DNA of 64,000 nt from NCBI GenBank assembly GCA_963662275.1, contig OY759316.1, positions 1,088,001 through 1,152,000 of the forward strand, given 5' to 3'. The notes beneath the pieces were generated by a model that saw only the letters and a list, made by a program, of their open reading frames with translations, searched no databases and was not told the DNA's origin. This document shows positions 1-64,000 of the stretch, one piece after another. Each line of letters opens with the position of its first letter. Within the stretch, counting starts at the first letter, position 1. A program made the position numbers and the translations under genes. Origin of the DNA: Candidatus Cloacimonadales bacterium (GTDB lineage: Bacteria > Cloacimonadota > Cloacimonadia > Cloacimonadales > DAONDQ01).

Positions 1-1511
1 GGAATCTTAGTTTGGGTAATTCCTTCCATATAGCGGTAATTAAAAGTTCCTTCTTTCACAGCTTCTTCAATCATTCCTTTTGTAGGCTGTTCAAGAGTTA
101 TTAGGATTCCAAATTCAGCATTCTGGCTTTGAATAGTTCCTTTCAAGTCTCTCACCATTCCCGGATTGATACTGTGACCACCTTTTACTGAGATAATCCC
201 CTTTCCCACTTTATCTTTCCTGGTATGATCTACAAAATTGATTACACCGTCCACACCCTTATCACCTGATTTTACCGTTGGAGTAGCATTTAATTGACTG
301 ACAGCCCAGACTTCAAATTGGAATGGTGCCTGTTCAGCTAGTTTAGTTGCAGATAGTAAATCGTTTGGAACACCATTTACTTTAAAATCTACTTTCTCGA
401 TAAGGTCATTTTTGATTAATCGCTTCTTAATTACATCTATCGAAAGATAGGTAATATCAATTCCCACCCATTTTCTTTTCTGCTTTTCTGCTGCTGCTAT
501 AGTAGTTCCACAACCACAGAATGGGTCTAAAACGATATCACCTTCATTAGTACTCGCTTTGATAACTCTCTCAAGCAAGGCTTCTGGTTTTTGAGTAGGA
601 TAACCCATTCGTTCTTCTTTGGAAGCTATCTTAATATCAGTCCAGATATCTGGACACTTGTTGCCCTGCATCTCATCTAAATAACGTATTAAACGAGGAC
701 ATCCGTTACTCGTATAGGCAATTTTCCCAGCATCGTCTAATTGCCTCATCTTCTCTTCATTATAAACGAAACATCTTGAAGTTGGAGGAGTATATCCTTT
801 CCAAGAATAGATCTGTCCTTTTGATGCTCGTGACATGGGGGCAGTCAAATCCGTTAATTGATATTTCCTATCATTCTTACCGATTTTATTATAAAAATTC
901 TCAACATAGTCTTCATCATATGCAGCATATTGTTGGTTCCAAGTCCAGTCATTTGTTTTCGAGTAAAATAGGATTACATCATGTATCCAACCGTATTTCT
1001 TTTGAACATTTCCTTTGGCATCAGTCCTCTTCCAAATGATTTCGTTATGGAAATTACCTGTACCGAAAACAGCGTCCATTAACATTTTGATATAATGACT
1101 TGCTATGGGATCGCAATGAAGATATATGCTACCAGTTGGTTTTAATACTCTTTTCATTTCTAAAAGCCTGGGAGCCATCATACACAAATATGCCATCAAT
1201 GGACATTCTGCGAGATAACTACGCATAGCTTTCATCAAATCTATCAGCTTTTGACTTGGAGGTTCAATGGTAAGCGTACCCATGAGTAATTCAATATATT
1301 CTTTTTCTGCTTCTGCACCCCAATTCCAGGTATCTTCAAATGTCTTTATTTGTGAAGTTGCACCTTTCAAGCCATTGGATTCTGGTTTGAAAATGATATT
1401 GTAATCGCGACCACTTTGAAAAGGTGGATCAAGGTATATCAGGTCAATGCTGGAGTCTTTGATGCTTTTCTTAAGAATATCAAGGTTATCCCCATAAAAC
1501 AGATTGTTCAT
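1..1511 (-). CDS. Site-specific DNA methyltransferase (N6-adenine/N4-cytosine, beta class) with probable C-terminal Mrr-like restriction-endonuclease domain; runs off the left edge of the window
   Basis: Not in ORF track (no stop inside window). Manual translation from ATG at 1511 (AAGGGG RBS upstream) gives MNNLFYGDNLDILKKSIKDSSIDLIYLDPPFQSGRDYN (DPPF catalytic motif). Later come YPTQKPEALLERVI and DIVLDPFCGCGTT (SAM-binding FxGxG), then DKGVDG...IISVKGG...VRDLKG...GILITL. Confidence 0.9.
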   Translation of the reverse strand, partial: MNNLFYGDNLDILKKSIKDSSIDLIYLDPPFQSGRDYNIIFKPESNGLKGATSQIKTFEDTWNWGAEAEKEYIELLMGTLTIEPPSQKLIDLMKAMRSYLAECPLMAYLCMMAPRLLEMKRVLKPTGSIYLHCDPIASHYIKMLMDAVFGTGNFHNEIIWKRTDAKGNVQKKYGWIHDVILFYSKTNDWTWNQQYAAYDEDYVENFYNKIGKNDRKYQLTDLTAPMSRASKGQIYSWKGYTPPTSRCFVYNEEKMRQLDDAGKIAYTSNGCPRLIRYLDEMQGNKCPDIWTDIKIASKEERMGYPTQKPEALLERVIKASTNEGDIVLDPFCGCGTTIAAAEKQKRKWVGIDITYLSIDVIKKRLIKNDLIEKVDFKVNGVPNDLLSATKLAEQAPFQFEVWAVSQLNATPTVKSGDKGVDGVINFVDHTRKDKVGKGIISVKGGHSINPGMVRDLKGTIQSQNAEFGILITLEQPTKGMIEEAVKEGTFNYRYMEGITQTKI

Positions 1512-1639
1512 TTGCCCCTTCCTTATAAATTAATAACACATAATGATGATAGATTTAAATGCAATACTAGTGTCAAGATTAATTGAAGTCAAGCATACTA
1601 TTTTTGAACTTCCCTGAAAACGAGTTTTCGCTACCGGGG

Positions 1640-1800
1640 ATGAAAGCTGAGTTCTCCGAGTGAACTGATTTATCTATTTGTCGAGGAGACGACATTTATA
1701 CAACCTTGAGTGTAGTATCGATTCATTTCGATACAATTTCTCCTTCGTCGAAATCACTCAATGAACCGTGTATTCTCTCGTTCGATACTTTAGCTTTCAT
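1640..1800. repeat. Nested inverted-repeat (REP/REPIN-like) structured intergenic element
   Basis: Pairing arms: ATGAAAGCT(1640-48)/AGCTTTCAT(1792-1800), TTGAGTG(1706-12)/CACTCAA(1755-61), GTATCGA(1715-21)/TCGATAC(1728-34), ATTTC/GAAAT(1736-54). Confidence 0.4.
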
Positions 1801-1984
1801 GTAAAGGACGAAGTAGAAAAGCATTCTCAGAGCATAGCCGTTTGAAAACAGCGTTCCGATATTAGTAATGGAAATGTGCTTTCTGTTTACATGTAAAACA
1901 AGCGTGGCTGAAAAAAAACTCATTATTAGCGTCTTCATACCCAAGAGTAATTTAGCTTATTCTAATATATTGACGAAATTGTAT

Positions 1985-2013
1985 TTGTACTTTTTGTGAC
2001 AGCACTTTATAAT
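1985..2013 (+). promoter_or_regulatory. Sigma70-type promoter of the NifU-domain gene
   Basis: TTGTAC(1985-90), 17-bp spacer, TATAAT(2008-13), followed by GGAGG RBS and ATG at 2031. Confidence 0.6.
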
Positions 2014-2030
2014 ATCAAGTGGAGGAAATT

Positions 2031-2258
2031 ATGATTGATAAAACAAAAGTCGAAGAAGTGTTAGATCGCATTCGTCCTGCTATTCAAGCAGATGGTGGAG
2101 ATGTGGAACTTATCAAGATTCGTACAGACAACGTGATTGAAGTAAGGTTAAGTGGAGCTTGTGGAAGTTGTCCCATGGCAACCTTGACCTTGAAGGCTGG
2201 AATTGAACGGGTTCTTAAGGAAGAAATTCCGGAAGTCAAAGAAGTTATCGGCGTATAG
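2031..2258 (+). CDS. NifU C-terminal domain (NfuA-like) Fe-S cluster carrier
   Basis: IRPAIQADGGDVEL...LSGACGSCPMATLTLKAGIE with CxxC. Start moved to ATG 2031 behind GGAGG. Confidence 0.92.
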   Translation: MIDKTKVEEVLDRIRPAIQADGGDVELIKIRTDNVIEVRLSGACGSCPMATLTLKAGIERVLKEEIPEVKEVIGV

Positions 2259-2267
2259 ATCATTTTC

Positions 2268-2314
2268 TATCTTCTTCAGAATTCTTAATGGATACTGAAG
2301 AAGATATTTTTTTT
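2268..2314 (+). terminator. Intrinsic terminator after NifU-domain gene
   Basis: TATCTTCTTCAG/CTGAAGAAGATA 12-bp stem followed by a T-tract. Confidence 0.65.
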
Positions 2315-2392
2315 GTTATTCAGAAGCAAATAATTTCAATCAGAAGATACCCCTGGAGTGGGTGCTACTCTTCTTTAGGAACAAGGGAAAAA

Positions 2393-3163
2393 ATGAGATC
2401 AATTAATCTGCAAAACGAAGTAGAAAAAATCTGCAAATTTATCACTTCTTTCACAAAAGAAAATGGATTTGAAAATGTAATTGTAGGATTGTCTGGTGGA
2501 ATTGATTCTTCTCTCACAGCTACATTGTCTGTAAGAGCTTTAGGAAAGGAGCATGTATATGGTGTTCTGATGCCTTATCGCACAAGCAATCCATTTAGTA
2601 AGTCAGATGCGTTGAAGTTAGCAGAATTTCTGCGTATTAAAACAGAAATTATTGAAATTTCACCAATGGTTGATGGATATTTTCAAAATTATGAACAGGA
2701 AGCGGATATTCTTCGGCGGGGCAATTTCATGGCTCGTACAAGGATGTGTGTGCTTTTTGATCATTCCAGCAAGCATAAAGCACTGGTAGCTGGAACAAGC
2801 AATAAGTCAGAATTAATGACAGGTTATTGTACTCAATATGGAGATTCAGCATGTGCCTTTGAACCCATTGGTCATTTATATAAGACAGAAGTCAGGGGGA
2901 TGGCTAAGATACTTGGTATTCCTTCGAATATAATCGAAAAACCTCCCACTGCTGATCTCTGGGCTGACCAGACAGATGAAGATGAACTAGGTCTGACTTA
3001 TACACGTCTCGATGCAATTTTATATCATATCATGGAAGAAAATCTTCGAGATGATCAGATCATTGAAATAGGCTATTCAAAACAAGAAATCATGAGAGTG
3101 AAATACTTGGGTAAGGTTTCAGCATTTAAACGTCGATTACCAGTTCTGATGGAGGGTTTTTGA
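2393..3163 (+). CDS. nadE: NH3-dependent NAD+ synthetase
   Basis: GLSGGIDS PP-loop, GNFMARTRM, GTSNKSE, YGD, KPPTADLW..QTDEDELG motifs. Likely start ATG 2393. Confidence 0.95.
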   Translation: MRSINLQNEVEKICKFITSFTKENGFENVIVGLSGGIDSSLTATLSVRALGKEHVYGVLMPYRTSNPFSKSDALKLAEFLRIKTEIIEISPMVDGYFQNYEQEADILRRGNFMARTRMCVLFDHSSKHKALVAGTSNKSELMTGYCTQYGDSACAFEPIGHLYKTEVRGMAKILGIPSNIIEKPPTADLWADQTDEDELGLTYTRLDAILYHIMEENLRDDQIIEIGYSKQEIMRVKYLGKVSAFKRRLPVLMEGF

Positions 3164-4386
3164 TAGGATTCCTGAAACGCGATCGTTGTAAGCTTTGCCA
3201 GACCTATCGCGGGAATAGATATTGTCTCAGAAAAGATAAAAATATATGCTGGCATTGCTGTAATCAGATGAGGATTGATAATCGTTGTCCAAAAGGTTGC
3301 GAATACAGGCTTCAAAAAAATGGGGAAGATGCACTGGCTATTGGACGCTGTAAAGTTGACTCCGTATGTGAAAATTATGATTTAAACCGCGAACTTGTTG
3401 ACCAATGGCTTCTAGTGCCAAGCCAGGATTTTGATCAGCAAATTCCATTAAAGATTGCTGAAACAGTTGAAGGACGAGAAAAACTAGCCCATTATATTGA
3501 TAGGATTCCGAATAATATTCTACTTCCTCTAAATTACTTGCGGGAAAGACTGCACCTTCCTACACAGGAAGAGAAATTACCCATCATTGATTATGAATCC
3601 AAGAGCAATGAATTTTTGGAGTTGCTGATATTACAGAAATGGGAAGATACAATTCCTTATTTATATCAAGCGGATTCTTATCAAACTGAAGAAAATACGA
3701 AAATCTATATTGAATCGCTTGTTTCCCAACCTCTAATTCGGAAAATAAAACATTACTCCATGATTTCATCTGCTTATGCCAAAGATGGTCAAGAAGGCTT
3801 GGTATTCTTTGATATCAATCATAAAGATGATTTGACCCTTCACTGGAAGAAGAAGGATGGGAAATGGTTATTATGGGCAAAGATAGGTGGAAATCCGCAA
3901 TTGATCTATGGAGAAAAGAAAGCATTAGAACACATAGAGCATCTTCTTGGTCAACAGAAGTATTCTCAAACGTATGAAACCTTGGATAAATATTCAAGGA
4001 TTTTCCAGGATTCTGGAGATCTTGAATATCATTGGGGTCTATACTATTCTATCCAAGCTGATAAAAAGAAAGCAATTGCTCATTATAATCGAGCCATTTT
4101 GCTGGATCAGGATTTTCACCAGGCACGTTTCAATATGGCATTCATCTTACATGCGGATAATCAGCTTGATAGTGCCCAGTTTCACTATGAGTACCTATTA
4201 AAACTAAACCCCAAAGATATTAAAGTGATGAATAATCTTGCTATTGTCGCTCTGATGAAACAAAACAATGCCCAGGCAAAATCTCTTTGGGAGCAATGCC
4301 TGGCACTTGATCCCGACAACGAGAATGTGGCGAAGAATCTTGAACATTTTATTAAAACAAATACTGACCCCAATTCACTTGATTAA
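3160..4386 (+). CDS. TPR-repeat protein with N-terminal Cys-rich putative Zn-binding domain
   Basis: N-terminus CKLC..RYC..ICWHCC..CPKGCEY; C-terminal TPR helices (AIAHYNRAILLD, ARFNMA, VMNNLA, WEQCLALDPDN). TTG start overlaps the nadE stop. Confidence 0.75.
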   Translation: MIGFLKRDRCKLCQTYRGNRYCLRKDKNICWHCCNQMRIDNRCPKGCEYRLQKNGEDALAIGRCKVDSVCENYDLNRELVDQWLLVPSQDFDQQIPLKIAETVEGREKLAHYIDRIPNNILLPLNYLRERLHLPTQEEKLPIIDYESKSNEFLELLILQKWEDTIPYLYQADSYQTEENTKIYIESLVSQPLIRKIKHYSMISSAYAKDGQEGLVFFDINHKDDLTLHWKKKDGKWLLWAKIGGNPQLIYGEKKALEHIEHLLGQQKYSQTYETLDKYSRIFQDSGDLEYHWGLYYSIQADKKKAIAHYNRAILLDQDFHQARFNMAFILHADNQLDSAQFHYEYLLKLNPKDIKVMNNLAIVALMKQNNAQAKSLWEQCLALDPDNENVAKNLEHFIKTNTDPNSLD

Positions 4387-4399
4387 CAAATGAGCTGAT

Positions 4400-5506
4400 A
4401 TGCCATACGAAGAAAAGTACTTTCATCTAGCTTTTCAGCTAGCAGAACGGGGAAGAGGAAGAACCTCTCCAAATCCTTTTATAGGCGCAGTACTGGTAAA
4501 AGATGGAAACATCATCGGTACGGGTTATACCCAACCTTATGGACATGATCATGCTGAAGTCCAAGCAATCAAAACCGCTAGTACGAATTGCCAGGATGCA
4601 GAACTGTATGTCACTTTAGAGCCTTGTTCACATTATGGAGCAACACCACCATGTGCAGATTTGATTATCGAAAAAGGAATTAGGCGAGTATATATAGGAC
4701 TTGAAGATCCCAATCCCATTGTTCATGGAAAAGGTATTCAGAAGCTCAAAGATGCAGGAATTGAGATTACAGTTGGAATATGGAAAGAGAAGATAGAGAA
4801 GCAATTAGAAGCTTATGTTTATTACATAACACATCAATTTCCGTTTGTTTTCATGAAGAATGCGGTAACACTAGACGGTAAGATTGCAGATCAATCCGGT
4901 AATTCCAAATGGATATCCTGTGAAGAATCACGCACTTTTGTTCACCATCTCAGGCAGGAAGCAGATGCTGTTATTACCGGTATAGGTACTGTTATTACGG
5001 ATAATCCATTATTCAATGTGCGTTTACCGGAAGTATATAAACAACCCTTACGTGTTGTGCTGGACCCTATGCTTGATATACCATCCGATTCACAAGTAGT
5101 ATTAACAGCCCATGAGTTTCCGACGCTGGTAATCAAATCTCTCGATTATGCAAATCCTGAAAAGGAAAGCTCGCTGGTTGAAAAAGGTATTTGTATCGAA
5201 TCAGTTCCTTCTCTTTCAGAAGGACTGGATTTAGAAGCGATTCTCAGGATTCTTCATAAGAAGAAGAAAATGCAGGTCATGATTGAAGCTGGAACTAGGT
5301 TAAGTTCCTCCTTTCTGAGGCATGGCTTGATCAACAAACTATACTATTTTATTGCACCCAAAGTCGTTGGCGGAAAGCATATTCTCTTTGATCATGTAGG
5401 TGTTGCCAACTTATCAGAAGCTATCGAATTTCACATCGATGAGCTGAAACAAGTAGGGCAGGATATTTTAATGATTGCGTATCCTGGGAAAGCTAAAAAT
5501 CAATAA
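4400..5506 (+). CDS. ribD: Bifunctional diaminohydroxyphosphoribosylaminopyrimidine deaminase/reductase (riboflavin biosynthesis)
   Basis: TSPNPFIGAV, HAE, TLEPCSHYGATPPC deaminase motifs; TLDGKIA..SKWIS reductase domain. Confidence 0.96.
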   Translation: MPYEEKYFHLAFQLAERGRGRTSPNPFIGAVLVKDGNIIGTGYTQPYGHDHAEVQAIKTASTNCQDAELYVTLEPCSHYGATPPCADLIIEKGIRRVYIGLEDPNPIVHGKGIQKLKDAGIEITVGIWKEKIEKQLEAYVYYITHQFPFVFMKNAVTLDGKIADQSGNSKWISCEESRTFVHHLRQEADAVITGIGTVITDNPLFNVRLPEVYKQPLRVVLDPMLDIPSDSQVVLTAHEFPTLVIKSLDYANPEKESSLVEKGICIESVPSLSEGLDLEAILRILHKKKKMQVMIEAGTRLSSSFLRHGLINKLYYFIAPKVVGGKHILFDHVGVANLSEAIEFHIDELKQVGQDILMIAYPGKAKNQ

Positions 5507-5655
5507 AAGAAGTCAGTCAATTCCTTAAAATAGAGAGCATGTAAATGTGCTTAACTATTTATATATCAGTATATTAAGCTATTTGATAACAAAATTTTAG
5601 TAGACAGGAAATCTGACTTTTGCCACCATGACCTCGTTAGATATGAGGTAAAAAA

Positions 5656-6153
5656 ATGTTAAAAAGATTTAGTATCTTATTACTCGGCGCTTTTTCCCTG
5701 GCAGCGGTAAGCTTATGCAGCTCACCCGCGGTGACAGTGAAAACGGAGAGTAATAATATGAGACAGAATGATCTAAGCCAACGCGAATTGCAGGGAGAAC
5801 TTGTTGAAGAACCACCTGCCGATTCGGTCCAGACGTTTACTATGAAAGCTACCTATTATTCCAATAGCTTACATGGAAGACGCACGACAAATGGTGAACA
5901 CTACGATAAAAATAAACTTACTTGTGCCCATCGCAAATTCCCCTTCAATACCCTTCTTAAAATCACCAATAAAGATAACGGTAAGCAGGTTATTGTACGC
6001 GTTAATGATCGTGGTCCTTTTACTCGAAAGATGGATCTTGATCTTTCTCATGCCGCTGCTGCAGAATTGGGTATGCTGAAGGCAGGAGTGAAATATGTAC
6101 AAGTACAGGTACTTGGAGTGGAAGAACCGAAACTTTCAGAATCTACTCGATGA
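5656..6153 (+). CDS. rlpA: Septal ring lytic transglycosylase RlpA family protein (DPBB domain)
   Basis: Signal peptide; ATYY..HGRRTTNGE..TCAHRKFPF..VRVNDRGPF..DLSHAAA. Confidence 0.9.
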   Translation: MLKRFSILLLGAFSLAAVSLCSSPAVTVKTESNNMRQNDLSQRELQGELVEEPPADSVQTFTMKATYYSNSLHGRRTTNGEHYDKNKLTCAHRKFPFNTLLKITNKDNGKQVIVRVNDRGPFTRKMDLDLSHAAAAELGMLKAGVKYVQVQVLGVEEPKLSESTR

Positions 6154-7049
6154 CAGACTTATTTATCATATCCCATGAAGTTCAGGAAGCGATAGCTAAT
6201 AAACAGCCTATTCTCGCTCTCGAATCAACTGTTATTACACATGGAATGCCATTTCCGGAAAATGTGCAAACTGCACTCATTTTAGAAACAGAAGCCCGTA
6301 ATCTTGGAGTTACTCCAGCCACGATCTGCGTGATGAACGGAAAGATAAGAATCGGTGTTTCTCAAGATGATCTTTCTGAACTAGGACAAGCTAAGAATTC
6401 TGCCAAGTTATCCTTACGTGATATTCCATATGCATGTCTGAATCAACAAAACGGAGGCACTACAGTATCTGCAACCATGTTATTGGCGCACCAGGCTGGA
6501 ATATCAGTATTTTCAACAGGTGGCATAGGTGGCGTACATCGTGGCAGTGAGCAAACAATGGATGTTTCGGCTGATTTAACAGCTTTAGCTTCTATCCCTA
6601 TGCTGGTTGTCTGTGCCGGTGCAAAACTGATACTTGATTTGCCCAAAACATTGGAATATCTGGAAACTGTATCTGTTCCTGTTTTTGGATATCAGACGAA
6701 TTGCTTCCCAGCTTTTTATTCGAGAACAACACCGTATTCCATTGATCGGATCGATACTCCAAAACAAATTGCTCAGACATTTCTCTATCAAAGAAAATTG
6801 GTTATGCAACAGGGAATGCTGATTGCCAATCCAATACCGCTTGAGAATGAAATACCATTTGATCAGATCAGTGAAGTGATCGACCGTGCTCTTCTTGATG
6901 CAAAACAATTGAAGATCAGAGGGAAAGCAACAACGCCTTATTTATTACAAAGATTATATGAACTAACAGAAGGTGAATCCCTGAAAGCTAATATTGAATT
7001 GATCAGGAATAATGTGCGTCTCGGTGCTTTAATAGCAAAAGAACTGTAA
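6150..7049 (+). CDS. psuG: Pseudouridine-5'-phosphate glycosidase
   Basis: ALESTVITHGMPFP, GTTVSATM, TGGIGGVHRG, DVSADL, GKATTPYLL motifs. Confidence 0.95.
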   Translation: MTDLFIISHEVQEAIANKQPILALESTVITHGMPFPENVQTALILETEARNLGVTPATICVMNGKIRIGVSQDDLSELGQAKNSAKLSLRDIPYACLNQQNGGTTVSATMLLAHQAGISVFSTGGIGGVHRGSEQTMDVSADLTALASIPMLVVCAGAKLILDLPKTLEYLETVSVPVFGYQTNCFPAFYSRTTPYSIDRIDTPKQIAQTFLYQRKLVMQQGMLIANPIPLENEIPFDQISEVIDRALLDAKQLKIRGKATTPYLLQRLYELTEGESLKANIELIRNNVRLGALIAKEL

Positions 7050-7196
7050 TGATTCGGTAGCTCCTCCTTCAGGGTTGAAACTACTTAAGGGGTTGATTGT
7101 ATGATGATCATTGAATGCGTATCGTTCATTTTTAACTAATGTCCTGAAGGACAAAGAAGCTTCCTGAAGTAATCTTTACCATCCCTGAAGTGATAA

Positions 7197-8318
7197 CTAC
7201 AGCTTCACTAATTTTCTCACTAAAACATCCAGACCTTCTTCCAGTTTTGCCACTCCTAAACCATAACTGATACGCAGCCAACCAGTACCGTTCATACCAA
7301 AGGCTCTTCCAGGTGCCGTAATTACACCTGACTTCGCCAGTTTTTGTGCAAAAGCCAGGTCATCATGTTGGATGTTAAGAAAAAGATAAAAGGCTGCTGC
7401 GGGCTTAATGACAAGTGTTTTTGTTGAACGATTCAGAATATCCATACAAATTTGATAATTAGTCTCTAAAGTATCATTTAACCTGGTCAGGGATTCCATT
7501 CCTTCTGCGGATAAGGCTGAAATAGCAAGTCGCTGTCCCAAGTTACCTGCACAAGTGGAAATATACTGGTGAGCTATTACGATAGGTTTGACCAGTTGTT
7601 CATTTCCAATGACCCAACCTATGCGCCAGCCAGTCATACAATGCGATTTAGAAACACCTGAAACAATCAGCAATTGATCATATTTTCCGTAAAAGCTTGG
7701 AATGGGTATATCGAGAGATAATTCCCGATATACTTCATCTACAATTAGAATCACATCGTTTTGTCGGCAACCTTCTATAATAATATTTATTTCTTTTTCC
7801 GTAAATATTGTACCCAAAGGATTTGATGGATAGCAGATGAGCAAGCATTTAGGTTTTAATTTCATTGCTTCATTGAGTACAGAATCATCTAACTGAAACT
7901 GGTTTGCAGCATCTAAAGGAACAGAGACCGGGACTCCGCCAAGCATCCTGATTATGGCACTGTAAGCCGGATAACAAGGTTCCAGGATAATGACTTTATC
8001 TCCTGTATCAATGTAAGAAGTTAGAGAAGCATATAATGCTTCTTCAGCTCCATTTGTAACACAGACTCCTTCTGTATTTGCTTCATCATCATAGTGTCTG
8101 GCTATTGCTGCTCGCAGTTCTGGAAGTCCGGCATTGGGTGTATAAGAGAAAGTAGTGGTCCTGACAAGTTCAGTTGCTTTATCTTTTAAGAATGAAGGCA
8201 TGGGAAACTGTATTTCACCTAATCCAAGATTAACTGCATCTGATGGGGCAGAATCATAGATTTGGCGTATCAGGGACTTTTCTATCCCAGAGACTCTATG
8301 GGAAACTTTGGTTTGCAT
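7197..8318 (-). CDS. PLP-dependent aminotransferase class I/II (candidate diaminopimelate-pathway aminotransferase)
   Basis: NLGLGE, YTPNAGLPELR, PSNPLG, DEVY, SKSHCMTGWRIG (PLP lysine). Start overlaps the dapD stop. Confidence 0.88.
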   Translation of the reverse strand: MQTKVSHRVSGIEKSLIRQIYDSAPSDAVNLGLGEIQFPMPSFLKDKATELVRTTTFSYTPNAGLPELRAAIARHYDDEANTEGVCVTNGAEEALYASLTSYIDTGDKVIILEPCYPAYSAIIRMLGGVPVSVPLDAANQFQLDDSVLNEAMKLKPKCLLICYPSNPLGTIFTEKEINIIIEGCRQNDVILIVDEVYRELSLDIPIPSFYGKYDQLLIVSGVSKSHCMTGWRIGWVIGNEQLVKPIVIAHQYISTCAGNLGQRLAISALSAEGMESLTRLNDTLETNYQICMDILNRSTKTLVIKPAAAFYLFLNIQHDDLAFAQKLAKSGVITAPGRAFGMNGTGWLRISYGLGVAKLEEGLDVLVRKLVKL

Positions 8319-9136
8319 TAACGTAAGTCCATTTCCAATTCAACAGAACGGTCTGACTTATGATCTCGATACTTGATAATGATTGGACAATAGGCATGAA
8401 ATCCGGGTCTGCCCGTAAGTTCACGACTACCGGGTACAACAACGGCATTTGCAGGAATAATGACAGCTTTGCCTGCTGTTTTGGGAAGGAATATTTGATG
8501 AACAGAATCATATACAGGTGTCCCTGCTGTGATGATTGTTCCGGCAGCGATAATGGCATTTTCCTTCACAATGACACCTTCATACAGGCCTGTATTACCC
8601 CCGATGAATACATTATCCTCGATGATTACGGGATTACCGCCTATAGGCTCCAAAACACCACCTAGAATCGCTGCTGCTGAAAGATGTACATTCTTACCTA
8701 TTTGAGCACAACTGCCAACCAGGGCATGGGAATCGACCATACAGCCCTCATCTATGAAGGCACCCACGTTCACATAAGCGGGTGGCATGATAGTAACTCC
8801 CTGGGCAATGTAACATCCATCTCTGACAGATGTACCACCTGGTACGATACGGACTTTATCAGTAATGCGGAATTTCTTCAATGGATATGTGTTTTTATCG
8901 AAGAATGTCTGACTTCCTCCACCATTCATTTCCGACAGCATACCCATACGAAAACCAAGCAGAATTCCTTTCTTGATCCAAGTATTGACAATCCAGTCTC
9001 CATTGATCTTTGTACAAGCTCTTATCGTACCTTGATTCAAGGCATTCTTGAATTCATGGAAGATTAAGATATCTTCCATAAGATAATGCTGTTTTTCATA
9101 TAATTCTTCGATTAATTTCTGTAACTCCATATTCAC
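8318..9136 (-). CDS. dapD: 2,3,4,5-tetrahydropyridine-2,6-dicarboxylate N-succinyltransferase
   Basis: WIVNTWIKKGILLGFR, RIVPGG, YVNVGAFIDEGCMVDSHALVGSCAQIGKNVHLSAAAILGGVLEP hexapeptide region. Confidence 0.95.
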   Translation of the reverse strand: MNMELQKLIEELYEKQHYLMEDILIFHEFKNALNQGTIRACTKINGDWIVNTWIKKGILLGFRMGMLSEMNGGGSQTFFDKNTYPLKKFRITDKVRIVPGGTSVRDGCYIAQGVTIMPPAYVNVGAFIDEGCMVDSHALVGSCAQIGKNVHLSAAAILGGVLEPIGGNPVIIEDNVFIGGNTGLYEGVIVKENAIIAAGTIITAGTPVYDSVHQIFLPKTAGKAVIIPANAVVVPGSRELTGRPGFHAYCPIIIKYRDHKSDRSVELEMDLR

Positions 9137-9138
9137 CT

Positions 9139-10341
9139 CTATCTTTTCGTAGCTCCGGGTTTAACCGGTTGATCATCTTTTTTATCAATAGCATCTTTCA
9201 TTTGATGAAGTGCTTTTTCTAACACTGATTTTGGAAAGGCATAATTCATCCGCAAGAAACCACTACCACCTAATCCGAAATGAGGACCAAAATCAAAGGC
9301 GATCTTAGCTTTCTTCAGCATCAATTCCTGCAATTGTTCATCATTCAACCCAAGGTTACGCATATCGAGCCATAATAGAAAAGTGCTTTCCGGTTCACAT
9401 ATCCTGATTTGAGGAATTTCAGATGAAATGAATTGTCGGATATAATCAAATGAATCATGTAAATAATCAAGTAAAGCATGCAGCCAAGGTTCTCCATAAC
9501 GATAAGAGGCTTGAAAAGCGGTAATGCCGAATGTATTTCCATAGAATAATTGTCTTTTGAATACCATTTTATTGTACTTTTCATATAATTCGGGATTTTC
9601 TGTTACTATCGCTGACGTCGCCAGTCCTGCAACATTGAAAGTCTTACTCGGGGCATAGCAAGTGAGCGTAAATTGTCCAAAATCTTCCAAAGAAGCGAAA
9701 GGAATATGTTTGTGTGGAGAGAAGATTAAATCACTATGGATTTCATCAGCAATCACGATAACTCCATGCTTTTTACATAGAGTGCCAAACTTGATCAATT
9801 CTTCTCTCGACCAGACTCTACCAACCGGATTATGAGGACTGCACAAGAATACCATTTTCACATTATCAAGCTGTTGGTCAAGAGTATCGAAATTCATCGA
9901 ATATTTTAAATTATTCTCAACCAACTGATTCACAACAAGAGTTCGTCCATGATCCGTAACAATCTCTGAAAAGGGATGATAAACCGGTTGCTGAATCAGT
10001 ATTTTGTCCTCTCTTTGCGTGAATGATGAGACTGCTAAAGCCAGCGCAGGTACAACCCCAGGAGTATTGATGACCCATTTTCTATGAATTGACCACTGAT
10101 GTCTTTTTTCTATCCATTCGATGAGTGATTCATAATAATGAGATTGTCTGAAGTTATAACCAAATACAGGGTGATTGAGACGTTCCTGGAGGGAGGAAAT
10201 GATTTCAGGCGCCGTGGCAAAATCCATATCAGCTACCCACATGGGGATCAGATCGTCAGAATCGAGGAATACTTTCAAAGCGTCATACTTGTAACAACCC
10301 GTATTCTTCCTTTGATAAATAGTGTCAAAATCGTATTTCAT
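9139..10341 (-). CDS. MalY/PatB family PLP-dependent C-S lyase (cystathionine beta-lyase-like)
   Basis: IPMWVADMDF, CSPHNPVGRVW, DEIHSDL, APSKTFNVAGL. Start ATG 10341 behind GGAGG. Confidence 0.92.
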   Translation of the reverse strand: MKYDFDTIYQRKNTGCYKYDALKVFLDSDDLIPMWVADMDFATAPEIISSLQERLNHPVFGYNFRQSHYYESLIEWIEKRHQWSIHRKWVINTPGVVPALALAVSSFTQREDKILIQQPVYHPFSEIVTDHGRTLVVNQLVENNLKYSMNFDTLDQQLDNVKMVFLCSPHNPVGRVWSREELIKFGTLCKKHGVIVIADEIHSDLIFSPHKHIPFASLEDFGQFTLTCYAPSKTFNVAGLATSAIVTENPELYEKYNKMVFKRQLFYGNTFGITAFQASYRYGEPWLHALLDYLHDSFDYIRQFISSEIPQIRICEPESTFLLWLDMRNLGLNDEQLQELMLKKAKIAFDFGPHFGLGGSGFLRMNYAFPKSVLEKALHQMKDAIDKKDDQPVKPGATKR

Positions 10342-10453
10342 TCCATATCCTCCAGTCAGCATGAATTGAAGATTTTTATTGCATGAAACGTCAATGGAAA
10401 TTATTGAAGAAGGGATTAGGTGCTAGGTGCTAGTGAATAATAGGAGCATAGCC

Positions 10454-10756
10454 ATGAACGAATACAGAAAAGCATTTCGAATCATCTGGAATATTATCAG
10501 TATCCTGATATTGCTAAGTATCGTCATTATCATATTTGTTCCACAGCCATTTATCCTTAAGTCATTGCCGGTTTGTGAATGGCAGAGAGTGTATGATAAA
10601 CCGTGTTATTTCTGTGGCATGGGAAGAGCTTTGACATCACTTGCCCATGGACATATTTATAAAGCAATCTCATTCAATTGGCTTAGCATTCCATTTGTAA
10701 TCCTGCTTTTAGCGAATGAAATTATTTGGGTGTTGAATAGAAGAAAAAAGTCATGA
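10454..10756 (+). CDS. DUF2752-like small membrane protein
   Basis: Two hydrophobic segments flanking C..PCYFCGMGRA..AISFN. AGGAG RBS before ATG 10454. Confidence 0.7.
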   Translation: MNEYRKAFRIIWNIISILILLSIVIIIFVPQPFILKSLPVCEWQRVYDKPCYFCGMGRALTSLAHGHIYKAISFNWLSIPFVILLLANEIIWVLNRRKKS

Positions 10757-10954
10757 TTTGTTGTTCACGACAATGAACCTGGTTTTAGATATAGAAAAAT
10801 AAATGATTGCCTATTTTTAATGTATTTGTAACAATGTTTTTATAAATGAAAAGTGCAAAGCTGAATACAGTTACTTAAGACTTTCACTTAGTAGAGTAAA
10901 GTCGCATTATAAATGATACTGGTTTGAATCTAAATCATTGATTAAAAGGATGTC

Positions 10955-11656
10955 ATGAAAAAGCAAATTTTATTACTTGTATGGTTCTTAATGCTTATCG
11001 TAGCTGGCATTATATTGTATCCCTATGCCTACAAATCTTTTGTTGAGCCATCACTTACAGTTTATGTGATTGATCCAAGTACACAAAGACCTATTCAGGA
11101 AGGGGATGTTAAGCTATATACTTCTGATTCTTCAAATAAATCACAGGGAGATTTCCTGAAAACTCTGACCTTGGATAAATGTGGTAAAGTGACTTTCAAA
11201 CAACTACCTGTGAATCTGTTAGAAGTCAGATATTTCCCACTAAATGGTGAAAGTGTTAACATAACAGGTATTTCTATCGGACGACATAGCGGTAATGTAA
11301 AATTATATCTTTATAGTTCAGGTTATTCTATTGCTGGAATTTCCATTAATGAAGTATCATCGAATACTACAGTATCACCGGATAAGAATACAATTAGTGA
11401 TGTTGAATATGCCAAAGATTATATAGTCTTGTATAACGATATGAGGTTAAGGGATCAACCATCATTAGATGGGAAACTCCTGGTTACGTTAAATAAACAT
11501 GATAAAGTCTCTTATCTTGGTGAAAGATCATCTAATAAAAGCCTGATAACGATAGAAGGTCAACCATTACTATCTGCATGGATGAAAGTAACAACTAATA
11601 CCGGTATTTCTGGATGGATCATTGGTACCGCTGTTGAGGAATATATCGATAATTAA
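10955..11656 (+). CDS. Membrane-anchored protein with C-terminal bacterial SH3 domain
   Basis: N-terminal TM helix; MRLRDQPSLDGKLL..WMKVTT..GISGWI is SH3b-like. Confidence 0.7.
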   Translation: MKKQILLLVWFLMLIVAGIILYPYAYKSFVEPSLTVYVIDPSTQRPIQEGDVKLYTSDSSNKSQGDFLKTLTLDKCGKVTFKQLPVNLLEVRYFPLNGESVNITGISIGRHSGNVKLYLYSSGYSIAGISINEVSSNTTVSPDKNTISDVEYAKDYIVLYNDMRLRDQPSLDGKLLVTLNKHDKVSYLGERSSNKSLITIEGQPLLSAWMKVTTNTGISGWIIGTAVEEYIDN

Positions 11657-11717
11657 GATTAATCTTGTCAGATTTCGTTTATGAAATATGAAGAGAATCA
11701 TTTTACACAGTAAACAC

Positions 11718-11750
11718 AGGCGGAGATAAATCTATCTCCGCCTTCTTTTT
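11718..11750. terminator. Terminator hairpin between convergent genes
   Basis: AGGCGGAGATA/TATCTCCGCCT 11-bp stem followed by TCTTTTT. Confidence 0.7.
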
Positions 11751-11757
11751 CACAGAA

Positions 11758-14700
11758 CTATTTTTTGCGGGGAACAAGAACTTTTATCGGCTTCTTAGTT
11801 AAATCAACAGGTTTTTGGGTATTGAGATTTTTAACTGGCTTAGTCATAGAACTGCTTTCATTCATTGCTTTCACTTTGAAGAATCCACAGCGATCTGCAA
11901 CATTGATCAAGTAAGAAGTTTCATTTGTTGTTCCATATAGTATCCAGTTTTCTTGAGCTGTATAAGGATCTGCTGCAAAATCAATTTCATAACTCGTAGC
12001 GTTATCGACGGCATCCCAGGATATTTTTGTTCCTGAATTATCTGTGTTTAGAGCTACATTTGCAGGAACAGTCAACTCAGTGGGAACTACATGATCGATT
12101 ACTATATCATCCAATAATAGAGTAGCATAACTATCGGAATACCCTAAGAAACAGAAATAATAGACACCTGTTACATCAGGAGTGAAACTAACTGTCAGGG
12201 TAGTGAAGGAAGTATCAACAATGTAGTTAGACCACAAATAATTCATACTTGCCCATGACGGTGAAGGTCCAACTTCCAGATATAATAAAGGAGATGTACC
12301 CATTGATTGACTATCAAAAGAAATTGTGTAAAGTTCACCACCGGTCATTTGAATAGGTGGAGAATAAAGACAATCACACATTGGACTATCATAAGAACCA
12401 TACAAAGATGCACAGTTTGATCCCAAGTTACCCGATCCTGTTGTTGTTGCCCAATATGAATAATCAGAATACCAATTATCCTGAATCCAGCCATTTGGTA
12501 ATCCAGGTGGAGTAATTCCGTCAAAGTTCTCCCTATGTGGGAACACTGTTATCCTGGGATCATCCGCAGTTTTGAATGTCCATACTGATGGTGTACCAGA
12601 AGTTTCACCATATCCGTTCTTGGGAACTATCTTCCAAAAATAATCTGTAGCGTATAGCAATTCAGAAGGAGTCCAGGTTAAACCTGTTACATTGGCGGAA
12701 GTAGCTGTAGGAAGTGAAGTTCCAAAGTATATGTCGTATGAGGAAGCATTATCTACAGCATTCCAGCTCAAACCCTGGGTAATGCTGACATTTACTGCTG
12801 CATCAATAGGCGTTGGATTAGTTGCAATTCCTGTCACATAGTTTACTGTACTAAAAGACCAAACAGCAGGTGTCCCTGAAGTTTCTCCAAAAGCATTTCT
12901 GGGAACTATCTTCCAGAAGTAGGTCTTGAAATCAGCAATTGAAGATGGTACCCAAGCATTACCTATCACGTTTGCACTTGCTGTAGATGGTAGTGTTTCT
13001 CCAAAATAGATATCATAGGACGTTGCATTTGCAACACTTCCCCAACTTAAATGAGAAGAACTGAGAACTCCTATTGCTCCATCAGCAGGGGAAGGAGTTG
13101 ATGTAATACCTGTAACGGAAGGAATTGTTGAGAATGACCAGGCAACTGAATTCGGGCAATCTCCCGATCCATTATAAGGTACTATTTTCCAATAATATGT
13201 GGTTCCAGGACTTAATGCAGATTCAAATACATGCGATACTACATCTCCAAGATCAGTACCATTTTCTAGATTCGTAGGAGGGTTATTGGTTCCCAGGTAG
13301 AATTTATATCCTGTCAGGGCAGTTCCTGTTGTAGGTGCTGTCCATGTAAATGATGGAGACGGTCCTTGAGCTGTAGCCCCATTCGTTGGAGAACCAATAA
13401 TAGCTGCATCGGGAGTATCCTTTTCAATAGCTACATCATCAATATATTGATTATTACCAGCCATTGTGTATCCTTTGAATATGACATATTTCCCTGTTCC
13501 TGCTCCTCCCGGTAAGGTGAAGGAGAACTGATACCAGCCTTGAGCCGGAACAACAGGAGTCCAATTGATATTGCTGGCAATCGAGGAAAGAAGAGTTGCA
13601 CCAGTCAAGGTAGGATTATCATTGAAATATACTTCAATCTTTTCCTGTTCAAATGAAGTATACCAGCTAGAACGATAGACCCAGAATTTCAATCTGCAAG
13701 GCACACCAGGCATATTAAATCGTGGTGAAATCAACAGTCCCTGGGTTCCATTTGCATAACCGGCACTGAAAGTTGCACTTGCAGACCCACTGTGTAGTGC
13801 AGATGTACTTCGTCCCCAAGTACCTGCTGAAGATGTTGTAGTATCAGTCTTGTATGATGTCCAACGCAGAGGAGGAATAGGAGAAGTTGCCTCAAAATTT
13901 TGTAATATGGACGAAGATGCCAAGTCAAAAGTTTGATCGTCCCAAGTAGTGAATGTATAGACTACCGGAGTTCCAGAGGAAATGCCGAAGCCATTCTTTC
14001 CAACTACTTTCCAGGAATATGTCGTGTTATAAGCCATTGCAGGGGGTATCCAATATGGCGTAGTCACAGTTGCAGTGGGTGTTCCCGGGAGAGTAGTACC
14101 AAAATAGACATCATAGCTCGTAGCACCATAGAGTGATGACCAGGCTAATGCGCCTATGTTGCTGACTCCTGTCGCAGTATTAGACGGTAATTGTCCTGTT
14201 ACATTGGCAGTCAATTGTGCCGCGGTTTTAAATGACCATACAGGGCTATAGCCACAGGTCCCCTGTGCATTATACGCGCTTACATACCAGGAATACGTTG
14301 TATTCGCAGATAAACTGGCGCTATTGACATAGGTCAGGGAGTTTCCATTATCTTTTATATAATATGGATTTGTTCCTGGACCGAAATATATATAATAGCC
14401 TGTAGGGGCAGGTCCGCTTGGATCAGGTGTCCAAGTCATTACCTGATTAGGAGAAGCGTCAGTAAATAATGGATAAAGTGCAGGTGAAACTAATTTCGCA
14501 GGTGGAGGAGTCGTCTGTTGTTCTATTGTGACATCATCGATAGTCAAAGCAACATTATCACTTGAAATGACATTGAAGATCAGGTAACGTGCTTCTCCTA
14601 CTGCACCCGAAGGAACATTGAAATAATATTTGTACCATCCTGTAGCACTGATTTCATAAGGAGCACTATTTGTAAAAACTGGTATTGCCGTACCTAATTG

Positions 14701-15957
14701 AGTTGCCCCGGTCAGATTCGGTTGGGTGTTGTAGCACACATAAATAGAGCTGTTAGGATTATCTAAATAGTGTAATCGATAATACCAGAATGCTATGCGA
14801 TAATTATCACTTGGGAAATTGATAGGTGGAGTGACTAATATCGCTTGTTTATTCGTTGCAATCTGTTGTACTGAGGCAGAGGCTGCAGTTGAACCGGAAT
14901 GGTTTCTGGTTGAACGAACCCACAAATTAGTCCCTGTACCGGAAATCACTGAGGTAGTCCAGCCGGTAGGCGGAAAAGTGGCGGAATCAAAGTTCTGTGT
15001 ATAAGGGAAAGTCGTGATTGTATTCGCAAGGCAGCCCCTCCCGGTAAGAGGGATGTTGCTTGGAGAATCTGTTCCATCATGAGTAAAAGTCAAATAGGCA
15101 TTATAAGTGACTATATCAACTGGATTGAAAGCAACTTTAATCGTTTTATATTGCCCTCCGTTCAATACCCAGGGAGTGACTGAAGGGTCAGTATTGCCAT
15201 TGAGATTGAGCAGAAATCTATCGCTATCCGTACATGTGAAGGCAAGATTGGTAATTGTGAGAGGACTTCCCCCATTGTTTGTGATCGTAACATCCTGGTA
15301 GGCACTAGTTGCATTGACCACGGTTGTATTGCCAAAATCAAAACTCGATGGTACTGCATTAAAAGTGGCTGGAGCAGCAGGATCGAAGTAGATCATCCTG
15401 ATGTTGGGTCTAAAAGTATCCAATGACCCTGTAGAAGTTGGTGGAGTAACACTTCTCACCCAATTTTCATGCTTTCCTCCCGTAGTCGTATAATACCAGC
15501 CAGGCGCTGAAGAATTTCCGCTGCCCCCATAATTCGTCTCAACTAGGACGACTAAATTATTACTGGTATAAGGGAAATCAGTGATATCGAATTTCTTCCA
15601 ACTATTCATGGTGAATCCGCTTACTGTTCCGTCATAGACTAGAGTAGCATCAGTGATCATTGTTGCCCATGTACTGCTCGATAATGTTGTCGCAGTCGTA
15701 GTTTTCATATAGATTTTAACCGGATAACTTGTTCCTGTTGTGCCGTAATTATTCCAGTAGATTTCGCTGATTGTTCCATTCGCCCCGATTTCTGCTGCCG
15801 TGTAGAGCGAAGCATCACGCACATAACCATACACAGCATGAATTGGGGCATTTTGAGTTGAAGTACCCGTGCCAATGGTAACAGTTGATGCAAAAACTGG
15901 ACAAACAGCAATCAATAGAACTAAGATTTGCAATGTTCTGAAACTAAGAGTTTTCAT
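11758..15957 (-). CDS. Large secreted multidomain surface protein (ASH/choice-of-anchor-D Ig domain, three cleaved-adhesin/MAM-like jelly-roll domains, several FN3-like repeats)
   Basis: Signal peptide from ATG 15957 (AGGGG RBS). Repeated QNF(D/E)..PP.GW..LxSP..IDDV modules and repeated P..GA..V..L.W..A.SYDIYFG..TY.WKIVP.N..G..WSF.T modules. Confidence 0.8.
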   Translation of the reverse strand: MKTLSFRTLQILVLLIAVCPVFASTVTIGTGTSTQNAPIHAVYGYVRDASLYTAAEIGANGTISEIYWNNYGTTGTSYPVKIYMKTTTATTLSSSTWATMITDATLVYDGTVSGFTMNSWKKFDITDFPYTSNNLVVLVETNYGGSGNSSAPGWYYTTTGGKHENWVRSVTPPTSTGSLDTFRPNIRMIYFDPAAPATFNAVPSSFDFGNTTVVNATSAYQDVTITNNGGSPLTITNLAFTCTDSDRFLLNLNGNTDPSVTPWVLNGGQYKTIKVAFNPVDIVTYNAYLTFTHDGTDSPSNIPLTGRGCLANTITTFPYTQNFDSATFPPTGWTTSVISGTGTNLWVRSTRNHSGSTAASASVQQIATNKQAILVTPPINFPSDNYRIAFWYYRLHYLDNPNSSIYVCYNTQPNLTGATQLGTAIPVFTNSAPYEISATGWYKYYFNVPSGAVGEARYLIFNVISSDNVALTIDDVTIEQQTTPPPAKLVSPALYPLFTDASPNQVMTWTPDPSGPAPTGYYIYFGPGTNPYYIKDNGNSLTYVNSASLSANTTYSWYVSAYNAQGTCGYSPVWSFKTAAQLTANVTGQLPSNTATGVSNIGALAWSSLYGATSYDVYFGTTLPGTPTATVTTPYWIPPAMAYNTTYSWKVVGKNGFGISSGTPVVYTFTTWDDQTFDLASSSILQNFEATSPIPPLRWTSYKTDTTTSSAGTWGRSTSALHSGSASATFSAGYANGTQGLLISPRFNMPGVPCRLKFWVYRSSWYTSFEQEKIEVYFNDNPTLTGATLLSSIASNINWTPVVPAQGWYQFSFTLPGGAGTGKYVIFKGYTMAGNNQYIDDVAIEKDTPDAAIIGSPTNGATAQGPSPSFTWTAPTTGTALTGYKFYLGTNNPPTNLENGTDLGDVVSHVFESALSPGTTYYWKIVPYNGSGDCPNSVAWSFSTIPSVTGITSTPSPADGAIGVLSSSHLSWGSVANATSYDIYFGETLPSTASANVIGNAWVPSSIADFKTYFWKIVPRNAFGETSGTPAVWSFSTVNYVTGIATNPTPIDAAVNVSITQGLSWNAVDNASSYDIYFGTSLPTATSANVTGLTWTPSELLYATDYFWKIVPKNGYGETSGTPSVWTFKTADDPRITVFPHRENFDGITPPGLPNGWIQDNWYSDYSYWATTTGSGNLGSNCASLYGSYDSPMCDCLYSPPIQMTGGELYTISFDSQSMGTSPLLYLEVGPSPSWASMNYLWSNYIVDTSFTTLTVSFTPDVTGVYYFCFLGYSDSYATLLLDDIVIDHVVPTELTVPANVALNTDNSGTKISWDAVDNATSYEIDFAADPYTAQENWILYGTTNETSYLINVADRCGFFKVKAMNESSSMTKPVKNLNTQKPVDLTKKPIKVLVPRKK

Positions 15958-16520
15958 ATTCGTCCCCTTATACTCTTGAAATTTCCTATTCGTATTGGTT
16001 GATAAATCCATCTCCTTTATCTGGTATTAGGTTGAAAGGAGCATTTATTATTATAGACATGACCAGAATGAATTGCGAATACTACATTATGAATAGAATT
16101 CATTTGCAAATCAATTTGCTTACTATCCTGAGGATGATTTAATTATCTGAATAGTGATTGAAATTGAAAAAATATTCGCTTATGAATAAAACTGAATTAA
16201 TTCTTTAGCTAATAATAAGGTATCTTAAATGCTAAGAACACAAACAACAACCTCCAAGTACTTTAATGTTCAATAAATAAGCCTACTCAATAAATAAGTT
16301 TTCCATGTGGGATTGATAATGTTTTGTGTCAAATGATATTTTTATAAATATGAAAAAAACAATGCTTGCAGGTGGAAATCTGATGCAAATCAAATTGCCT
16401 TCCTATAAATGTAATTAATTAAAGAAAGAAACAAATAATGCAAAACATGCAGGGAACGCTGAGTTGTCATTTGTTTTATGTTTAGCAATTCGTACTTGTA
16501 TAAATTCTCAATAAATAAGA

Positions 16521-16548
16521 TTGACATCAAATTATTTTCCTCTTTAAT
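16521..16548 (+). promoter_or_regulatory. Probable sigma70 promoter
   Basis: TTGACA(16521-26), 16 bp, TTTAAT, then AGGAGG RBS and ATG 16567. Confidence 0.5.
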
Positions 16549-16566
16549 AGAAAAAAGGAGGATATT

Positions 16567-19269
16567 ATGAAATATGTATATACAATTTTATTTTTATTTC
16601 TTATCGGCAGGGTTTGTGCCACAATCCTGAATGTACCTGCACAATATTCCACTATCCAGGCTGCCATTACGGCATCAGTTAACAATGATGTTGTCTTAGT
16701 GGCAACTGGAACCTACACGGAGAACATAAATTTTAACGGAAAGGCAATAACCGTTGCTTCAACTTATTTCAATAATCATGACCCTGATGTTATCCAGAAT
16801 ACGATAATCCAGGGAACCGGTACAGGCAGTGTTGTGACTTTTACTTCTAGTGAAGATACAACTTCAGTACTGATAGGTTTTTCGATTTCAGGAGGACAGT
16901 ACAATCTTGGTGGTGGAATTACGATTCGCAATGCTTCTCCAAAACTTATACATAATTCTGTCTATAGTAATTCCGGAACTTTCGGTGCTGGTATATATTT
17001 ACAGAACTCCCATGCTATATTACAAAACCTGACAGTTTGTCACAACAATGGTGAAGGTATCCGTATTATGACTACAGCTTCACCGCAAATCACTAATTGT
17101 ATCGTTTTTTACAATACGACTCAAATCAATAATGCCTCATCCCAAGCGCTCATCCAATTCTGCGATATCTCAGTAGCCACAGCCGGTTTAGGAAATATCT
17201 CAACGGAACCTTTATTTGTTGACCATGATGCAGGTAATTATCACTTATTGGCATCCTCTTCCTGCATCAACACCGGCTCTCCATTTGTGGCTGCTGACTT
17301 GGATGGAACAAGACCGGATATCGGAGCTTTTATCTTTCCGAACACTCAATCAACAATTTATACTGACTTTGAAGTAGATATTACTTCAGCTATCAATTCA
17401 AATGCTACTCCAATGCATTTCAACAGCAGTATTTACCCTTTCAATTGTACGATAAGTTCAATTCTTTGGGATTTCAATGATGGCAATACGTCCAATGTCG
17501 CATCTCCCACATATACATATAGTATGCCTGGATATTTCTCCATATCTTTAACAGTAACTTCTTCCACAGGAACCGTATTTGTAAAGTCTAAACCAAAATA
17601 CATCAAAATCTATAATAGAATTACAAACAGTAATCTATCAGGTGTACTTGATCGTGCGGGATCACCATATTATGCAGATGCTGGGATTCTTGTGCCAGCA
17701 AGTCAATCTCTCAGCATTGACTCCGGAGTCGAAATCTATTTTGAACCTAATATTTCTTTTTGGGTTTATGGAGAACTCATGGCAAATGGAACTGAAAATG
17801 ATTCCATAAGCTTATTGCCATACATTGCTGATCAGAATTGGGGCGAATTTTATTTTAATTCATCTTCCGATGTTTCGGATTCGCAACTTCGCTATTGTCG
17901 TATTGTTCAATCACAAGGTGCTCAAATTCAAAATTCATATGGTGATATTCTCTTTGATCATTGTTTAATTATAGGCAGTTACTATTTTGGCTTATGGGTT
18001 CAAGGAAATAACGGAAATGTAACTGTTTCTAATTGCATTGTTACCGAAAACGGACTCAGTACTCATTATTCCGGAATAGTAGTTTATCCAAATGCTACAC
18101 TCACTATTGAAAGTTGCCAGGTCTTTGGTAATGCTGGTAATGCCATATGCGCATATGTTGGTACAGTTTCTACTTCTATGATAAACATTATCAATAACCA
18201 GATTCAGAATACTGATTCATGGCCAGCAGTGGGTATTGGACCGGGTTTAACTAACGTTGTTATTGAAGGAAATAACATAGTGTCAGGAGGTAACGCAATA
18301 TCTATTGATCGAGGCGCCACTGCGACAATTAAAAACAACATTATCCATGATTGTCCATATCAGGGTATTTACTGTGCAGCTAATAGCAATGTGAAAATTC
18401 TGAACAATATTGTAAATAATAACGCATGGGGCATCTATTGCGATACTCTTTCAACCCAAGAGCTAAGTTACATACAAGGCAACCTGATCAAAACCAATGT
18501 TAACGACGGCATCTGTTTAGTGCAATCTTCTCCATTCATTTCAAATAATACAATTGTCTCCAATAATACGAATGGAAGCGCCAACACTGCAGGTGTATGG
18601 CTTTCATACCTTTCTGAACCTACCTTGATCAACAATATCTTATGGAATAACCACGCAGACATCGGGTATAACACGAATGCAGCAGCAGCAGCCCACCCCA
18701 CGATGTCGTATAATATTCATCAATTCCCCTTATCCTCACAGGCGGTAGATGTCGGAAATAACTTTATCTCAAACCCGCAATTTCTATCAGAATCAGACTA
18801 TCGACTCCAGTCAAGTTCACCGGCGGTAGATTCCGGTAATCCTGATCCGTCCCTTTATCAGTTTTTGCAAACAGATATAATCGGTTCACCTCGTGTATAT
18901 GATGGAGATCAAAGCGGCTCTATAATCATTGACAGAGGCTGTTATGAATACAATCCTACGGGAGTGGATGATCCTGAAATCACGCCTTTATCAAATAAAC
19001 TAAGTGTCCGTGTATATCCAAATCCTTTTAATCCAATCCTTAACCTGGAAATATCTGTAAGCCGAAATACTCATCTGAATATATCAATCTATAATATCAA
19101 GGGGCAGAAAGTGATTCAGTTAACGGATAAAGAACAGGAAAAAGGACAATACAGAATCGTATGGAACGGGTTGGATGAACAGAGCAGGAAAGTATCATCA
19201 GGTGTCTATCTATGTAAAACAAAAACTTCCTACGGAACTAAAATTAACAAACTAATCATGATGAAATAG
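16567..19269 (+). CDS. Secreted right-handed beta-helix (pectin-lyase-like) protein with PKD domain and FlgD-Ig/T9SS-like C-terminal domain
   Basis: Signal peptide; VPAQYSTIQAAI..VLVATGTYTENINFNGK; WDFNDG..PTYTYSMPG (PKD); Asn-rich beta-helix repeats; YPNPFNP..IYNIKGQKV..WNG.D tail. Confidence 0.85.
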   Translation: MKYVYTILFLFLIGRVCATILNVPAQYSTIQAAITASVNNDVVLVATGTYTENINFNGKAITVASTYFNNHDPDVIQNTIIQGTGTGSVVTFTSSEDTTSVLIGFSISGGQYNLGGGITIRNASPKLIHNSVYSNSGTFGAGIYLQNSHAILQNLTVCHNNGEGIRIMTTASPQITNCIVFYNTTQINNASSQALIQFCDISVATAGLGNISTEPLFVDHDAGNYHLLASSSCINTGSPFVAADLDGTRPDIGAFIFPNTQSTIYTDFEVDITSAINSNATPMHFNSSIYPFNCTISSILWDFNDGNTSNVASPTYTYSMPGYFSISLTVTSSTGTVFVKSKPKYIKIYNRITNSNLSGVLDRAGSPYYADAGILVPASQSLSIDSGVEIYFEPNISFWVYGELMANGTENDSISLLPYIADQNWGEFYFNSSSDVSDSQLRYCRIVQSQGAQIQNSYGDILFDHCLIIGSYYFGLWVQGNNGNVTVSNCIVTENGLSTHYSGIVVYPNATLTIESCQVFGNAGNAICAYVGTVSTSMINIINNQIQNTDSWPAVGIGPGLTNVVIEGNNIVSGGNAISIDRGATATIKNNIIHDCPYQGIYCAANSNVKILNNIVNNNAWGIYCDTLSTQELSYIQGNLIKTNVNDGICLVQSSPFISNNTIVSNNTNGSANTAGVWLSYLSEPTLINNILWNNHADIGYNTNAAAAAHPTMSYNIHQFPLSSQAVDVGNNFISNPQFLSESDYRLQSSSPAVDSGNPDPSLYQFLQTDIIGSPRVYDGDQSGSIIIDRGCYEYNPTGVDDPEITPLSNKLSVRVYPNPFNPILNLEISVSRNTHLNISIYNIKGQKVIQLTDKEQEKGQYRIVWNGLDEQSRKVSSGVYLCKTKTSYGTKINKLIMMK

Positions 19270-19331
19270 TATGACTCTGTGGAAAAAAGTAGGCAAGAAA
19301 TCTAGGAGTAAAATCGTCTGATCAACATAAG

Positions 19332-19402
19332 AGCATTACGGTAGCAATACGGTAGCAATACGGTAGCATTACGGTAAAAAACCGTATTTGTACCGTAATG
19401 AT
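19332..19402. repeat. 11-bp tandem repeat (AGCA[T/A]TACGGT x4) followed by inverted copies
   Basis: Units start at 19332, 19343, 19354 and 19365. Reverse-complement copies ACCGTATTT (19381) and ACCGTAATG (19392) keep the 11-bp period. Confidence 0.85.
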
Positions 19403-19904
19403 ATAGTAATCATACCCTGTTTTGTATCTGTTTCGAGAAATTGGTTGGGAGCCAGGAAGGAGCAGAGAGTGGTAAATATGTGTAGTACGACTTGTTAAGC
19501 TGTTAAATAGGTGGTTGTTAACCCCGAAATATTCTGGAGATAGGAATTGAAGAATATTTACCCGAAATGCAAAAGCAAGGATTGCAGAGCAAATTGATGT
19601 AGGAATTTAAAAGTGAGCTGAAAAGTAATCAAGATTTGCAGATGGAGAAGAGTTTAATAGAATTTAGATATTTTGATAATATTACTTGACGCATAAAATG
19701 AATATTACTTCTTTTGGTAATAGGTAGATGTCACACTATTAAGGGTAGTTTTACTTACTTAATAAAAATGGAGGAAAGCATGATTAAGGTTGGGCATGAT
19801 TTTCGTTATACTAGTTGCATGATCTTAACTAATTCAATTAGTGCAGAAAGAAACTTCTCATATTTGTTACTCACTATACACACTTTTAACCATTAGGAGC
19901 TAGC

Positions 19905-21374
19905 ATGTTTAAGCATCAACTTGTAATCTTTATTATTTGTCTTTGTTCTGTCTGTCTATTTGGTCAAGACCATCATTATCATGCTATCTGTGTTGATTCA
20001 CTTCAAGTTCCATATGAATATAATTGCTTTAAACAGAATACTGATGGATCTATCACTTTTTTTCAAATTAGTAGCACTCTCAATGAAATCAGTTTTAACA
20101 AATTCACGTTATCTTATGATTTAGTTTTTTCAGGATTGGAGACATTTTATACAGATCAAGTCTCAAATTCAAACTTAATATATTATTCTAACTTATTCGG
20201 AAATGAATATTTCAAAGTTTCCACAACAAGAGGTTCATTATTTTATATCTTTCGTGATGAGCAGTTAATCAGGAAATTAGATTCTCATATATTCCTTCCT
20301 ATAGATGCATCACATATAGTTTATAATACTCAAACAAAATATTATAAACTAAACATAATCACTCATGATTTAGATTCTCTTTCTTTAAGTCCAATATACC
20401 TTGCACTGGGAAGCTTACCATATAACAATCAACAATTTTTAATTAAATATAATTCAGACTTATTTCATCAATATTATCTGGTTATTAACAATGATTTGAC
20501 AATAGCGGATACTGTAACTGTAAATGAAAGTAGTGGTTTAAATGATTTACCGGATTTGAATTTTAACCCTCAACATGTAACAATCAATCAGTTGGGAGGG
20601 TATATAATCATGCTGGCTTATAGTAATAATCTGGAAGGAAATGCTCTTGTTGTCTTTAATGATCAAAATGAAATTGTTTATATTCTCAATGACTATGGGA
20701 CTGTGTATGACATTATTGTTTTGGATCAAAGCAATTTAGCTTTTCTTTATAATAATGAAAGTATGCATGTTAGATTTCTTATGAAACTTGTTTTTGGAGA
20801 TATTATCTATAATGATGTTATTCCAACAGAGTCATTTCCATACAGACAATTCATTGATCCCTGCAACCTGATTGTAACCTTATTTTATTCAAATGAGAAT
20901 GTACTAGGAATATCAGAATTATCTGATTTCCCCAATTATCAATATTCAGGTTTAACTGAACAATACTCATTAGATCAAGCTCAAATTAATTATTGGAATT
21001 TGGCTGATTCTTGCTTTCTTATAGATTTTAACACGGGATCATCTCATTATATTAAGAAATTCAGAATCATAGGAACAACCGATAATCATGATGCATTGGC
21101 AGTTTCGAAACCTGTATTGAAATGCTACCCTAATCCGTTTCATTCAAGTATCACTATCGAATATCTTTCAAACATCAAAAATGAAAGGACTCAAATTTAT
21201 ATATATAACATTAAGGGACAGCTAGTTAGAAGCTATCAGTCAGATAAAAATACTTCGATAAAATGGGATGGGAAAGATAAATATGGCAGATATGTATCTG
21301 AGGGTGTTTATCTCGTAAACTTGCAAACCAATAAAGAATCTAAGAGAGCCAATAAGATTCTCTTTCTCAAGTAG
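19905..21374 (+). CDS. Secreted hypothetical protein with FlgD-Ig/T9SS-like C-terminal domain
   Basis: Signal peptide, AGGAG RBS, C-terminal CYPNPF..IYNIKGQLVR..WDGKD..GVYLV. Confidence 0.8.
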   Translation: MFKHQLVIFIICLCSVCLFGQDHHYHAICVDSLQVPYEYNCFKQNTDGSITFFQISSTLNEISFNKFTLSYDLVFSGLETFYTDQVSNSNLIYYSNLFGNEYFKVSTTRGSLFYIFRDEQLIRKLDSHIFLPIDASHIVYNTQTKYYKLNIITHDLDSLSLSPIYLALGSLPYNNQQFLIKYNSDLFHQYYLVINNDLTIADTVTVNESSGLNDLPDLNFNPQHVTINQLGGYIIMLAYSNNLEGNALVVFNDQNEIVYILNDYGTVYDIIVLDQSNLAFLYNNESMHVRFLMKLVFGDIIYNDVIPTESFPYRQFIDPCNLIVTLFYSNENVLGISELSDFPNYQYSGLTEQYSLDQAQINYWNLADSCFLIDFNTGSSHYIKKFRIIGTTDNHDALAVSKPVLKCYPNPFHSSITIEYLSNIKNERTQIYIYNIKGQLVRSYQSDKNTSIKWDGKDKYGRYVSEGVYLVNLQTNKESKRANKILFLK

Positions 21375-21382
21375 GAGGCATA

Positions 21383-24300
21383 ATGAAAAACATTGTACAT
21401 CTAATATTCATATTTCTTTTTTTTAGCACCTTGGCTTCTGGAATTAATAATTACGAATACCCGGCTTTAGTATTAAAATTCAACACATCAATTAGTCCAA
21501 CTTTGAATGATGGTATAGTACATACCGGAATTCAAACGATCGATTCATTAAATGTCATTTATCACGCAAATAATTTCGAATATCAAGATATTCCAACTTC
21601 ACAATATATTAGGAACATATTAGTAATGTCTTTTGACAAATATGTTTGTAAAATTGACTCAATACTTCCATTATACTTATCAGCAGGGAATACATTATGC
21701 CAATACATCATAATACTAAAAGAACCCATAGAGTTAAGTGCTCCTAATGAGTATTTATACGCACCGACATTTATTCATCCAGATGATACTATGGGAGAAA
21801 TAGAAAATGTGCAGGATGATAATTACTGGGGAATCTATAATTTCTTTTACGACCCAAACCCTGCCCACAATCCGCTTAATATTTATACAGTACCTCAATA
21901 TACTGCTTTTTTCCCTGATATGACTTTTCAGGATATGGGCTTACATACTCATCCACTTTTTCCATGGCAATATAAACCGCATGGGCATATTGGATTATGG
22001 CATTTGCTTCCAGAGTATGATGATTTGGTAAAAGCATGGGATTATACTAAGGGCGAAGGGGTAACGGTTATTAATAATGAAACTACATATTGGGGTATTC
22101 ACCCAGATTTAATAAACCAATGGAGTACTGCATTTCATTCTACACCTCCAAATGGTATTCCAAGACCTCCTCAGGATCATGACGAGTGGAAGAATGAATA
22201 CCACGCTACAAATATAGCCGGTATCCTTGTTGGGCAAGAAGAGAATACACAAGAAAACACATTATCTGTAAGAAGTAGTATAGGTATTTCACCCCATGCA
22301 AAGCTGATAGGTAAAAATTTCAATAGTACTTCTTTGGATGATTTTATCAATTCTCATCCGGCTGAAAATATAAGGGTATTAAGTGTCAGTACTGTTTTCT
22401 ATTATGATGAAGATCTTACATACTTACCTTATTGGGAAGACTGGATTCGAAGGTATTCACAAGAACTAAATATAGTAGTTGCTGTAGCCAGAGGATATGG
22501 AGATCTAGACCATAGAAGCTTAACAGCAATTTTAGGACAAGAATTTGAAGGAGTAATATGTGTTGGTGATTATAATCCAGATTATAAAATAACCACACAC
22601 TTTGACGATTCTTCTAATAATTCTAATCCAGATTTATATAAAGTTGAAATTAATGCACCTGGATGGTGCGTATGGACAACAAGCTTTACTGTTAATCAGG
22701 ATCACACTCAAATTATCCCTATGTTGCAACCAAGTACTAATACTTCATCTGCTACACCACAAGTTGCAGGTGTTTGTGTTTTATTAGCATCACTCTATCC
22801 ATGGATGACACCTGCGGAAATCGAAAGACAAATTAAACTTGGTGCACATCATCTTGATGATATTTTGCTTGCCAATGCTAATGGAAATAACCCACTAATA
22901 CCAAATACTCCTTCTGATTTCTTTGGAGCAGGTTGCCTGGATGCTTACGGTTCATTATTTCTCCATGGTGATTTTACGAGAAACTTCACCTTTCAAAATG
23001 AACCCAATAATACAGCATTAATTGGCACTGAGTTTTGCTTCTGTAAAAATCATGGGTAGCCAGATTCAGCGAAATAGAAGTGGAATAGAATTATACCACT
23101 GTATGGATGGTTCAATAAAAACAAATAATATTTCATTTAATACGAATGGAATCTATCTATATGGATCGCATATTGATATTTCAGGAACTAATCAGATTAC
23201 CTATAATTCAAACACATCAAATCGTCCTTTTGGTAATGGAATTGTTGCAGAGAGATCATCACAATGGTCACTGATCGGTGATAATATACCTTCCCCTGCT
23301 GCTATCCAGTCAATTCATAATAACCAGAAAGAACAAATATTGTTCGAATCAAATTCTATTCCTTTACATATGTATTATAACGAGATTTATTCAACTAATC
23401 ATAATTACCCATATTTGCGAATGTGGGGAGATTATCATGGACCTGTAATAGATATATCTGAAAATTATTGGTCAAATGATTTTGTACCTGAAAGAGATAT
23501 TGTCCCATTAGAGCATTTTAGATACCTAAGGATTTGGATACCTGGGCGCGATAGAGAGGTGATTGAAAATGAAGCACAAGATATCTTTGATCAAGCATTA
23601 GATGCAGAGAATAATGAGGATTATGTAGTAGCAGAAGCTTTACTTAAAGAGGTTATTGCAGAATATTCTGATACAAAAGTTTGTCCTGATGCTGCCAAAG
23701 AACTGATATTTTTAGTTGAAAAGTATAATCAGAATTACCAAGCTCTTGAAATCTACTACAAAACATTCCCTGAGCTAAGAGATGATCCAAGGATTTGCAA
23801 AATTGCAGATTACTTAGCCAACATATGCAAAATCAAACAAGGTGAATATGAAGAAGCTATCTCATACTTTGAAGATATTATCCAGAATCCCGATAACCTT
23901 CCTGATTCCATCTTTGCAGTAATAGATGCAGGTTATACTTATCTTCTTTTAGCAGAAAATTCTGAAAAATCAGCATTTACAGGACGGATAGCTTGGTTAA
24001 AACCAAAATCAGTAGGTTTGTATTTGGATAATAGAACGAATCTTTTAGATATGTTATACAATGGTAAAAGCGGTATCGACGAAACTCTATCTCCTGAAAT
24101 TCCTGTGATTTTTGGTTTAGAACAGAATTATCCAAATCCGTTCAATCCCAGTACAACCATATCCTATTCAATTCCTGAAGAAGCTCAGGTTGCGATTCAT
24201 ATCTATAACATCAAAGGGCAACTTGTTAGAACTCTCTTCAATGATAACCAGATAAAAGGTAATCACAAACTGATTTGGGATGGGAAGAATGATATGGGTA

Positions 24301-24383
24301 AGCTTTCCAGCAGCGGATTGTATTTGATAAGGATTGATTTCCAGGGTAAGTCAATGACACGAAAAGCGCTTATGCTCAAGTAA
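21383..24383 (+). pseudogene. S8 subtilase-family secreted protein with beta-helix, TPR-like and FlgD-Ig/T9SS-like domains, split by a frameshift near 23033-23036 (ORFs 21383-23059 and 23022-24383)
   Basis: ORF1 has a signal peptide and AWDYTKGEGVTV, HATNIAGIL, INAPG, TSSATPQVAG, FFGAGCLDA but no C-terminal domain. The overlapping ORF2 (+1 frame, no RBS or signal peptide) ends in QNYPNPFNPSTTI..YNIKGQLVR. Confidence 0.7.
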
Positions 24384-24413
24384 TCTAATCCAAATTGAAT
24401 ATACATAAAATAC

Positions 24414-24443
24414 ACCAATGGGTGGCTAGTGCCACCCATTGGT
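24414..24443. terminator. Strong hairpin after the subtilase locus (terminator or REP-like palindrome)
   Basis: ACCAATGGGTGGC-TAGT-GCCACCCATTGGT perfect 13-bp stem; no immediate T-tract. Confidence 0.55.
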
Positions 24444-24579
24444 ATTGAAACCATTGGTTCAATCTTTCTTTCTTCTTTCAGTCTATCATCCCTTCAGTTC
24501 TTTCCACCTCAATAAATTGTATGATCTAAAAATTCATTGCCTATTTTCTTGAAGATGAGAAGGATGTAATCAAATATAG

Positions 24580-26598
<2,019 letters not shown>

Positions 26599-26621
26599 AC
26601 TATGAAGCATGGATTTAAAGA

Positions 26622-27923
26622 ATGACTAAAACCCTTGATCGCTATGTCCTGAAAGAACATATAGGACCATTCTTTGTGTCATTAATGGTCGTTACATTTG
26701 TTCTATTAATGGATCAGATCATGGATCTGTTAAATGTCATTATCGAAAAGCGACTGGATTTTATAACGATCATGAATGTGTTTGGTCTTACTATTCCATT
26801 CCTGCTGGCTCTCTCTATTCCTATGGCAGTACTCATTGCCACGATTATGGCTTTCGGCAGACTGCAAACTGATTCTGAGATCATCGCCATTAAATCATGT
26901 GGGATTAATGTTTACAGGTTAATCACTCCTCTTGTCGTGATTGGTATGCTCCTGTCTTTGTTCATGATCTATTTTAATAATTATATTCTACCTGAGACTA
27001 ATCATCGTTTGAAGAACATGATGATCAAAATTGCTTATTACAGACCTATGACAATCATTAAGGCTGGTGAGTTCAATTCTGTTACGAGCTACACAATTTA
27101 TGTGAAGGAAAATGACGGTGTTGAAATGAAGGGCATCATCATTTATGATACGGAAAGCAGTCATTATCCAAAGACCATCACGGCAAAGCGGGGAAATATT
27201 GTCCAAATGGCATCTGGGAATTCAATGCGGGCGATATTATATGATGGTGAGATGATGATTCGGGATGAAAAGGATCAAAATAAATTCGAAGTGCGCTCAT
27301 TCAAAAAACTCGTATTAAATATCAAGGATCTCGGGAACAATCTTGACTTTGAAGATACCAGTTTTCGAAGTGATAGAGAGATGGGTGCAAAACAATTGAA
27401 AACAGAGATTCAAAGCCGTAAAAACGAGATTGCCACCCTGGAGAAGGATAATCATCGTCTCTTAAGGAAAAGTGTATTTTATGGTGCCGATCCTTCCAAT
27501 GAGGAATATGTCAGGGAATCCCATAAGGCAGAAGTACTTCTTAGAATGAATAAAGATAGATTAACTGATCTGAGGGAAAGTATCCGTTCCTTTGAAGTTG
27601 AGTATAATAAGAAATACTCAATCGCCTTCGCATGCATTATATTTGTACTTATTGGTATTCCTCTGGGGCTGATGACAAAATCAAGCGGAATAGGGATGGC
27701 GTTTTCTGTGAGTTCCTTCATCTTCCTAATCTATTATGTATCCTTGGTAGGTGGGGAGCAAATGGCTGATAAAGGTATTATGTCACCATTTATAGCCATG
27801 TGGCTATCCGATATTTTGTTTTTGATTTTAGCAGGCTTTTTAATTTTTGCTTCTATACGTGAAAAGAGTTTATTCGATTTTCACAAATTACGCGATAAAC
27901 TCACAAAACTTCTAAGATTGTAG
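26622..27923 (+). CDS. lptF: LPS export ABC transporter permease, LptF-like
   Basis: KTLDRYVLKE, PMAVLIATIMAFGRL..DSEIIAIKSCG, 3+3 TM topology; paired with an LptG-like gene. Confidence 0.85.
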   Translation: MTKTLDRYVLKEHIGPFFVSLMVVTFVLLMDQIMDLLNVIIEKRLDFITIMNVFGLTIPFLLALSIPMAVLIATIMAFGRLQTDSEIIAIKSCGINVYRLITPLVVIGMLLSLFMIYFNNYILPETNHRLKNMMIKIAYYRPMTIIKAGEFNSVTSYTIYVKENDGVEMKGIIIYDTESSHYPKTITAKRGNIVQMASGNSMRAILYDGEMMIRDEKDQNKFEVRSFKKLVLNIKDLGNNLDFEDTSFRSDREMGAKQLKTEIQSRKNEIATLEKDNHRLLRKSVFYGADPSNEEYVRESHKAEVLLRMNKDRLTDLRESIRSFEVEYNKKYSIAFACIIFVLIGIPLGLMTKSSGIGMAFSVSSFIFLIYYVSLVGGEQMADKGIMSPFIAMWLSDILFLILAGFLIFASIREKSLFDFHKLRDKLTKLLRL

Positions 27924-27931
27924 GAATTCGC

Positions 27932-29020
27932 ATGAGATTATTAGATAGATACATCATTCGGGAATTCCTGAATACTTACTTCATAATTCTGAGTTCATTT
28001 TCAGTACTTTTCATCGTCATCGATGTGATTGATCGTCTGCCAAGATTGATTAGGAGCGGTGCTACATTTCAGTTAGCTGTCAGTTATTATTTACTGAACC
28101 TGCCTTACCTGTTTGTATTAACTTCTCCTATTACGCTGCTTTTAACAGGCTTATTCCTAATGAATTCCCTGGCTAAATACAATGAATCAATTGCTGTAAG
28201 GGCAGCCGGGATAAGTGTGAAAAGAATGGTCATGCCATTACTGGGTTTAGGGCTGTTTATCAGCATATTTATGGGTATTTTTGGCGAATATGTATTACCT
28301 TGGGCAGAAACATCCCGTGACTATGTTTATAATGTCAAGATCAAGAATCAGCCTCCGGAAGATGAAAAATTACGAGCACGCATCCATTATATTGGAAAGC
28401 AGAATCAGATGTATTACATTGGTTTTTTTGATGGATATCGCAACCAGTTGAAAGTAATTGATATTTCCTATTTTGATTCAAAAACAGGTGAGATTGTTGA
28501 GAAAATATCAGCTTCAGAAGCGAATTGGATTGCGGGGAAATGGTTGTTCAGAAATTGTGATATAAGGAAATTCAAAAATCATACGCCTGTTTCTTATGAG
28601 CATTTTGAAGCTACATATTTGCCGATGGTGGATGTTGCTCCTATCGATTTTATTAAAAGTGCAAAAAAACCACTTTCCATGAATTACTTTGAATTGAAGT
28701 CCTATGTGAACAGGCTCCAAAAAGTCGGAGAGAAATATACGAAGCAAACGGTTGATTTGTATATGAAATTATCCTATCCTTTAGCGAATTTCATTATCCT
28801 ATTCTTTTGTGTTCCCGTTGCAACAGCCAATGTTCGCAGCAAGGGAAGAGGATGGGTTTTTATGATTGGATTACTTGTCTGCTTCATCTACTTAACAGCA
28901 CTACGTTTTTCTCAAAGTCTTGGATACAATGGATTATTATCACCAATTCTATCAGCCTGGATTCCAAACATGTTATTTCTGTCATTGGGTATGTTTTTTT
29001 TATGGAAAGCGGAAATATAG
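27932..29020 (+). CDS. lptG: LPS export ABC transporter permease, LptG-like
   Basis: RLLDRYIIRE, NESIAVRAAGIS, KLSYPL, SAWIPN motifs. Confidence 0.85.
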   Translation: MRLLDRYIIREFLNTYFIILSSFSVLFIVIDVIDRLPRLIRSGATFQLAVSYYLLNLPYLFVLTSPITLLLTGLFLMNSLAKYNESIAVRAAGISVKRMVMPLLGLGLFISIFMGIFGEYVLPWAETSRDYVYNVKIKNQPPEDEKLRARIHYIGKQNQMYYIGFFDGYRNQLKVIDISYFDSKTGEIVEKISASEANWIAGKWLFRNCDIRKFKNHTPVSYEHFEATYLPMVDVAPIDFIKSAKKPLSMNYFELKSYVNRLQKVGEKYTKQTVDLYMKLSYPLANFIILFFCVPVATANVRSKGRGWVFMIGLLVCFIYLTALRFSQSLGYNGLLSPILSAWIPNMLFLSLGMFFLWKAEI

Positions 29021-29095
29021 GATACTCCAAATTATCTTGACGAATAAGTATAATGACAAACTTTAACACATTATATATGAATTGAAGGAGTAAAG

Positions 29096-30277
29096 ATGCG
29101 TAAATTTACATTCATTCTATTAGCCTTGCTTGTTTCATTTTTCGGCATTTCATGTGCAAATGCAGCAGAAAAAGTAACACCAAAGGGAAGAGTTAATCTG
29201 CGAAATGCCAATATGTATCTGCAACAGATGAAATTGGATAAGGCGATGTCTTTTTACCAGGAAGTTTTGAAGGAAAATCCGAATAATATAGAATCCATCA
29301 AAAAGACAGGTGATATTTATTTTGCCTGGGGTGAAGAAAAAGTGTCACAACCTATTGATACAACAAAATCACAAGATGACCAAATACTTCAGAAGATCAA
29401 ACATGATACTGAATCAGTTGATTCATATATCTTATCATTTAAGCAGTATCAACGTTTCCAGGAATTAAGCAAGGACAAATCAGACCTGTCAAAGGATGAA
29501 GAATCTTGGAAAGTGGAAACTTCCAAGAAAATGCTGGGCTGTGAAGCTCGTATTTTCCGTACCGGTAAAGAATATGTCTCTATGGAAAATTATAAAACAG
29601 CCATAGAAATCTTCGACAAACTGCATCTCTTAGATTTAAAAAAACCGGAAGCAATGAAAATGCTGCTCTTCATCTATTTAGAACAACAAAATGCAGTAGC
29701 AGAGACAATGAAAGCATCCTATAATACAAAGATTGAAGATCTTCTAAATCAATTGATTGCAATCAATCCCAAGGATCCGGAAACACTTTCAAAACTGGGT
29801 GCCTTCTATTATACTAACAAACAGATGGATAAAGCCCTGGAAGTGTTTAAGCAAATCGAAACCTTGAAACCAAAGGACACGGATAATCTGTTTAGCTTGG
29901 TTGGCATCTATTATGATAAAAAGATGGTTAAGGAAGCTTATGAAACAGATCAGAAGATTCTTGTACTTGATCCCAATAACTTAGACGCTATCGATAATGC
30001 CAGGAATTTTGCCGTGGAACTGAAAAAGAATGATGAAGCGAAGAAGTATTTTGTGAAACTGATAGAATTAAATAAAACCACTGATAACCTGAGCCAGTAC
30101 TGTTATTTTTTATCCAGTAATGCCATGTATACAGATTTATTACCTGTTGCTCAGCAATGGTATGAAATGGATTCTTCAGCCAAGCTTGCTGTCCAATTTA
30201 TCGTTCTTTCCGCTGGGAAACTCGGTAAAAAAGAGATGGCAAACTATTACAATGATGTTCTAAAGAAAATGGAGTAA
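29096..30277 (+). CDS. Exported tetratricopeptide-repeat protein
   Basis: Signal peptide; multiple TPRs (AMSFYQEVLKENPNN, LIAINPKDPETLSKLG, ILVLDPNN). Confidence 0.85.
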   Translation: MRKFTFILLALLVSFFGISCANAAEKVTPKGRVNLRNANMYLQQMKLDKAMSFYQEVLKENPNNIESIKKTGDIYFAWGEEKVSQPIDTTKSQDDQILQKIKHDTESVDSYILSFKQYQRFQELSKDKSDLSKDEESWKVETSKKMLGCEARIFRTGKEYVSMENYKTAIEIFDKLHLLDLKKPEAMKMLLFIYLEQQNAVAETMKASYNTKIEDLLNQLIAINPKDPETLSKLGAFYYTNKQMDKALEVFKQIETLKPKDTDNLFSLVGIYYDKKMVKEAYETDQKILVLDPNNLDAIDNARNFAVELKKNDEAKKYFVKLIELNKTTDNLSQYCYFLSSNAMYTDLLPVAQQWYEMDSSAKLAVQFIVLSAGKLGKKEMANYYNDVLKKME

Positions 30278-30345
30278 TCTAATTTTTGTGAAGAGATATA
30301 GTTTAAGACTGACCTTCAAGATCAGCCAGGACTTTTGACAATGAA

Positions 30346-30381
30346 AATACCTCGCTTTCGGGCGAGGTATTGTTTTTTTTT
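30346..30381 (+). terminator. Intrinsic terminator
   Basis: AATACCTCGCT-TTCG-GGCGAGGTATT stem-loop followed by a long T-tract. Confidence 0.85.
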
Positions 30382-30466
30382 GTAAAAACGAATATCTAGC
30401 AAAATATGGAACATGATTTGCACTATTAATCAAGGTAGAAACTAGTTTATTCTGTTAGGGGGTTTT

Positions 30467-33166
30467 TTGAAAAAGAACTTGCTTATTGCCATGCTTTTGA
30501 CAATTGCCACGACTATTTTGTTGGCTGCTCCAGTGTTCAATACACCTGTAGATTTGACTCAACCGGATGGAACGATACTTCATTGTTTTGCAAGTGGAGA
30601 TGAATTTCATAATTGGCTGCATGATAAAAATCAATATACAATTATACAGGATTCTCATAACGGCTGGTATACATATGCCATTCACGATGGGATGAATGTG
30701 AAATCAAGCTCATATATCGTTGGGCAAATCGATCCTCAATCGGCTGGTTTAGTTCCAAAGATTAATGTTTCTGAAGAACTTGTCAGACAGAGACGTCTTG
30801 AATTTGAACAGATGACTTCCTCTCATAGCAGAAATACACGGGCACCGCATACAGGTGTGTTAAACAACATCGTTGTTTTCATTCGTTTTGCTGATGAAAG
30901 CGAATTTTCAGAGACTATGAACGCATTTGATTATATGTTCAACTCACAAGCTGAAGATGCCAATTCGATGCATCATTACTTTGAGGTTGCCTCATATGGG
31001 CAGCTTGATATTGAGTCTCACTATTATCCTGTTTCCCCTGATTCGTTTATTGTATCCTACCAGGATTTACAGCCAAGAGGTTATTATGAGCCTTTCAGCG
31101 AGATGAATAATATCGGATATCAAGGCGGAGACAATGGAGATGAAAGAGTCACTCGAGAACATGAATTACTTTTAAGTGCCATAGATGGTATCTCCAACCA
31201 AGTACCAGCGAACTTGAATATCGATGGCGATAATGATGGCGAAGTTGATAATGTCTGCTTCCTGATAAAGGGTTCACCGAATGGGTGGTCTTCCCTCTTA
31301 TGGCCTCATCGTTGGTCATTATATTCAGTGGACGCATATATTCAGGGAAAACGAGTCATGGATTTCAATCTCCAGCTTCAATCGATGACATATAGTTCTG
31401 GTGCGGGCGTGTTAAGCCACGAAATGTTTCATTCATTAGGTTCTCCAGATCTATATCGTTATTCTGATACTTCAATTTCACCAATTGGTGGCTGGGATTT
31501 GATGTCAAATGACCATAATCCACCCCAATATATGGCAGTATATATGAAATATATGTATGGTCAATGGCTGACATCAATACCAACGATTACTACCTCTGGT
31601 ACTTATACTTTGTATCCAAATCAATCTTTAGATAATAGTATCTATCGAATACCCTCCTATAGAACTAGTGAATATTTTATTGTAGAATATCGTAAGCAGG
31701 AAGGAATGTTTGATTCCGTACCAGGTAAGGGACTAGTCGTTTATCGGGTGAATAGTCAAGAAAATGGAAATGCTTACGGTCCACCGGATGAGTTTTATAT
31801 CTTTAGACCAAACGGTACATTAACAAACTCAGGGAGCTTAGATCTTGCAGCTTTCAGTTCTCAATCAGGGAGAACCTTTATCAATGATTCTTCTAATCCG
31901 GCTGATTTCCTGTCTGATGGTCAACCGGGCGGCTTGGATATCAGTAACATCGGTATAGCAGGAGAAACGATAACTTTTGATGTCAAGCTGGCGAATCTCC
32001 AGGTGATGTCACCAAATGGAAGAGAAGTATGGTTCTATGGAACTTCCAAGACAATTCGCTGGTCTTCACTTAGTCCTACCGGCTATGTTAAAATTGAATA
32101 TTCGATTGATGACGGATTATCCTGGAATATGATTGTCCCCAGTACTTTCAATACAGGAAGTTATGTTTGGAATCAGATACCCAATCTGTATACATCCAAT
32201 TGCATTGTGCGGGTTTCTCATTTAACCAATAATTGGACTGATATCAGCAATAATTCGTTTTCCATTTTGAACAATATTCCAATACCAACACCCACTTCAC
32301 CTCAGAACCAGGCAACCAATGTCGTGACGAATCCAATGCTGACCTGGCAAACTACGATCGGAACTCTTTCGTATCAAATGCAGATTTCAACTGATGCTGA
32401 ATTTGGACAACTCATAGCCGAGCAAAGCAATATAACACACGCATATTATCAAACCCCTACCTTGAATCCATTTACCACTTATTATTGGCATGTCTGCTCG
32501 AATACGGAAGTTGGATTGGGTGAATATACAGAGACCCAAAGTTTCATAACAGGACAGGTCTCTGTTACACCTTCTGTCCCGATCATGTCTTTACCTGTCA
32601 ATTCAGCATCTGGTTTACCTGCGAATCCTGAATTTTCCTGGAACAGCAGTTTTCAAGCTGATAGTTATCAATTAGTAATTGCCAGAGATAATTATTTTAC
32701 TCAAATAGTAATCAGTCATGATAATATCACAGAGACAAGTTATCAAGTTGCTTCTTTATTACCCAATACTCATTACTACTGGAGAATTCGGGCACACAAT
32801 ATCGCAGGTTATAGTAATTTCTCAATTATCAGGAATTTCACAACAGGTAACTATACGGCGACTGATGATCAGATTAATTCGGTAATAACCAAGAATGACT
32901 TATTTCCAAATTATCCAAATCCTTTTAATCCGGAAACGACAATTGCTTTTAGTTTGCTGAATCACCAATTTGTTAAGCTTGAGGTTTTTGATATTCGGGG
33001 ACAAAAAGTAACTTCTCTAATTCAATCCTCAATGGATGCAGGGATACATAAAGTTGTCTGGAATGGGACTGATTCTTCCGGGAAGAAAACAGCTACCGGT
33101 ATTTACTACAGTAAACTTTGTATAGGAAAACAGACATTTATTAGGAAAATGCTTCTGCTGAAGTAA
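30467..33166 (+). CDS. M6 (immune inhibitor A) family secreted metalloprotease with FN3-like and FlgD-Ig/T9SS-like C-terminal domains
   Basis: QPDGT..GDEFHNW propeptide, WPHRW, HEMFHSLGSPDLY (HExxHxxGxxD), WDLM, EYFIVEYR; tail NYPNPFNPETTI..FDIRGQKV. Confidence 0.92.
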   Translation: MKKNLLIAMLLTIATTILLAAPVFNTPVDLTQPDGTILHCFASGDEFHNWLHDKNQYTIIQDSHNGWYTYAIHDGMNVKSSSYIVGQIDPQSAGLVPKINVSEELVRQRRLEFEQMTSSHSRNTRAPHTGVLNNIVVFIRFADESEFSETMNAFDYMFNSQAEDANSMHHYFEVASYGQLDIESHYYPVSPDSFIVSYQDLQPRGYYEPFSEMNNIGYQGGDNGDERVTREHELLLSAIDGISNQVPANLNIDGDNDGEVDNVCFLIKGSPNGWSSLLWPHRWSLYSVDAYIQGKRVMDFNLQLQSMTYSSGAGVLSHEMFHSLGSPDLYRYSDTSISPIGGWDLMSNDHNPPQYMAVYMKYMYGQWLTSIPTITTSGTYTLYPNQSLDNSIYRIPSYRTSEYFIVEYRKQEGMFDSVPGKGLVVYRVNSQENGNAYGPPDEFYIFRPNGTLTNSGSLDLAAFSSQSGRTFINDSSNPADFLSDGQPGGLDISNIGIAGETITFDVKLANLQVMSPNGREVWFYGTSKTIRWSSLSPTGYVKIEYSIDDGLSWNMIVPSTFNTGSYVWNQIPNLYTSNCIVRVSHLTNNWTDISNNSFSILNNIPIPTPTSPQNQATNVVTNPMLTWQTTIGTLSYQMQISTDAEFGQLIAEQSNITHAYYQTPTLNPFTTYYWHVCSNTEVGLGEYTETQSFITGQVSVTPSVPIMSLPVNSASGLPANPEFSWNSSFQADSYQLVIARDNYFTQIVISHDNITETSYQVASLLPNTHYYWRIRAHNIAGYSNFSIIRNFTTGNYTATDDQINSVITKNDLFPNYPNPFNPETTIAFSLLNHQFVKLEVFDIRGQKVTSLIQSSMDAGIHKVVWNGTDSSGKKTATGIYYSKLCIGKQTFIRKMLLLK

Positions 33167-33248
33167 GTTTGTTAGATCAGGATGTCATTCTTGCAATACT
33201 AAACGTTCAGTAGGATCGAGACCTAAGCTATATGGTGAATTGAATAGG

Positions 33249-33890
33249 CTAGACTCCACGCTTATCAGGATGCCATAGAAGCTTGTGTAATTGAATCTGC
33301 AATCTGACTGGTATCTTGTCCTGAATTATCCATTCTGCCAGCGTACTTGGCTCTAATGAGCCATGAACGCAAGAGAACAGTATCTTATGTTCCCAAAGGT
33401 GATATTTCTCCAAGAATGCTAAAGCCCATTGATAATCTTGTTTATCGGAAAGAACAAATTTAATTTCGTCATGGTCTTTATGTATCTCATGCAGATTGGA
33501 CAGTACAAAACAGTCAGAACAGCCGCTGGAAGGGCATTTGACATCCACAATGCTGGTTACATAATAAGGGACATGAGCGATATCAATTGTACCATTCGTT
33601 TCTAAGAGTATGCTGTAATCTCTGTCACGAAGATCTGAAATCAATTCATACACATCATTTTGAAGTAATGGTTCACCACCAGTAATTTCAACCAATTTGA
33701 TTGGAGCATACGAAGTGACTTCCTCAAGGATTTTATCAATTGTGTAATCTGTTCCTTCACCATAAGTATAAGTTGAATCACAGTAACTACATCGAAGATT
33801 ACAACCGCTCAATCGAATAAAGATACAAGGTAAGCCAGCATAAGTTGATTCACCTTGAATACTGAGGAAAATCTCTGTCACTGAAAGCAT
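33249..33890 (-). CDS. queE: 7-carboxy-7-deazaguanine synthase (radical SAM)
   Basis: EIFLSIQGE, FIRLSGCNLRCSYCDS, ITGGEPLLQ, LETNG, QIQLHKLLW. Confidence 0.9.
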   Translation of the reverse strand: MLSVTEIFLSIQGESTYAGLPCIFIRLSGCNLRCSYCDSTYTYGEGTDYTIDKILEEVTSYAPIKLVEITGGEPLLQNDVYELISDLRDRDYSILLETNGTIDIAHVPYYVTSIVDVKCPSSGCSDCFVLSNLHEIHKDHDEIKFVLSDKQDYQWALAFLEKYHLWEHKILFSCVHGSLEPSTLAEWIIQDKIPVRLQIQLHKLLWHPDKRGV

Positions 33891-33914
33891 AAAACGAAAT
33901 CTCGATCAAACAAA

Positions 33915-35117
33915 TCAGAATGGAAAATATGGTAAATGTTTGTGATAACCTAGTTTGGCATCAATCTGATTATTGAGTTTCATGGGATCACCGATAACGA
34001 ATTTATGGCGTTCATCAACTGTAAAATTCGAGTATTGTGCTTGATCAATGCTAAAAGAATCGAGTAATTCCGCATCCCCATAAATGGGTTTTCCCTTATA
34101 TAACATCAGCTTGATGTTCATACTTTTTACTTTTGTTAGATTCAAGTATGGATCATCATCTAAAGAATCCATGATCAGTATTGATTCTGAATGTATATGA
34201 GAACTTCTTTCACTTTCGGGTAGGAAAAGAGCTTTCTCCGCATTCACAGTTACCATTTCAAAAATCTTCATCATGGAGATATGTGGAAATTTCTGGTGAG
34301 CTGTATGGATTTCATCGAATAAATTGATGCTGCCTGATAATGAGGAATCTGTACCAAGGATAACATTCAGACCATATTCAAGACAGGTTTCAATATCTAA
34401 GGTTTTATCTAATAAGTAAAAATTAGATGATGGGCACCAGCAGAGTGTAGAACCAGCATCTGCGCATTGTCTGATCTCTTGTTTCGTGAGACTTACTCCA
34501 TGAACAATAATGGTATTGGGTTGGAGCAATCCCATCTCCATTAGTTTAGAGAATTCATTCCGGGTTACTTCATCAAATCCTTCACCTAAATGAATAATGA
34601 AAGGCTCTTTCAGCTTAGTTAACTTCCACTCTTCATTTGGAGTCAATCCTCCCCACCAATTTCCTAAAGTCAGGGAATGACATTGCCGATAATTTCGAAG
34701 TATGTTGATAGGGAAGAGGTCATAATACTTTATCGTTTGATTCGGTCCATGATCCTGGACAACAGTGCATCCTGAAAAGATGTTCTTATATGCGCCAATC
34801 AATGCCAGAAGAGGTGCTTCCCCTTTCATTAAGTCGAAACTACCATCATTTACCCATATTTTATTTCTCTCTAAAACTGACTCTGTTTGCTTCATATCTT
34901 CAACCCAGATGTGAGAATTGATATAGGGACGGTGAGTACCGGCTTTGGGATACCAATTACCGATCATATGATCATGAGAATTGATAAGAGTAGGATAGAC
35001 AATAGCGGTCTTGAAGTCAAGCTGAGAATTTGAATTTCGTCCAGTACTGATGTTAATTGTCACATTTTCTTGGATCTTTCGACCTGGATATGCCGTTTTA
35101 CCTATCGTTATCTTCAT
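33915..35117 (-). CDS. Amidohydrolase-superfamily metallo-hydrolase/deaminase
   Basis: INSHDH (HxH), IHLGEG, IVHGV, WCPSSN, LGTDS. Confidence 0.85.
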   Translation of the reverse strand: MKITIGKTAYPGRKIQENVTINISTGRNSNSQLDFKTAIVYPTLINSHDHMIGNWYPKAGTHRPYINSHIWVEDMKQTESVLERNKIWVNDGSFDLMKGEAPLLALIGAYKNIFSGCTVVQDHGPNQTIKYYDLFPINILRNYRQCHSLTLGNWWGGLTPNEEWKLTKLKEPFIIHLGEGFDEVTRNEFSKLMEMGLLQPNTIIVHGVSLTKQEIRQCADAGSTLCWCPSSNFYLLDKTLDIETCLEYGLNVILGTDSSLSGSINLFDEIHTAHQKFPHISMMKIFEMVTVNAEKALFLPESERSSHIHSESILIMDSLDDDPYLNLTKVKSMNIKLMLYKGKPIYGDAELLDSFSIDQAQYSNFTVDERHKFVIGDPMKLNNQIDAKLGYHKHLPYFPF

Positions 35118-36304
35118 GACCGAACTTCATTGATTTTTTTTGTAAGCTTAGGGACAATTTCAAACAAATCACCCACAATACCCAAATCTGCTGCTTTAAA
35201 TATCGCTGCATCAGAATCTTTATTAATGGCTATAATGTAATCAGAAGAGGACATCCCGGCAAGATGCTGAACTGCCCCGGAAATACCACAGGCGATATAA
35301 ATACGGGGTTTAACTGTTTTCCCTGTCTGTCCTACCTGGTGGCTGTAAGATATCCATTCAGAATCAACGGCTGCTCGAGATGCTCCAACAGCACCATCAA
35401 GAGCATCTGCCAGGTCTTCCAATATTTTAAAATTAGCTGCATCCTTAAGACCACGTCCTCCGGAAACAATGACATTAGCTTCAACAATATTAATCAGGCT
35501 GGTTTGTTCTTTTACGAATTCCATATACTCAGAAATCTTCCAATCTTCAGGGATATCAATAGTCTCCGTTAAGACGATACCGGAACGATCGGGATCTCTT
35601 TCCAGGGGATTCATTACTTTGTGTCGTACAGTAGCCATTTGAGGTCTGTGATTGGGAGTAATAATGGTTGCCATGATATTACCCCCGAAAGCTGGTCGAG
35701 TTTGTTGAAGATTTCTATTTTCCAAATCAATTTTCAGTCCAGTGCAGTCAGCAGTTAAACCGGTTCGCAAGTTAACGGCAACTCTCGGTATAAATGAACG
35801 CCCTGTGGCTGTAGCTCCAGCCAGGATGATCTCTGGATTAAATTTTCTGCTTAGTTCAGTCAGGATATAGGCATATCTTTCTTCTGTATAATTGAGGAGC
35901 ACCGGATCATCTACAACAATGACTTTATCAGCACCATAAGCAATTAACTCAGAACTGAGTGGTTCTACTTCAGAACCGATCAGGATTGCCGTCAGTTCGG
36001 ATTCAAGTTCATCAGCTAGTTCCCTGCCCTTTCCTAATAACTCTAAGGTGACGGGAGCAATGGTTTTATGATGTTGTTCAGCATAGACCCAAACTCCGGA
36101 ATAATCATTTTTGTTCAGGGTTGGTTTTACATTTCTCCGAATCATGATTGCTTCAAAGGGACATGCACTAACACATGCGCCACAGAGAACACATTTATCC
36201 GAATTAATTTCAGCTATTTTATTCGATATTGTTACAGAATCATAGGCACATGCTTTGCTACATAGACCGCATCCTATACATTTATCCACGATCACTTCAA
36301 TCAT
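35114..36304 (-). CDS. etfA: Electron transfer flavoprotein alpha subunit with N-terminal 2x[4Fe-4S] ferredoxin domain
   Basis: CIGCGLCSKAC and CVLCGACVSACP; TGLTADCT, RPAFGGN, VSGGRG, GASRAAVD, QVGQTGKTV, GISGAVQH. Confidence 0.93.
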   Translation of the reverse strand: MIEVIVDKCIGCGLCSKACAYDSVTISNKIAEINSDKCVLCGACVSACPFEAIMIRRNVKPTLNKNDYSGVWVYAEQHHKTIAPVTLELLGKGRELADELESELTAILIGSEVEPLSSELIAYGADKVIVVDDPVLLNYTEERYAYILTELSRKFNPEIILAGATATGRSFIPRVAVNLRTGLTADCTGLKIDLENRNLQQTRPAFGGNIMATIITPNHRPQMATVRHKVMNPLERDPDRSGIVLTETIDIPEDWKISEYMEFVKEQTSLINIVEANVIVSGGRGLKDAANFKILEDLADALDGAVGASRAAVDSEWISYSHQVGQTGKTVKPRIYIACGISGAVQHLAGMSSSDYIIAINKDSDAAIFKAADLGIVGDLFEIVPKLTKKINEVRS

Positions 36305-36384
36305 GGGAATCTCCTTGAAGAATGGTAATGATTATTGGATAGGTTAAACGTGGAATTTCGTCAAGAAATTTATTTACAGGGAAA

Positions 36385-36421
36385 ATCAAAAAAGGCTCTA
36401 ATTTCATAGAACCTTTTTGAT
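36385..36421 (-). terminator. Terminator downstream of the HU-bS22 operon
   Basis: AAAAAAGGCTCTA/TAGAACCTTTTT stem; gives a U-tract on the minus strand just after the bS22-like stop. Confidence 0.6.
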
Positions 36422-36440
36422 CTATACCATTCAAGAATTA

Positions 36441-36536
36441 TTATCTGATTCTTTTTTTATGTCTGTTCTTGCGTAGGCGTTTTTTTCTTTTGTGTGTTGC
36501 GATTTTATGTCTTTTTCTCTTTTTTCCGCAGGGCAT
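36441..36536 (-). CDS. 31-aa basic protein, AURKAIP1/COX24-domain family (ribosomal protein bS22-like)
   Basis: Not in ORF track. Manual translation: MPCGKKRKRHKIATHKRKKRLRKNRHKKRIR*, with GGAGGAG RBS immediately upstream. Confidence 0.88.
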   Translation of the reverse strand: MPCGKKRKRHKIATHKRKKRLRKNRHKKRIR

Positions 36537-36557
36537 TACTCCTCCTATGAATAGAAT

Positions 36558-36836
36558 TTATTGATCAGAGATTTCAGTTTTGAACTCTCTGGAGAACTTA
36601 AATGTGGGTACAGTTCTTTCTGGTACAGGAATCTTTTCATCAGTTTTCGGATTTCTGCCAATTCGAGGCTTTCTGACTTTCAGTTTGAAAGTTCCAAACC
36701 CGCGAATTTCAATATGATTGCCATCTTTCATACAATCCTTAATTGACTGCAAAAAAGTATCAACTACGATCGCTACATCCTTCCGAATAATGCCAGTATC
36801 TGTTGAAATGATTTTTACTAAATCGGCTTTAGTCAT
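36558..36836 (-). CDS. HU/IHF family nucleoid DNA-binding protein (IHF-beta-like)
   Basis: MTKADLV..IEIRGFGTF..RIGRNPKT..PTFKFS. Confidence 0.93.
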   Translation of the reverse strand: MTKADLVKIISTDTGIIRKDVAIVVDTFLQSIKDCMKDGNHIEIRGFGTFKLKVRKPRIGRNPKTDEKIPVPERTVPTFKFSREFKTEISDQ

Positions 36837-36951
36837 TTGGTACTCCTTATATCCATAATTTAATGAAATAACTTCCTGTATATAAAGGGTTTAAAATTGA
36901 AATACAGGGAATGTGTCAAGAGAAATATCAATTTCATTATTTTCTGCATGT

Positions 36952-36980
36952 GTAGAGACGCCCAACTTGGGCGTCTCTAC
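36952..36980. repeat. GTAG-type REP-like palindrome
   Basis: GTAGAGACGCCCA-ACT-TGGGCGTCTCTAC perfect 13-bp stem, GC-rich in an AT-rich intergenic region. Confidence 0.7.
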
Positions 36981-37124
36981 GACTCAAAAAGAAACAATTT
37001 CCGATTTATCTTCTAAAGTCAATCTCTGGAATTTACATATTATCCCTTTTCCTGATCGAGAATCGACTAAATCTTTGCCAATGGATTATTTTTTTTTGGC
37101 TTTTTGTCCTGCTTCACCTTAGGA

Positions 37125-40100
37125 TCATTTACTTTTTAAACCGAATAGTTGCCCTAACCAACAACCGCAGGCAATTCCAGATGGTTGAGTACTAGTAAGG
37201 TAGTTAAAGTAGCACTGGTTACACTTATTATCTGATGCATACGCCTTAAAGATACTTGTAATTTGTTTGATCATACGAGCTTGAAGTTTAGAAAAATCAG
37301 CATCATCATCAACACAAGATGGACTTAATGATTTTAGCAAACGATGAACATTCTGTAAGATACCTCCGATAGGTGTGATTAATTCATAAAAACAATCCAG
37401 CGCTGCCAACGGAATTCCATATTGTGTTTGTGTATGTGCAGTCCTTTGTGCTTTGAAATTCCTGATTCTATCTCTTATTTGTTCATACGCTAATTCAGGA
37501 TAATATTTATAGCTTGTATCTTTCTCGAAAACATAATTACTTAACTGGATACCAATCCCATTCAACTGAAAATTCGCTAGATCGTGATACTCGGTCATTT
37601 TAACGATAATCTCACAGGCACGGTCTTTTCGCGGACTGTTTAATGGAACACCTAAATACCAAGTGGCATATGTGAATATGTCAGGTACTTGATACTTAAT
37701 ACAAAGTTGATTCAACTGATCAGTAGATAGATTATTTGTCAGGATTTCCAGAAATTGCTGATGAGAAGCAAACCAGTTCCTTGAGACAAAGATTGGTTTA
37801 TAACCTGGAGCATCTGGGTCTGCCTCAAACAATGCTGATATGTCATCTACCTGGTATCCGATACTGGATTGTTTGGCTATTCCGATAAATTCACTCACAG
37901 CCTGTTTCATGGCTTCTCCAGGTTCGATTATGCTATATGAAAATAGCAATTCTAAAAACATTGTGAAGTAATCCTCAGTCGTAGCAGAACCAAAATGATT
38001 TACTTCAATAGTCCCTTCGTAATCCTTACGTCTGATGATCAAATTCAGTCGCGGATTGATATAGAATGGATACGCAAGAGCATGAGCTGTCCTGATATTT
38101 GTATCTGCCTGGTTGTGACTGATATCGAGTACCGGATTGAATAATAGGTCTGGTTCTATCCAGGAGAGAGGATTGGCATTTCTGTGGGCATCATCAGCCA
38201 CAAAACTCAGAGATGACGGTTTCAGAAAGTAATTAGTTTTCCCAAATCTACCTTCTTTATGATCTTTTTTTACTTGATTCAAACCCATCCATCTTTCGCT
38301 CAAAAAAACTTTGTTGTCTGTTGGGGTTGACAATTTATTCTTAGGACTCATATTGATGTAGTCTGTGATTCTGAGTAAATTTGATTTATATCTATTGATT
38401 AAGTGTCCGGGAATACAACTGATTGTCAATGCATCTTTAACACTCTCATCTTCAATAATAATCGATATATCCGTAAACGGATCACTTGCTTTTATAATCT
38501 CTACGACCGGATGTGTCATACTATAGATGATCATTTCCTTCAGATACTTATGCCATTGCTCGTGAGAATCTTTATAAGGAAGTGGAGATTTCTTATCCCT
38601 ATCATAAATGAATGACCTGGAATCGGGATATTTTTCATTCAATTTTACTTGCAGATTGGCATACATATCGAATTCAGACTGAGATTTTCCTGGGAGAAAC
38701 AGTCTAATGGGAATTAATTCCTTCAACTCATTGTGAAAACTCGAAACAAAGGCAAAAGTATCCATCAACTCAAGGAGCCCATCATGTCTTTTGTGAATGT
38801 TATAGTACATTCGGTTGTGCCAACTGGACGATGATCTCTTGATATGGAATACAGAATACCATTCTCCGCAAAAGTACTCTCTCTGGAATTCAAAGATGTT
38901 ATCAGCAATAGCATTGCTGATATCATTAATCTGATTACGTGAGCCTTTACTGATTTGATTGACTATAATTATTGTTATTCCCTTCGCCAAACCAAAATGA
39001 GTAATTGTTGTGATCAAATCCTGAGCTTCAATTTGCTTGAATATATCGATCAGATTTTCCGTATTATCTAAGACCAGCCTCCTTACTTTGATTGGTACGG
39101 TGATTTTATATGAAAAATCGAACTTTTCATATTCGATTAATTTACTCTTTGTTGCATGTTCAGTTAAATAATCCTTGCCTTGATAAATAGCTTTAGAAGG
39201 ACTGAACTTAATTGGATCATCTTTGCTATTATCGGTTTTCAAATTTGCTTTTTCCCAAAGGATTCTTGATAGTTTAATCCGACAAAATAAATCATCAAAA
39301 TTATCAGTGATTATCTCATTTATAGCAAACGATTCAAGTGCACGAATGACGTCCATGATTTGTTCGAGATAGTACTCTTCGGAAAAATTCCTGACTTCAA
39401 AATGACAGATAACATCGGAAACGTTTCCCCAAATTTCGGGTTTCTTCTCAAATGCATTTGCGGGAATTATCACTTTTCCCCAAGGTGCATCAATTACCTT
39501 ATCATACTCATTTTCCTCATAATTTTCTCCAAACTTAACGATTAAACCGATTGCCTTATCGATGGGATAAGCATTCCTCAGAACGCCTTTTTTAGTACGG
39601 ACTGCTGATACTTCCTTCATTTCTGTCCATATTTTATCTGCTTCAGTTTGTGAGTAATTAATTTCACTAATATCACCAGGTAACTCAATTGGAATTTGTA
39701 AGAAATTATCATTAGTAAAATTATCTTCTTTTATGAATACCCATTTTTCGTCTCTATACGAACTCAAAGTAAAGAACTTGGAAAATGATGATTTATGACA
39801 TCCCTTCTCGCCATTAAGTAAACTAACAGAATTCTTTAAAAAATATGGTTTCATTTCAGGTTTTTTTAGATGCGTATATTCAAAGAAATTGATGATGCCA
39901 TCAATTTTGATTCCATATTCTTTCATTTCTCTAATTGGCTGTATCTGTTTTAACTGGTTTGGTATCAATTCCATTAAGGCAGAGGCTGATGGATAAATAC
40001 CAAATGGAGCTTGACCCTTTGTCGAAAAATGGAAGGGATGTCGACCATAACACATATCCTGGAAACGGCTTTCAATTAACTCTATATACCGAAGATACTC

Positions 40101-41330
40101 ACCATTGATATTTCTTTTCTCAAAACCCATCACCACATCGCAGAAGTACTCAACCATAGTATCTTTAATGGAAGGATCTTTTTCCTGTGTTAGCAGAAGA
40201 ATAGTATTATTCTGTTTGGTTGAGTTTCTGTCGGGCATAGTATCTAGAATGGATCGAAACGCCTGTAACACCTGTCGCCATTTTGACTGCTCAACATCCA
40301 TATCCAAAACAGCATTGATTGAGTCGATCACCACAATATGCCTTTCATCTGATGATCTGCTCTTTTGAAAGGATTCCTCATGAACCTGTACTTTGTGAAG
40401 TAAGTCTGCTGCTGAACACATCGGAACAGGATGGATTGACATCACGAGTTTTTTTGTATTATTTACTTTTTTGAATAATTTCAGGCAGTCTTCTTTTTCC
40501 TCTTGGATATAAACCACTTCATCTTTACTTAGTCCTGTAGGTAAAGTTTTTTCGTCATAGATACATAGTAAATCAAAACTGGTAATACAACGCAAAATAT
40601 TAGTATATGATTGTTCAAGAATGAAATAATCGATAACAAAAGAAAGTGGTTCTGCCTTCTTATAATGTATTTTAGTTTTGCTTTTGTTAAGCATAAATCT
40701 GGGGTCATCGCAGTTTTTTAACAAAGCACATACTAAATTCACTAAAAAAGTTGTTTTTCCCGCACCTGATTCTCCATCAACGGTGATCATGGCAGTGCTC
40801 TTCTTAGGAAGTAGAAAGCCACCCATCATCAGTTGATTCAACCCGGATATTCCTGTATCATATCCGAAATAGGAACAGATGAAATCTTTCGGAATCGCTA
40901 TAAAATCCTTGATTAAGATTTCAACTGACTTTTCTTTAGTTGTTTCATCACGTTTTAAATAAATATTATAAAAGGTTCTTTCCCAGGCAATTGAAGGGTC
41001 AGATATTAGTTTCACTTCGTCCGATGATTCATCTTTTGAACTCGGATAACCATAAAAAATGTTGTCTAATAAAGCAAGCATGGCAGTATAAGGTTGTTGC
41101 ATAACATCTTCATATTTTGATTCTTCAGATCTGATCCTTTCCAGTTCTTCAATTTGCTTCTTATCAATTTTGATGGTGATCCAACCCATTTGACTTTTCT
41201 GGAGTTCCTCGATTGTGGAATTTATAGTCTCGGTTGTTGAATTTCTGCTTTTTGCATATTCATGATTAACATGTCTTTCCAAGTCTTTAAGAAAATTAAA
41301 GCTAGCCTGTGTATATTCCAATATTTTCAT
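37125..41330 (-). CDS. Large KaiC/RecA-like double ATPase-domain protein with C-terminal solute-binding-protein-like region and Cys cluster
   Basis: Domain 1: DTGISGLNQLMMGGF, GESGAGKTT (Walker A), ILEQ, IVVIDSI (Walker B), EYFCDVV, IELIESRFQ..GRHPF. Domain 2: LLNGEKGCHKS, RRLVLDN, ADNIFEF. C-terminal AYPFYINPRL, TWYLGVPLNSPRKDRACEII and CNQC..CGC. Confidence 0.75.
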   Translation of the reverse strand: MKILEYTQASFNFLKDLERHVNHEYAKSRNSTTETINSTIEELQKSQMGWITIKIDKKQIEELERIRSEESKYEDVMQQPYTAMLALLDNIFYGYPSSKDESSDEVKLISDPSIAWERTFYNIYLKRDETTKEKSVEILIKDFIAIPKDFICSYFGYDTGISGLNQLMMGGFLLPKKSTAMITVDGESGAGKTTFLVNLVCALLKNCDDPRFMLNKSKTKIHYKKAEPLSFVIDYFILEQSYTNILRCITSFDLLCIYDEKTLPTGLSKDEVVYIQEEKEDCLKLFKKVNNTKKLVMSIHPVPMCSAADLLHKVQVHEESFQKSRSSDERHIVVIDSINAVLDMDVEQSKWRQVLQAFRSILDTMPDRNSTKQNNTILLLTQEKDPSIKDTMVEYFCDVVMGFEKRNINGEYLRYIELIESRFQDMCYGRHPFHFSTKGQAPFGIYPSASALMELIPNQLKQIQPIREMKEYGIKIDGIINFFEYTHLKKPEMKPYFLKNSVSLLNGEKGCHKSSFSKFFTLSSYRDEKWVFIKEDNFTNDNFLQIPIELPGDISEINYSQTEADKIWTEMKEVSAVRTKKGVLRNAYPIDKAIGLIVKFGENYEENEYDKVIDAPWGKVIIPANAFEKKPEIWGNVSDVICHFEVRNFSEEYYLEQIMDVIRALESFAINEIITDNFDDLFCRIKLSRILWEKANLKTDNSKDDPIKFSPSKAIYQGKDYLTEHATKSKLIEYEKFDFSYKITVPIKVRRLVLDNTENLIDIFKQIEAQDLITTITHFGLAKGITIIIVNQISKGSRNQINDISNAIADNIFEFQREYFCGEWYSVFHIKRSSSSWHNRMYYNIHKRHDGLLELMDTFAFVSSFHNELKELIPIRLFLPGKSQSEFDMYANLQVKLNEKYPDSRSFIYDRDKKSPLPYKDSHEQWHKYLKEMIIYSMTHPVVEIIKASDPFTDISIIIEDESVKDALTISCIPGHLINRYKSNLLRITDYINMSPKNKLSTPTDNKVFLSERWMGLNQVKKDHKEGRFGKTNYFLKPSSLSFVADDAHRNANPLSWIEPDLLFNPVLDISHNQADTNIRTAHALAYPFYINPRLNLIIRRKDYEGTIEVNHFGSATTEDYFTMFLELLFSYSIIEPGEAMKQAVSEFIGIAKQSSIGYQVDDISALFEADPDAPGYKPIFVSRNWFASHQQFLEILTNNLSTDQLNQLCIKYQVPDIFTYATWYLGVPLNSPRKDRACEIIVKMTEYHDLANFQLNGIGIQLSNYVFEKDTSYKYYPELAYEQIRDRIRNFKAQRTAHTQTQYGIPLAALDCFYELITPIGGILQNVHRLLKSLSPSCVDDDADFSKLQARMIKQITSIFKAYASDNKCNQCYFNYLTSTQPSGIACGCWLGQLFGLKSK

Positions 41331-41338
41331 GCGTCCTC

Positions 41339-43510
41339 CTAATTTAGTGAAAGAATTTTTTGTATGTGATTTCGTACTTTGTCTACAAGATGGAAAAGAA
41401 CCTGGTTGCTGGACCCTTGAATTGAAAAGTGTTTTTTAAAATCCTCTAAACATCGGTCTATAATTAACTGAATACTCTGTGTTGCTTTACCGCCAAAATT
41501 CAATTCCAGATGTTCTAATGGATGATGATCCATGCTCTGCAGTCGGTTATAGGTGATGCATTCTATGGGTATCCACAACTGGTCAGAAGTTTTTAATTGG
41601 GTATATAGCGTCTCCAAATCGATTAAATACTTGCTAATCAAGTTAATGATGTTGGCTGAAAAAGCCTTCTGAGCCTCGTTTACGATAGAGAGAATTTGTT
41701 CCTCTCTTTCCAGGATACCTTCAAAAAGACTATCTTTGAGAAATTTGTTAAGCTTAGTGATAGGTGGATGTTTGGAAAGTAAATTCAGATACAACTGAGT
41801 AACAAATTTATCCTTAAGCTGTCTGATATATTTCTCTGGCGCAAGAGAATTTTTTAGTTCAATGATAGAGGTCTTATCTCTGAAATAGTGGGTAAGTTCA
41901 TTTTCACTAAGATTATCAATCAATTCATCCTTGAATAGTTTGAGTTGAAGATCTTTATCAAAACTCTCATATTCATGAAGCAGATCCTCAAACAACATTA
42001 GATATTCCATAAAAATACAATATGTCTGATGATTAGCACTAAATTCCTTCCAACTGGATTCAAGAATTCCGATGATTCTGGTCAGTTCATAATTCGAGAT
42101 AGGATAATTACCGATATTCCTCAATTGGGATAAGACTGGATTTAATGAAAATGTGCAGGATTCAGTGAGATTTAGATTTTGATAACGATATTCAAAAGTA
42201 TTGATTAATTCATTGATTTCTTCTTGTTTATGAGAACCGGATTTTTCTAATTTTTTGATTTGCTTAATCAGATTTTTCGTAAATGGTATTTCTAAGGTCA
42301 AATCTGCTGACAGGTCAGCTTTTCTGTATGATTGCGCTAAGCGAAGCAGCATATTTGTCCAGTTGTCTTTAAAATTGTCACTTAATGCTGTATCATTGAT
42401 TCTAAAATCGTTAAAAGCAATTGGCTTGAATTGGCAAACTAATTCCCTATTCCATACTTGCAGTTCATCAACCAGAATCAACAGATATAATAGAGGTAAT
42501 CTTATCCCAGATATCTTTTCCTTATATCCTTTACTGAAAATCCCTTCTTTAAATTTATCATAATGATGGAGAGAAGCATTACTGATTGCATCTGTAAAAT
42601 CCTTCATTTCCTGGATGATTCGGATGATACTTGCATAGGAAATAGTAGTTTCACTGCTATTTAAAAATATTCCCAGTTCGTGATAATAACCTTTTATTGC
42701 TTCTAAACCACCCAGTATATCATGAGAACCATATTCTTCGACAAAATTCTCCACAGCAATTCGTTTTATTGAATCACTTATCTGATTACTTGAGAATTTT
42801 CCAAGCCTGCCTTGGAGTCGATGGCTTATAATATCAAGCGCATTATCATGGAGTAAATAAGGAGGGACAAATCCTGTTGTGAGGGAATTTTCAATTTCGG
42901 CTATTCCTGAAATATTGATAATATCCTCGAAATGTGGGATTGTCACAGAAAAAACCTGATTTGTTGTATGAAAATGGTGCTTAGCTTCCATATTCATGGC
43001 GTTATAGCTAATTTGTGGAAGATAGGCGATATCATGGAAAAATGCAGTGATAGCCCAACGTCTATGGAATCTTTCATAATCTGGGTGATGAGATAAAGGC
43101 AGGACTTCCGAGGATGGACTCATATATATATTATCGAGCTTTTCAAAATCGATATTCGCAAGCAGCATATTCCCCAGAAAATCATCTTTCATCAAGTACA
43201 AACCCATCAGATAATTATAAACAGAATGTAGATAATGTGATCGATAATCTTTAGTAATCCACGGGAATCCATAATCAACTTTTAAAAGTGAAGTAATATA
43301 CCCTTGCAGGATTCTTTCGATACAATGCGTTTCAAATCCAAGATTACGTATCGTTTGAATCATTAATCTCTGGGCAATATCAGTTTTTTCTTCATTATCA
43401 TTGGATGATAGAAATTGATTAATTAAATGAACATTGTTCACAGGAATGATTCGATCGGATGATTTCACAAAAAAATCTAATAACACTGAATCTATCAAAG
43501 TATCCGGCAT
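41339..43510 (-). CDS. HD-superfamily metal-dependent phosphohydrolase (HD-CE-like) with helical C-terminal half
   Basis: YRSHYLHSVYNYLMG, WAITAFFHDIAY (HD), SHDILG, ASLHH, PLLYLLILVDELQVWNR match the H..HD..H..HH..D metal-ligand order. Confidence 0.75.
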   Translation of the reverse strand: MPDTLIDSVLLDFFVKSSDRIIPVNNVHLINQFLSSNDNEEKTDIAQRLMIQTIRNLGFETHCIERILQGYITSLLKVDYGFPWITKDYRSHYLHSVYNYLMGLYLMKDDFLGNMLLANIDFEKLDNIYMSPSSEVLPLSHHPDYERFHRRWAITAFFHDIAYLPQISYNAMNMEAKHHFHTTNQVFSVTIPHFEDIINISGIAEIENSLTTGFVPPYLLHDNALDIISHRLQGRLGKFSSNQISDSIKRIAVENFVEEYGSHDILGGLEAIKGYYHELGIFLNSSETTISYASIIRIIQEMKDFTDAISNASLHHYDKFKEGIFSKGYKEKISGIRLPLLYLLILVDELQVWNRELVCQFKPIAFNDFRINDTALSDNFKDNWTNMLLRLAQSYRKADLSADLTLEIPFTKNLIKQIKKLEKSGSHKQEEINELINTFEYRYQNLNLTESCTFSLNPVLSQLRNIGNYPISNYELTRIIGILESSWKEFSANHQTYCIFMEYLMLFEDLLHEYESFDKDLQLKLFKDELIDNLSENELTHYFRDKTSIIELKNSLAPEKYIRQLKDKFVTQLYLNLLSKHPPITKLNKFLKDSLFEGILEREEQILSIVNEAQKAFSANIINLISKYLIDLETLYTQLKTSDQLWIPIECITYNRLQSMDHHPLEHLELNFGGKATQSIQLIIDRCLEDFKKHFSIQGSSNQVLFHLVDKVRNHIQKILSLN

Positions 43511-43657
43511 TTACCCATCCTTTTAAATTCCCTTATGTATCTTTGAATTCCCAATAGTTTATTACTATGTCTGAATCGTTATATGTTATTTTATTTGTCA
43601 ATAATTAATTTCAAACATTCATTTATTCCTGTATTATAACATAATCAGCCAACCTCT

Positions 43658-43751
43658 TCATCTTTGAACTTCTCTCAGGACTTTCTCATCTTTAAACTTC
43701 TCTCAGGACTCCCTCAGACAACTCTTAAATAACTCTTAAGACCTGAGAGAA
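43658..43751. repeat. Direct plus inverted repeat cluster in the divergent promoter region
   Basis: TCATCTTT[G/A]AACTTCTCTCAGGACT at 43658 and 43686 (28-bp period); AACTCTTAA at 43720 and 43731; CCTGAGAGAA (43742-51) is the reverse complement of TTCTCTCAGG. Confidence 0.75.
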
Positions 43752-44503
43752 AAATGAGTATTGGTTGAGAGTTTGCTAACTTTGAAGTGAGTGTAATTTT
43801 CTTGACTAGTAAATCATGAAAATATATGAATTTATATTGTAACTCCTTGTTTTATCTAAATACTGGAAATTCTTTCTTGCTTAAATTTTGCATTGACTTA
43901 GACTATTAGATATTACTCAGGAGAAATTATTGAAAATAACTTCTAATTATTCTCCTTTTCTAGTCTTTTTTTCACTGTTGATAATCCGACATACTTGAGT
44001 ACAGTACAAGGTATGAATGAATTAGAAGTGAGTAGAAAAGGGAATGGGAAAGAAAAGAAAATGAGAATACTGAGATCAAAGTCAGTATTTTTTAAATTGA
44101 ACATAATATGAAGCAGATGAGATGTATATATTTTATAAAAAGCGAAGTTTTAACTGTTTATCCGATTGTTGACTGGCACAACCTAGAGAATATTTTGGAG
44201 ATAAACTATTGAAAAGAAGGAAAAGACAAAACAAGGATAATTCTGATTGTACTATAATTTAAATCACAAAATAGAGGATTTTCCTAATTTATAAGTAGTC
44301 CCAAATGAAAAAAACATTGACAAATGGATATGGAATAAACAAAGATGATATAATAAGAGTGGTAGAATAATAAGTAATTTTCCAATCGGGTAGGCGCTGA
44401 TAAAATATATATGCGTCAATTATATTGGAGTATCATATAAATCTATCATTAACTAATAATTAATTATACAAAAAGAATAAGCGTATTTACAGGAGTGTGA
44501 TTT

Positions 44504-47500
44504 ATGAAACGGATATTTTATGTTATCTTAATGGTAATTATCAGCTTGTCCATCTTAAATGCAGCGCCGACAGACTGGCTCAAACTTTCTGGCTCTGCTA
44601 TTACCCCCCAGGTAATTCAAGATATACAAAATAGTAACCGAGATGTCCGTGGACCCTCTTTTAATTTTACTTCTCCTTATAACTTACCAACAACGGCGGA
44701 AATAGCTGTCAGTAATCTATTTCTGGAGGATACATCCTGGACAAAAGATTTTACTACCCTTGTTATTCCTGCCGGTGGAACTTACTATCTTTATTACAGT
44801 AATCCAGAACACTTTACCATAACACAGGATCTCGTGAATCCTCTCATCTTGACATTTGCCCCCAAACCTTTGAACTGGAATGGCTCAGAAATGGTTATTC
44901 TGACTGTATCTGATGTACCCCTAGGCAGAGAAAGCAGAGCCTATTCAACAGCTATAATTAGGTTGAATGTTACACCTGTTCCGGATCCACCGATTTTGAA
45001 CTTTCCTCTAATATTTCCTCCCGAATTCTTAGAAGATACCACATTAACTGTGAATTTTGCAGATTATGTTCAGTGCGTTGATAGTGCTCCCAATAACTTT
45101 GATTTATATCTTTCGCAAACTCAACTTCCACCTTACAATGTCGAAATATCCCAAGTACCTGCTAATATTGGTCAAATTGTAACATTTACACCAAAACATG
45201 ATTTCAATGGTGAAGTGAATTTTGTATTAACAGCAGTTGATAGAACAACGAGTGCCCTCGTTTCAACAACTATAACTGTGGATGTACAGGCTGTAAATGA
45301 TGCACCAGTAATCGATAGTTTTATCCCTATACTCACAAACCAGAATATTGAGCAATACAGTACATTGAATTTTTCTATTGTAGCACATGATGTGGATTTG
45401 ACACCGCTTGATTATTCATGGACTGTTTCAGGTACTCATAACGGAGTTCCCTTTTCCGATGTTTTTTCGACTCTTTCCACCGGTGCTTATACTTTCAATT
45501 TTCCGGGACTGTATACGGTAGAGGTCGATGTAAATGATGGGGTGAATCATGTTCACCAGACTTGGAATGTGACTGTTGCACCGACAGGTCCTATCTTTAA
45601 TCCTTGGGGTGGAGTATATTTGCATCCAGTTTCAGTGACTCTTACTCCTCCTGCAGAATATCCGACTGCTCCCATTTATTACACCATAAATGGGACACTA
45701 CCGGATAACACGTCGTTGCTTTTTAATCCAGCCAATCCCATATTGATTTCTGCCGGATTGAATAATGACAACATCGTGACTGTGAAAGCAATCTATTATG
45801 AAACTGGATTGCCCCCATCTAGTATCATAACGCAGAATTACCAAATCACAGGTACTGTACATGCCCCTGTGTTTTCTCCAGATCCTGCGGTTTATTATCC
45901 TAATGCCCAACAGGTTCATATTTCCACACCGACTATCGGTGCTTCCATTTATTATACAATAGATGGAACTGATCCTGTTGTCGGTGCGCCTAATACTTTC
46001 CTGTATTCAGATTTAACTCCGATTGATGTTCCCTTGAACACCACGAAAGTCATAAAGGCAATTGCCATGAAAACAGATTGGCAAGCTAGTAGTATTGTCA
46101 CAGCTACCTATAATGTTACGGGAACAGTTGTGATCAGTCATTATGAATTTAATCCCTCTCCAGGTCATTACGATGTTCCACTCGGTGATGTTTTAGATGT
46201 CAATATCAATAATATTGTATTAGCTCCAATGGATGCAGTTCTACATTATACTATTGATAACAGCATACCTACAACAAGCTCTCCAGTTTATAACGCAGGT
46301 CATACTTTTATTTTTAGTACACCGACAACAATCAGAATACGAGCATTTAAAACAAACTGGCAGCCCAGTGATATTATCAGCGTCGAATACGATATAGCTG
46401 GACAGGTAGTCATCGATCGTTATCCTGATCCAAATAATACAGTATTTAATCCTGCACCAGGGATCTTCTCTACTTCTCAAAATGTGACGATCAATAGCAC
46501 AATACCACCAGGCGGTTCGATCTATTACTCACTTGATGGGTCAGATCCAGTCGTTGGTGGTCTCACAACCTTCCAATACTTTGGACCAGTTCTCATAACT
46601 TCATCCAAGATAATTAAAGCCATAGCTACCTATTCAGGGTTAAGACAAAGTCCTGTTTATCAAGGTGGATATACGATAACTGGTACTGTGGCAACACCTG
46701 CCTTCATGCCTCCTGCTGGCGTATATCCTTCCTCCCAGGAAGTTGAAATTAGCTGCGCTACTCCAGGAGCTAGCATTTATTATACACTTGAAAATAATCT
46801 TATTGGGAGTGAACCTGTCATTGGTGCTGCTAATACTTTCCTTTATACTGCTCCATTTACAGTAACTGTTCCAGTTGGATATTCGACTTTGAAAGCCAGG
46901 GCTTTTTTGAATACCTGGGAACCTAGTGCAATAACGACTGGTATATATAGTATAGCAAGGCTCCCGATGCCATCTTTCAATCTTGTGTCAGGAACTTACC
47001 CCGTATCACAGACTATCCATATAACTGATGTTTCGGAGAGAGCTGCTAAAATCTATTATACTCTGGATGGTACTGATCCTACAGAAGATTCTAATTTGTA
47101 TAATGATATTTCTCCCATAGTCTTAGCTGAGAATACAACAACCATCATTCGAGCTCGAGCTTTTAAAGCTGGTTGGAATCCCAGTGATGTAGCAGCACGC
47201 ACATATACGATCACAGGTACCGTTAGTGATCCTCAATTTGCTCCCCCATCAGGTACTTATCCTCTTCCAACAGATGTATCAATTTTCTCTACAACTCCCG
47301 GTAGTACGATTAGATATACAACTAACGGAGTTGTTCCTACACCTACCTTTGGAACAGTTTATAGTGATCCTATCCATGTTTCTTCAGGATTGACAATCAA
47401 AGCTATAGCATATCAGGCAGATTGGAATAATTCCAATGTTACAGAGGCAACATATATCATTTCAGGTATTGTTGGAAATCCTGTTTTTACTCCACCTGCA

Positions 47501-50500
47501 GGTATATATGCCAATGCTCAGCAGGTTTATCTCGGTGTTAGCCCAATAGATGCCAGTATCATATATACGATTGATGGCTCAGATCCAAGCGAAATCCATG
47601 GAACTCTTTTTAATGCCGCAAATCCAATCTTAGTCAGTTCTTCTCATACAACAATAAAAGCTTTTGCTTATAAATTAGGCTGGACTTCATCACAAATAGT
47701 CACAGCAGACTATTATATCACTGGGGCTGTAGCAGCACCGACTTTTGATCCTGCGGGAGGCGAGTATGCTTCTGCTCAGTCTGTCAATTTAAACTGTACC
47801 ACTCCAGGTGCTTCTATCCGCTACACAGTTGATGGTGCATTACCAAGTGCTACAGTAGGTATTCCTTATGATCCACTAATTCCAATTCTCATTACCCAAA
47901 GTACTAATGTAAGGGCAGTAGCCTATAAAACAGATTGGATCACTTCTCCTGTATCCAATGCTATCTATACTATTAATGGTATCATTTCCAGTCCGATATT
48001 TTCTCCAATTGGCGGGTCTTACAATAGTCCGAAGTTCGTCAGTATCCGAACCTTCCCAGTAGATGCCACGATCCGATATACTACAGATGGCAGCATTCCT
48101 ACTGAAATATATGGTACTGAGTTTGTCAGTGGTAACACTATTCCAATCGGTGTTGCAACGACAATAAATGCAATCGCCTATAAAAATAACTGGCAGACTT
48201 CTTTAGTGTCAACTGCAAGCTACTCATTCAATGTGGATAGTCCAGTTTTCACTCCATCTGCTGGAGTTTATGCAGGTAATCAAACAATATCTATTAGTTG
48301 CCCAACATCTTTGGTTACAGATGGGATTTCAATTCGTTACACCATTAATGGTCCTGATCCTACTCCAACAATAGGGATAGAATATCTGAGTTCATTTGAA
48401 ATTAGTTCTAGTCCAACAACAATCAGAGCCATAGCTTATAAAACCGGTTGGAATAATTCTCCAGTTGTCATATCAACTTATGTAATTAATGGAGCTGTTC
48501 GTACCCCAGAATTCTCAGTAGCACCAGGGACTTATTTGAATACGTTTAATGTTTCGATCAGCACAATGCCTACCGATGCTACGATTTACTATACACTCGA
48601 TGGCAGTATTCCTACAGATCATAGTGATATTTACAATGAGGCTATTCCCATAACAAGAAGTACAATTCTGAAAGCAATAGCGTATAAAAGCGCGTATTTA
48701 AATTCTGGAGTGGCTGAAGCTAATTACATTCTGAAAGTGACAAAACCAGTCTTCAGCCCGTTGCCGAATACCTTTAATACTGCACAGACAATCACTTTAA
48801 CAACACCAACACCAGGTGCTCAAATACGTTACACATTAGATGGTGTTACCACACCAAGCTCAGCGATAGGAACTTTTTATGCAGGACCTTTCAGCATTAA
48901 TTCTAACACGACTATCAGAGCTATTGCATTTATGCCAACTTTTGATTGGGAAAATTCTGATGTTGCTGAAGGTGTGTACATGTTCAATCTCAATCCACCC
49001 ACTTTCAGTCCTTCTGCTGGACAATACGATGCTGCCCAGAGTATTACTCTCTCCGCTGGTACAGCTAGCATCCGTTATACACTCGATGGAACTGATCCCA
49101 GTGATGTGAATGGACTTCCGTATAATAGCCCAATTCTACTCACTGAAGCTACAACCATCAGGGCAATTGCTTATATGGCAGGCTGGAACAATTCAACCAT
49201 TGCCATCGCTCCTTATACTTTTAAAGTAGCTACACCAATCTTTTCTCGAAATCCGCTTAATATTTATGGTTCTGCCCAGGATGTAGCTATTTCAACGTCG
49301 ACTGATGGGGCAGCTATTCGTTACACGACAAATGGTGTGGATCCAACAGAAACTGATGGATTACCATATGTTGGATCTATTCATATAGATGGTAATACAT
49401 TAATTAAGGCAGTTGCTTATAAAACAAATTGGATTTCCTCCAGAGCTGAAGCCAACTATAAATTCGAAGTTGCTAAACCAGAATTCACACCTCCGAGTGG
49501 AACTTATACGACTGCTCAGTCCGTATCGCTTTCTTCTCCTACAAGTGCCACTGAGAGTGGTGTTGAGATTAGATATACGGTGGATGGACCTGAACCGACT
49601 CCTTTATTTGGAACTGTTTATGTTGCTGGTTCAACAATAGATTTCCCAATTAACACTTCCCGTACTATCAAAGCGATTGCTTATAAGTCGAACTGGCAAA
49701 ATAGTGTAGTCAATATGGCTGTTTATCTCATCACAGGAACAGTCACAATGAGTGAACCTGTATTCAGTGTATTATCAGGAACCTATCAGTCAGCTCAAGA
49801 TGTATCTATACTTAGTTCAGTTTTCCCTGCTGATGCAGTGATTCATTATACGACAGACGGAAGTGTTCCCACTGAAGCATCTCCAGTATATGCAGGTGCA
49901 GTTACAGTTCCGCTGGCAACCATCACGACAATCAAAGTGCGTGCTTTCAAGGCAGATTGGATTCCCAGTGCGATTTATTCGGAAACTTATAATGTCACCG
50001 GAAAGATAGCAATACCAACTCCGTTGTTTACGCCAGCAGCCGGTGATTATCTGAATGCACAATTTGTGACTCTGAACACCAGTACAACACTTGCTGGAAC
50101 TCATGTTTATTATACTCTCGATGGCAGCGATCCTACAGAAGCTTCTCCTGAATATGTCTTTGGATCTCAAATTGTCATACCACAAGGAGCAACAACAACC
50201 CTGCGGGTAAGAGCATTTAGAGTTGATTGGATACCCAGCGATATTGCAACCGCTGTTTATCATATCAGCAATAAAGTAGTTTTCAATCAACCAGTGTTTA
50301 ATCCTCCGGCTGGACTTTATGCAACATCACAGTCAGTTGTGATAAACACAGCTATTCCAGCAGAAGCAACCGTACATTATACCATCAATGGAACTGATCC
50401 TACACTTGCTTCTCCTGTATATACAATTCCTATTATAGTCGCAGGTAACTCACCGCTGGTGATCAAAGCTTGTGCCTTTGCTCCAGGTTTTGCGGATAGC

Positions 50501-53500
50501 AACATTGAGACTGCTGTTTATAATGCTAATGTAGTACCCACACCTATATTTAGCCTTGCTTCGGGAACTTATACTGAATTCCCGCAATTTCTGACTATAT
50601 CAGTACCAGAAGAAGGTGCAACAATTCGCTATACTCTGGATGGAAGCGAACCTACAGCAACTTCAACTCTATATTCAGGAGTTATCACCCTGAATACTAA
50701 TAATACGTATACATTTAAAGCTAAAGCATTTAAAGACACTTGGGTTAATAGCTTAACTGCCAGTGCAACCTATATTATTACAGGTACTCTTCCCAGTGTT
50801 GTCTTCAATCCTGTTGGCGGAACATATCCTGTATCTCAAAACATTATCCTAACTTCTCCAGTAGAAGGTACCAGTATTCATTATACGATTGATGGTAATG
50901 ACCCCAATGCAGCATCTCCGTTATATTCAGCTCCGATAAACCTTGCTTTAGGCACGAATACTACAGTTAAAGCAATTGCAATGAAGTATGGTTGGGTGAA
51001 TAGTAACGTAAGAAGCGAAGTATATAATATCACAGGTCAGGTTGTGTTTAGTCTTCCTGTCTTCACTCCTGTTGGCGGAGTATATTCTTCTGCCCAGTCA
51101 GTTACCATAAGTTCACCAACTCCTCCTGATGCTACCGTCAAATATACGGTAGACGGAAGCGATCCCAGTGAATTAAATGGAACAACTTACACTGTTCCCT
51201 TCACAGTTAATGCTTCTCAAACCATAAAAGCCATTGCATACAAATCCGATTGGATTAGTAGCAGTATTGCTTCTGTTTCATACGATATAACAGGTCTAGT
51301 TGCTGATGTTACTTTTGATATTCCTGGAGGAATCTATCAGGAAGCCAAAAATATTACCCTCACTTCATTAACTCCTGGAGCAGTAATACGCTATACGACA
51401 AATGGCAGTGAACCAAGCGAAGCTTCAGCGACTTTCACAGGTGCGATCACTATTCCACTTAATTCAACAATGGTTATCAAGGCAAAAGCTTACAAAGCAA
51501 ACTGGATTACCAGTTCTACAACAAGCCAGACCTATACGATCACCGGTCAGGTTGTGTTCAATCAGCCTGTGTTTACGCCAGTTGCAGGAAATTATACTAC
51601 CGCTCAGACGATCAACTTGAATACTGTGCTACCAGCAGATGCCATCATCAAATATACGACGGATGGCACAGAACCAAATCTTGGTTCCTTTTCATATTTA
51701 GCCCCTCTATTATTACCTTTGAATAATTCACTCAATCTTAAAGTGAAGGCATTTAAACTGGATTGGACTCCCAGTGAGACCTATTCAGCGTCCTACAATG
51801 TAACTGGACAGGTAACGATAGCTCAACCTATCTTTACACCAGATCCTGGCTTGTTCCAAACTCCACAGACGATTCACATTAATACTAGTGTAGTACCTGC
51901 AGACGCAGTGATTCATTATACACTTGACGGCTCGAACCCTATAGAAAGTTCCCCGGTTTATACTGATCCAATCAGTATTGGTGCTAATCAGCAGCTATTA
52001 ATCAAGATTCGTGCTTATGCTGCCAATTGGATACCTGGTGAGATTCAATCCGGATTGTTTACAGTTACAGATCAAGTTGCTCAAGTTGCATTTAATCCTG
52101 TTGGAGGAACTTACAGCACAGTACAGAACGTTTTACTTACAACGCCTACTGATGGTGCTACTATCCGCTTTACAACTGATGGAAGTGAACCCAATGAGGG
52201 ATCAACTATATTCACTTCAACAATTACGATACCGCTCAATACCAGCTTAACTATTAAGGCAAAAGCTTTTAAAACTAGTTGGACTCCGAGTATCACTACC
52301 TCACAATCCTATGTGATTAACAGTCAGGTGGTCTTCAACCAACCCATATTCACACCTGCCGGCGGTACATATTCTTCAGATCAGACGGTTAGCATCAATA
52401 CAACATTGCCAAATGATGCTACCATTAAATATACTGTTGATGGGAGTACTCCTTCATTAATTAATGGTATCGTTTATGGCGGTCCAATTCTTATTAATGC
52501 TAATACAACTTTAAAGGTTAAGGCATACAAAGATAATTGGCAAGATTCAGAGATAGCACAAGCTACATATGTGTTCCAAACAGACAATCCTATATTATCA
52601 CTTGCATCTGGAACCTATGCTACTTCTCAGACATTGACAATAACAAGTCCTACAGTAGACTCTCAGGTTCGCTATACAATAGATGGAACAGCCCCAAGTG
52701 CATTAAATGGAACGATTTATTTAATTCCAATACCGATTAATAACTCACAAACTGTGAAAGCAATTGCATATAAAACAGGGTGGAATCCAAGTGCAATCGT
52801 CTCAGGTATCTATGAGATTACCGGTCAGGTGGCAGATGTTACATTTAGCACTCCAGGTGGGACTTATCAGACAGCACAGAATATTACACTTTCAACAATG
52901 ATCGTTGGAGCTGCTATTCGTTATACGACAGATGGAAGTGAACCAGATGAGACTTCAGCAACATATCTGAATTCAATCTATACTCCATTCAATTCTACAA
53001 CAACGATCAAGGCGAAAGCATACAAAACCAACTGGAATCCAAGTACAACAACATCACAGACCTATATTATAACCGGACAGGTTGCTTTCAATCATCCAGT
53101 TTTCAATCCTCCTGCCGGAATCTATACTACTGCTCAAACAATCAGTCTGAATACAGTGTTGCCGGCTGATGCTGTAATCAAGTATACTATAGATGGTTCA
53201 GAACCAGATATGGGATCTTATACCTATGCTGCACCATGGTTATTGCCATTGAATAGTACTCTCGATCTAAAGATCAAAGCATTCAAAACAGACTGGACAC
53301 CAAGCCTGACCTATTCTGCATTCTATACGATTACCGGACAGGTAACGATGGCTCAACCCGTCTTTGATCCAGCACCCGGTTTATATGCCACAGCCCAGGC
53401 GATTCATATCAATACAAATGTGACACCTGCGTCTGCTGTTATTCACTATACTGTAGATGGTTCTACACCTACTGAAAGCTCTCCTGTTTATGGTGCTCCA

Positions 53501-56500
53501 ATCAGTGTCGGACCAGATCAACAGATGATCATAAACGTTCGAGCATTTGCTGCAAACTGGATACCCGGAGACATTCAGACAGGTGTTTATAACATCACAG
53601 ACATAGTTGCACCGGTTACTTTTACTCCTCTTGGTGGAAACTTCACTACTTCCCAAAATATCTTACTAAGCACGACAACAGATGGAGCTACTATCCATTA
53701 TACTACTGATGGCAATGAACCCAGTTCCGGATCAGCACTGTATACTTCTGCGATCGTAATACCACTCAACACTAGCATGACAATTAAAGCGAAAGCTTTC
53801 AAGACCAACTGGACAAACAGTGTTACTACTTCCCAGACGTATGTTGTTTCCGGTCAGGTAGCATTTGCTCAACCTGTCTTCTCACCTGCTGGTGGTGTCT
53901 ATACATCTTCTAGAAATATAACGATCAGCGCTCCAATCCCTGCTGATGCAACCATAAGATATACAACTGATGGTTCGGAACCAAGTGAATCGAATGGAAC
54001 CATTTATACTGTTCCAATTTCAGTAGGTGCTTCCCAAACGATCAAAGCAATTGCATACAAAGCCAATTGGATAAGTAGCGCTATAGCTTCTGCTTCATAT
54101 GAAATTACAGGTCAGGTTGCAGATGTTACTTTCGGTACACCTGGAGGAACTTATCAGACAGCACAGAATATTACCCTTTCAACAGTTACAACAGGGGCAG
54201 TTATTCGTTTTACTTTAGATGGAAGTGATCCAAATGAATTTTCTGCTTCCTATAATGCACCAATCAATATTCCATTAAATACTATAGAGACAATCAAGGC
54301 AAAAGCATATAAAACAAATTGGATTACAAGCTCAACAACCAGTCAGGCTTACATTATTACTGGTCAGATTGCTTTTAACCAGCCTGTATTCAATCCTCTT
54401 GCCGGAATCTATACTTCTCCTCAAATGATCAGCTTGAATACTGTTTTACCCGCAGATGCAGTGATCAGATATACGACCGATGGTACAGAACCAAATCTGG
54501 GATCTCGGATCTATGCAGCACCATGGTTATTGCCATTAAATAGTATTCTTATTCTTCAAGTTAAGGCATTTAAAGAAGATTGGATACCCAGCCTAACATA
54601 CTCCGCCTCCTTTGAGATAACCGGACAGGTAACGATGTCTCAACCAGTCTTTGATCCAGCACCCGGTCTATATGCAACACCCCAGACGATTCATATCAAT
54701 ACAAATGTGACACCAGCTACTGCTGTTATTCACTATACCATTGATGGTTCTATTCCTACGGAAAGTTCTCCTGTTTATGGTGCTTCAATCAACATTGCAG
54801 CTAATCAGCAGATGATCATCAGTGTTCGCGCATTTGCAGCAAATTGGATACCTGGTGATATTCAGACCGGTGTTTATAACATCACAGACATGGTTGCACC
54901 GGTTACTTTTACTCCTATGGGCGGAAATTTCACTACTTCGCAAAATGTCTTACTGAATACAACAACAGACGGTGCTACAATCCATTATACAATTGATGGT
55001 ACTGAACCTAGTATCGCTTCTGAACTCTATACAACAGCGATCGCAATTCCGCTTAACACCAGCCTGACCATCAATGCAAAAGGCTTTAAGACCAATTGGA
55101 CAAACAGTATTACTACTTCTCAGACTTATGTTGTTACTGGTCAGGTAGCGTTTGCTCAACCTGTCTTCACTCCTGCTGGCGGTGTCTATACATCCTCAAG
55201 AAACGTAACGATAAATTCTCCAATTCCTGCTGATGCAACCATTAGATATACAACTGATAATACGGATCCGAGTGAATCGAATGGAACCATTTATACTATT
55301 CCAATATTAGTCGATGCTACTCAGACGATCAAAGCAATTGCATACAAAGCTAATTGGATCAGCAGCAGTATCACTTCTGCTTCATATGAAATTACAGGTC
55401 AGGTTGCAGATGTTACTTTCGGTACTCTTGGTGGAACTTACCAGATAGCACAGAATATCACACTTTCTACTGTAACTGTTGGAGCAGATATACGTTTTAC
55501 AACAGATGGAAGTGAACCTAGTGAAGCTTCTGCTTCCTATACTGCGCCAATCAATGTTCCTTTAAATTCAACGGAGACTATCAAAACGAAAGCTTTTAAA
55601 ACCAATTGGGATCCCAGTAATACTACTTCTCAGACCTATGTTATAACCGGTCAAGTAACAATGGCTCAGCCAGTATTTACTCCTGGACCTGGTTTGTATA
55701 CTACACCTCAGACGATAAGTATCAATAGTAGTGTCATTCCAGTGGATGCGGTTATTCATTATACAATAGATGGGACCATTCCTAATGAAAGCTCTCCTGT
55801 TTATTTAAATCCCATCGGCATCGGAGCAAATCAGCAGATGGAGATAAAAGTCCGAGCTTATGCGGCTAATTGGATACCCGGTAACGTGCAGTCCGGTCTA
55901 TTTATTATTACCGGTCAGGTTAGTGATGTTGCCTTTAATCCACTTGGAGGCACTTACACTACTGCACAGAATGTTCTCCTGTCTACAGCGACTGACGAAG
56001 CAACGATCCATTATACAACTGATGGCAGCGAACCTACTACTGGTTCTCCAGTATACTCTTCCTCGATACCAGTACCCCTTAATACCAATATGACAATCAG
56101 GGCGAAAGCCTTTAAAACGAACTGGTTACCCAGTAATATAACATCGCAGTCCTATGTGATTACGGGTCAGGTTGCATTCAACCAGCCTATCTTCACACCT
56201 GCTGCAGGTATTTTTACTACCGCACAATCAGTATCAATCAATGCACCGATACCTGTAGATGCGACTATCAGGTATACGACAGATGGCACTGATCCCAGTG
56301 AATCGGTGGGAACTATCTATGCAGGTTCAATCAATGTCAATTCAACCCAAACGATCAAAGCGATTGCCTATAAGGCGGATTGGACCAGCAGTGTTATAGT
56401 TTCTGCTGCCTACGAAATCACCGGGCAGGTTAGCAATGTGACTTTCAATCCTCTGGGCGGGACATATCAAACTGCTCAGGATGTTACTTTATCCACAGCG

Positions 56501-59500
56501 ACTTCCGGCGCAGTCATCCGCTACACGCTGGATGGCAGTGAACCAAGTGAAGCTTCAGCTTCCTATACTGCTGCGATCAATATCCCTGTGAACACAACGA
56601 TGACGATCAAAGCCAAGGCATTCAAAACCAACTGGGATCCAAGTGCTGCAACGACCCAGACCTATGTGATAACCGGTCAGATCGTATTCAATCAGCCTGT
56701 GTTTAATCCTTCCGCTGGAATTTATACTTCAGTACAGACAATCAGCCTGAATACTGTCCTGCCGGCAGATGCAGTAATCAAATACACGACAGATGGAACG
56801 GAACCAAGTCTTGGTTCTTTCACTTATTCTGCACCATGGTCATTGCCTTTAAATAGTACTCTGGATCTTAAGGTAAAGGCATTTAAGACAGACTGGATTT
56901 CCAGCCTGACCTATTCTGCCTCCTATATAGTAACCGGACAGGTGACAATGACTCAACCTGTTTACTCTCCCATACCAGGTCTTTATACGACCCCGCAGTT
57001 GATCAGTATCATCAGTAATGTAACACCATCCAATGCAGTTATTCATTATACAATAGATGGAACCAGCCCAACTGAAAGCTCACCGATCTATTTAGACCCC
57101 ATCAGTATCGGAGCAAATCAGCAAATGATTATCAATGCCCGTGCTTATGCCAACAACTGGATACCAAGTGATGTTCAGACAGGTGTGTATAATATCACAG
57201 ACATGGTAGCACCTGTTGCCTTCAATCCATTAGGCGGAACCTACACTACAGCACAGAATGTCTTCCTGACAACCGCTACTGATGGAGCTACCATTCGTTA
57301 TACAACCGATGGCAGTGAACCTAATACTGGCTCTCCAGTATACTCTTCCTCGATACCAGTACCCCTTAATACCAATATGACAATCAGGGCGAAAGCCTTT
57401 AAAACGAATTGGACACCCAGTAATATAACATCACAGTCCTATGTGATTACGGGTCAGGTTGCATTCAACCAGCCTATCTTCACACCTGCTGCAGGTATCT
57501 TTACTACGGCACAATCAGTATCAATCAATGCACCAATACCTGTTGATGCTACTATCAGGTATACGATAGATGGTACTGATCCCAGTGAATCAGTGGGAAC
57601 TATCTATGCAGGTTCAATCAATGTCAATTCAACCCAAACGATCAAAGCGATTGCCTATAAGGCGGATTGGACCAGCAGTGTTATAGTTTCTGCTGCCTAC
57701 GAAATCACGGGACAGGTTAGCAATGTGACTTTCAATCCTCTGGGCGGGACATATCAAACTGCTCAGGATGTTACTTTATCCACAGCGACTTCCGGCGCAG
57801 ACATCCGCTACACGCTCGATGGCAGTGAACCAAGTGAAGCTTCAGCTTCCTATACTGCTGCGATCAATATCCCTGTGAACACAACGATGACGATCAAAGC
57901 CAAGGCATTCAAAACCAACTGGGATCCAAGTGGTACAACGACCCAGACCTATGTGATAACCGGTCAGATCGTATTCAACCAGCCTATGTTCAGTCCTGCC
58001 TCCGGAACATATACATCGGCACAGACGATTAACCTCAACACTGTAATTCCTTCAGATGCTGTGATCAGATACACGACAGATGGAAATGATCCTATTCAGA
58101 CCTCAGCGATTTATACTCCTCAGACAGTACCGTTGAGCAGTTCTCTTAATCTCAAAGTAAAGGCATTTAAGACAGACTGGATTTCCAGCCTGACCTATTC
58201 TGCCTCCTATATAGTAACCGGACAGGTGACAATGACTCAACCTGTTTACTCTCCCATACCAGGTCTTTATACAACCCCGCAGTTGATCAGTATCATCAGT
58301 AATGTAACACCATCCAATGCAGTTATTCATTATACAATAGATGGAACCAGCCCAACTGAAAGCTCACCGATCTATTTAGACCCCATCAGTATCGGAGCAA
58401 ATCAGCAAATGATTATCAATGCCCGTGCTTATGCCAACAACTGGATACCAAGTGATGTTCAGACAGGTGTGTATAATATCACAGACATGGTAGCACCTGT
58501 TGCCTTCAATCCATTAGGCGGAACCTACACTACAGCACAGAATGTCTTCCTGACAACCGCTACTGATGGAGCTACCATTCGTTATACAACCGATGGCAGT
58601 GAACCTAATACTGGCTCTCCAGTATACTCTTCCTCGATACCAGTACCCCTTAATACCAATATGACAATCAGGGCGAAAGCCTTTAAAACGAATTGGACAC
58701 CCAGTAATATAACATCACAGTCCTATGTGATTACGGGTCAGGTTGCATTCAACCAGCCTATCTTCACACCTGCTGCAGGTATCTTTACTACGGCACAATC
58801 AGTATCAATCAATGCACCAATACCTGTTGATGCTACTATCAGGTATACGATAGATGGTACTGATCCCGGTGAATCAGTGGGAACTATCTATGCAGGTTCA
58901 ATCAATGTCAATTCAACCCAAACGATCAAAGCGATTGCCTATAAGGCGGATTGGACCAGCAGTGTTATAGTTTCTGCTGCCTACGAAATCACGGGACAGG
59001 TTAGCAATGTGACTTTCAATCCTCTGGGCGGGACATATCAAACTGCTCAGGATGTTACTTTATCCACAGCGACTTCCGGCGCAGACATCCGCTACACGCT
59101 CGATGGCAGTGAACCAAGTGAAGCTTCAGCTTCCTATACTGCTGCGATCAATATCCCTGTGAACACAACAATGACGATCAAAGCCAAGGCATTCAAGACC
59201 AACTGGGATCCAAGTGGTACTACGACCCAGACCTATGTGATAACCGGTCAGATCGTATTCAACCAGCCTGTGTTTAATCCTTCCGCTGGAATTTATACTT
59301 CAGTACAGACAATCAGCCTGAATACTGTCCTGCCGGCAGATGCAGTAATCAAATACACGACAGATGGAACGGAACCAAGTCTTGGTTCTTTCACTTATTC
59401 TGCACCATGGTTATTGCCTTTAAATAGTACTCTGGATCTTAAGGTAAAGGCATTTAAGACAGACTGGATTTCCAGCCTGACCTATTCTGCCTCCTATATA

Positions 59501-62500
59501 GTAACCGGACAGGTGACGATGGCTCAACCTGTTTACTCTCCCATACCAGGTCTTTATACAACCCCGCAGTTGATCAGTATCATCAGTAATGTAACACCAT
59601 CCAATGCAGTTATTCATTACACAATAGATGGAACCAGCCCAACTGAAAGCTCACCGATCTATTTAGACCCCATCAGTATCGGAGCAAATCAGCAAATGAT
59701 TATCAATGCCCGTGCTTATGCCAACAACTGGATACCAAGTGATGTTCAGACAGGTGTGTATAATATCACAGACATGGTAGCACCTGTTGCTTTCAATCCT
59801 CTTGGTGGCACATATGCAACTGAGCAGGATGTCTTCCTGACGACTGCTACAGATGGCGCTACCATTCGTTATACTACAAATGGCAGTGAACCTAATACCG
59901 GATCTATACTTTATACTTCAGCTATTACCTTACAGCAAAATACAAATGTTACCATCAAGGCAAAAGCCTTTAAGACTAACTGGACAACCAGTAATACCAC
60001 ATCACAGTCTTATGTGATTACGGGTCAGGTTGCATTCAACCAGCCTATTTTCACACCTGCTGCAGGTATCTTCGCTACTGCACAATCTGTATCGATCAAT
60101 ACACCAATACCTGCAGATGCTACTATCAGGTATACTACAGATGGTACTGACCCCAGTGAAACAGTAGGAACTATCTATGCTGGATCAATCACAGTCAGTA
60201 CTTCTCAGGTCATTAAAGCAATTGCCTATAAAGCAAATTGGACTAGCAGTGTGATAGTTGCAGGTACATTTGAAATCACAGGGACAGTTGCTCCAGTAAC
60301 GTTTAATCCTAATGGAGGAACTTATACTTCTTCGCAGAATATATTCCTGTCAACGACAACGGAAGCAGCCAGTATCAGGTATACAACAGATGGAAGTGAA
60401 CCTAATTCTGGATCTACACCATATATTTCAGCGATAACGGTTCCATTCAATACCAGCATGGTCATCAAAGCAAAGGCTTTTAAGAGCAACTGGATACCCA
60501 GTATCACTACTACACAGACTTATGTAGTAACTGGACAGGTAGTCTTTAATCAGCCTGTCTTTACTCCTGCTGCTGGTATCTACTCATCTGTTCAGACAGT
60601 AACTATCGCTGCTCCAATTCCTGCAGATGCTACTGTCAGATATACTATCGACGGTACTGACCCAAGTGAGAGTGTCGGGTCGATTTATGTCGGATCAATT
60701 ACTGTCAGTTCATCGCAAATCATTAAAGCAATAGCGTATAAAGCAAATTGGACTAGCAGTATTATAGCTGTTGGTGCATATGAAATCACTGGTATAGTAG
60801 AACCTGTTACTTTTAACCCCAGTGGTGGTACGTATGCTACAATGCAGAATGTGTTTCTTTCCACAACAACAGAATCTGCCAGCATCCGCTATACTACCGA
60901 TGGTAGTGAACCAACTTCATTATCTACGCTGTATACTTCAGCGATCATGATACCGATAAATACCAGCATGACTATTAAGGCAAAAGCCTATAAGACAAAC
61001 TGGACTCCTAGTATTATAACAACACAGTCTTATATTATTACAGGTCAGGTTGTCTTGAATCAACCTGTCTTTACACCTGTTGCTGGTATCTATTCGACTG
61101 AACAGACAGTTACTATTAGTACTCCAATACCTTCAGATGCGACAATCAGGTATACGATAGATGGCACTGATCCCAGTGAAACAGTGGGAACTATCTATAC
61201 TGGATCAATAACTGTCAGCACTTCGCATACAATTAAAGTTATTGCGTATAAAGCAAATTGGACAAGCAGTGTTATAGCTATAGGTACATATGAAATTACA
61301 GGCACTGTTGCTCCAGTAGCTTTTAACCCTAATGGCGGATCATTTACCTCAGCGCAAAGTGTTGTGCTAACCACATCAACCTTCGAAGCAACAATTCGTT
61401 ATACAACTGATGGTACGGAACCTACAAGCGGTTCTACACTATATACTGCTTCGATCATTGTACCACTCAATACCAGTATGACCATTAAGGCAAAAGCCTT
61501 TAAGACTAATTGGAATCCTAGCAATACGACAACACAAACCTATGTTGTTACCGGTCAGGTTGTTTTTAACCAACCTGCATTCTTGCCTGTAAGTGGTGTT
61601 TATGCTTCTACTCAAACGGTTACAGTAAATACACCAAATCCGAGTGATGCAATTGTACGATATACGATAGATGGTTCAAATCCAAGCGAGACGGTGGGAA
61701 CAATTTATACAGGTCCCATCACAGTCAATACATCTCAAACTATTAAAGCCATCGCGTATAAAACCAATTGGATTAGCAGTATTGTTACCTCAGCAAATTA
61801 TGAAATAACCGGGCAGGTTGCTAGTGTTACATTTGGTACACCGGGCGGTACTTATCAAACGACTCAGGATGTTACACTTTCAACTACAACAGCCGATGCA
61901 GTCATTCATTACACTACTGATGGCAGCAATCCAAGCGAAGCATCTGCTCCATACTTTGATCCTATCAATGTACCATTAAACACAACTATGACGATCAAAG
62001 CTATTGCCTACAAAACCAATTGGCTCCCAAGCTTAATGACAGCGCAGATCTATACTGTAACAGGTCAGGTTGCTATTAACCAGCCGGTGTTCAGTATTCC
62101 AGCGGGGACATATACATCTACTCAAGAAATCACAGTGAATACTGCAATTCCAACGGATGCGATCATCACTTATACATTAGATGGAACGGAACCAACAATT
62201 AGTTCTACTCCATACACAGTTCCATTAAATGTTCAGTTGAATAGTTCTATGGATCTGAGAGTTAAAGCATTTAAAACAGATTGGATTTCAAGTCAGACCT
62301 ATTCATCTCTGTATACAGTAACAGGCCAAGTTACAATGACACAGCCAGTATTCACACCTGAACCGGGTTTGTATATGACAGCTCAGCAAATTAGTATCAA
62401 TACGAATGTCATTCCAGCTACAGCCGTAATTCACTATACTTTAGATGGCAGCAGTCCAACTGAAAGTTCACCTGTTTATGAAACTGCTATCAGTATTGGA

Positions 62501-64000
62501 ACTAATCAACAGGTCGTTATCAATACCCGGGCATTCGCCAACGACTGGTTACCCAGTGATGTTCAGACAGGTATTTATAACATCACTGACCAGGTAGCAC
62601 CGGTTAGCTTCAATCCTCTTGGTGGAACATTCCAAGTTGTACAGAATGTATTATTGACCACAGCGACGGATGGTGCTTCAATCCGTTACACAACGGATGG
62701 AAGCGAGCCTACTGTAAGCTCTACTCTTTATACATCTGCAGTCGTTGTACCACTCAATTCCAATATGACTATCAAAGCTATAGCTTACAAGACAAACTGG
62801 ACTCCTAGTGTTATTACAACTCAATCATACGTAGTGACTGGTCAGGTTGCCTTCACCCAGCCCACATTCTCTCCAGCAGGTGGTATTTACACATCAGCCC
62901 GAACTGTGACAATCAGTTCACCTATCCCTGCTGATGCAACTGTTAGATATACAACTGATGGTACGAATCCGAGTGAAACGGTGGGAACCATTTACACAGG
63001 AACTATTTCAGTCAGTTCAACACAAACCATCAAAGCTATCGCATATAAGACAAATTGGACCAGCAGCAGCATAGCCTCTGCTTCATACGAGATAACTGGT
63101 CAGGTGGCAGCGGTTACCTTCAGCATTCCTGGAGGTACTTATCAAACTGCCCAGAATGTAGCTCTTTCAACAACCACATCTGAGTCAGTCATCCGTTATA
63201 CTCTTGATGGTAGTGAACCTAGCGAGGCATCTGCTTCCTATACTTCTCCGATAGTTATTCCTTTAAACACTGGTTTACAGATCAATGCAAAAGCCTTTAA
63301 AACAAACTGGGATCCTAGTATCACAACACTTGAAACTTATGTGATAACTGGTCAGGTTGCATTCAATACACCAGTGTTCAACCCAATTGCTGGAATCTAT
63401 ACATCTGCTCAAACATTAGCAATTAACACTGTATTCCCAACCGATGCTTCCATACGTTTTACAACTGATGGAACTGATCCAAGCTCTACCGTGGGAACAC
63501 TCTATACACAACCGATAGCAATTGACTCTACGCAAACCATCAAAGTCATTGCTTATAAAACAGACTGGATTTCCAGTGCTGTTATGACGAGTGCATATGT
63601 AATTACTGGTCAGGTAGCTCCTGTTGCGTTCAGTCTACCTGGAGATACATATCAGACTGCTCAAACGGTTGCTCTCTCAACAATGACTATTGATGCATTA
63701 ATTAGATTTACAACTGACAGTAGTGAACCAAACGTATCATCTACTGTCTATACTACACCTATTCAGATTCCATTGAATACGACGATGCTTATCAAAGCTA
63801 AGGCATTTAAAACTGATTGGATACCAAGTGAAACGACAATGCAGACCTATGTTGTTACTGGTAATGTCATATTCTCCAATCCACCTATCTTCTCCTTAGC
63901 GGAAGGAACCTATAGTACAGCTCAAGTAGTATCTCTAGGTGAAACTTCACCAGCAGATGCTCAAATCAATTATACATTGGATGGGTCAACACCTTCCGCA
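44504..64000 (+). CDS. Giant secreted repetitive surface protein (at least 6499 aa, runs off the right edge): N-terminal cadherin/tandem-95-like Ig domains, then about 70 chitobiase/beta-hexosaminidase C-terminal (Fn3-associated) repeats
   Basis: Not in ORF track because no stop occurs in the window. AGGAG RBS, ATG 44504, signal peptide MKRIFYVILMVIISLSILNA. The last codons (QINYTLDGSTPSA) are in the same frame. Repeat consensus P.F.P..G.Y...Q.V.....A.IRYT.DGSEP...Y..PI.....TIKA.A.K..W..S.....Y.ITG. Confidence 0.93.
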   Translation, partial: MKRIFYVILMVIISLSILNAAPTDWLKLSGSAITPQVIQDIQNSNRDVRGPSFNFTSPYNLPTTAEIAVSNLFLEDTSWTKDFTTLVIPAGGTYYLYYSNPEHFTITQDLVNPLILTFAPKPLNWNGSEMVILTVSDVPLGRESRAYSTAIIRLNVTPVPDPPILNFPLIFPPEFLEDTTLTVNFADYVQCVDSAPNNFDLYLSQTQLPPYNVEISQVPANIGQIVTFTPKHDFNGEVNFVLTAVDRTTSALVSTTITVDVQAVNDAPVIDSFIPILTNQNIEQYSTLNFSIVAHDVDLTPLDYSWTVSGTHNGVPFSDVFSTLSTGAYTFNFPGLYTVEVDVNDGVNHVHQTWNVTVAPTGPIFNPWGGVYLHPVSVTLTPPAEYPTAPIYYTINGTLPDNTSLLFNPANPILISAGLNNDNIVTVKAIYYETGLPPSSIITQNYQITGTVHAPVFSPDPAVYYPNAQQVHISTPTIGASIYYTIDGTDPVVGAPNTFLYSDLTPIDVPLNTTKVIKAIAMKTDWQASSIVTATYNVTGTVVISHYEFNPSPGHYDVPLGDVLDVNINNIVLAPMDAVLHYTIDNSIPTTSSPVYNAGHTFIFSTPTTIRIRAFKTNWQPSDIISVEYDIAGQVVIDRYPDPNNTVFNPAPGIFSTSQNVTINSTIPPGGSIYYSLDGSDPVVGGLTTFQYFGPVLITSSKIIKAIATYSGLRQSPVYQGGYTITGTVATPAFMPPAGVYPSSQEVEISCATPGASIYYTLENNLIGSEPVIGAANTFLYTAPFTVTVPVGYSTLKARAFLNTWEPSAITTGIYSIARLPMPSFNLVSGTYPVSQTIHITDVSERAAKIYYTLDGTDPTEDSNLYNDISPIVLAENTTTIIRARAFKAGWNPSDVAARTYTITGTVSDPQFAPPSGTYPLPTDVSIFSTTPGSTIRYTTNGVVPTPTFGTVYSDPIHVSSGLTIKAIAYQADWNNSNVTEATYIISGIVGNPVFTPPAGIYANAQQVYLGVSPIDASIIYTIDGSDPSEIHGTLFNAANPILVSSSHTTIKAFAYKLGWTSSQIVTADYYITGAVAAPTFDPAGGEYASAQSVNLNCTTPGASIRYTVDGALPSATVGIPYDPLIPILITQSTNVRAVAYKTDWITSPVSNAIYTINGIISSPIFSPIGGSYNSPKFVSIRTFPVDATIRYTTDGSIPTEIYGTEFVSGNTIPIGVATTINAIAYKNNWQTSLVSTASYSFNVDSPVFTPSAGVYAGNQTISISCPTSLVTDGISIRYTINGPDPTPTIGIEYLSSFEISSSPTTIRAIAYKTGWNNSPVVISTYVINGAVRTPEFSVAPGTYLNTFNVSISTMPTDATIYYTLDGSIPTDHSDIYNEAIPITRSTILKAIAYKSAYLNSGVAEANYILKVTKPVFSPLPNTFNTAQTITLTTPTPGAQIRYTLDGVTTPSSAIGTFYAGPFSINSNTTIRAIAFMPTFDWENSDVAEGVYMFNLNPPTFSPSAGQYDAAQSITLSAGTASIRYTLDGTDPSDVNGLPYNSPILLTEATTIRAIAYMAGWNNSTIAIAPYTFKVATPIFSRNPLNIYGSAQDVAISTSTDGAAIRYTTNGVDPTETDGLPYVGSIHIDGNTLIKAVAYKTNWISSRAEANYKFEVAKPEFTPPSGTYTTAQSVSLSSPTSATESGVEIRYTVDGPEPTPLFGTVYVAGSTIDFPINTSRTIKAIAYKSNWQNSVVNMAVYLITGTVTMSEPVFSVLSGTYQSAQDVSILSSVFPADAVIHYTTDGSVPTEASPVYAGAVTVPLATITTIKVRAFKADWIPSAIYSETYNVTGKIAIPTPLFTPAAGDYLNAQFVTLNTSTTLAGTHVYYTLDGSDPTEASPEYVFGSQIVIPQGATTTLRVRAFRVDWIPSDIATAVYHISNKVVFNQPVFNPPAGLYATSQSVVINTAIPAEATVHYTINGTDPTLASPVYTIPIIVAGNSPLVIKACAFAPGFADSNIETAVYNANVVPTPIFSLASGTYTEFPQFLTISVPEEGATIRYTLDGSEPTATSTLYSGVITLNTNNTYTFKAKAFKDTWVNSLTASATYIITGTLPSVVFNPVGGTYPVSQNIILTSPVEGTSIHYTIDGNDPNAASPLYSAPINLALGTNTTVKAIAMKYGWVNSNVRSEVYNITGQVVFSLPVFTPVGGVYSSAQSVTISSPTPPDATVKYTVDGSDPSELNGTTYTVPFTVNASQTIKAIAYKSDWISSSIASVSYDITGLVADVTFDIPGGIYQEAKNITLTSLTPGAVIRYTTNGSEPSEASATFTGAITIPLNSTMVIKAKAYKANWITSSTTSQTYTITGQVVFNQPVFTPVAGNYTTAQTINLNTVLPADAIIKYTTDGTEPNLGSFSYLAPLLLPLNNSLNLKVKAFKLDWTPSETYSASYNVTGQVTIAQPIFTPDPGLFQTPQTIHINTSVVPADAVIHYTLDGSNPIESSPVYTDPISIGANQQLLIKIRAYAANWIPGEIQSGLFTVTDQVAQVAFNPVGGTYSTVQNVLLTTPTDGATIRFTTDGSEPNEGSTIFTSTITIPLNTSLTIKAKAFKTSWTPSITTSQSYVINSQVVFNQPIFTPAGGTYSSDQTVSINTTLPNDATIKYTVDGSTPSLINGIVYGGPILINANTTLKVKAYKDNWQDSEIAQATYVFQTDNPILSLASGTYATSQTLTITSPTVDSQVRYTIDGTAPSALNGTIYLIPIPINNSQTVKAIAYKTGWNPSAIVSGIYEITGQVADVTFSTPGGTYQTAQNITLSTMIVGAAIRYTTDGSEPDETSATYLNSIYTPFNSTTTIKAKAYKTNWNPSTTTSQTYIITGQVAFNHPVFNPPAGIYTTAQTISLNTVLPADAVIKYTIDGSEPDMGSYTYAAPWLLPLNSTLDLKIKAFKTDWTPSLTYSAFYTITGQVTMAQPVFDPAPGLYATAQAIHINTNVTPASAVIHYTVDGSTPTESSPVYGAPISVGPDQQMIINVRAFAANWIPGDIQTGVYNITDIVAPVTFTPLGGNFTTSQNILLSTTTDGATIHYTTDGNEPSSGSALYTSAIVIPLNTSMTIKAKAFKTNWTNSVTTSQTYVVSGQVAFAQPVFSPAGGVYTSSRNITISAPIPADATIRYTTDGSEPSESNGTIYTVPISVGASQTIKAIAYKANWISSAIASASYEITGQVADVTFGTPGGTYQTAQNITLSTVTTGAVIRFTLDGSDPNEFSASYNAPINIPLNTIETIKAKAYKTNWITSSTTSQAYIITGQIAFNQPVFNPLAGIYTSPQMISLNTVLPADAVIRYTTDGTEPNLGSRIYAAPWLLPLNSILILQVKAFKEDWIPSLTYSASFEITGQVTMSQPVFDPAPGLYATPQTIHINTNVTPATAVIHYTIDGSIPTESSPVYGASINIAANQQMIISVRAFAANWIPGDIQTGVYNITDMVAPVTFTPMGGNFTTSQNVLLNTTTDGATIHYTIDGTEPSIASELYTTAIAIPLNTSLTINAKGFKTNWTNSITTSQTYVVTGQVAFAQPVFTPAGGVYTSSRNVTINSPIPADATIRYTTDNTDPSESNGTIYTIPILVDATQTIKAIAYKANWISSSITSASYEITGQVADVTFGTLGGTYQIAQNITLSTVTVGADIRFTTDGSEPSEASASYTAPINVPLNSTETIKTKAFKTNWDPSNTTSQTYVITGQVTMAQPVFTPGPGLYTTPQTISINSSVIPVDAVIHYTIDGTIPNESSPVYLNPIGIGANQQMEIKVRAYAANWIPGNVQSGLFIITGQVSDVAFNPLGGTYTTAQNVLLSTATDEATIHYTTDGSEPTTGSPVYSSSIPVPLNTNMTIRAKAFKTNWLPSNITSQSYVITGQVAFNQPIFTPAAGIFTTAQSVSINAPIPVDATIRYTTDGTDPSESVGTIYAGSINVNSTQTIKAIAYKADWTSSVIVSAAYEITGQVSNVTFNPLGGTYQTAQDVTLSTATSGAVIRYTLDGSEPSEASASYTAAINIPVNTTMTIKAKAFKTNWDPSAATTQTYVITGQIVFNQPVFNPSAGIYTSVQTISLNTVLPADAVIKYTTDGTEPSLGSFTYSAPWSLPLNSTLDLKVKAFKTDWISSLTYSASYIVTGQVTMTQPVYSPIPGLYTTPQLISIISNVTPSNAVIHYTIDGTSPTESSPIYLDPISIGANQQMIINARAYANNWIPSDVQTGVYNITDMVAPVAFNPLGGTYTTAQNVFLTTATDGATIRYTTDGSEPNTGSPVYSSSIPVPLNTNMTIRAKAFKTNWTPSNITSQSYVITGQVAFNQPIFTPAAGIFTTAQSVSINAPIPVDATIRYTIDGTDPSESVGTIYAGSINVNSTQTIKAIAYKADWTSSVIVSAAYEITGQVSNVTFNPLGGTYQTAQDVTLSTATSGADIRYTLDGSEPSEASASYTAAINIPVNTTMTIKAKAFKTNWDPSGTTTQTYVITGQIVFNQPMFSPASGTYTSAQTINLNTVIPSDAVIRYTTDGNDPIQTSAIYTPQTVPLSSSLNLKVKAFKTDWISSLTYSASYIVTGQVTMTQPVYSPIPGLYTTPQLISIISNVTPSNAVIHYTIDGTSPTESSPIYLDPISIGANQQMIINARAYANNWIPSDVQTGVYNITDMVAPVAFNPLGGTYTTAQNVFLTTATDGATIRYTTDGSEPNTGSPVYSSSIPVPLNTNMTIRAKAFKTNWTPSNITSQSYVITGQVAFNQPIFTPAAGIFTTAQSVSINAPIPVDATIRYTIDGTDPGESVGTIYAGSINVNSTQTIKAIAYKADWTSSVIVSAAYEITGQVSNVTFNPLGGTYQTAQDVTLSTATSGADIRYTLDGSEPSEASASYTAAINIPVNTTMTIKAKAFKTNWDPSGTTTQTYVITGQIVFNQPVFNPSAGIYTSVQTISLNTVLPADAVIKYTTDGTEPSLGSFTYSAPWLLPLNSTLDLKVKAFKTDWISSLTYSASYIVTGQVTMAQPVYSPIPGLYTTPQLISIISNVTPSNAVIHYTIDGTSPTESSPIYLDPISIGANQQMIINARAYANNWIPSDVQTGVYNITDMVAPVAFNPLGGTYATEQDVFLTTATDGATIRYTTNGSEPNTGSILYTSAITLQQNTNVTIKAKAFKTNWTTSNTTSQSYVITGQVAFNQPIFTPAAGIFATAQSVSINTPIPADATIRYTTDGTDPSETVGTIYAGSITVSTSQVIKAIAYKANWTSSVIVAGTFEITGTVAPVTFNPNGGTYTSSQNIFLSTTTEAASIRYTTDGSEPNSGSTPYISAITVPFNTSMVIKAKAFKSNWIPSITTTQTYVVTGQVVFNQPVFTPAAGIYSSVQTVTIAAPIPADATVRYTIDGTDPSESVGSIYVGSITVSSSQIIKAIAYKANWTSSIIAVGAYEITGIVEPVTFNPSGGTYATMQNVFLSTTTESASIRYTTDGSEPTSLSTLYTSAIMIPINTSMTIKAKAYKTNWTPSIITTQSYIITGQVVLNQPVFTPVAGIYSTEQTVTISTPIPSDATIRYTIDGTDPSETVGTIYTGSITVSTSHTIKVIAYKANWTSSVIAIGTYEITGTVAPVAFNPNGGSFTSAQSVVLTTSTFEATIRYTTDGTEPTSGSTLYTASIIVPLNTSMTIKAKAFKTNWNPSNTTTQTYVVTGQVVFNQPAFLPVSGVYASTQTVTVNTPNPSDAIVRYTIDGSNPSETVGTIYTGPITVNTSQTIKAIAYKTNWISSIVTSANYEITGQVASVTFGTPGGTYQTTQDVTLSTTTADAVIHYTTDGSNPSEASAPYFDPINVPLNTTMTIKAIAYKTNWLPSLMTAQIYTVTGQVAINQPVFSIPAGTYTSTQEITVNTAIPTDAIITYTLDGTEPTISSTPYTVPLNVQLNSSMDLRVKAFKTDWISSQTYSSLYTVTGQVTMTQPVFTPEPGLYMTAQQISINTNVIPATAVIHYTLDGSSPTESSPVYETAISIGTNQQVVINTRAFANDWLPSDVQTGIYNITDQVAPVSFNPLGGTFQVVQNVLLTTATDGASIRYTTDGSEPTVSSTLYTSAVVVPLNSNMTIKAIAYKTNWTPSVITTQSYVVTGQVAFTQPTFSPAGGIYTSARTVTISSPIPADATVRYTTDGTNPSETVGTIYTGTISVSSTQTIKAIAYKTNWTSSSIASASYEITGQVAAVTFSIPGGTYQTAQNVALSTTTSESVIRYTLDGSEPSEASASYTSPIVIPLNTGLQINAKAFKTNWDPSITTLETYVITGQVAFNTPVFNPIAGIYTSAQTLAINTVFPTDASIRFTTDGTDPSSTVGTLYTQPIAIDSTQTIKVIAYKTDWISSAVMTSAYVITGQVAPVAFSLPGDTYQTAQTVALSTMTIDALIRFTTDSSEPNVSSTVYTTPIQIPLNTTMLIKAKAFKTDWIPSETTMQTYVVTGNVIFSNPPIFSLAEGTYSTAQVVSLGETSPADAQINYTLDGSTPSA
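56030..59800 (+). repeat. Near-identical intragenic tandem triplication, period 1284-1287 bp (five domains)
   Basis: Marker TACGGGTCAGGTTGCATTCAACCAGCCTAT occurs at 56161, 57448, 58732 and 60019 (spacings 1287, 1284, 1287). Near-identical antisense shadow ORFs recur with the same period. Confidence 0.92.

Follow-up and report, generated by a model that had tools for sequence, protein, structure and literature searches.

A rare co-oriented gene pair encoding a predicted HD-superfamily enzyme and a double KaiC-like ATPase in a few uncultured bacteria

Two adjacent genes from a Candidatus Cloacimonadales bacterium encode a protein predicted to be a divergent member of the HD superfamily and a large protein with two tandem KaiC-like ATPase domains. 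They lie in a 64,000-nucleotide stretch of DNA (contig OY759316.1, positions 1,088,001 to 1,152,000), referred to here as the window. The analysis establishes the gene structure, domain identities and conserved catalytic residues of the pair. The linkage is strict, the two genes always being found together in the few uncultured bacteria that carry them, and the family is very rare and patchily distributed across two phyla. The pair is tentatively read as a conflict module, directed against phages or mobile elements, in which a sensor-ATPase would act with an HD nuclease or phosphodiesterase. Small-molecule signalling is nearly as likely.

Organization of the locus

The features of the locus are as follows, the coordinates being those of the window.

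41339..43510, minus strand: gene 1, 723-residue divergent HD-superfamily protein by prediction (P0001), ATG start, from the open reading frame listing and translation
37125..41330, minus strand: gene 2, 1401-residue double KaiC-like ATPase with a C-terminal extension (P0002), ATG start
41335..41340, minus strand: AGGAGG ribosome-binding site read in the sequence, overlapping the gene 1 TAG and 4 nt ahead of the gene 2 ATG
about 36952..36980, minus strand: perfect GC-rich hairpin of 13 bp in the gap separating gene 2 from the HU gene
43658..43751, no strand assigned: a tandem pair of 28-nt repeats plus a partial copy of 14 nt in inverted orientation, 150–240 nt upstream of gene 1

The first-pass annotation described two large co-oriented genes 8 nt apart with AGGAGG at their junction, and this is what the sequence reads: the TAG stop of gene 1 occupies 41341–41339 and gene 2 begins with the ATG at 41330. 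Inside the pair there is no further open reading frame of at least 80 residues except opposite-strand frames of 87 and 102 residues. The proposal of a self-contained two-gene unit between an HU gene and a giant gene is also borne out by the flanks. On one side the HU gene (36558–36836, minus strand) matches Bac_DNA_binding at 4.7e-30. On the other a 993-nt intergenic region separates gene 1 from a divergent giant gene that starts at 44504, has an open frame of 6829 residues in the genome and contains 19 CHB_HEX_C_1/Fn3_assoc repeats within its first 2000 residues.

The hairpin (MFE -27.8 kcal/mol, z -4.98) is a possible end of the operon; a U-tract is lacking, and no terminator was called by the scan at this position. 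The repeats upstream of gene 1, with 89% identity for the D1 copy and 93% complementarity for the inverted I2 copy, possibly represent an operator. A 19-residue Kyte-Doolittle scan finds no transmembrane segment in either protein, as had been claimed, with top means of 1.33 for gene 1 and 1.72 for gene 2. The latter peak coincides with a strand in the ATPase core, and the gene 2 protein has no signal peptide.

Linkage and distribution of the pair

In each of the seven non-redundant loci, counted after the removal of identical sequences, the two genes lie next to each other in the same orientation, so the earlier expectation of a conserved HD and KaiC linkage holds. The ATPase-side searches found two loci in genome contigs, four in metagenome contigs and a second copy in the bacterium's own genome, each with a gene 1 homologue directly upstream on the same strand. 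The HD-side search found five places, spread over 4 of 232 genomes, and at each a gene 2 homologue begins just downstream. At the extremes of spacing, the genes overlap by 19 nt or stand 15 nt apart. In the second copy both genes are intact and 65–68% identical to those in the window, and dN/dS between the copies is 0.12 and 0.08 for the two genes (dS being saturated); both genes are under purifying selection. The intact second copy with these ratios, together with adjacency in 7/7 loci, argues that the pairing is more than chance. The context statistics are thin because there are seven loci, several of them from related organisms.

The patchy distribution that had been anticipated is also observed. 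Within the phylum the carriers amount to 4/232 genomes and 3/66 genera, and relatives of gene 2 occur in metagenome-assembled genomes labelled Acidobacteria and Candidatus Aminicenantes. A genome of the same genus that is 99% complete lacks the pair, and its synteny with the window stops right after the HU gene. This break, the low number of carriers, the relatives in Acidobacteria and Aminicenantes and the two diverged copies all point to an accessory or mobile character.

The gene 1 protein

The protein divides into two halves.

42431..43510, minus strand: HD catalytic domain, residues 1–360, with H92/H95, H159-D160, H263, H315 and D348, from conservation and the model
41339..42430, minus strand: fast-evolving family-specific C-terminal half, residues 361–723, from identity comparison and pLDDT

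The sequence matches no model in Pfam, NCBIfam or PADLOC, with no HD model at E <= 1 (Pfam, NCBIfam), and a PDB sequence search gave no match. The HD call of the first-pass annotation is nevertheless recovered from profile and structure evidence, and gene 1 is predicted to be a divergent HD-superfamily enzyme from its ligand set, the matches to its AlphaFold model and the Pfam HD matches of its relatives. The full ligand set that had been annotated is conserved: H95, H159-D160, H263, H315 and D348, in the order H..HD..H..H..D, each reach 90% conservation or more when 60 sequences are aligned, and the first five are invariant in a 4-sequence family alignment. An exhaustive profile search with the family returned 291 proteins at E <= 0.001. 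Among 80 remote relatives scanned, seven match Pfam HD (PF01966, best 3.7e-11), four match HDIG and two match a PADLOC Cas3 model (up to 3.6e-07). The connection of gene 1 to PF01966 is thus transitive, since relatives found with the family profile match HD and the protein itself does not.

The AlphaFold model has a pLDDT of about 85–98 over residues 10–350, falling below 50 from residue 587. Foldseek, proposed earlier as a check, gave nothing at E <= 0.001; VIA-align gave rows dominated by HD and PDE enzymes, with a helical match that spans residues 22–361. The best row is YhaM (Z 10.7, rmsd 3.4, 161 aligned), followed by class-I PDEs (Z about 8–9, about 200 residues aligned; PDE9A Z 9.0, 198 aligned), HD-GYP and PgpH (Z 5.8–7) and Cas3-HD (Z 5.8–5.9), every value lying beneath the caution line of about 13 for helical folds. 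With that caution, these matches support an all-helical HD fold for the modelled domain. The C-terminal half is 12–18% identical to non-paralogous family members, versus 24–32% for the HD domain, and the paralogue lacks residues ~514–610.

The gene 2 protein

Five regions can be distinguished.

40881..41330, minus strand: variable N-terminal region, residues 1–150, 22–31% identical to non-paralogous relatives
39921..40880, minus strand: KaiC-like domain I, residues ~151–470, from Pfam KaiC and AAA_25 matches and PDB KaiC CI matches
38727..39920, minus strand: KaiC-like domain II, residues ~471–868, with long insertions, from invariant columns and alignment to PDB KaiC CII
37341..38726, minus strand: C-terminal domain, residues 869–1330, with a MalE-like solute-binding-protein fold as a lead from ESM Atlas and VIA-align
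37125..37340, minus strand: C-terminal tail with a Cys cluster (C1370-x2-C1373 and later Cys; C1313 upstream)

The N-terminal region has no family match in Pfam, NCBIfam or PADLOC. Two RecA/KaiC domains had been annotated, and this part of the claim is upheld by Pfam and PDB matches. The protein scores 57.9 bits against Pfam KaiC PF06745 (cut-off 26.6; E 1.2e-15) in three stretches, and its paralogue 47 bits. Against the PDB, the family profile matches KaiC CI at profile positions 335–445 and CII at 745–846, with 2e-07 as the best value, and the two domains of the protein align to CI and CII. RadA is also matched in the PDB, at 0.009–0.01, the KaiC match being far stronger.

The motifs of domain I are canonical, and its Walker A GESGAGKT (186–193), E239-Q240, Walker B D336 and R422 are invariant in 6/6 family members. 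Domain II has the P-loop G507-x2-G510-C-[H/N]-K513-S, in which H or N replaces the last Gly; E602, D755 and R832 are further key residues in columns invariant among six sequences. Given this odd P-loop, the handling of nucleotide by domain II is uncertain. The KaiC phosphorylation sites S431/T432 align to N806/A807 of domain II. The label ‘KaiC’ therefore needs qualifying, both for these substitutions and for the non-canonical second P-loop. Against NCBIfam KaiC NF006799 the protein scores 41 bits (cut-off 408), and no KaiA or KaiB family member is present among the neighbour genes of the pair. The invariant Walker A and B motifs, catalytic Glu and Arg finger of domain I, the HD ligands conserved at 90% or above and the low dN/dS together suggest that activity has been retained.

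The C-terminal domain had been called binding-protein-like. ESM Atlas and VIA-align supply leads in this direction, but there is no Pfam match and the AlphaFold model has a pLDDT of 43.6. In ESM Atlas features the domain and the SBP_bac_8/SBP_bac_1 clusters score 0.94, but the number of features shared is low, about 108. Nearly all 50 VIA-align rows are solute-binding proteins or maltose-binding-protein fusions, and ABC-transporter solute-binding proteins align over about 190–220 residues at Z 6.4–8.4 on this poor model. PF01547 and PF13416 gave no match at E <= 10 with five C-terminal pieces or the full-length homologue P0004. A MalE-type solute-binding fold is treated as a lead only. At 31–37% identity the domain varies no more than the ATPase core does, and C1313, C1370 and C1373 are invariant in 6/6 sequences.

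Possible functions of the pair

In the conflict reading the two genes would constitute a single accessory, horizontally spread operon whose products work jointly. Gene 2 would encode a KaiC/RecA-type ATPase of the cytoplasm that, as in other tandem KaiC proteins, probably assembles into a double-ring hexamer; its input modules would be the variable N-terminus, the putative solute-binding-fold domain and the Cys-cluster tail. Gene 1 would provide the output as an HD enzyme, its H..HD..H..H..D pattern being typical of two-metal phosphodiesterases and nucleases. The ATPase would sense a trigger and then, with ATP, allow cleavage of nucleic acid or a nucleotide by the HD enzyme. The hexamer and the physical contact between the proteins are inferred, as are which of them controls the other, what the enzyme acts on and what the pair does for the cell.

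The conflict reading is favoured by the strict linkage, the signs of retained activity and the accessory, mobile character described above, by the fast evolution of the gene 1 C-terminal half and the gene 2 N-terminus, as in conflict-system sensors, by the proximity of the HD fold to the exonuclease YhaM and Cas3-HD, and by the PADLOC Cas3 matches of 2/80 relatives. It is weakened by the surroundings. A defence-island context, set beforehand as a test, did not appear: no known defence gene was found with PADLOC-DB 2.0.0 near the pair among 31 neighbour proteins from six loci, several on short contigs, and the cross-matches were generic (radical SAM to pVip, IstB to DrmD, ABC transporters to mad3/mad8, deoxynucleoside kinase to VakA). 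Both proteins and seven further family members have no real PADLOC match, the mad8 cross-match being through the P-loop only (P0002 0.0019, P0004 2.9e-05), and searches of phage records, plasmids and viral contigs yielded no homologue. Further points against it are the putative ligand-binding domain, which does not exceed the ATPase core in variability, the structural Z-scores, all beneath the caution line for helical folds, and the thin context statistics.

The HD model resembles cyclic-nucleotide phosphodiesterases almost as closely as nucleases, and on this point cytoplasmic signalling fits equally well. Here the solute-binding-like domain would bind a metabolite or nucleotide, the KaiC-like rings would convert this to an ATP-dependent state and the HD enzyme would break down a second messenger such as c-di-GMP, c-di-AMP or (p)ppGpp; each of the two copies would sense a different ligand. 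Taken alone this is somewhat unlikely. Most of the top HD-domain structural matches are cyclic-nucleotide phosphodiesterases, with HD-GYP and PgpH next, yet no messenger cyclase or synthase occurs in any neighbourhood examined. The C-terminal domain is conserved rather than hypervariable and two weak sources lead to a solute-binding protein, although that fold comes from a low-confidence model and has no sequence support. A response-regulator gene lies directly upstream of the pair at one locus, a divergent TetR gene lies alongside the second copy, KaiC-like ATPases were earlier proposed as signalling hubs, and defence or mobile-element context is absent; the extreme rarity and patchiness of the module in two phyla and the very fast evolution of the gene 1 C-terminal half speak against signalling.

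Processing or repair of the HerA-NurA or RadA/Sms type, in which a RecA-superfamily ring would feed DNA or RNA to an HD nuclease in housekeeping or stress repair, is improbable. It would accord with YhaM, an exoribonuclease, as the best HD structural match and with a locus 5 kb from recA and recX. RadA/Sms carries a zinc finger, with which the terminal Cys cluster of gene 2 may be compared, and the family profile does match RadA, but far less strongly than KaiC. No DNA-binding domain was detected in Pfam and NCBIfam scans, and such a role predicts widespread vertical inheritance, yet 228/232 genomes of the phylum lack the pair. Regulation or service of neighbouring type IX secretion (T9SS) surface proteins, such as the giant adhesin next door, is disfavoured as very improbable: a T9SS sorting-domain or FlgD_ig protein adjoins or lies near the pair in the window and at loci L006, L007, L008 and L011, but this is weak evidence because cargo genes are extremely common in the genome (278 candidates there yielded at least 150 scored matches), homologues of the giant protein's N-terminus occur in 45/232 genomes versus 4/232 for the pair, and in two other carriers the giant gene is on a different contig from the pair.

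The conflict reading may be extended, with greater reserve, to the proposal that a KaiC-type double-ring ATPase with an internal solute-binding-fold sensor, driving a dedicated two-metal HD nuclease or phosphodiesterase, constitutes a class of immune or conflict system not previously recognised in prokaryotes. If this is true, bacteria would have their first example of a KaiC-clade motor paired with a defined effector.

Comparison with known systems

The first-pass annotation recognised no named system in this pairing, and PADLOC scans and literature searches agree, having turned up no publication and no named system that matches it. MalE-like solute-binding proteins (PF01547/PF13416; 7c0f, 3oo6, 6dtq) are the only structural neighbours of the poor C-terminal model of gene 2; unlike them, this domain is cytoplasmic, fused to an ATPase, and has no signal peptide and no sequence match.

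Like cyanobacterial KaiC (PF06745; PDB 8zn5, 7s65, 1tf7), gene 2 has two tandem RecA-like domains, the first with a canonical Walker A, catalytic Glu, Walker B and ‘R-G/F-x’ Arg-finger segment. Whereas KaiC has about 520 residues, gene 2 has 1401, with long insertions in domain II, an extra 150-residue N-terminus and a 530-residue C-terminal extension. It further differs from circadian KaiC in the absent phosphorylation sites, the odd second P-loop, the lack of kaiA/kaiB neighbours and the 41 versus 408 bits. Archaeal and bacterial KaiC-like ATPases were reportedly proposed as signalling hubs by Makarova, Galperin and Koonin in 2017. These hub ATPases are mostly single-domain and archaeal. Gene 2 resembles them in joining a KaiC-type ATPase to input and output partners that vary, in a non-circadian setting, and differs from them in coming from a bacterial family with tandem domains and three times the size. 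Work on KaiC-like ATPases as signalling hubs is cited in PMC13700489.

In residue order and predicted helical fold gene 1 is similar to HD phosphohydrolases (PF01966; YhaM 9h3f, class-I PDEs, HD-GYP 4mcw, PgpH 4s1b, Cas3-HD 8wth); unlike known HD enzymes it adds a 360-residue variable C-terminal half and matches no HD model. ATPase-ring plus effector pairs in defence include HerA-NurA-like, SIR2-HerA, DUF4297-HerA and Cas3 (HD plus motor) systems. The motor of gene 2 differs from HerA/FtsK or SF2 motors in belonging to the KaiC clade, and the pair has no PADLOC match, no defence-island context among the neighbours scanned and a putative HD nuclease. By analogy it may nevertheless be comparable to the HerA-type and Cas3 pairs, in that genes for a P-loop motor and a nuclease-type effector are translationally coupled and their distribution is patchy and accessory.

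Organization of the operon and its surroundings

The two genes and the features that surround them are arranged in the window as follows.

41339–43510, minus strand: ORF of gene 1, encoding the HD protein P0001 (723 aa)
37125–41330, minus strand: ORF of gene 2, encoding the double KaiC-like ATPase P0002 (1401 aa)
41340–41335, minus strand: AGGAGG, overlapping the TAG stop codon of gene 1
~36952–36980, downstream of gene 2: 13-bp perfect GC-rich hairpin (−27.8 kcal/mol, z −5)
36558–36836, after the hairpin, downstream of gene 2: HU gene

Gene 1 and gene 2 are translationally coupled and make up a two-gene operon. The TAG stop of gene 1 occupies 41341–41339 and the ATG of gene 2 lies at 41330, which leaves a gap of 8 nt when read from the sequence. 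The first-pass annotation had described co-oriented genes 8 bp apart, with an AGGAGG at the junction, placed between the HU gene and the gene for a giant surface protein, and both coordinates and sequence agree with this description. The hairpin is without a U-tract and the consensus terminator scan made no call there. On its upstream side gene 1 is separated by a 993-nt intergenic stretch from the divergent giant gene, which starts at 44504. This stretch contains two tandem 28-nt repeats (89% identical) and an inverted 14-nt partial copy at 43658–43751, which may represent a regulator binding site. Sigma-70 promoter-like sites are at chance level (41 against 36.5 expected from shuffling), Rfam gives zero matches over 36300–44600, and no tRNA is found in the window or at the paralogous locus. 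The 19-residue hydropathy means reach 1.33 in P0001 and 1.72 in P0002, where the peak is an ATPase core strand; neither protein has a membrane-like segment, as had been noted from the sequence at the outset.

The giant gene runs from 44504 to 64000 and beyond (G000:C1:1132504 onward in the complete genome), where it is a 6829-aa open frame. The N-terminus of its product is signal-like; a PKD domain is present, and no fewer than 19 CHB_HEX_C_1/Fn3_assoc repeats fall within the first 2000 aa. On the other side of the pair a minus-strand cluster at 33249–36304 encodes a radical-SAM protein of 213 aa, an amidohydrolase, and a fusion of an electron-transfer flavoprotein alpha subunit to a 2x[4Fe-4S] ferredoxin. 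The radical-SAM protein gives a generic, weak cross-match to PADLOC pVip (2.6e-08), and the cluster is also kept in a genome of the same genus.

Gene 1 encodes a divergent HD-superfamily enzyme

P0001 is without any match in Pfam, NCBIfam or PADLOC, its family profile finds no relevant match among PDB sequences, and a word-based search of 5.8 billion proteins returns only the protein itself and one paralogue. HMMER, run exhaustively with a profile of four sequences, gives 291 proteins at E ≤ 0.001, 12 of them at E ≤ 1e-30. The strong matches are full-length relatives of 518–689 aa; the weak ones cover just profile positions ~70–350 and share the consensus RDHxxHS ... LFHDIGYP ... DHGxxSA ... 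LHN ... CDELQEWxR. Among 80 weak matches scanned, Pfam HD is recognized in 7 (best 3.7e-11), HDIG in 4, the PADLOC Cas3 model in 2 (up to 3.6e-07) and a KaiC domain in none. RyR domains are present in 16 of these 80 remote relatives (P0020–P0100), with a best value of 6.6e-37.

The putative ligands of P0001, H92/H95, H159-D160, H263, H315 and D348, are conserved to 90% or more in an alignment of 60 sequences, which bears out the full HD metal-ligand set first read from the single sequence. The H..HD..H..H..D pattern is typical of two-metal phosphodiesterases and nucleases, not of simple monoesterases. An AlphaFold model built on the 60-sequence alignment is confident for the first 350 residues, with pLDDT mostly 85–98. 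Foldseek finds nothing in the PDB for this HD model at E ≤ 0.001. An exhaustive VIA-align search gives a list made up mostly of HD-superfamily enzymes, headed by YhaM (Z 10.7, r.m.s.d. 3.4, 161 aligned), with class-I cyclic-nucleotide phosphodiesterases also among the best rows (Z ~8–9, ~200 aligned) and HD-GYP, PgpH, YqeK, PhnZ, SAMHD1, the Rel hydrolase domain and Cas3-HD at Z 5.7–7, all of these values being below the caution line of the tool for helical proteins. The fold match was accordingly given weight only alongside the motif and the HMM link through remote relatives, and it is on the combination of the three that the assignment of P0001 as a divergent HD-superfamily enzyme is sound.

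The C-terminal half of gene 1 (residues 361–723) is family-specific and fast-evolving, with 12–18% identity across the family against 24–32% for the HD domain. The paralogue is without residues ~514–610, and an ESM Atlas search with the C-terminal half scores 0.77, under the lead level.

Gene 2 encodes a KaiC-like ATPase with extensions at both ends

The two RecA/KaiC-type ATPase domains proposed for gene 2 are both recovered. Pfam KaiC matches P0002 in three stretches (1.2e-15; 57.9 bits, cut-off 26.6), and a five-sequence family profile aligns to KaiC CI at profile positions 335–445 and to CII at 745–846 in the PDB, with a best E of 2e-07.

Residues ~151–470: domain I; Walker A GESGAGKT, E239-Q240, Walker B D336 and R422, all invariant in 6 family members
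Residues ~471–868: domain II; K513, E602, D755 and R832 kept; long insertions

In domain I, E239-Q240 takes the place of the catalytic Glu pair of KaiC, and R422 lies within an ESRFQ segment, the counterpart of the KaiC Arg-finger segment. The domain II P-loop reads G-x2-G-C-[H/N]-K-S, His or Asn replacing the last glycine. In the profile alignment the KaiC phosphorylation sites S431/T432 correspond to N806/A807, and P0002 reaches only 41 bits on the circadian KaiC equivalog, for which the cut-off is 408 bits. Gene 2 is therefore, by these sequence comparisons, assigned to the KaiC clade of ATPases and not to the clock proteins. Across the family, the predicted catalytic residues of the HD enzyme are conserved, as are those of one or both of the KaiC-type ATPase domains.

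The N-terminal 150 residues of gene 2 have no family match. The C-terminal 530 residues have no Pfam match, with just noise at E ≤ 10, and a profile of this domain against the PDB gives KaiC matches only, which arise from full-length rows. A binding-protein-like region had been proposed after the ATPases, and two further leads point the same way. The protein-language-model search (ESM Atlas) places the region nearest to SBP_bac_8/SBP_bac_1 clusters (0.94, few shared features), and the structural neighbours of an AlphaFold model from 7 sequences, itself poor (pLDDT 43.6), are nearly all MalE-like ABC-transporter binding proteins or maltose-binding-protein fusions (Z 6.4–8.4). The proposal thus gains language-model and structural leads and fails to gain a Pfam match or a good model; a binding-protein-like fold is a consistent lead, not a result. 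Finally, the last 70 residues carry a conserved cluster of cysteines (C1370-x2-C1373 and a later Cys), with an invariant C1313 upstream.

The two genes are strictly linked

The same genome has a second pair at 2.606–2.612 Mb, whose genes share 68% and 65% identity with the first. Both of its ORFs (626 and 1432 aa) are intact and separated by 15 nt, and dN/dS between the two copies is 0.12 and 0.08 (dS saturated); the pair is under purifying selection. Among 185,579 species genomes, scans for the gene 2 family gave 2 loci, and metagenome contigs added 4 more; at all six a gene 1 homologue is directly upstream on the same strand. Conversely, a search for the gene 1 family in the 232 genomes of the phylum found five places in 4 genomes, at each of which a gene 2 homologue begins just downstream. 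After identical loci were merged (L007=L010=L013, L008=L015, L011=L012), the genes are adjacent in 7/7 non-redundant loci, so that the co-location which the first-pass annotation had set as a check holds throughout and the pair is strictly co-inherited. Database entries place a gene 2 homologue (P0004, 1690 aa) and a gene 1 homologue (P0014, 689 aa) on one ENA contig of 9317 bp, which fits an eighth pair, as judged from these entries and not from the DNA. No conserved third gene is found in the neighbourhoods of the window, the second copy and the other loci.

Another genome of the class has, at locus L031 (G219:C25, 8712–16440), a more remote HD relative of 649 aa that is extended at its N-terminus; the HD clade thus occurs there in a different setting. 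None of 10 ORFs tested beside it matches the gene 2 family profile, so the HD–KaiC linkage belongs to the close family. By eye, the operon there consists of six tightly overlapping minus-strand genes, including a double ABC ATPase-like gene and membrane-protein genes.

Distribution and genome context

The genome of the window is complete, a single contig of 4.38 Mb. The pair is present in 4/232 genomes of the phylum, representing 3 of 66 genera, and in 2 of the 151 high-quality genomes; relatives that have it are labelled Candidatus Cloacimonadota, Cloacimonetes or Syntrophosphaera and ranked 'same order'. Two further gene 2 relatives carry Acidobacteria and Candidatus Aminicenantes labels, and a set of 1.84 billion representative proteins contains some twelve sequence clusters of the family. 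The distribution is patchy, a point that the first-pass annotation had put up for survey, and spans two phyla.

The sole other genome of the genus (99% complete) is without the pair. One of its contigs is collinear with window positions 30519–36927, through the HU gene, and has different genes thereafter; gene content next to HU is apparently variable. Where the window has the pair, this contig (L019, G100:C111, 7299–9888) encodes two proteins that read by eye as macro-domain-like (170 aa) and metallophosphoesterase-like (>437 aa), as well as a 213-aa protein.

The genes neighbouring the pair are housekeeping or surface-protein genes. The defence-island context that the first-pass annotation had put forward for survey did not emerge, PADLOC returning generic cross-matches only for 31 neighbour proteins from 6 loci. 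Likewise, tblastn with gene 1 (plasmids and phages) and with the gene 2 C-terminal domain (plasmids) found nothing, and neither did a gene 2 family scan of viral contigs. An IS21-type element, composed of an IstB-like ATPase and a transposase with a Mu-transposase C-terminal domain, lies ~3 kb downstream of the second copy (L006, 17456–19785; G000:C1 ~2.6155–2.6178 Mb).

Possible function of the pair

We infer that gene 2 would form a KaiC-like ring, which might integrate inputs from its own extra domains and control, or be coupled to, the HD enzyme. A complex prediction with gene 2 residues 1–470 and gene 1 residues 1–520 scored 0.01 against a mark of 0.32 for this one choice of domains, a score on which the tool returns no verdict.

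The reading ranked first, tentatively, is that of a conflict module directed against phages or mobile elements. It is favoured by the rarity, patchiness and cross-phylum spread of the pair, by the two diverged copies in one genome, by the motor-plus-HD layout, and by the fast evolution of the gene 1 C-terminal half and the gene 2 N-terminus; counted against it is that no defence or mobile context was found around the pair. A small-molecule signalling module ranks next, at an only slightly lower likelihood: the HD enzyme resembles phosphodiesterases, the putative binding-protein-like domain of gene 2 is conserved, and regulator genes are nearby in two loci. A repair or processing machine is unlikely. 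A link to surface-protein secretion is rejected as very improbable, for although T9SS sorting-domain proteins adjoin or lie near the pair in the window and at four loci, such cargo is so common in the genome (at least 150 scored Por_Secre_tail matches from 278 candidates) that proximity carries little weight, and the giant neighbour is not a dedicated partner, the first 400 aa of its product having homologues in 45/232 genomes of the phylum, with open frames up to ~5000 aa. The T9SS cargo of this genome includes tandem arrays of ~550-aa paralogues, for example at ~2.536–2.552 Mb and 3.687–3.702 Mb.

Comparison with known systems

KaiC-type ATPases are widespread outside cyanobacteria; to our knowledge, the partner or output is known for almost none of them. 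In the present family the output enzyme (HD) is fixed and strictly linked, and a ligand-binding domain is probably built in, so that the input–motor–output logic of a non-clock KaiC can be tested with two proteins. Should the conflict role prove true, the immune repertoire would gain a new class of motor, contributed by a little-studied phylum from anaerobic digesters and sediments; under a signalling role, a binding fold of the transporter type would be at work in the cytoplasm, which is unusual. The general importance is limited by the extreme rarity of the family.

As the first reading of the sequence had supposed, the pairing does not correspond to a named system: no PADLOC model matched the HD and KaiC combination, and full-text searches gave no paper on such a pair. 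The supplements of a review of KaiC-like hubs may list related neighbourhoods. Titles and abstracts of the literature on KaiC-like ATPases and signal transduction likewise gave none, and family members are named in public records 'hypothetical protein', 'ATPase domain-containing protein' or not at all. The parts of the pair fall in known superfamilies, namely HD, KaiC/RecA and possibly the type-II binding proteins, and as a whole it resembles two known kinds, NTPase motors paired with an HD effector and KaiC proteins outside the clock that have partner domains.
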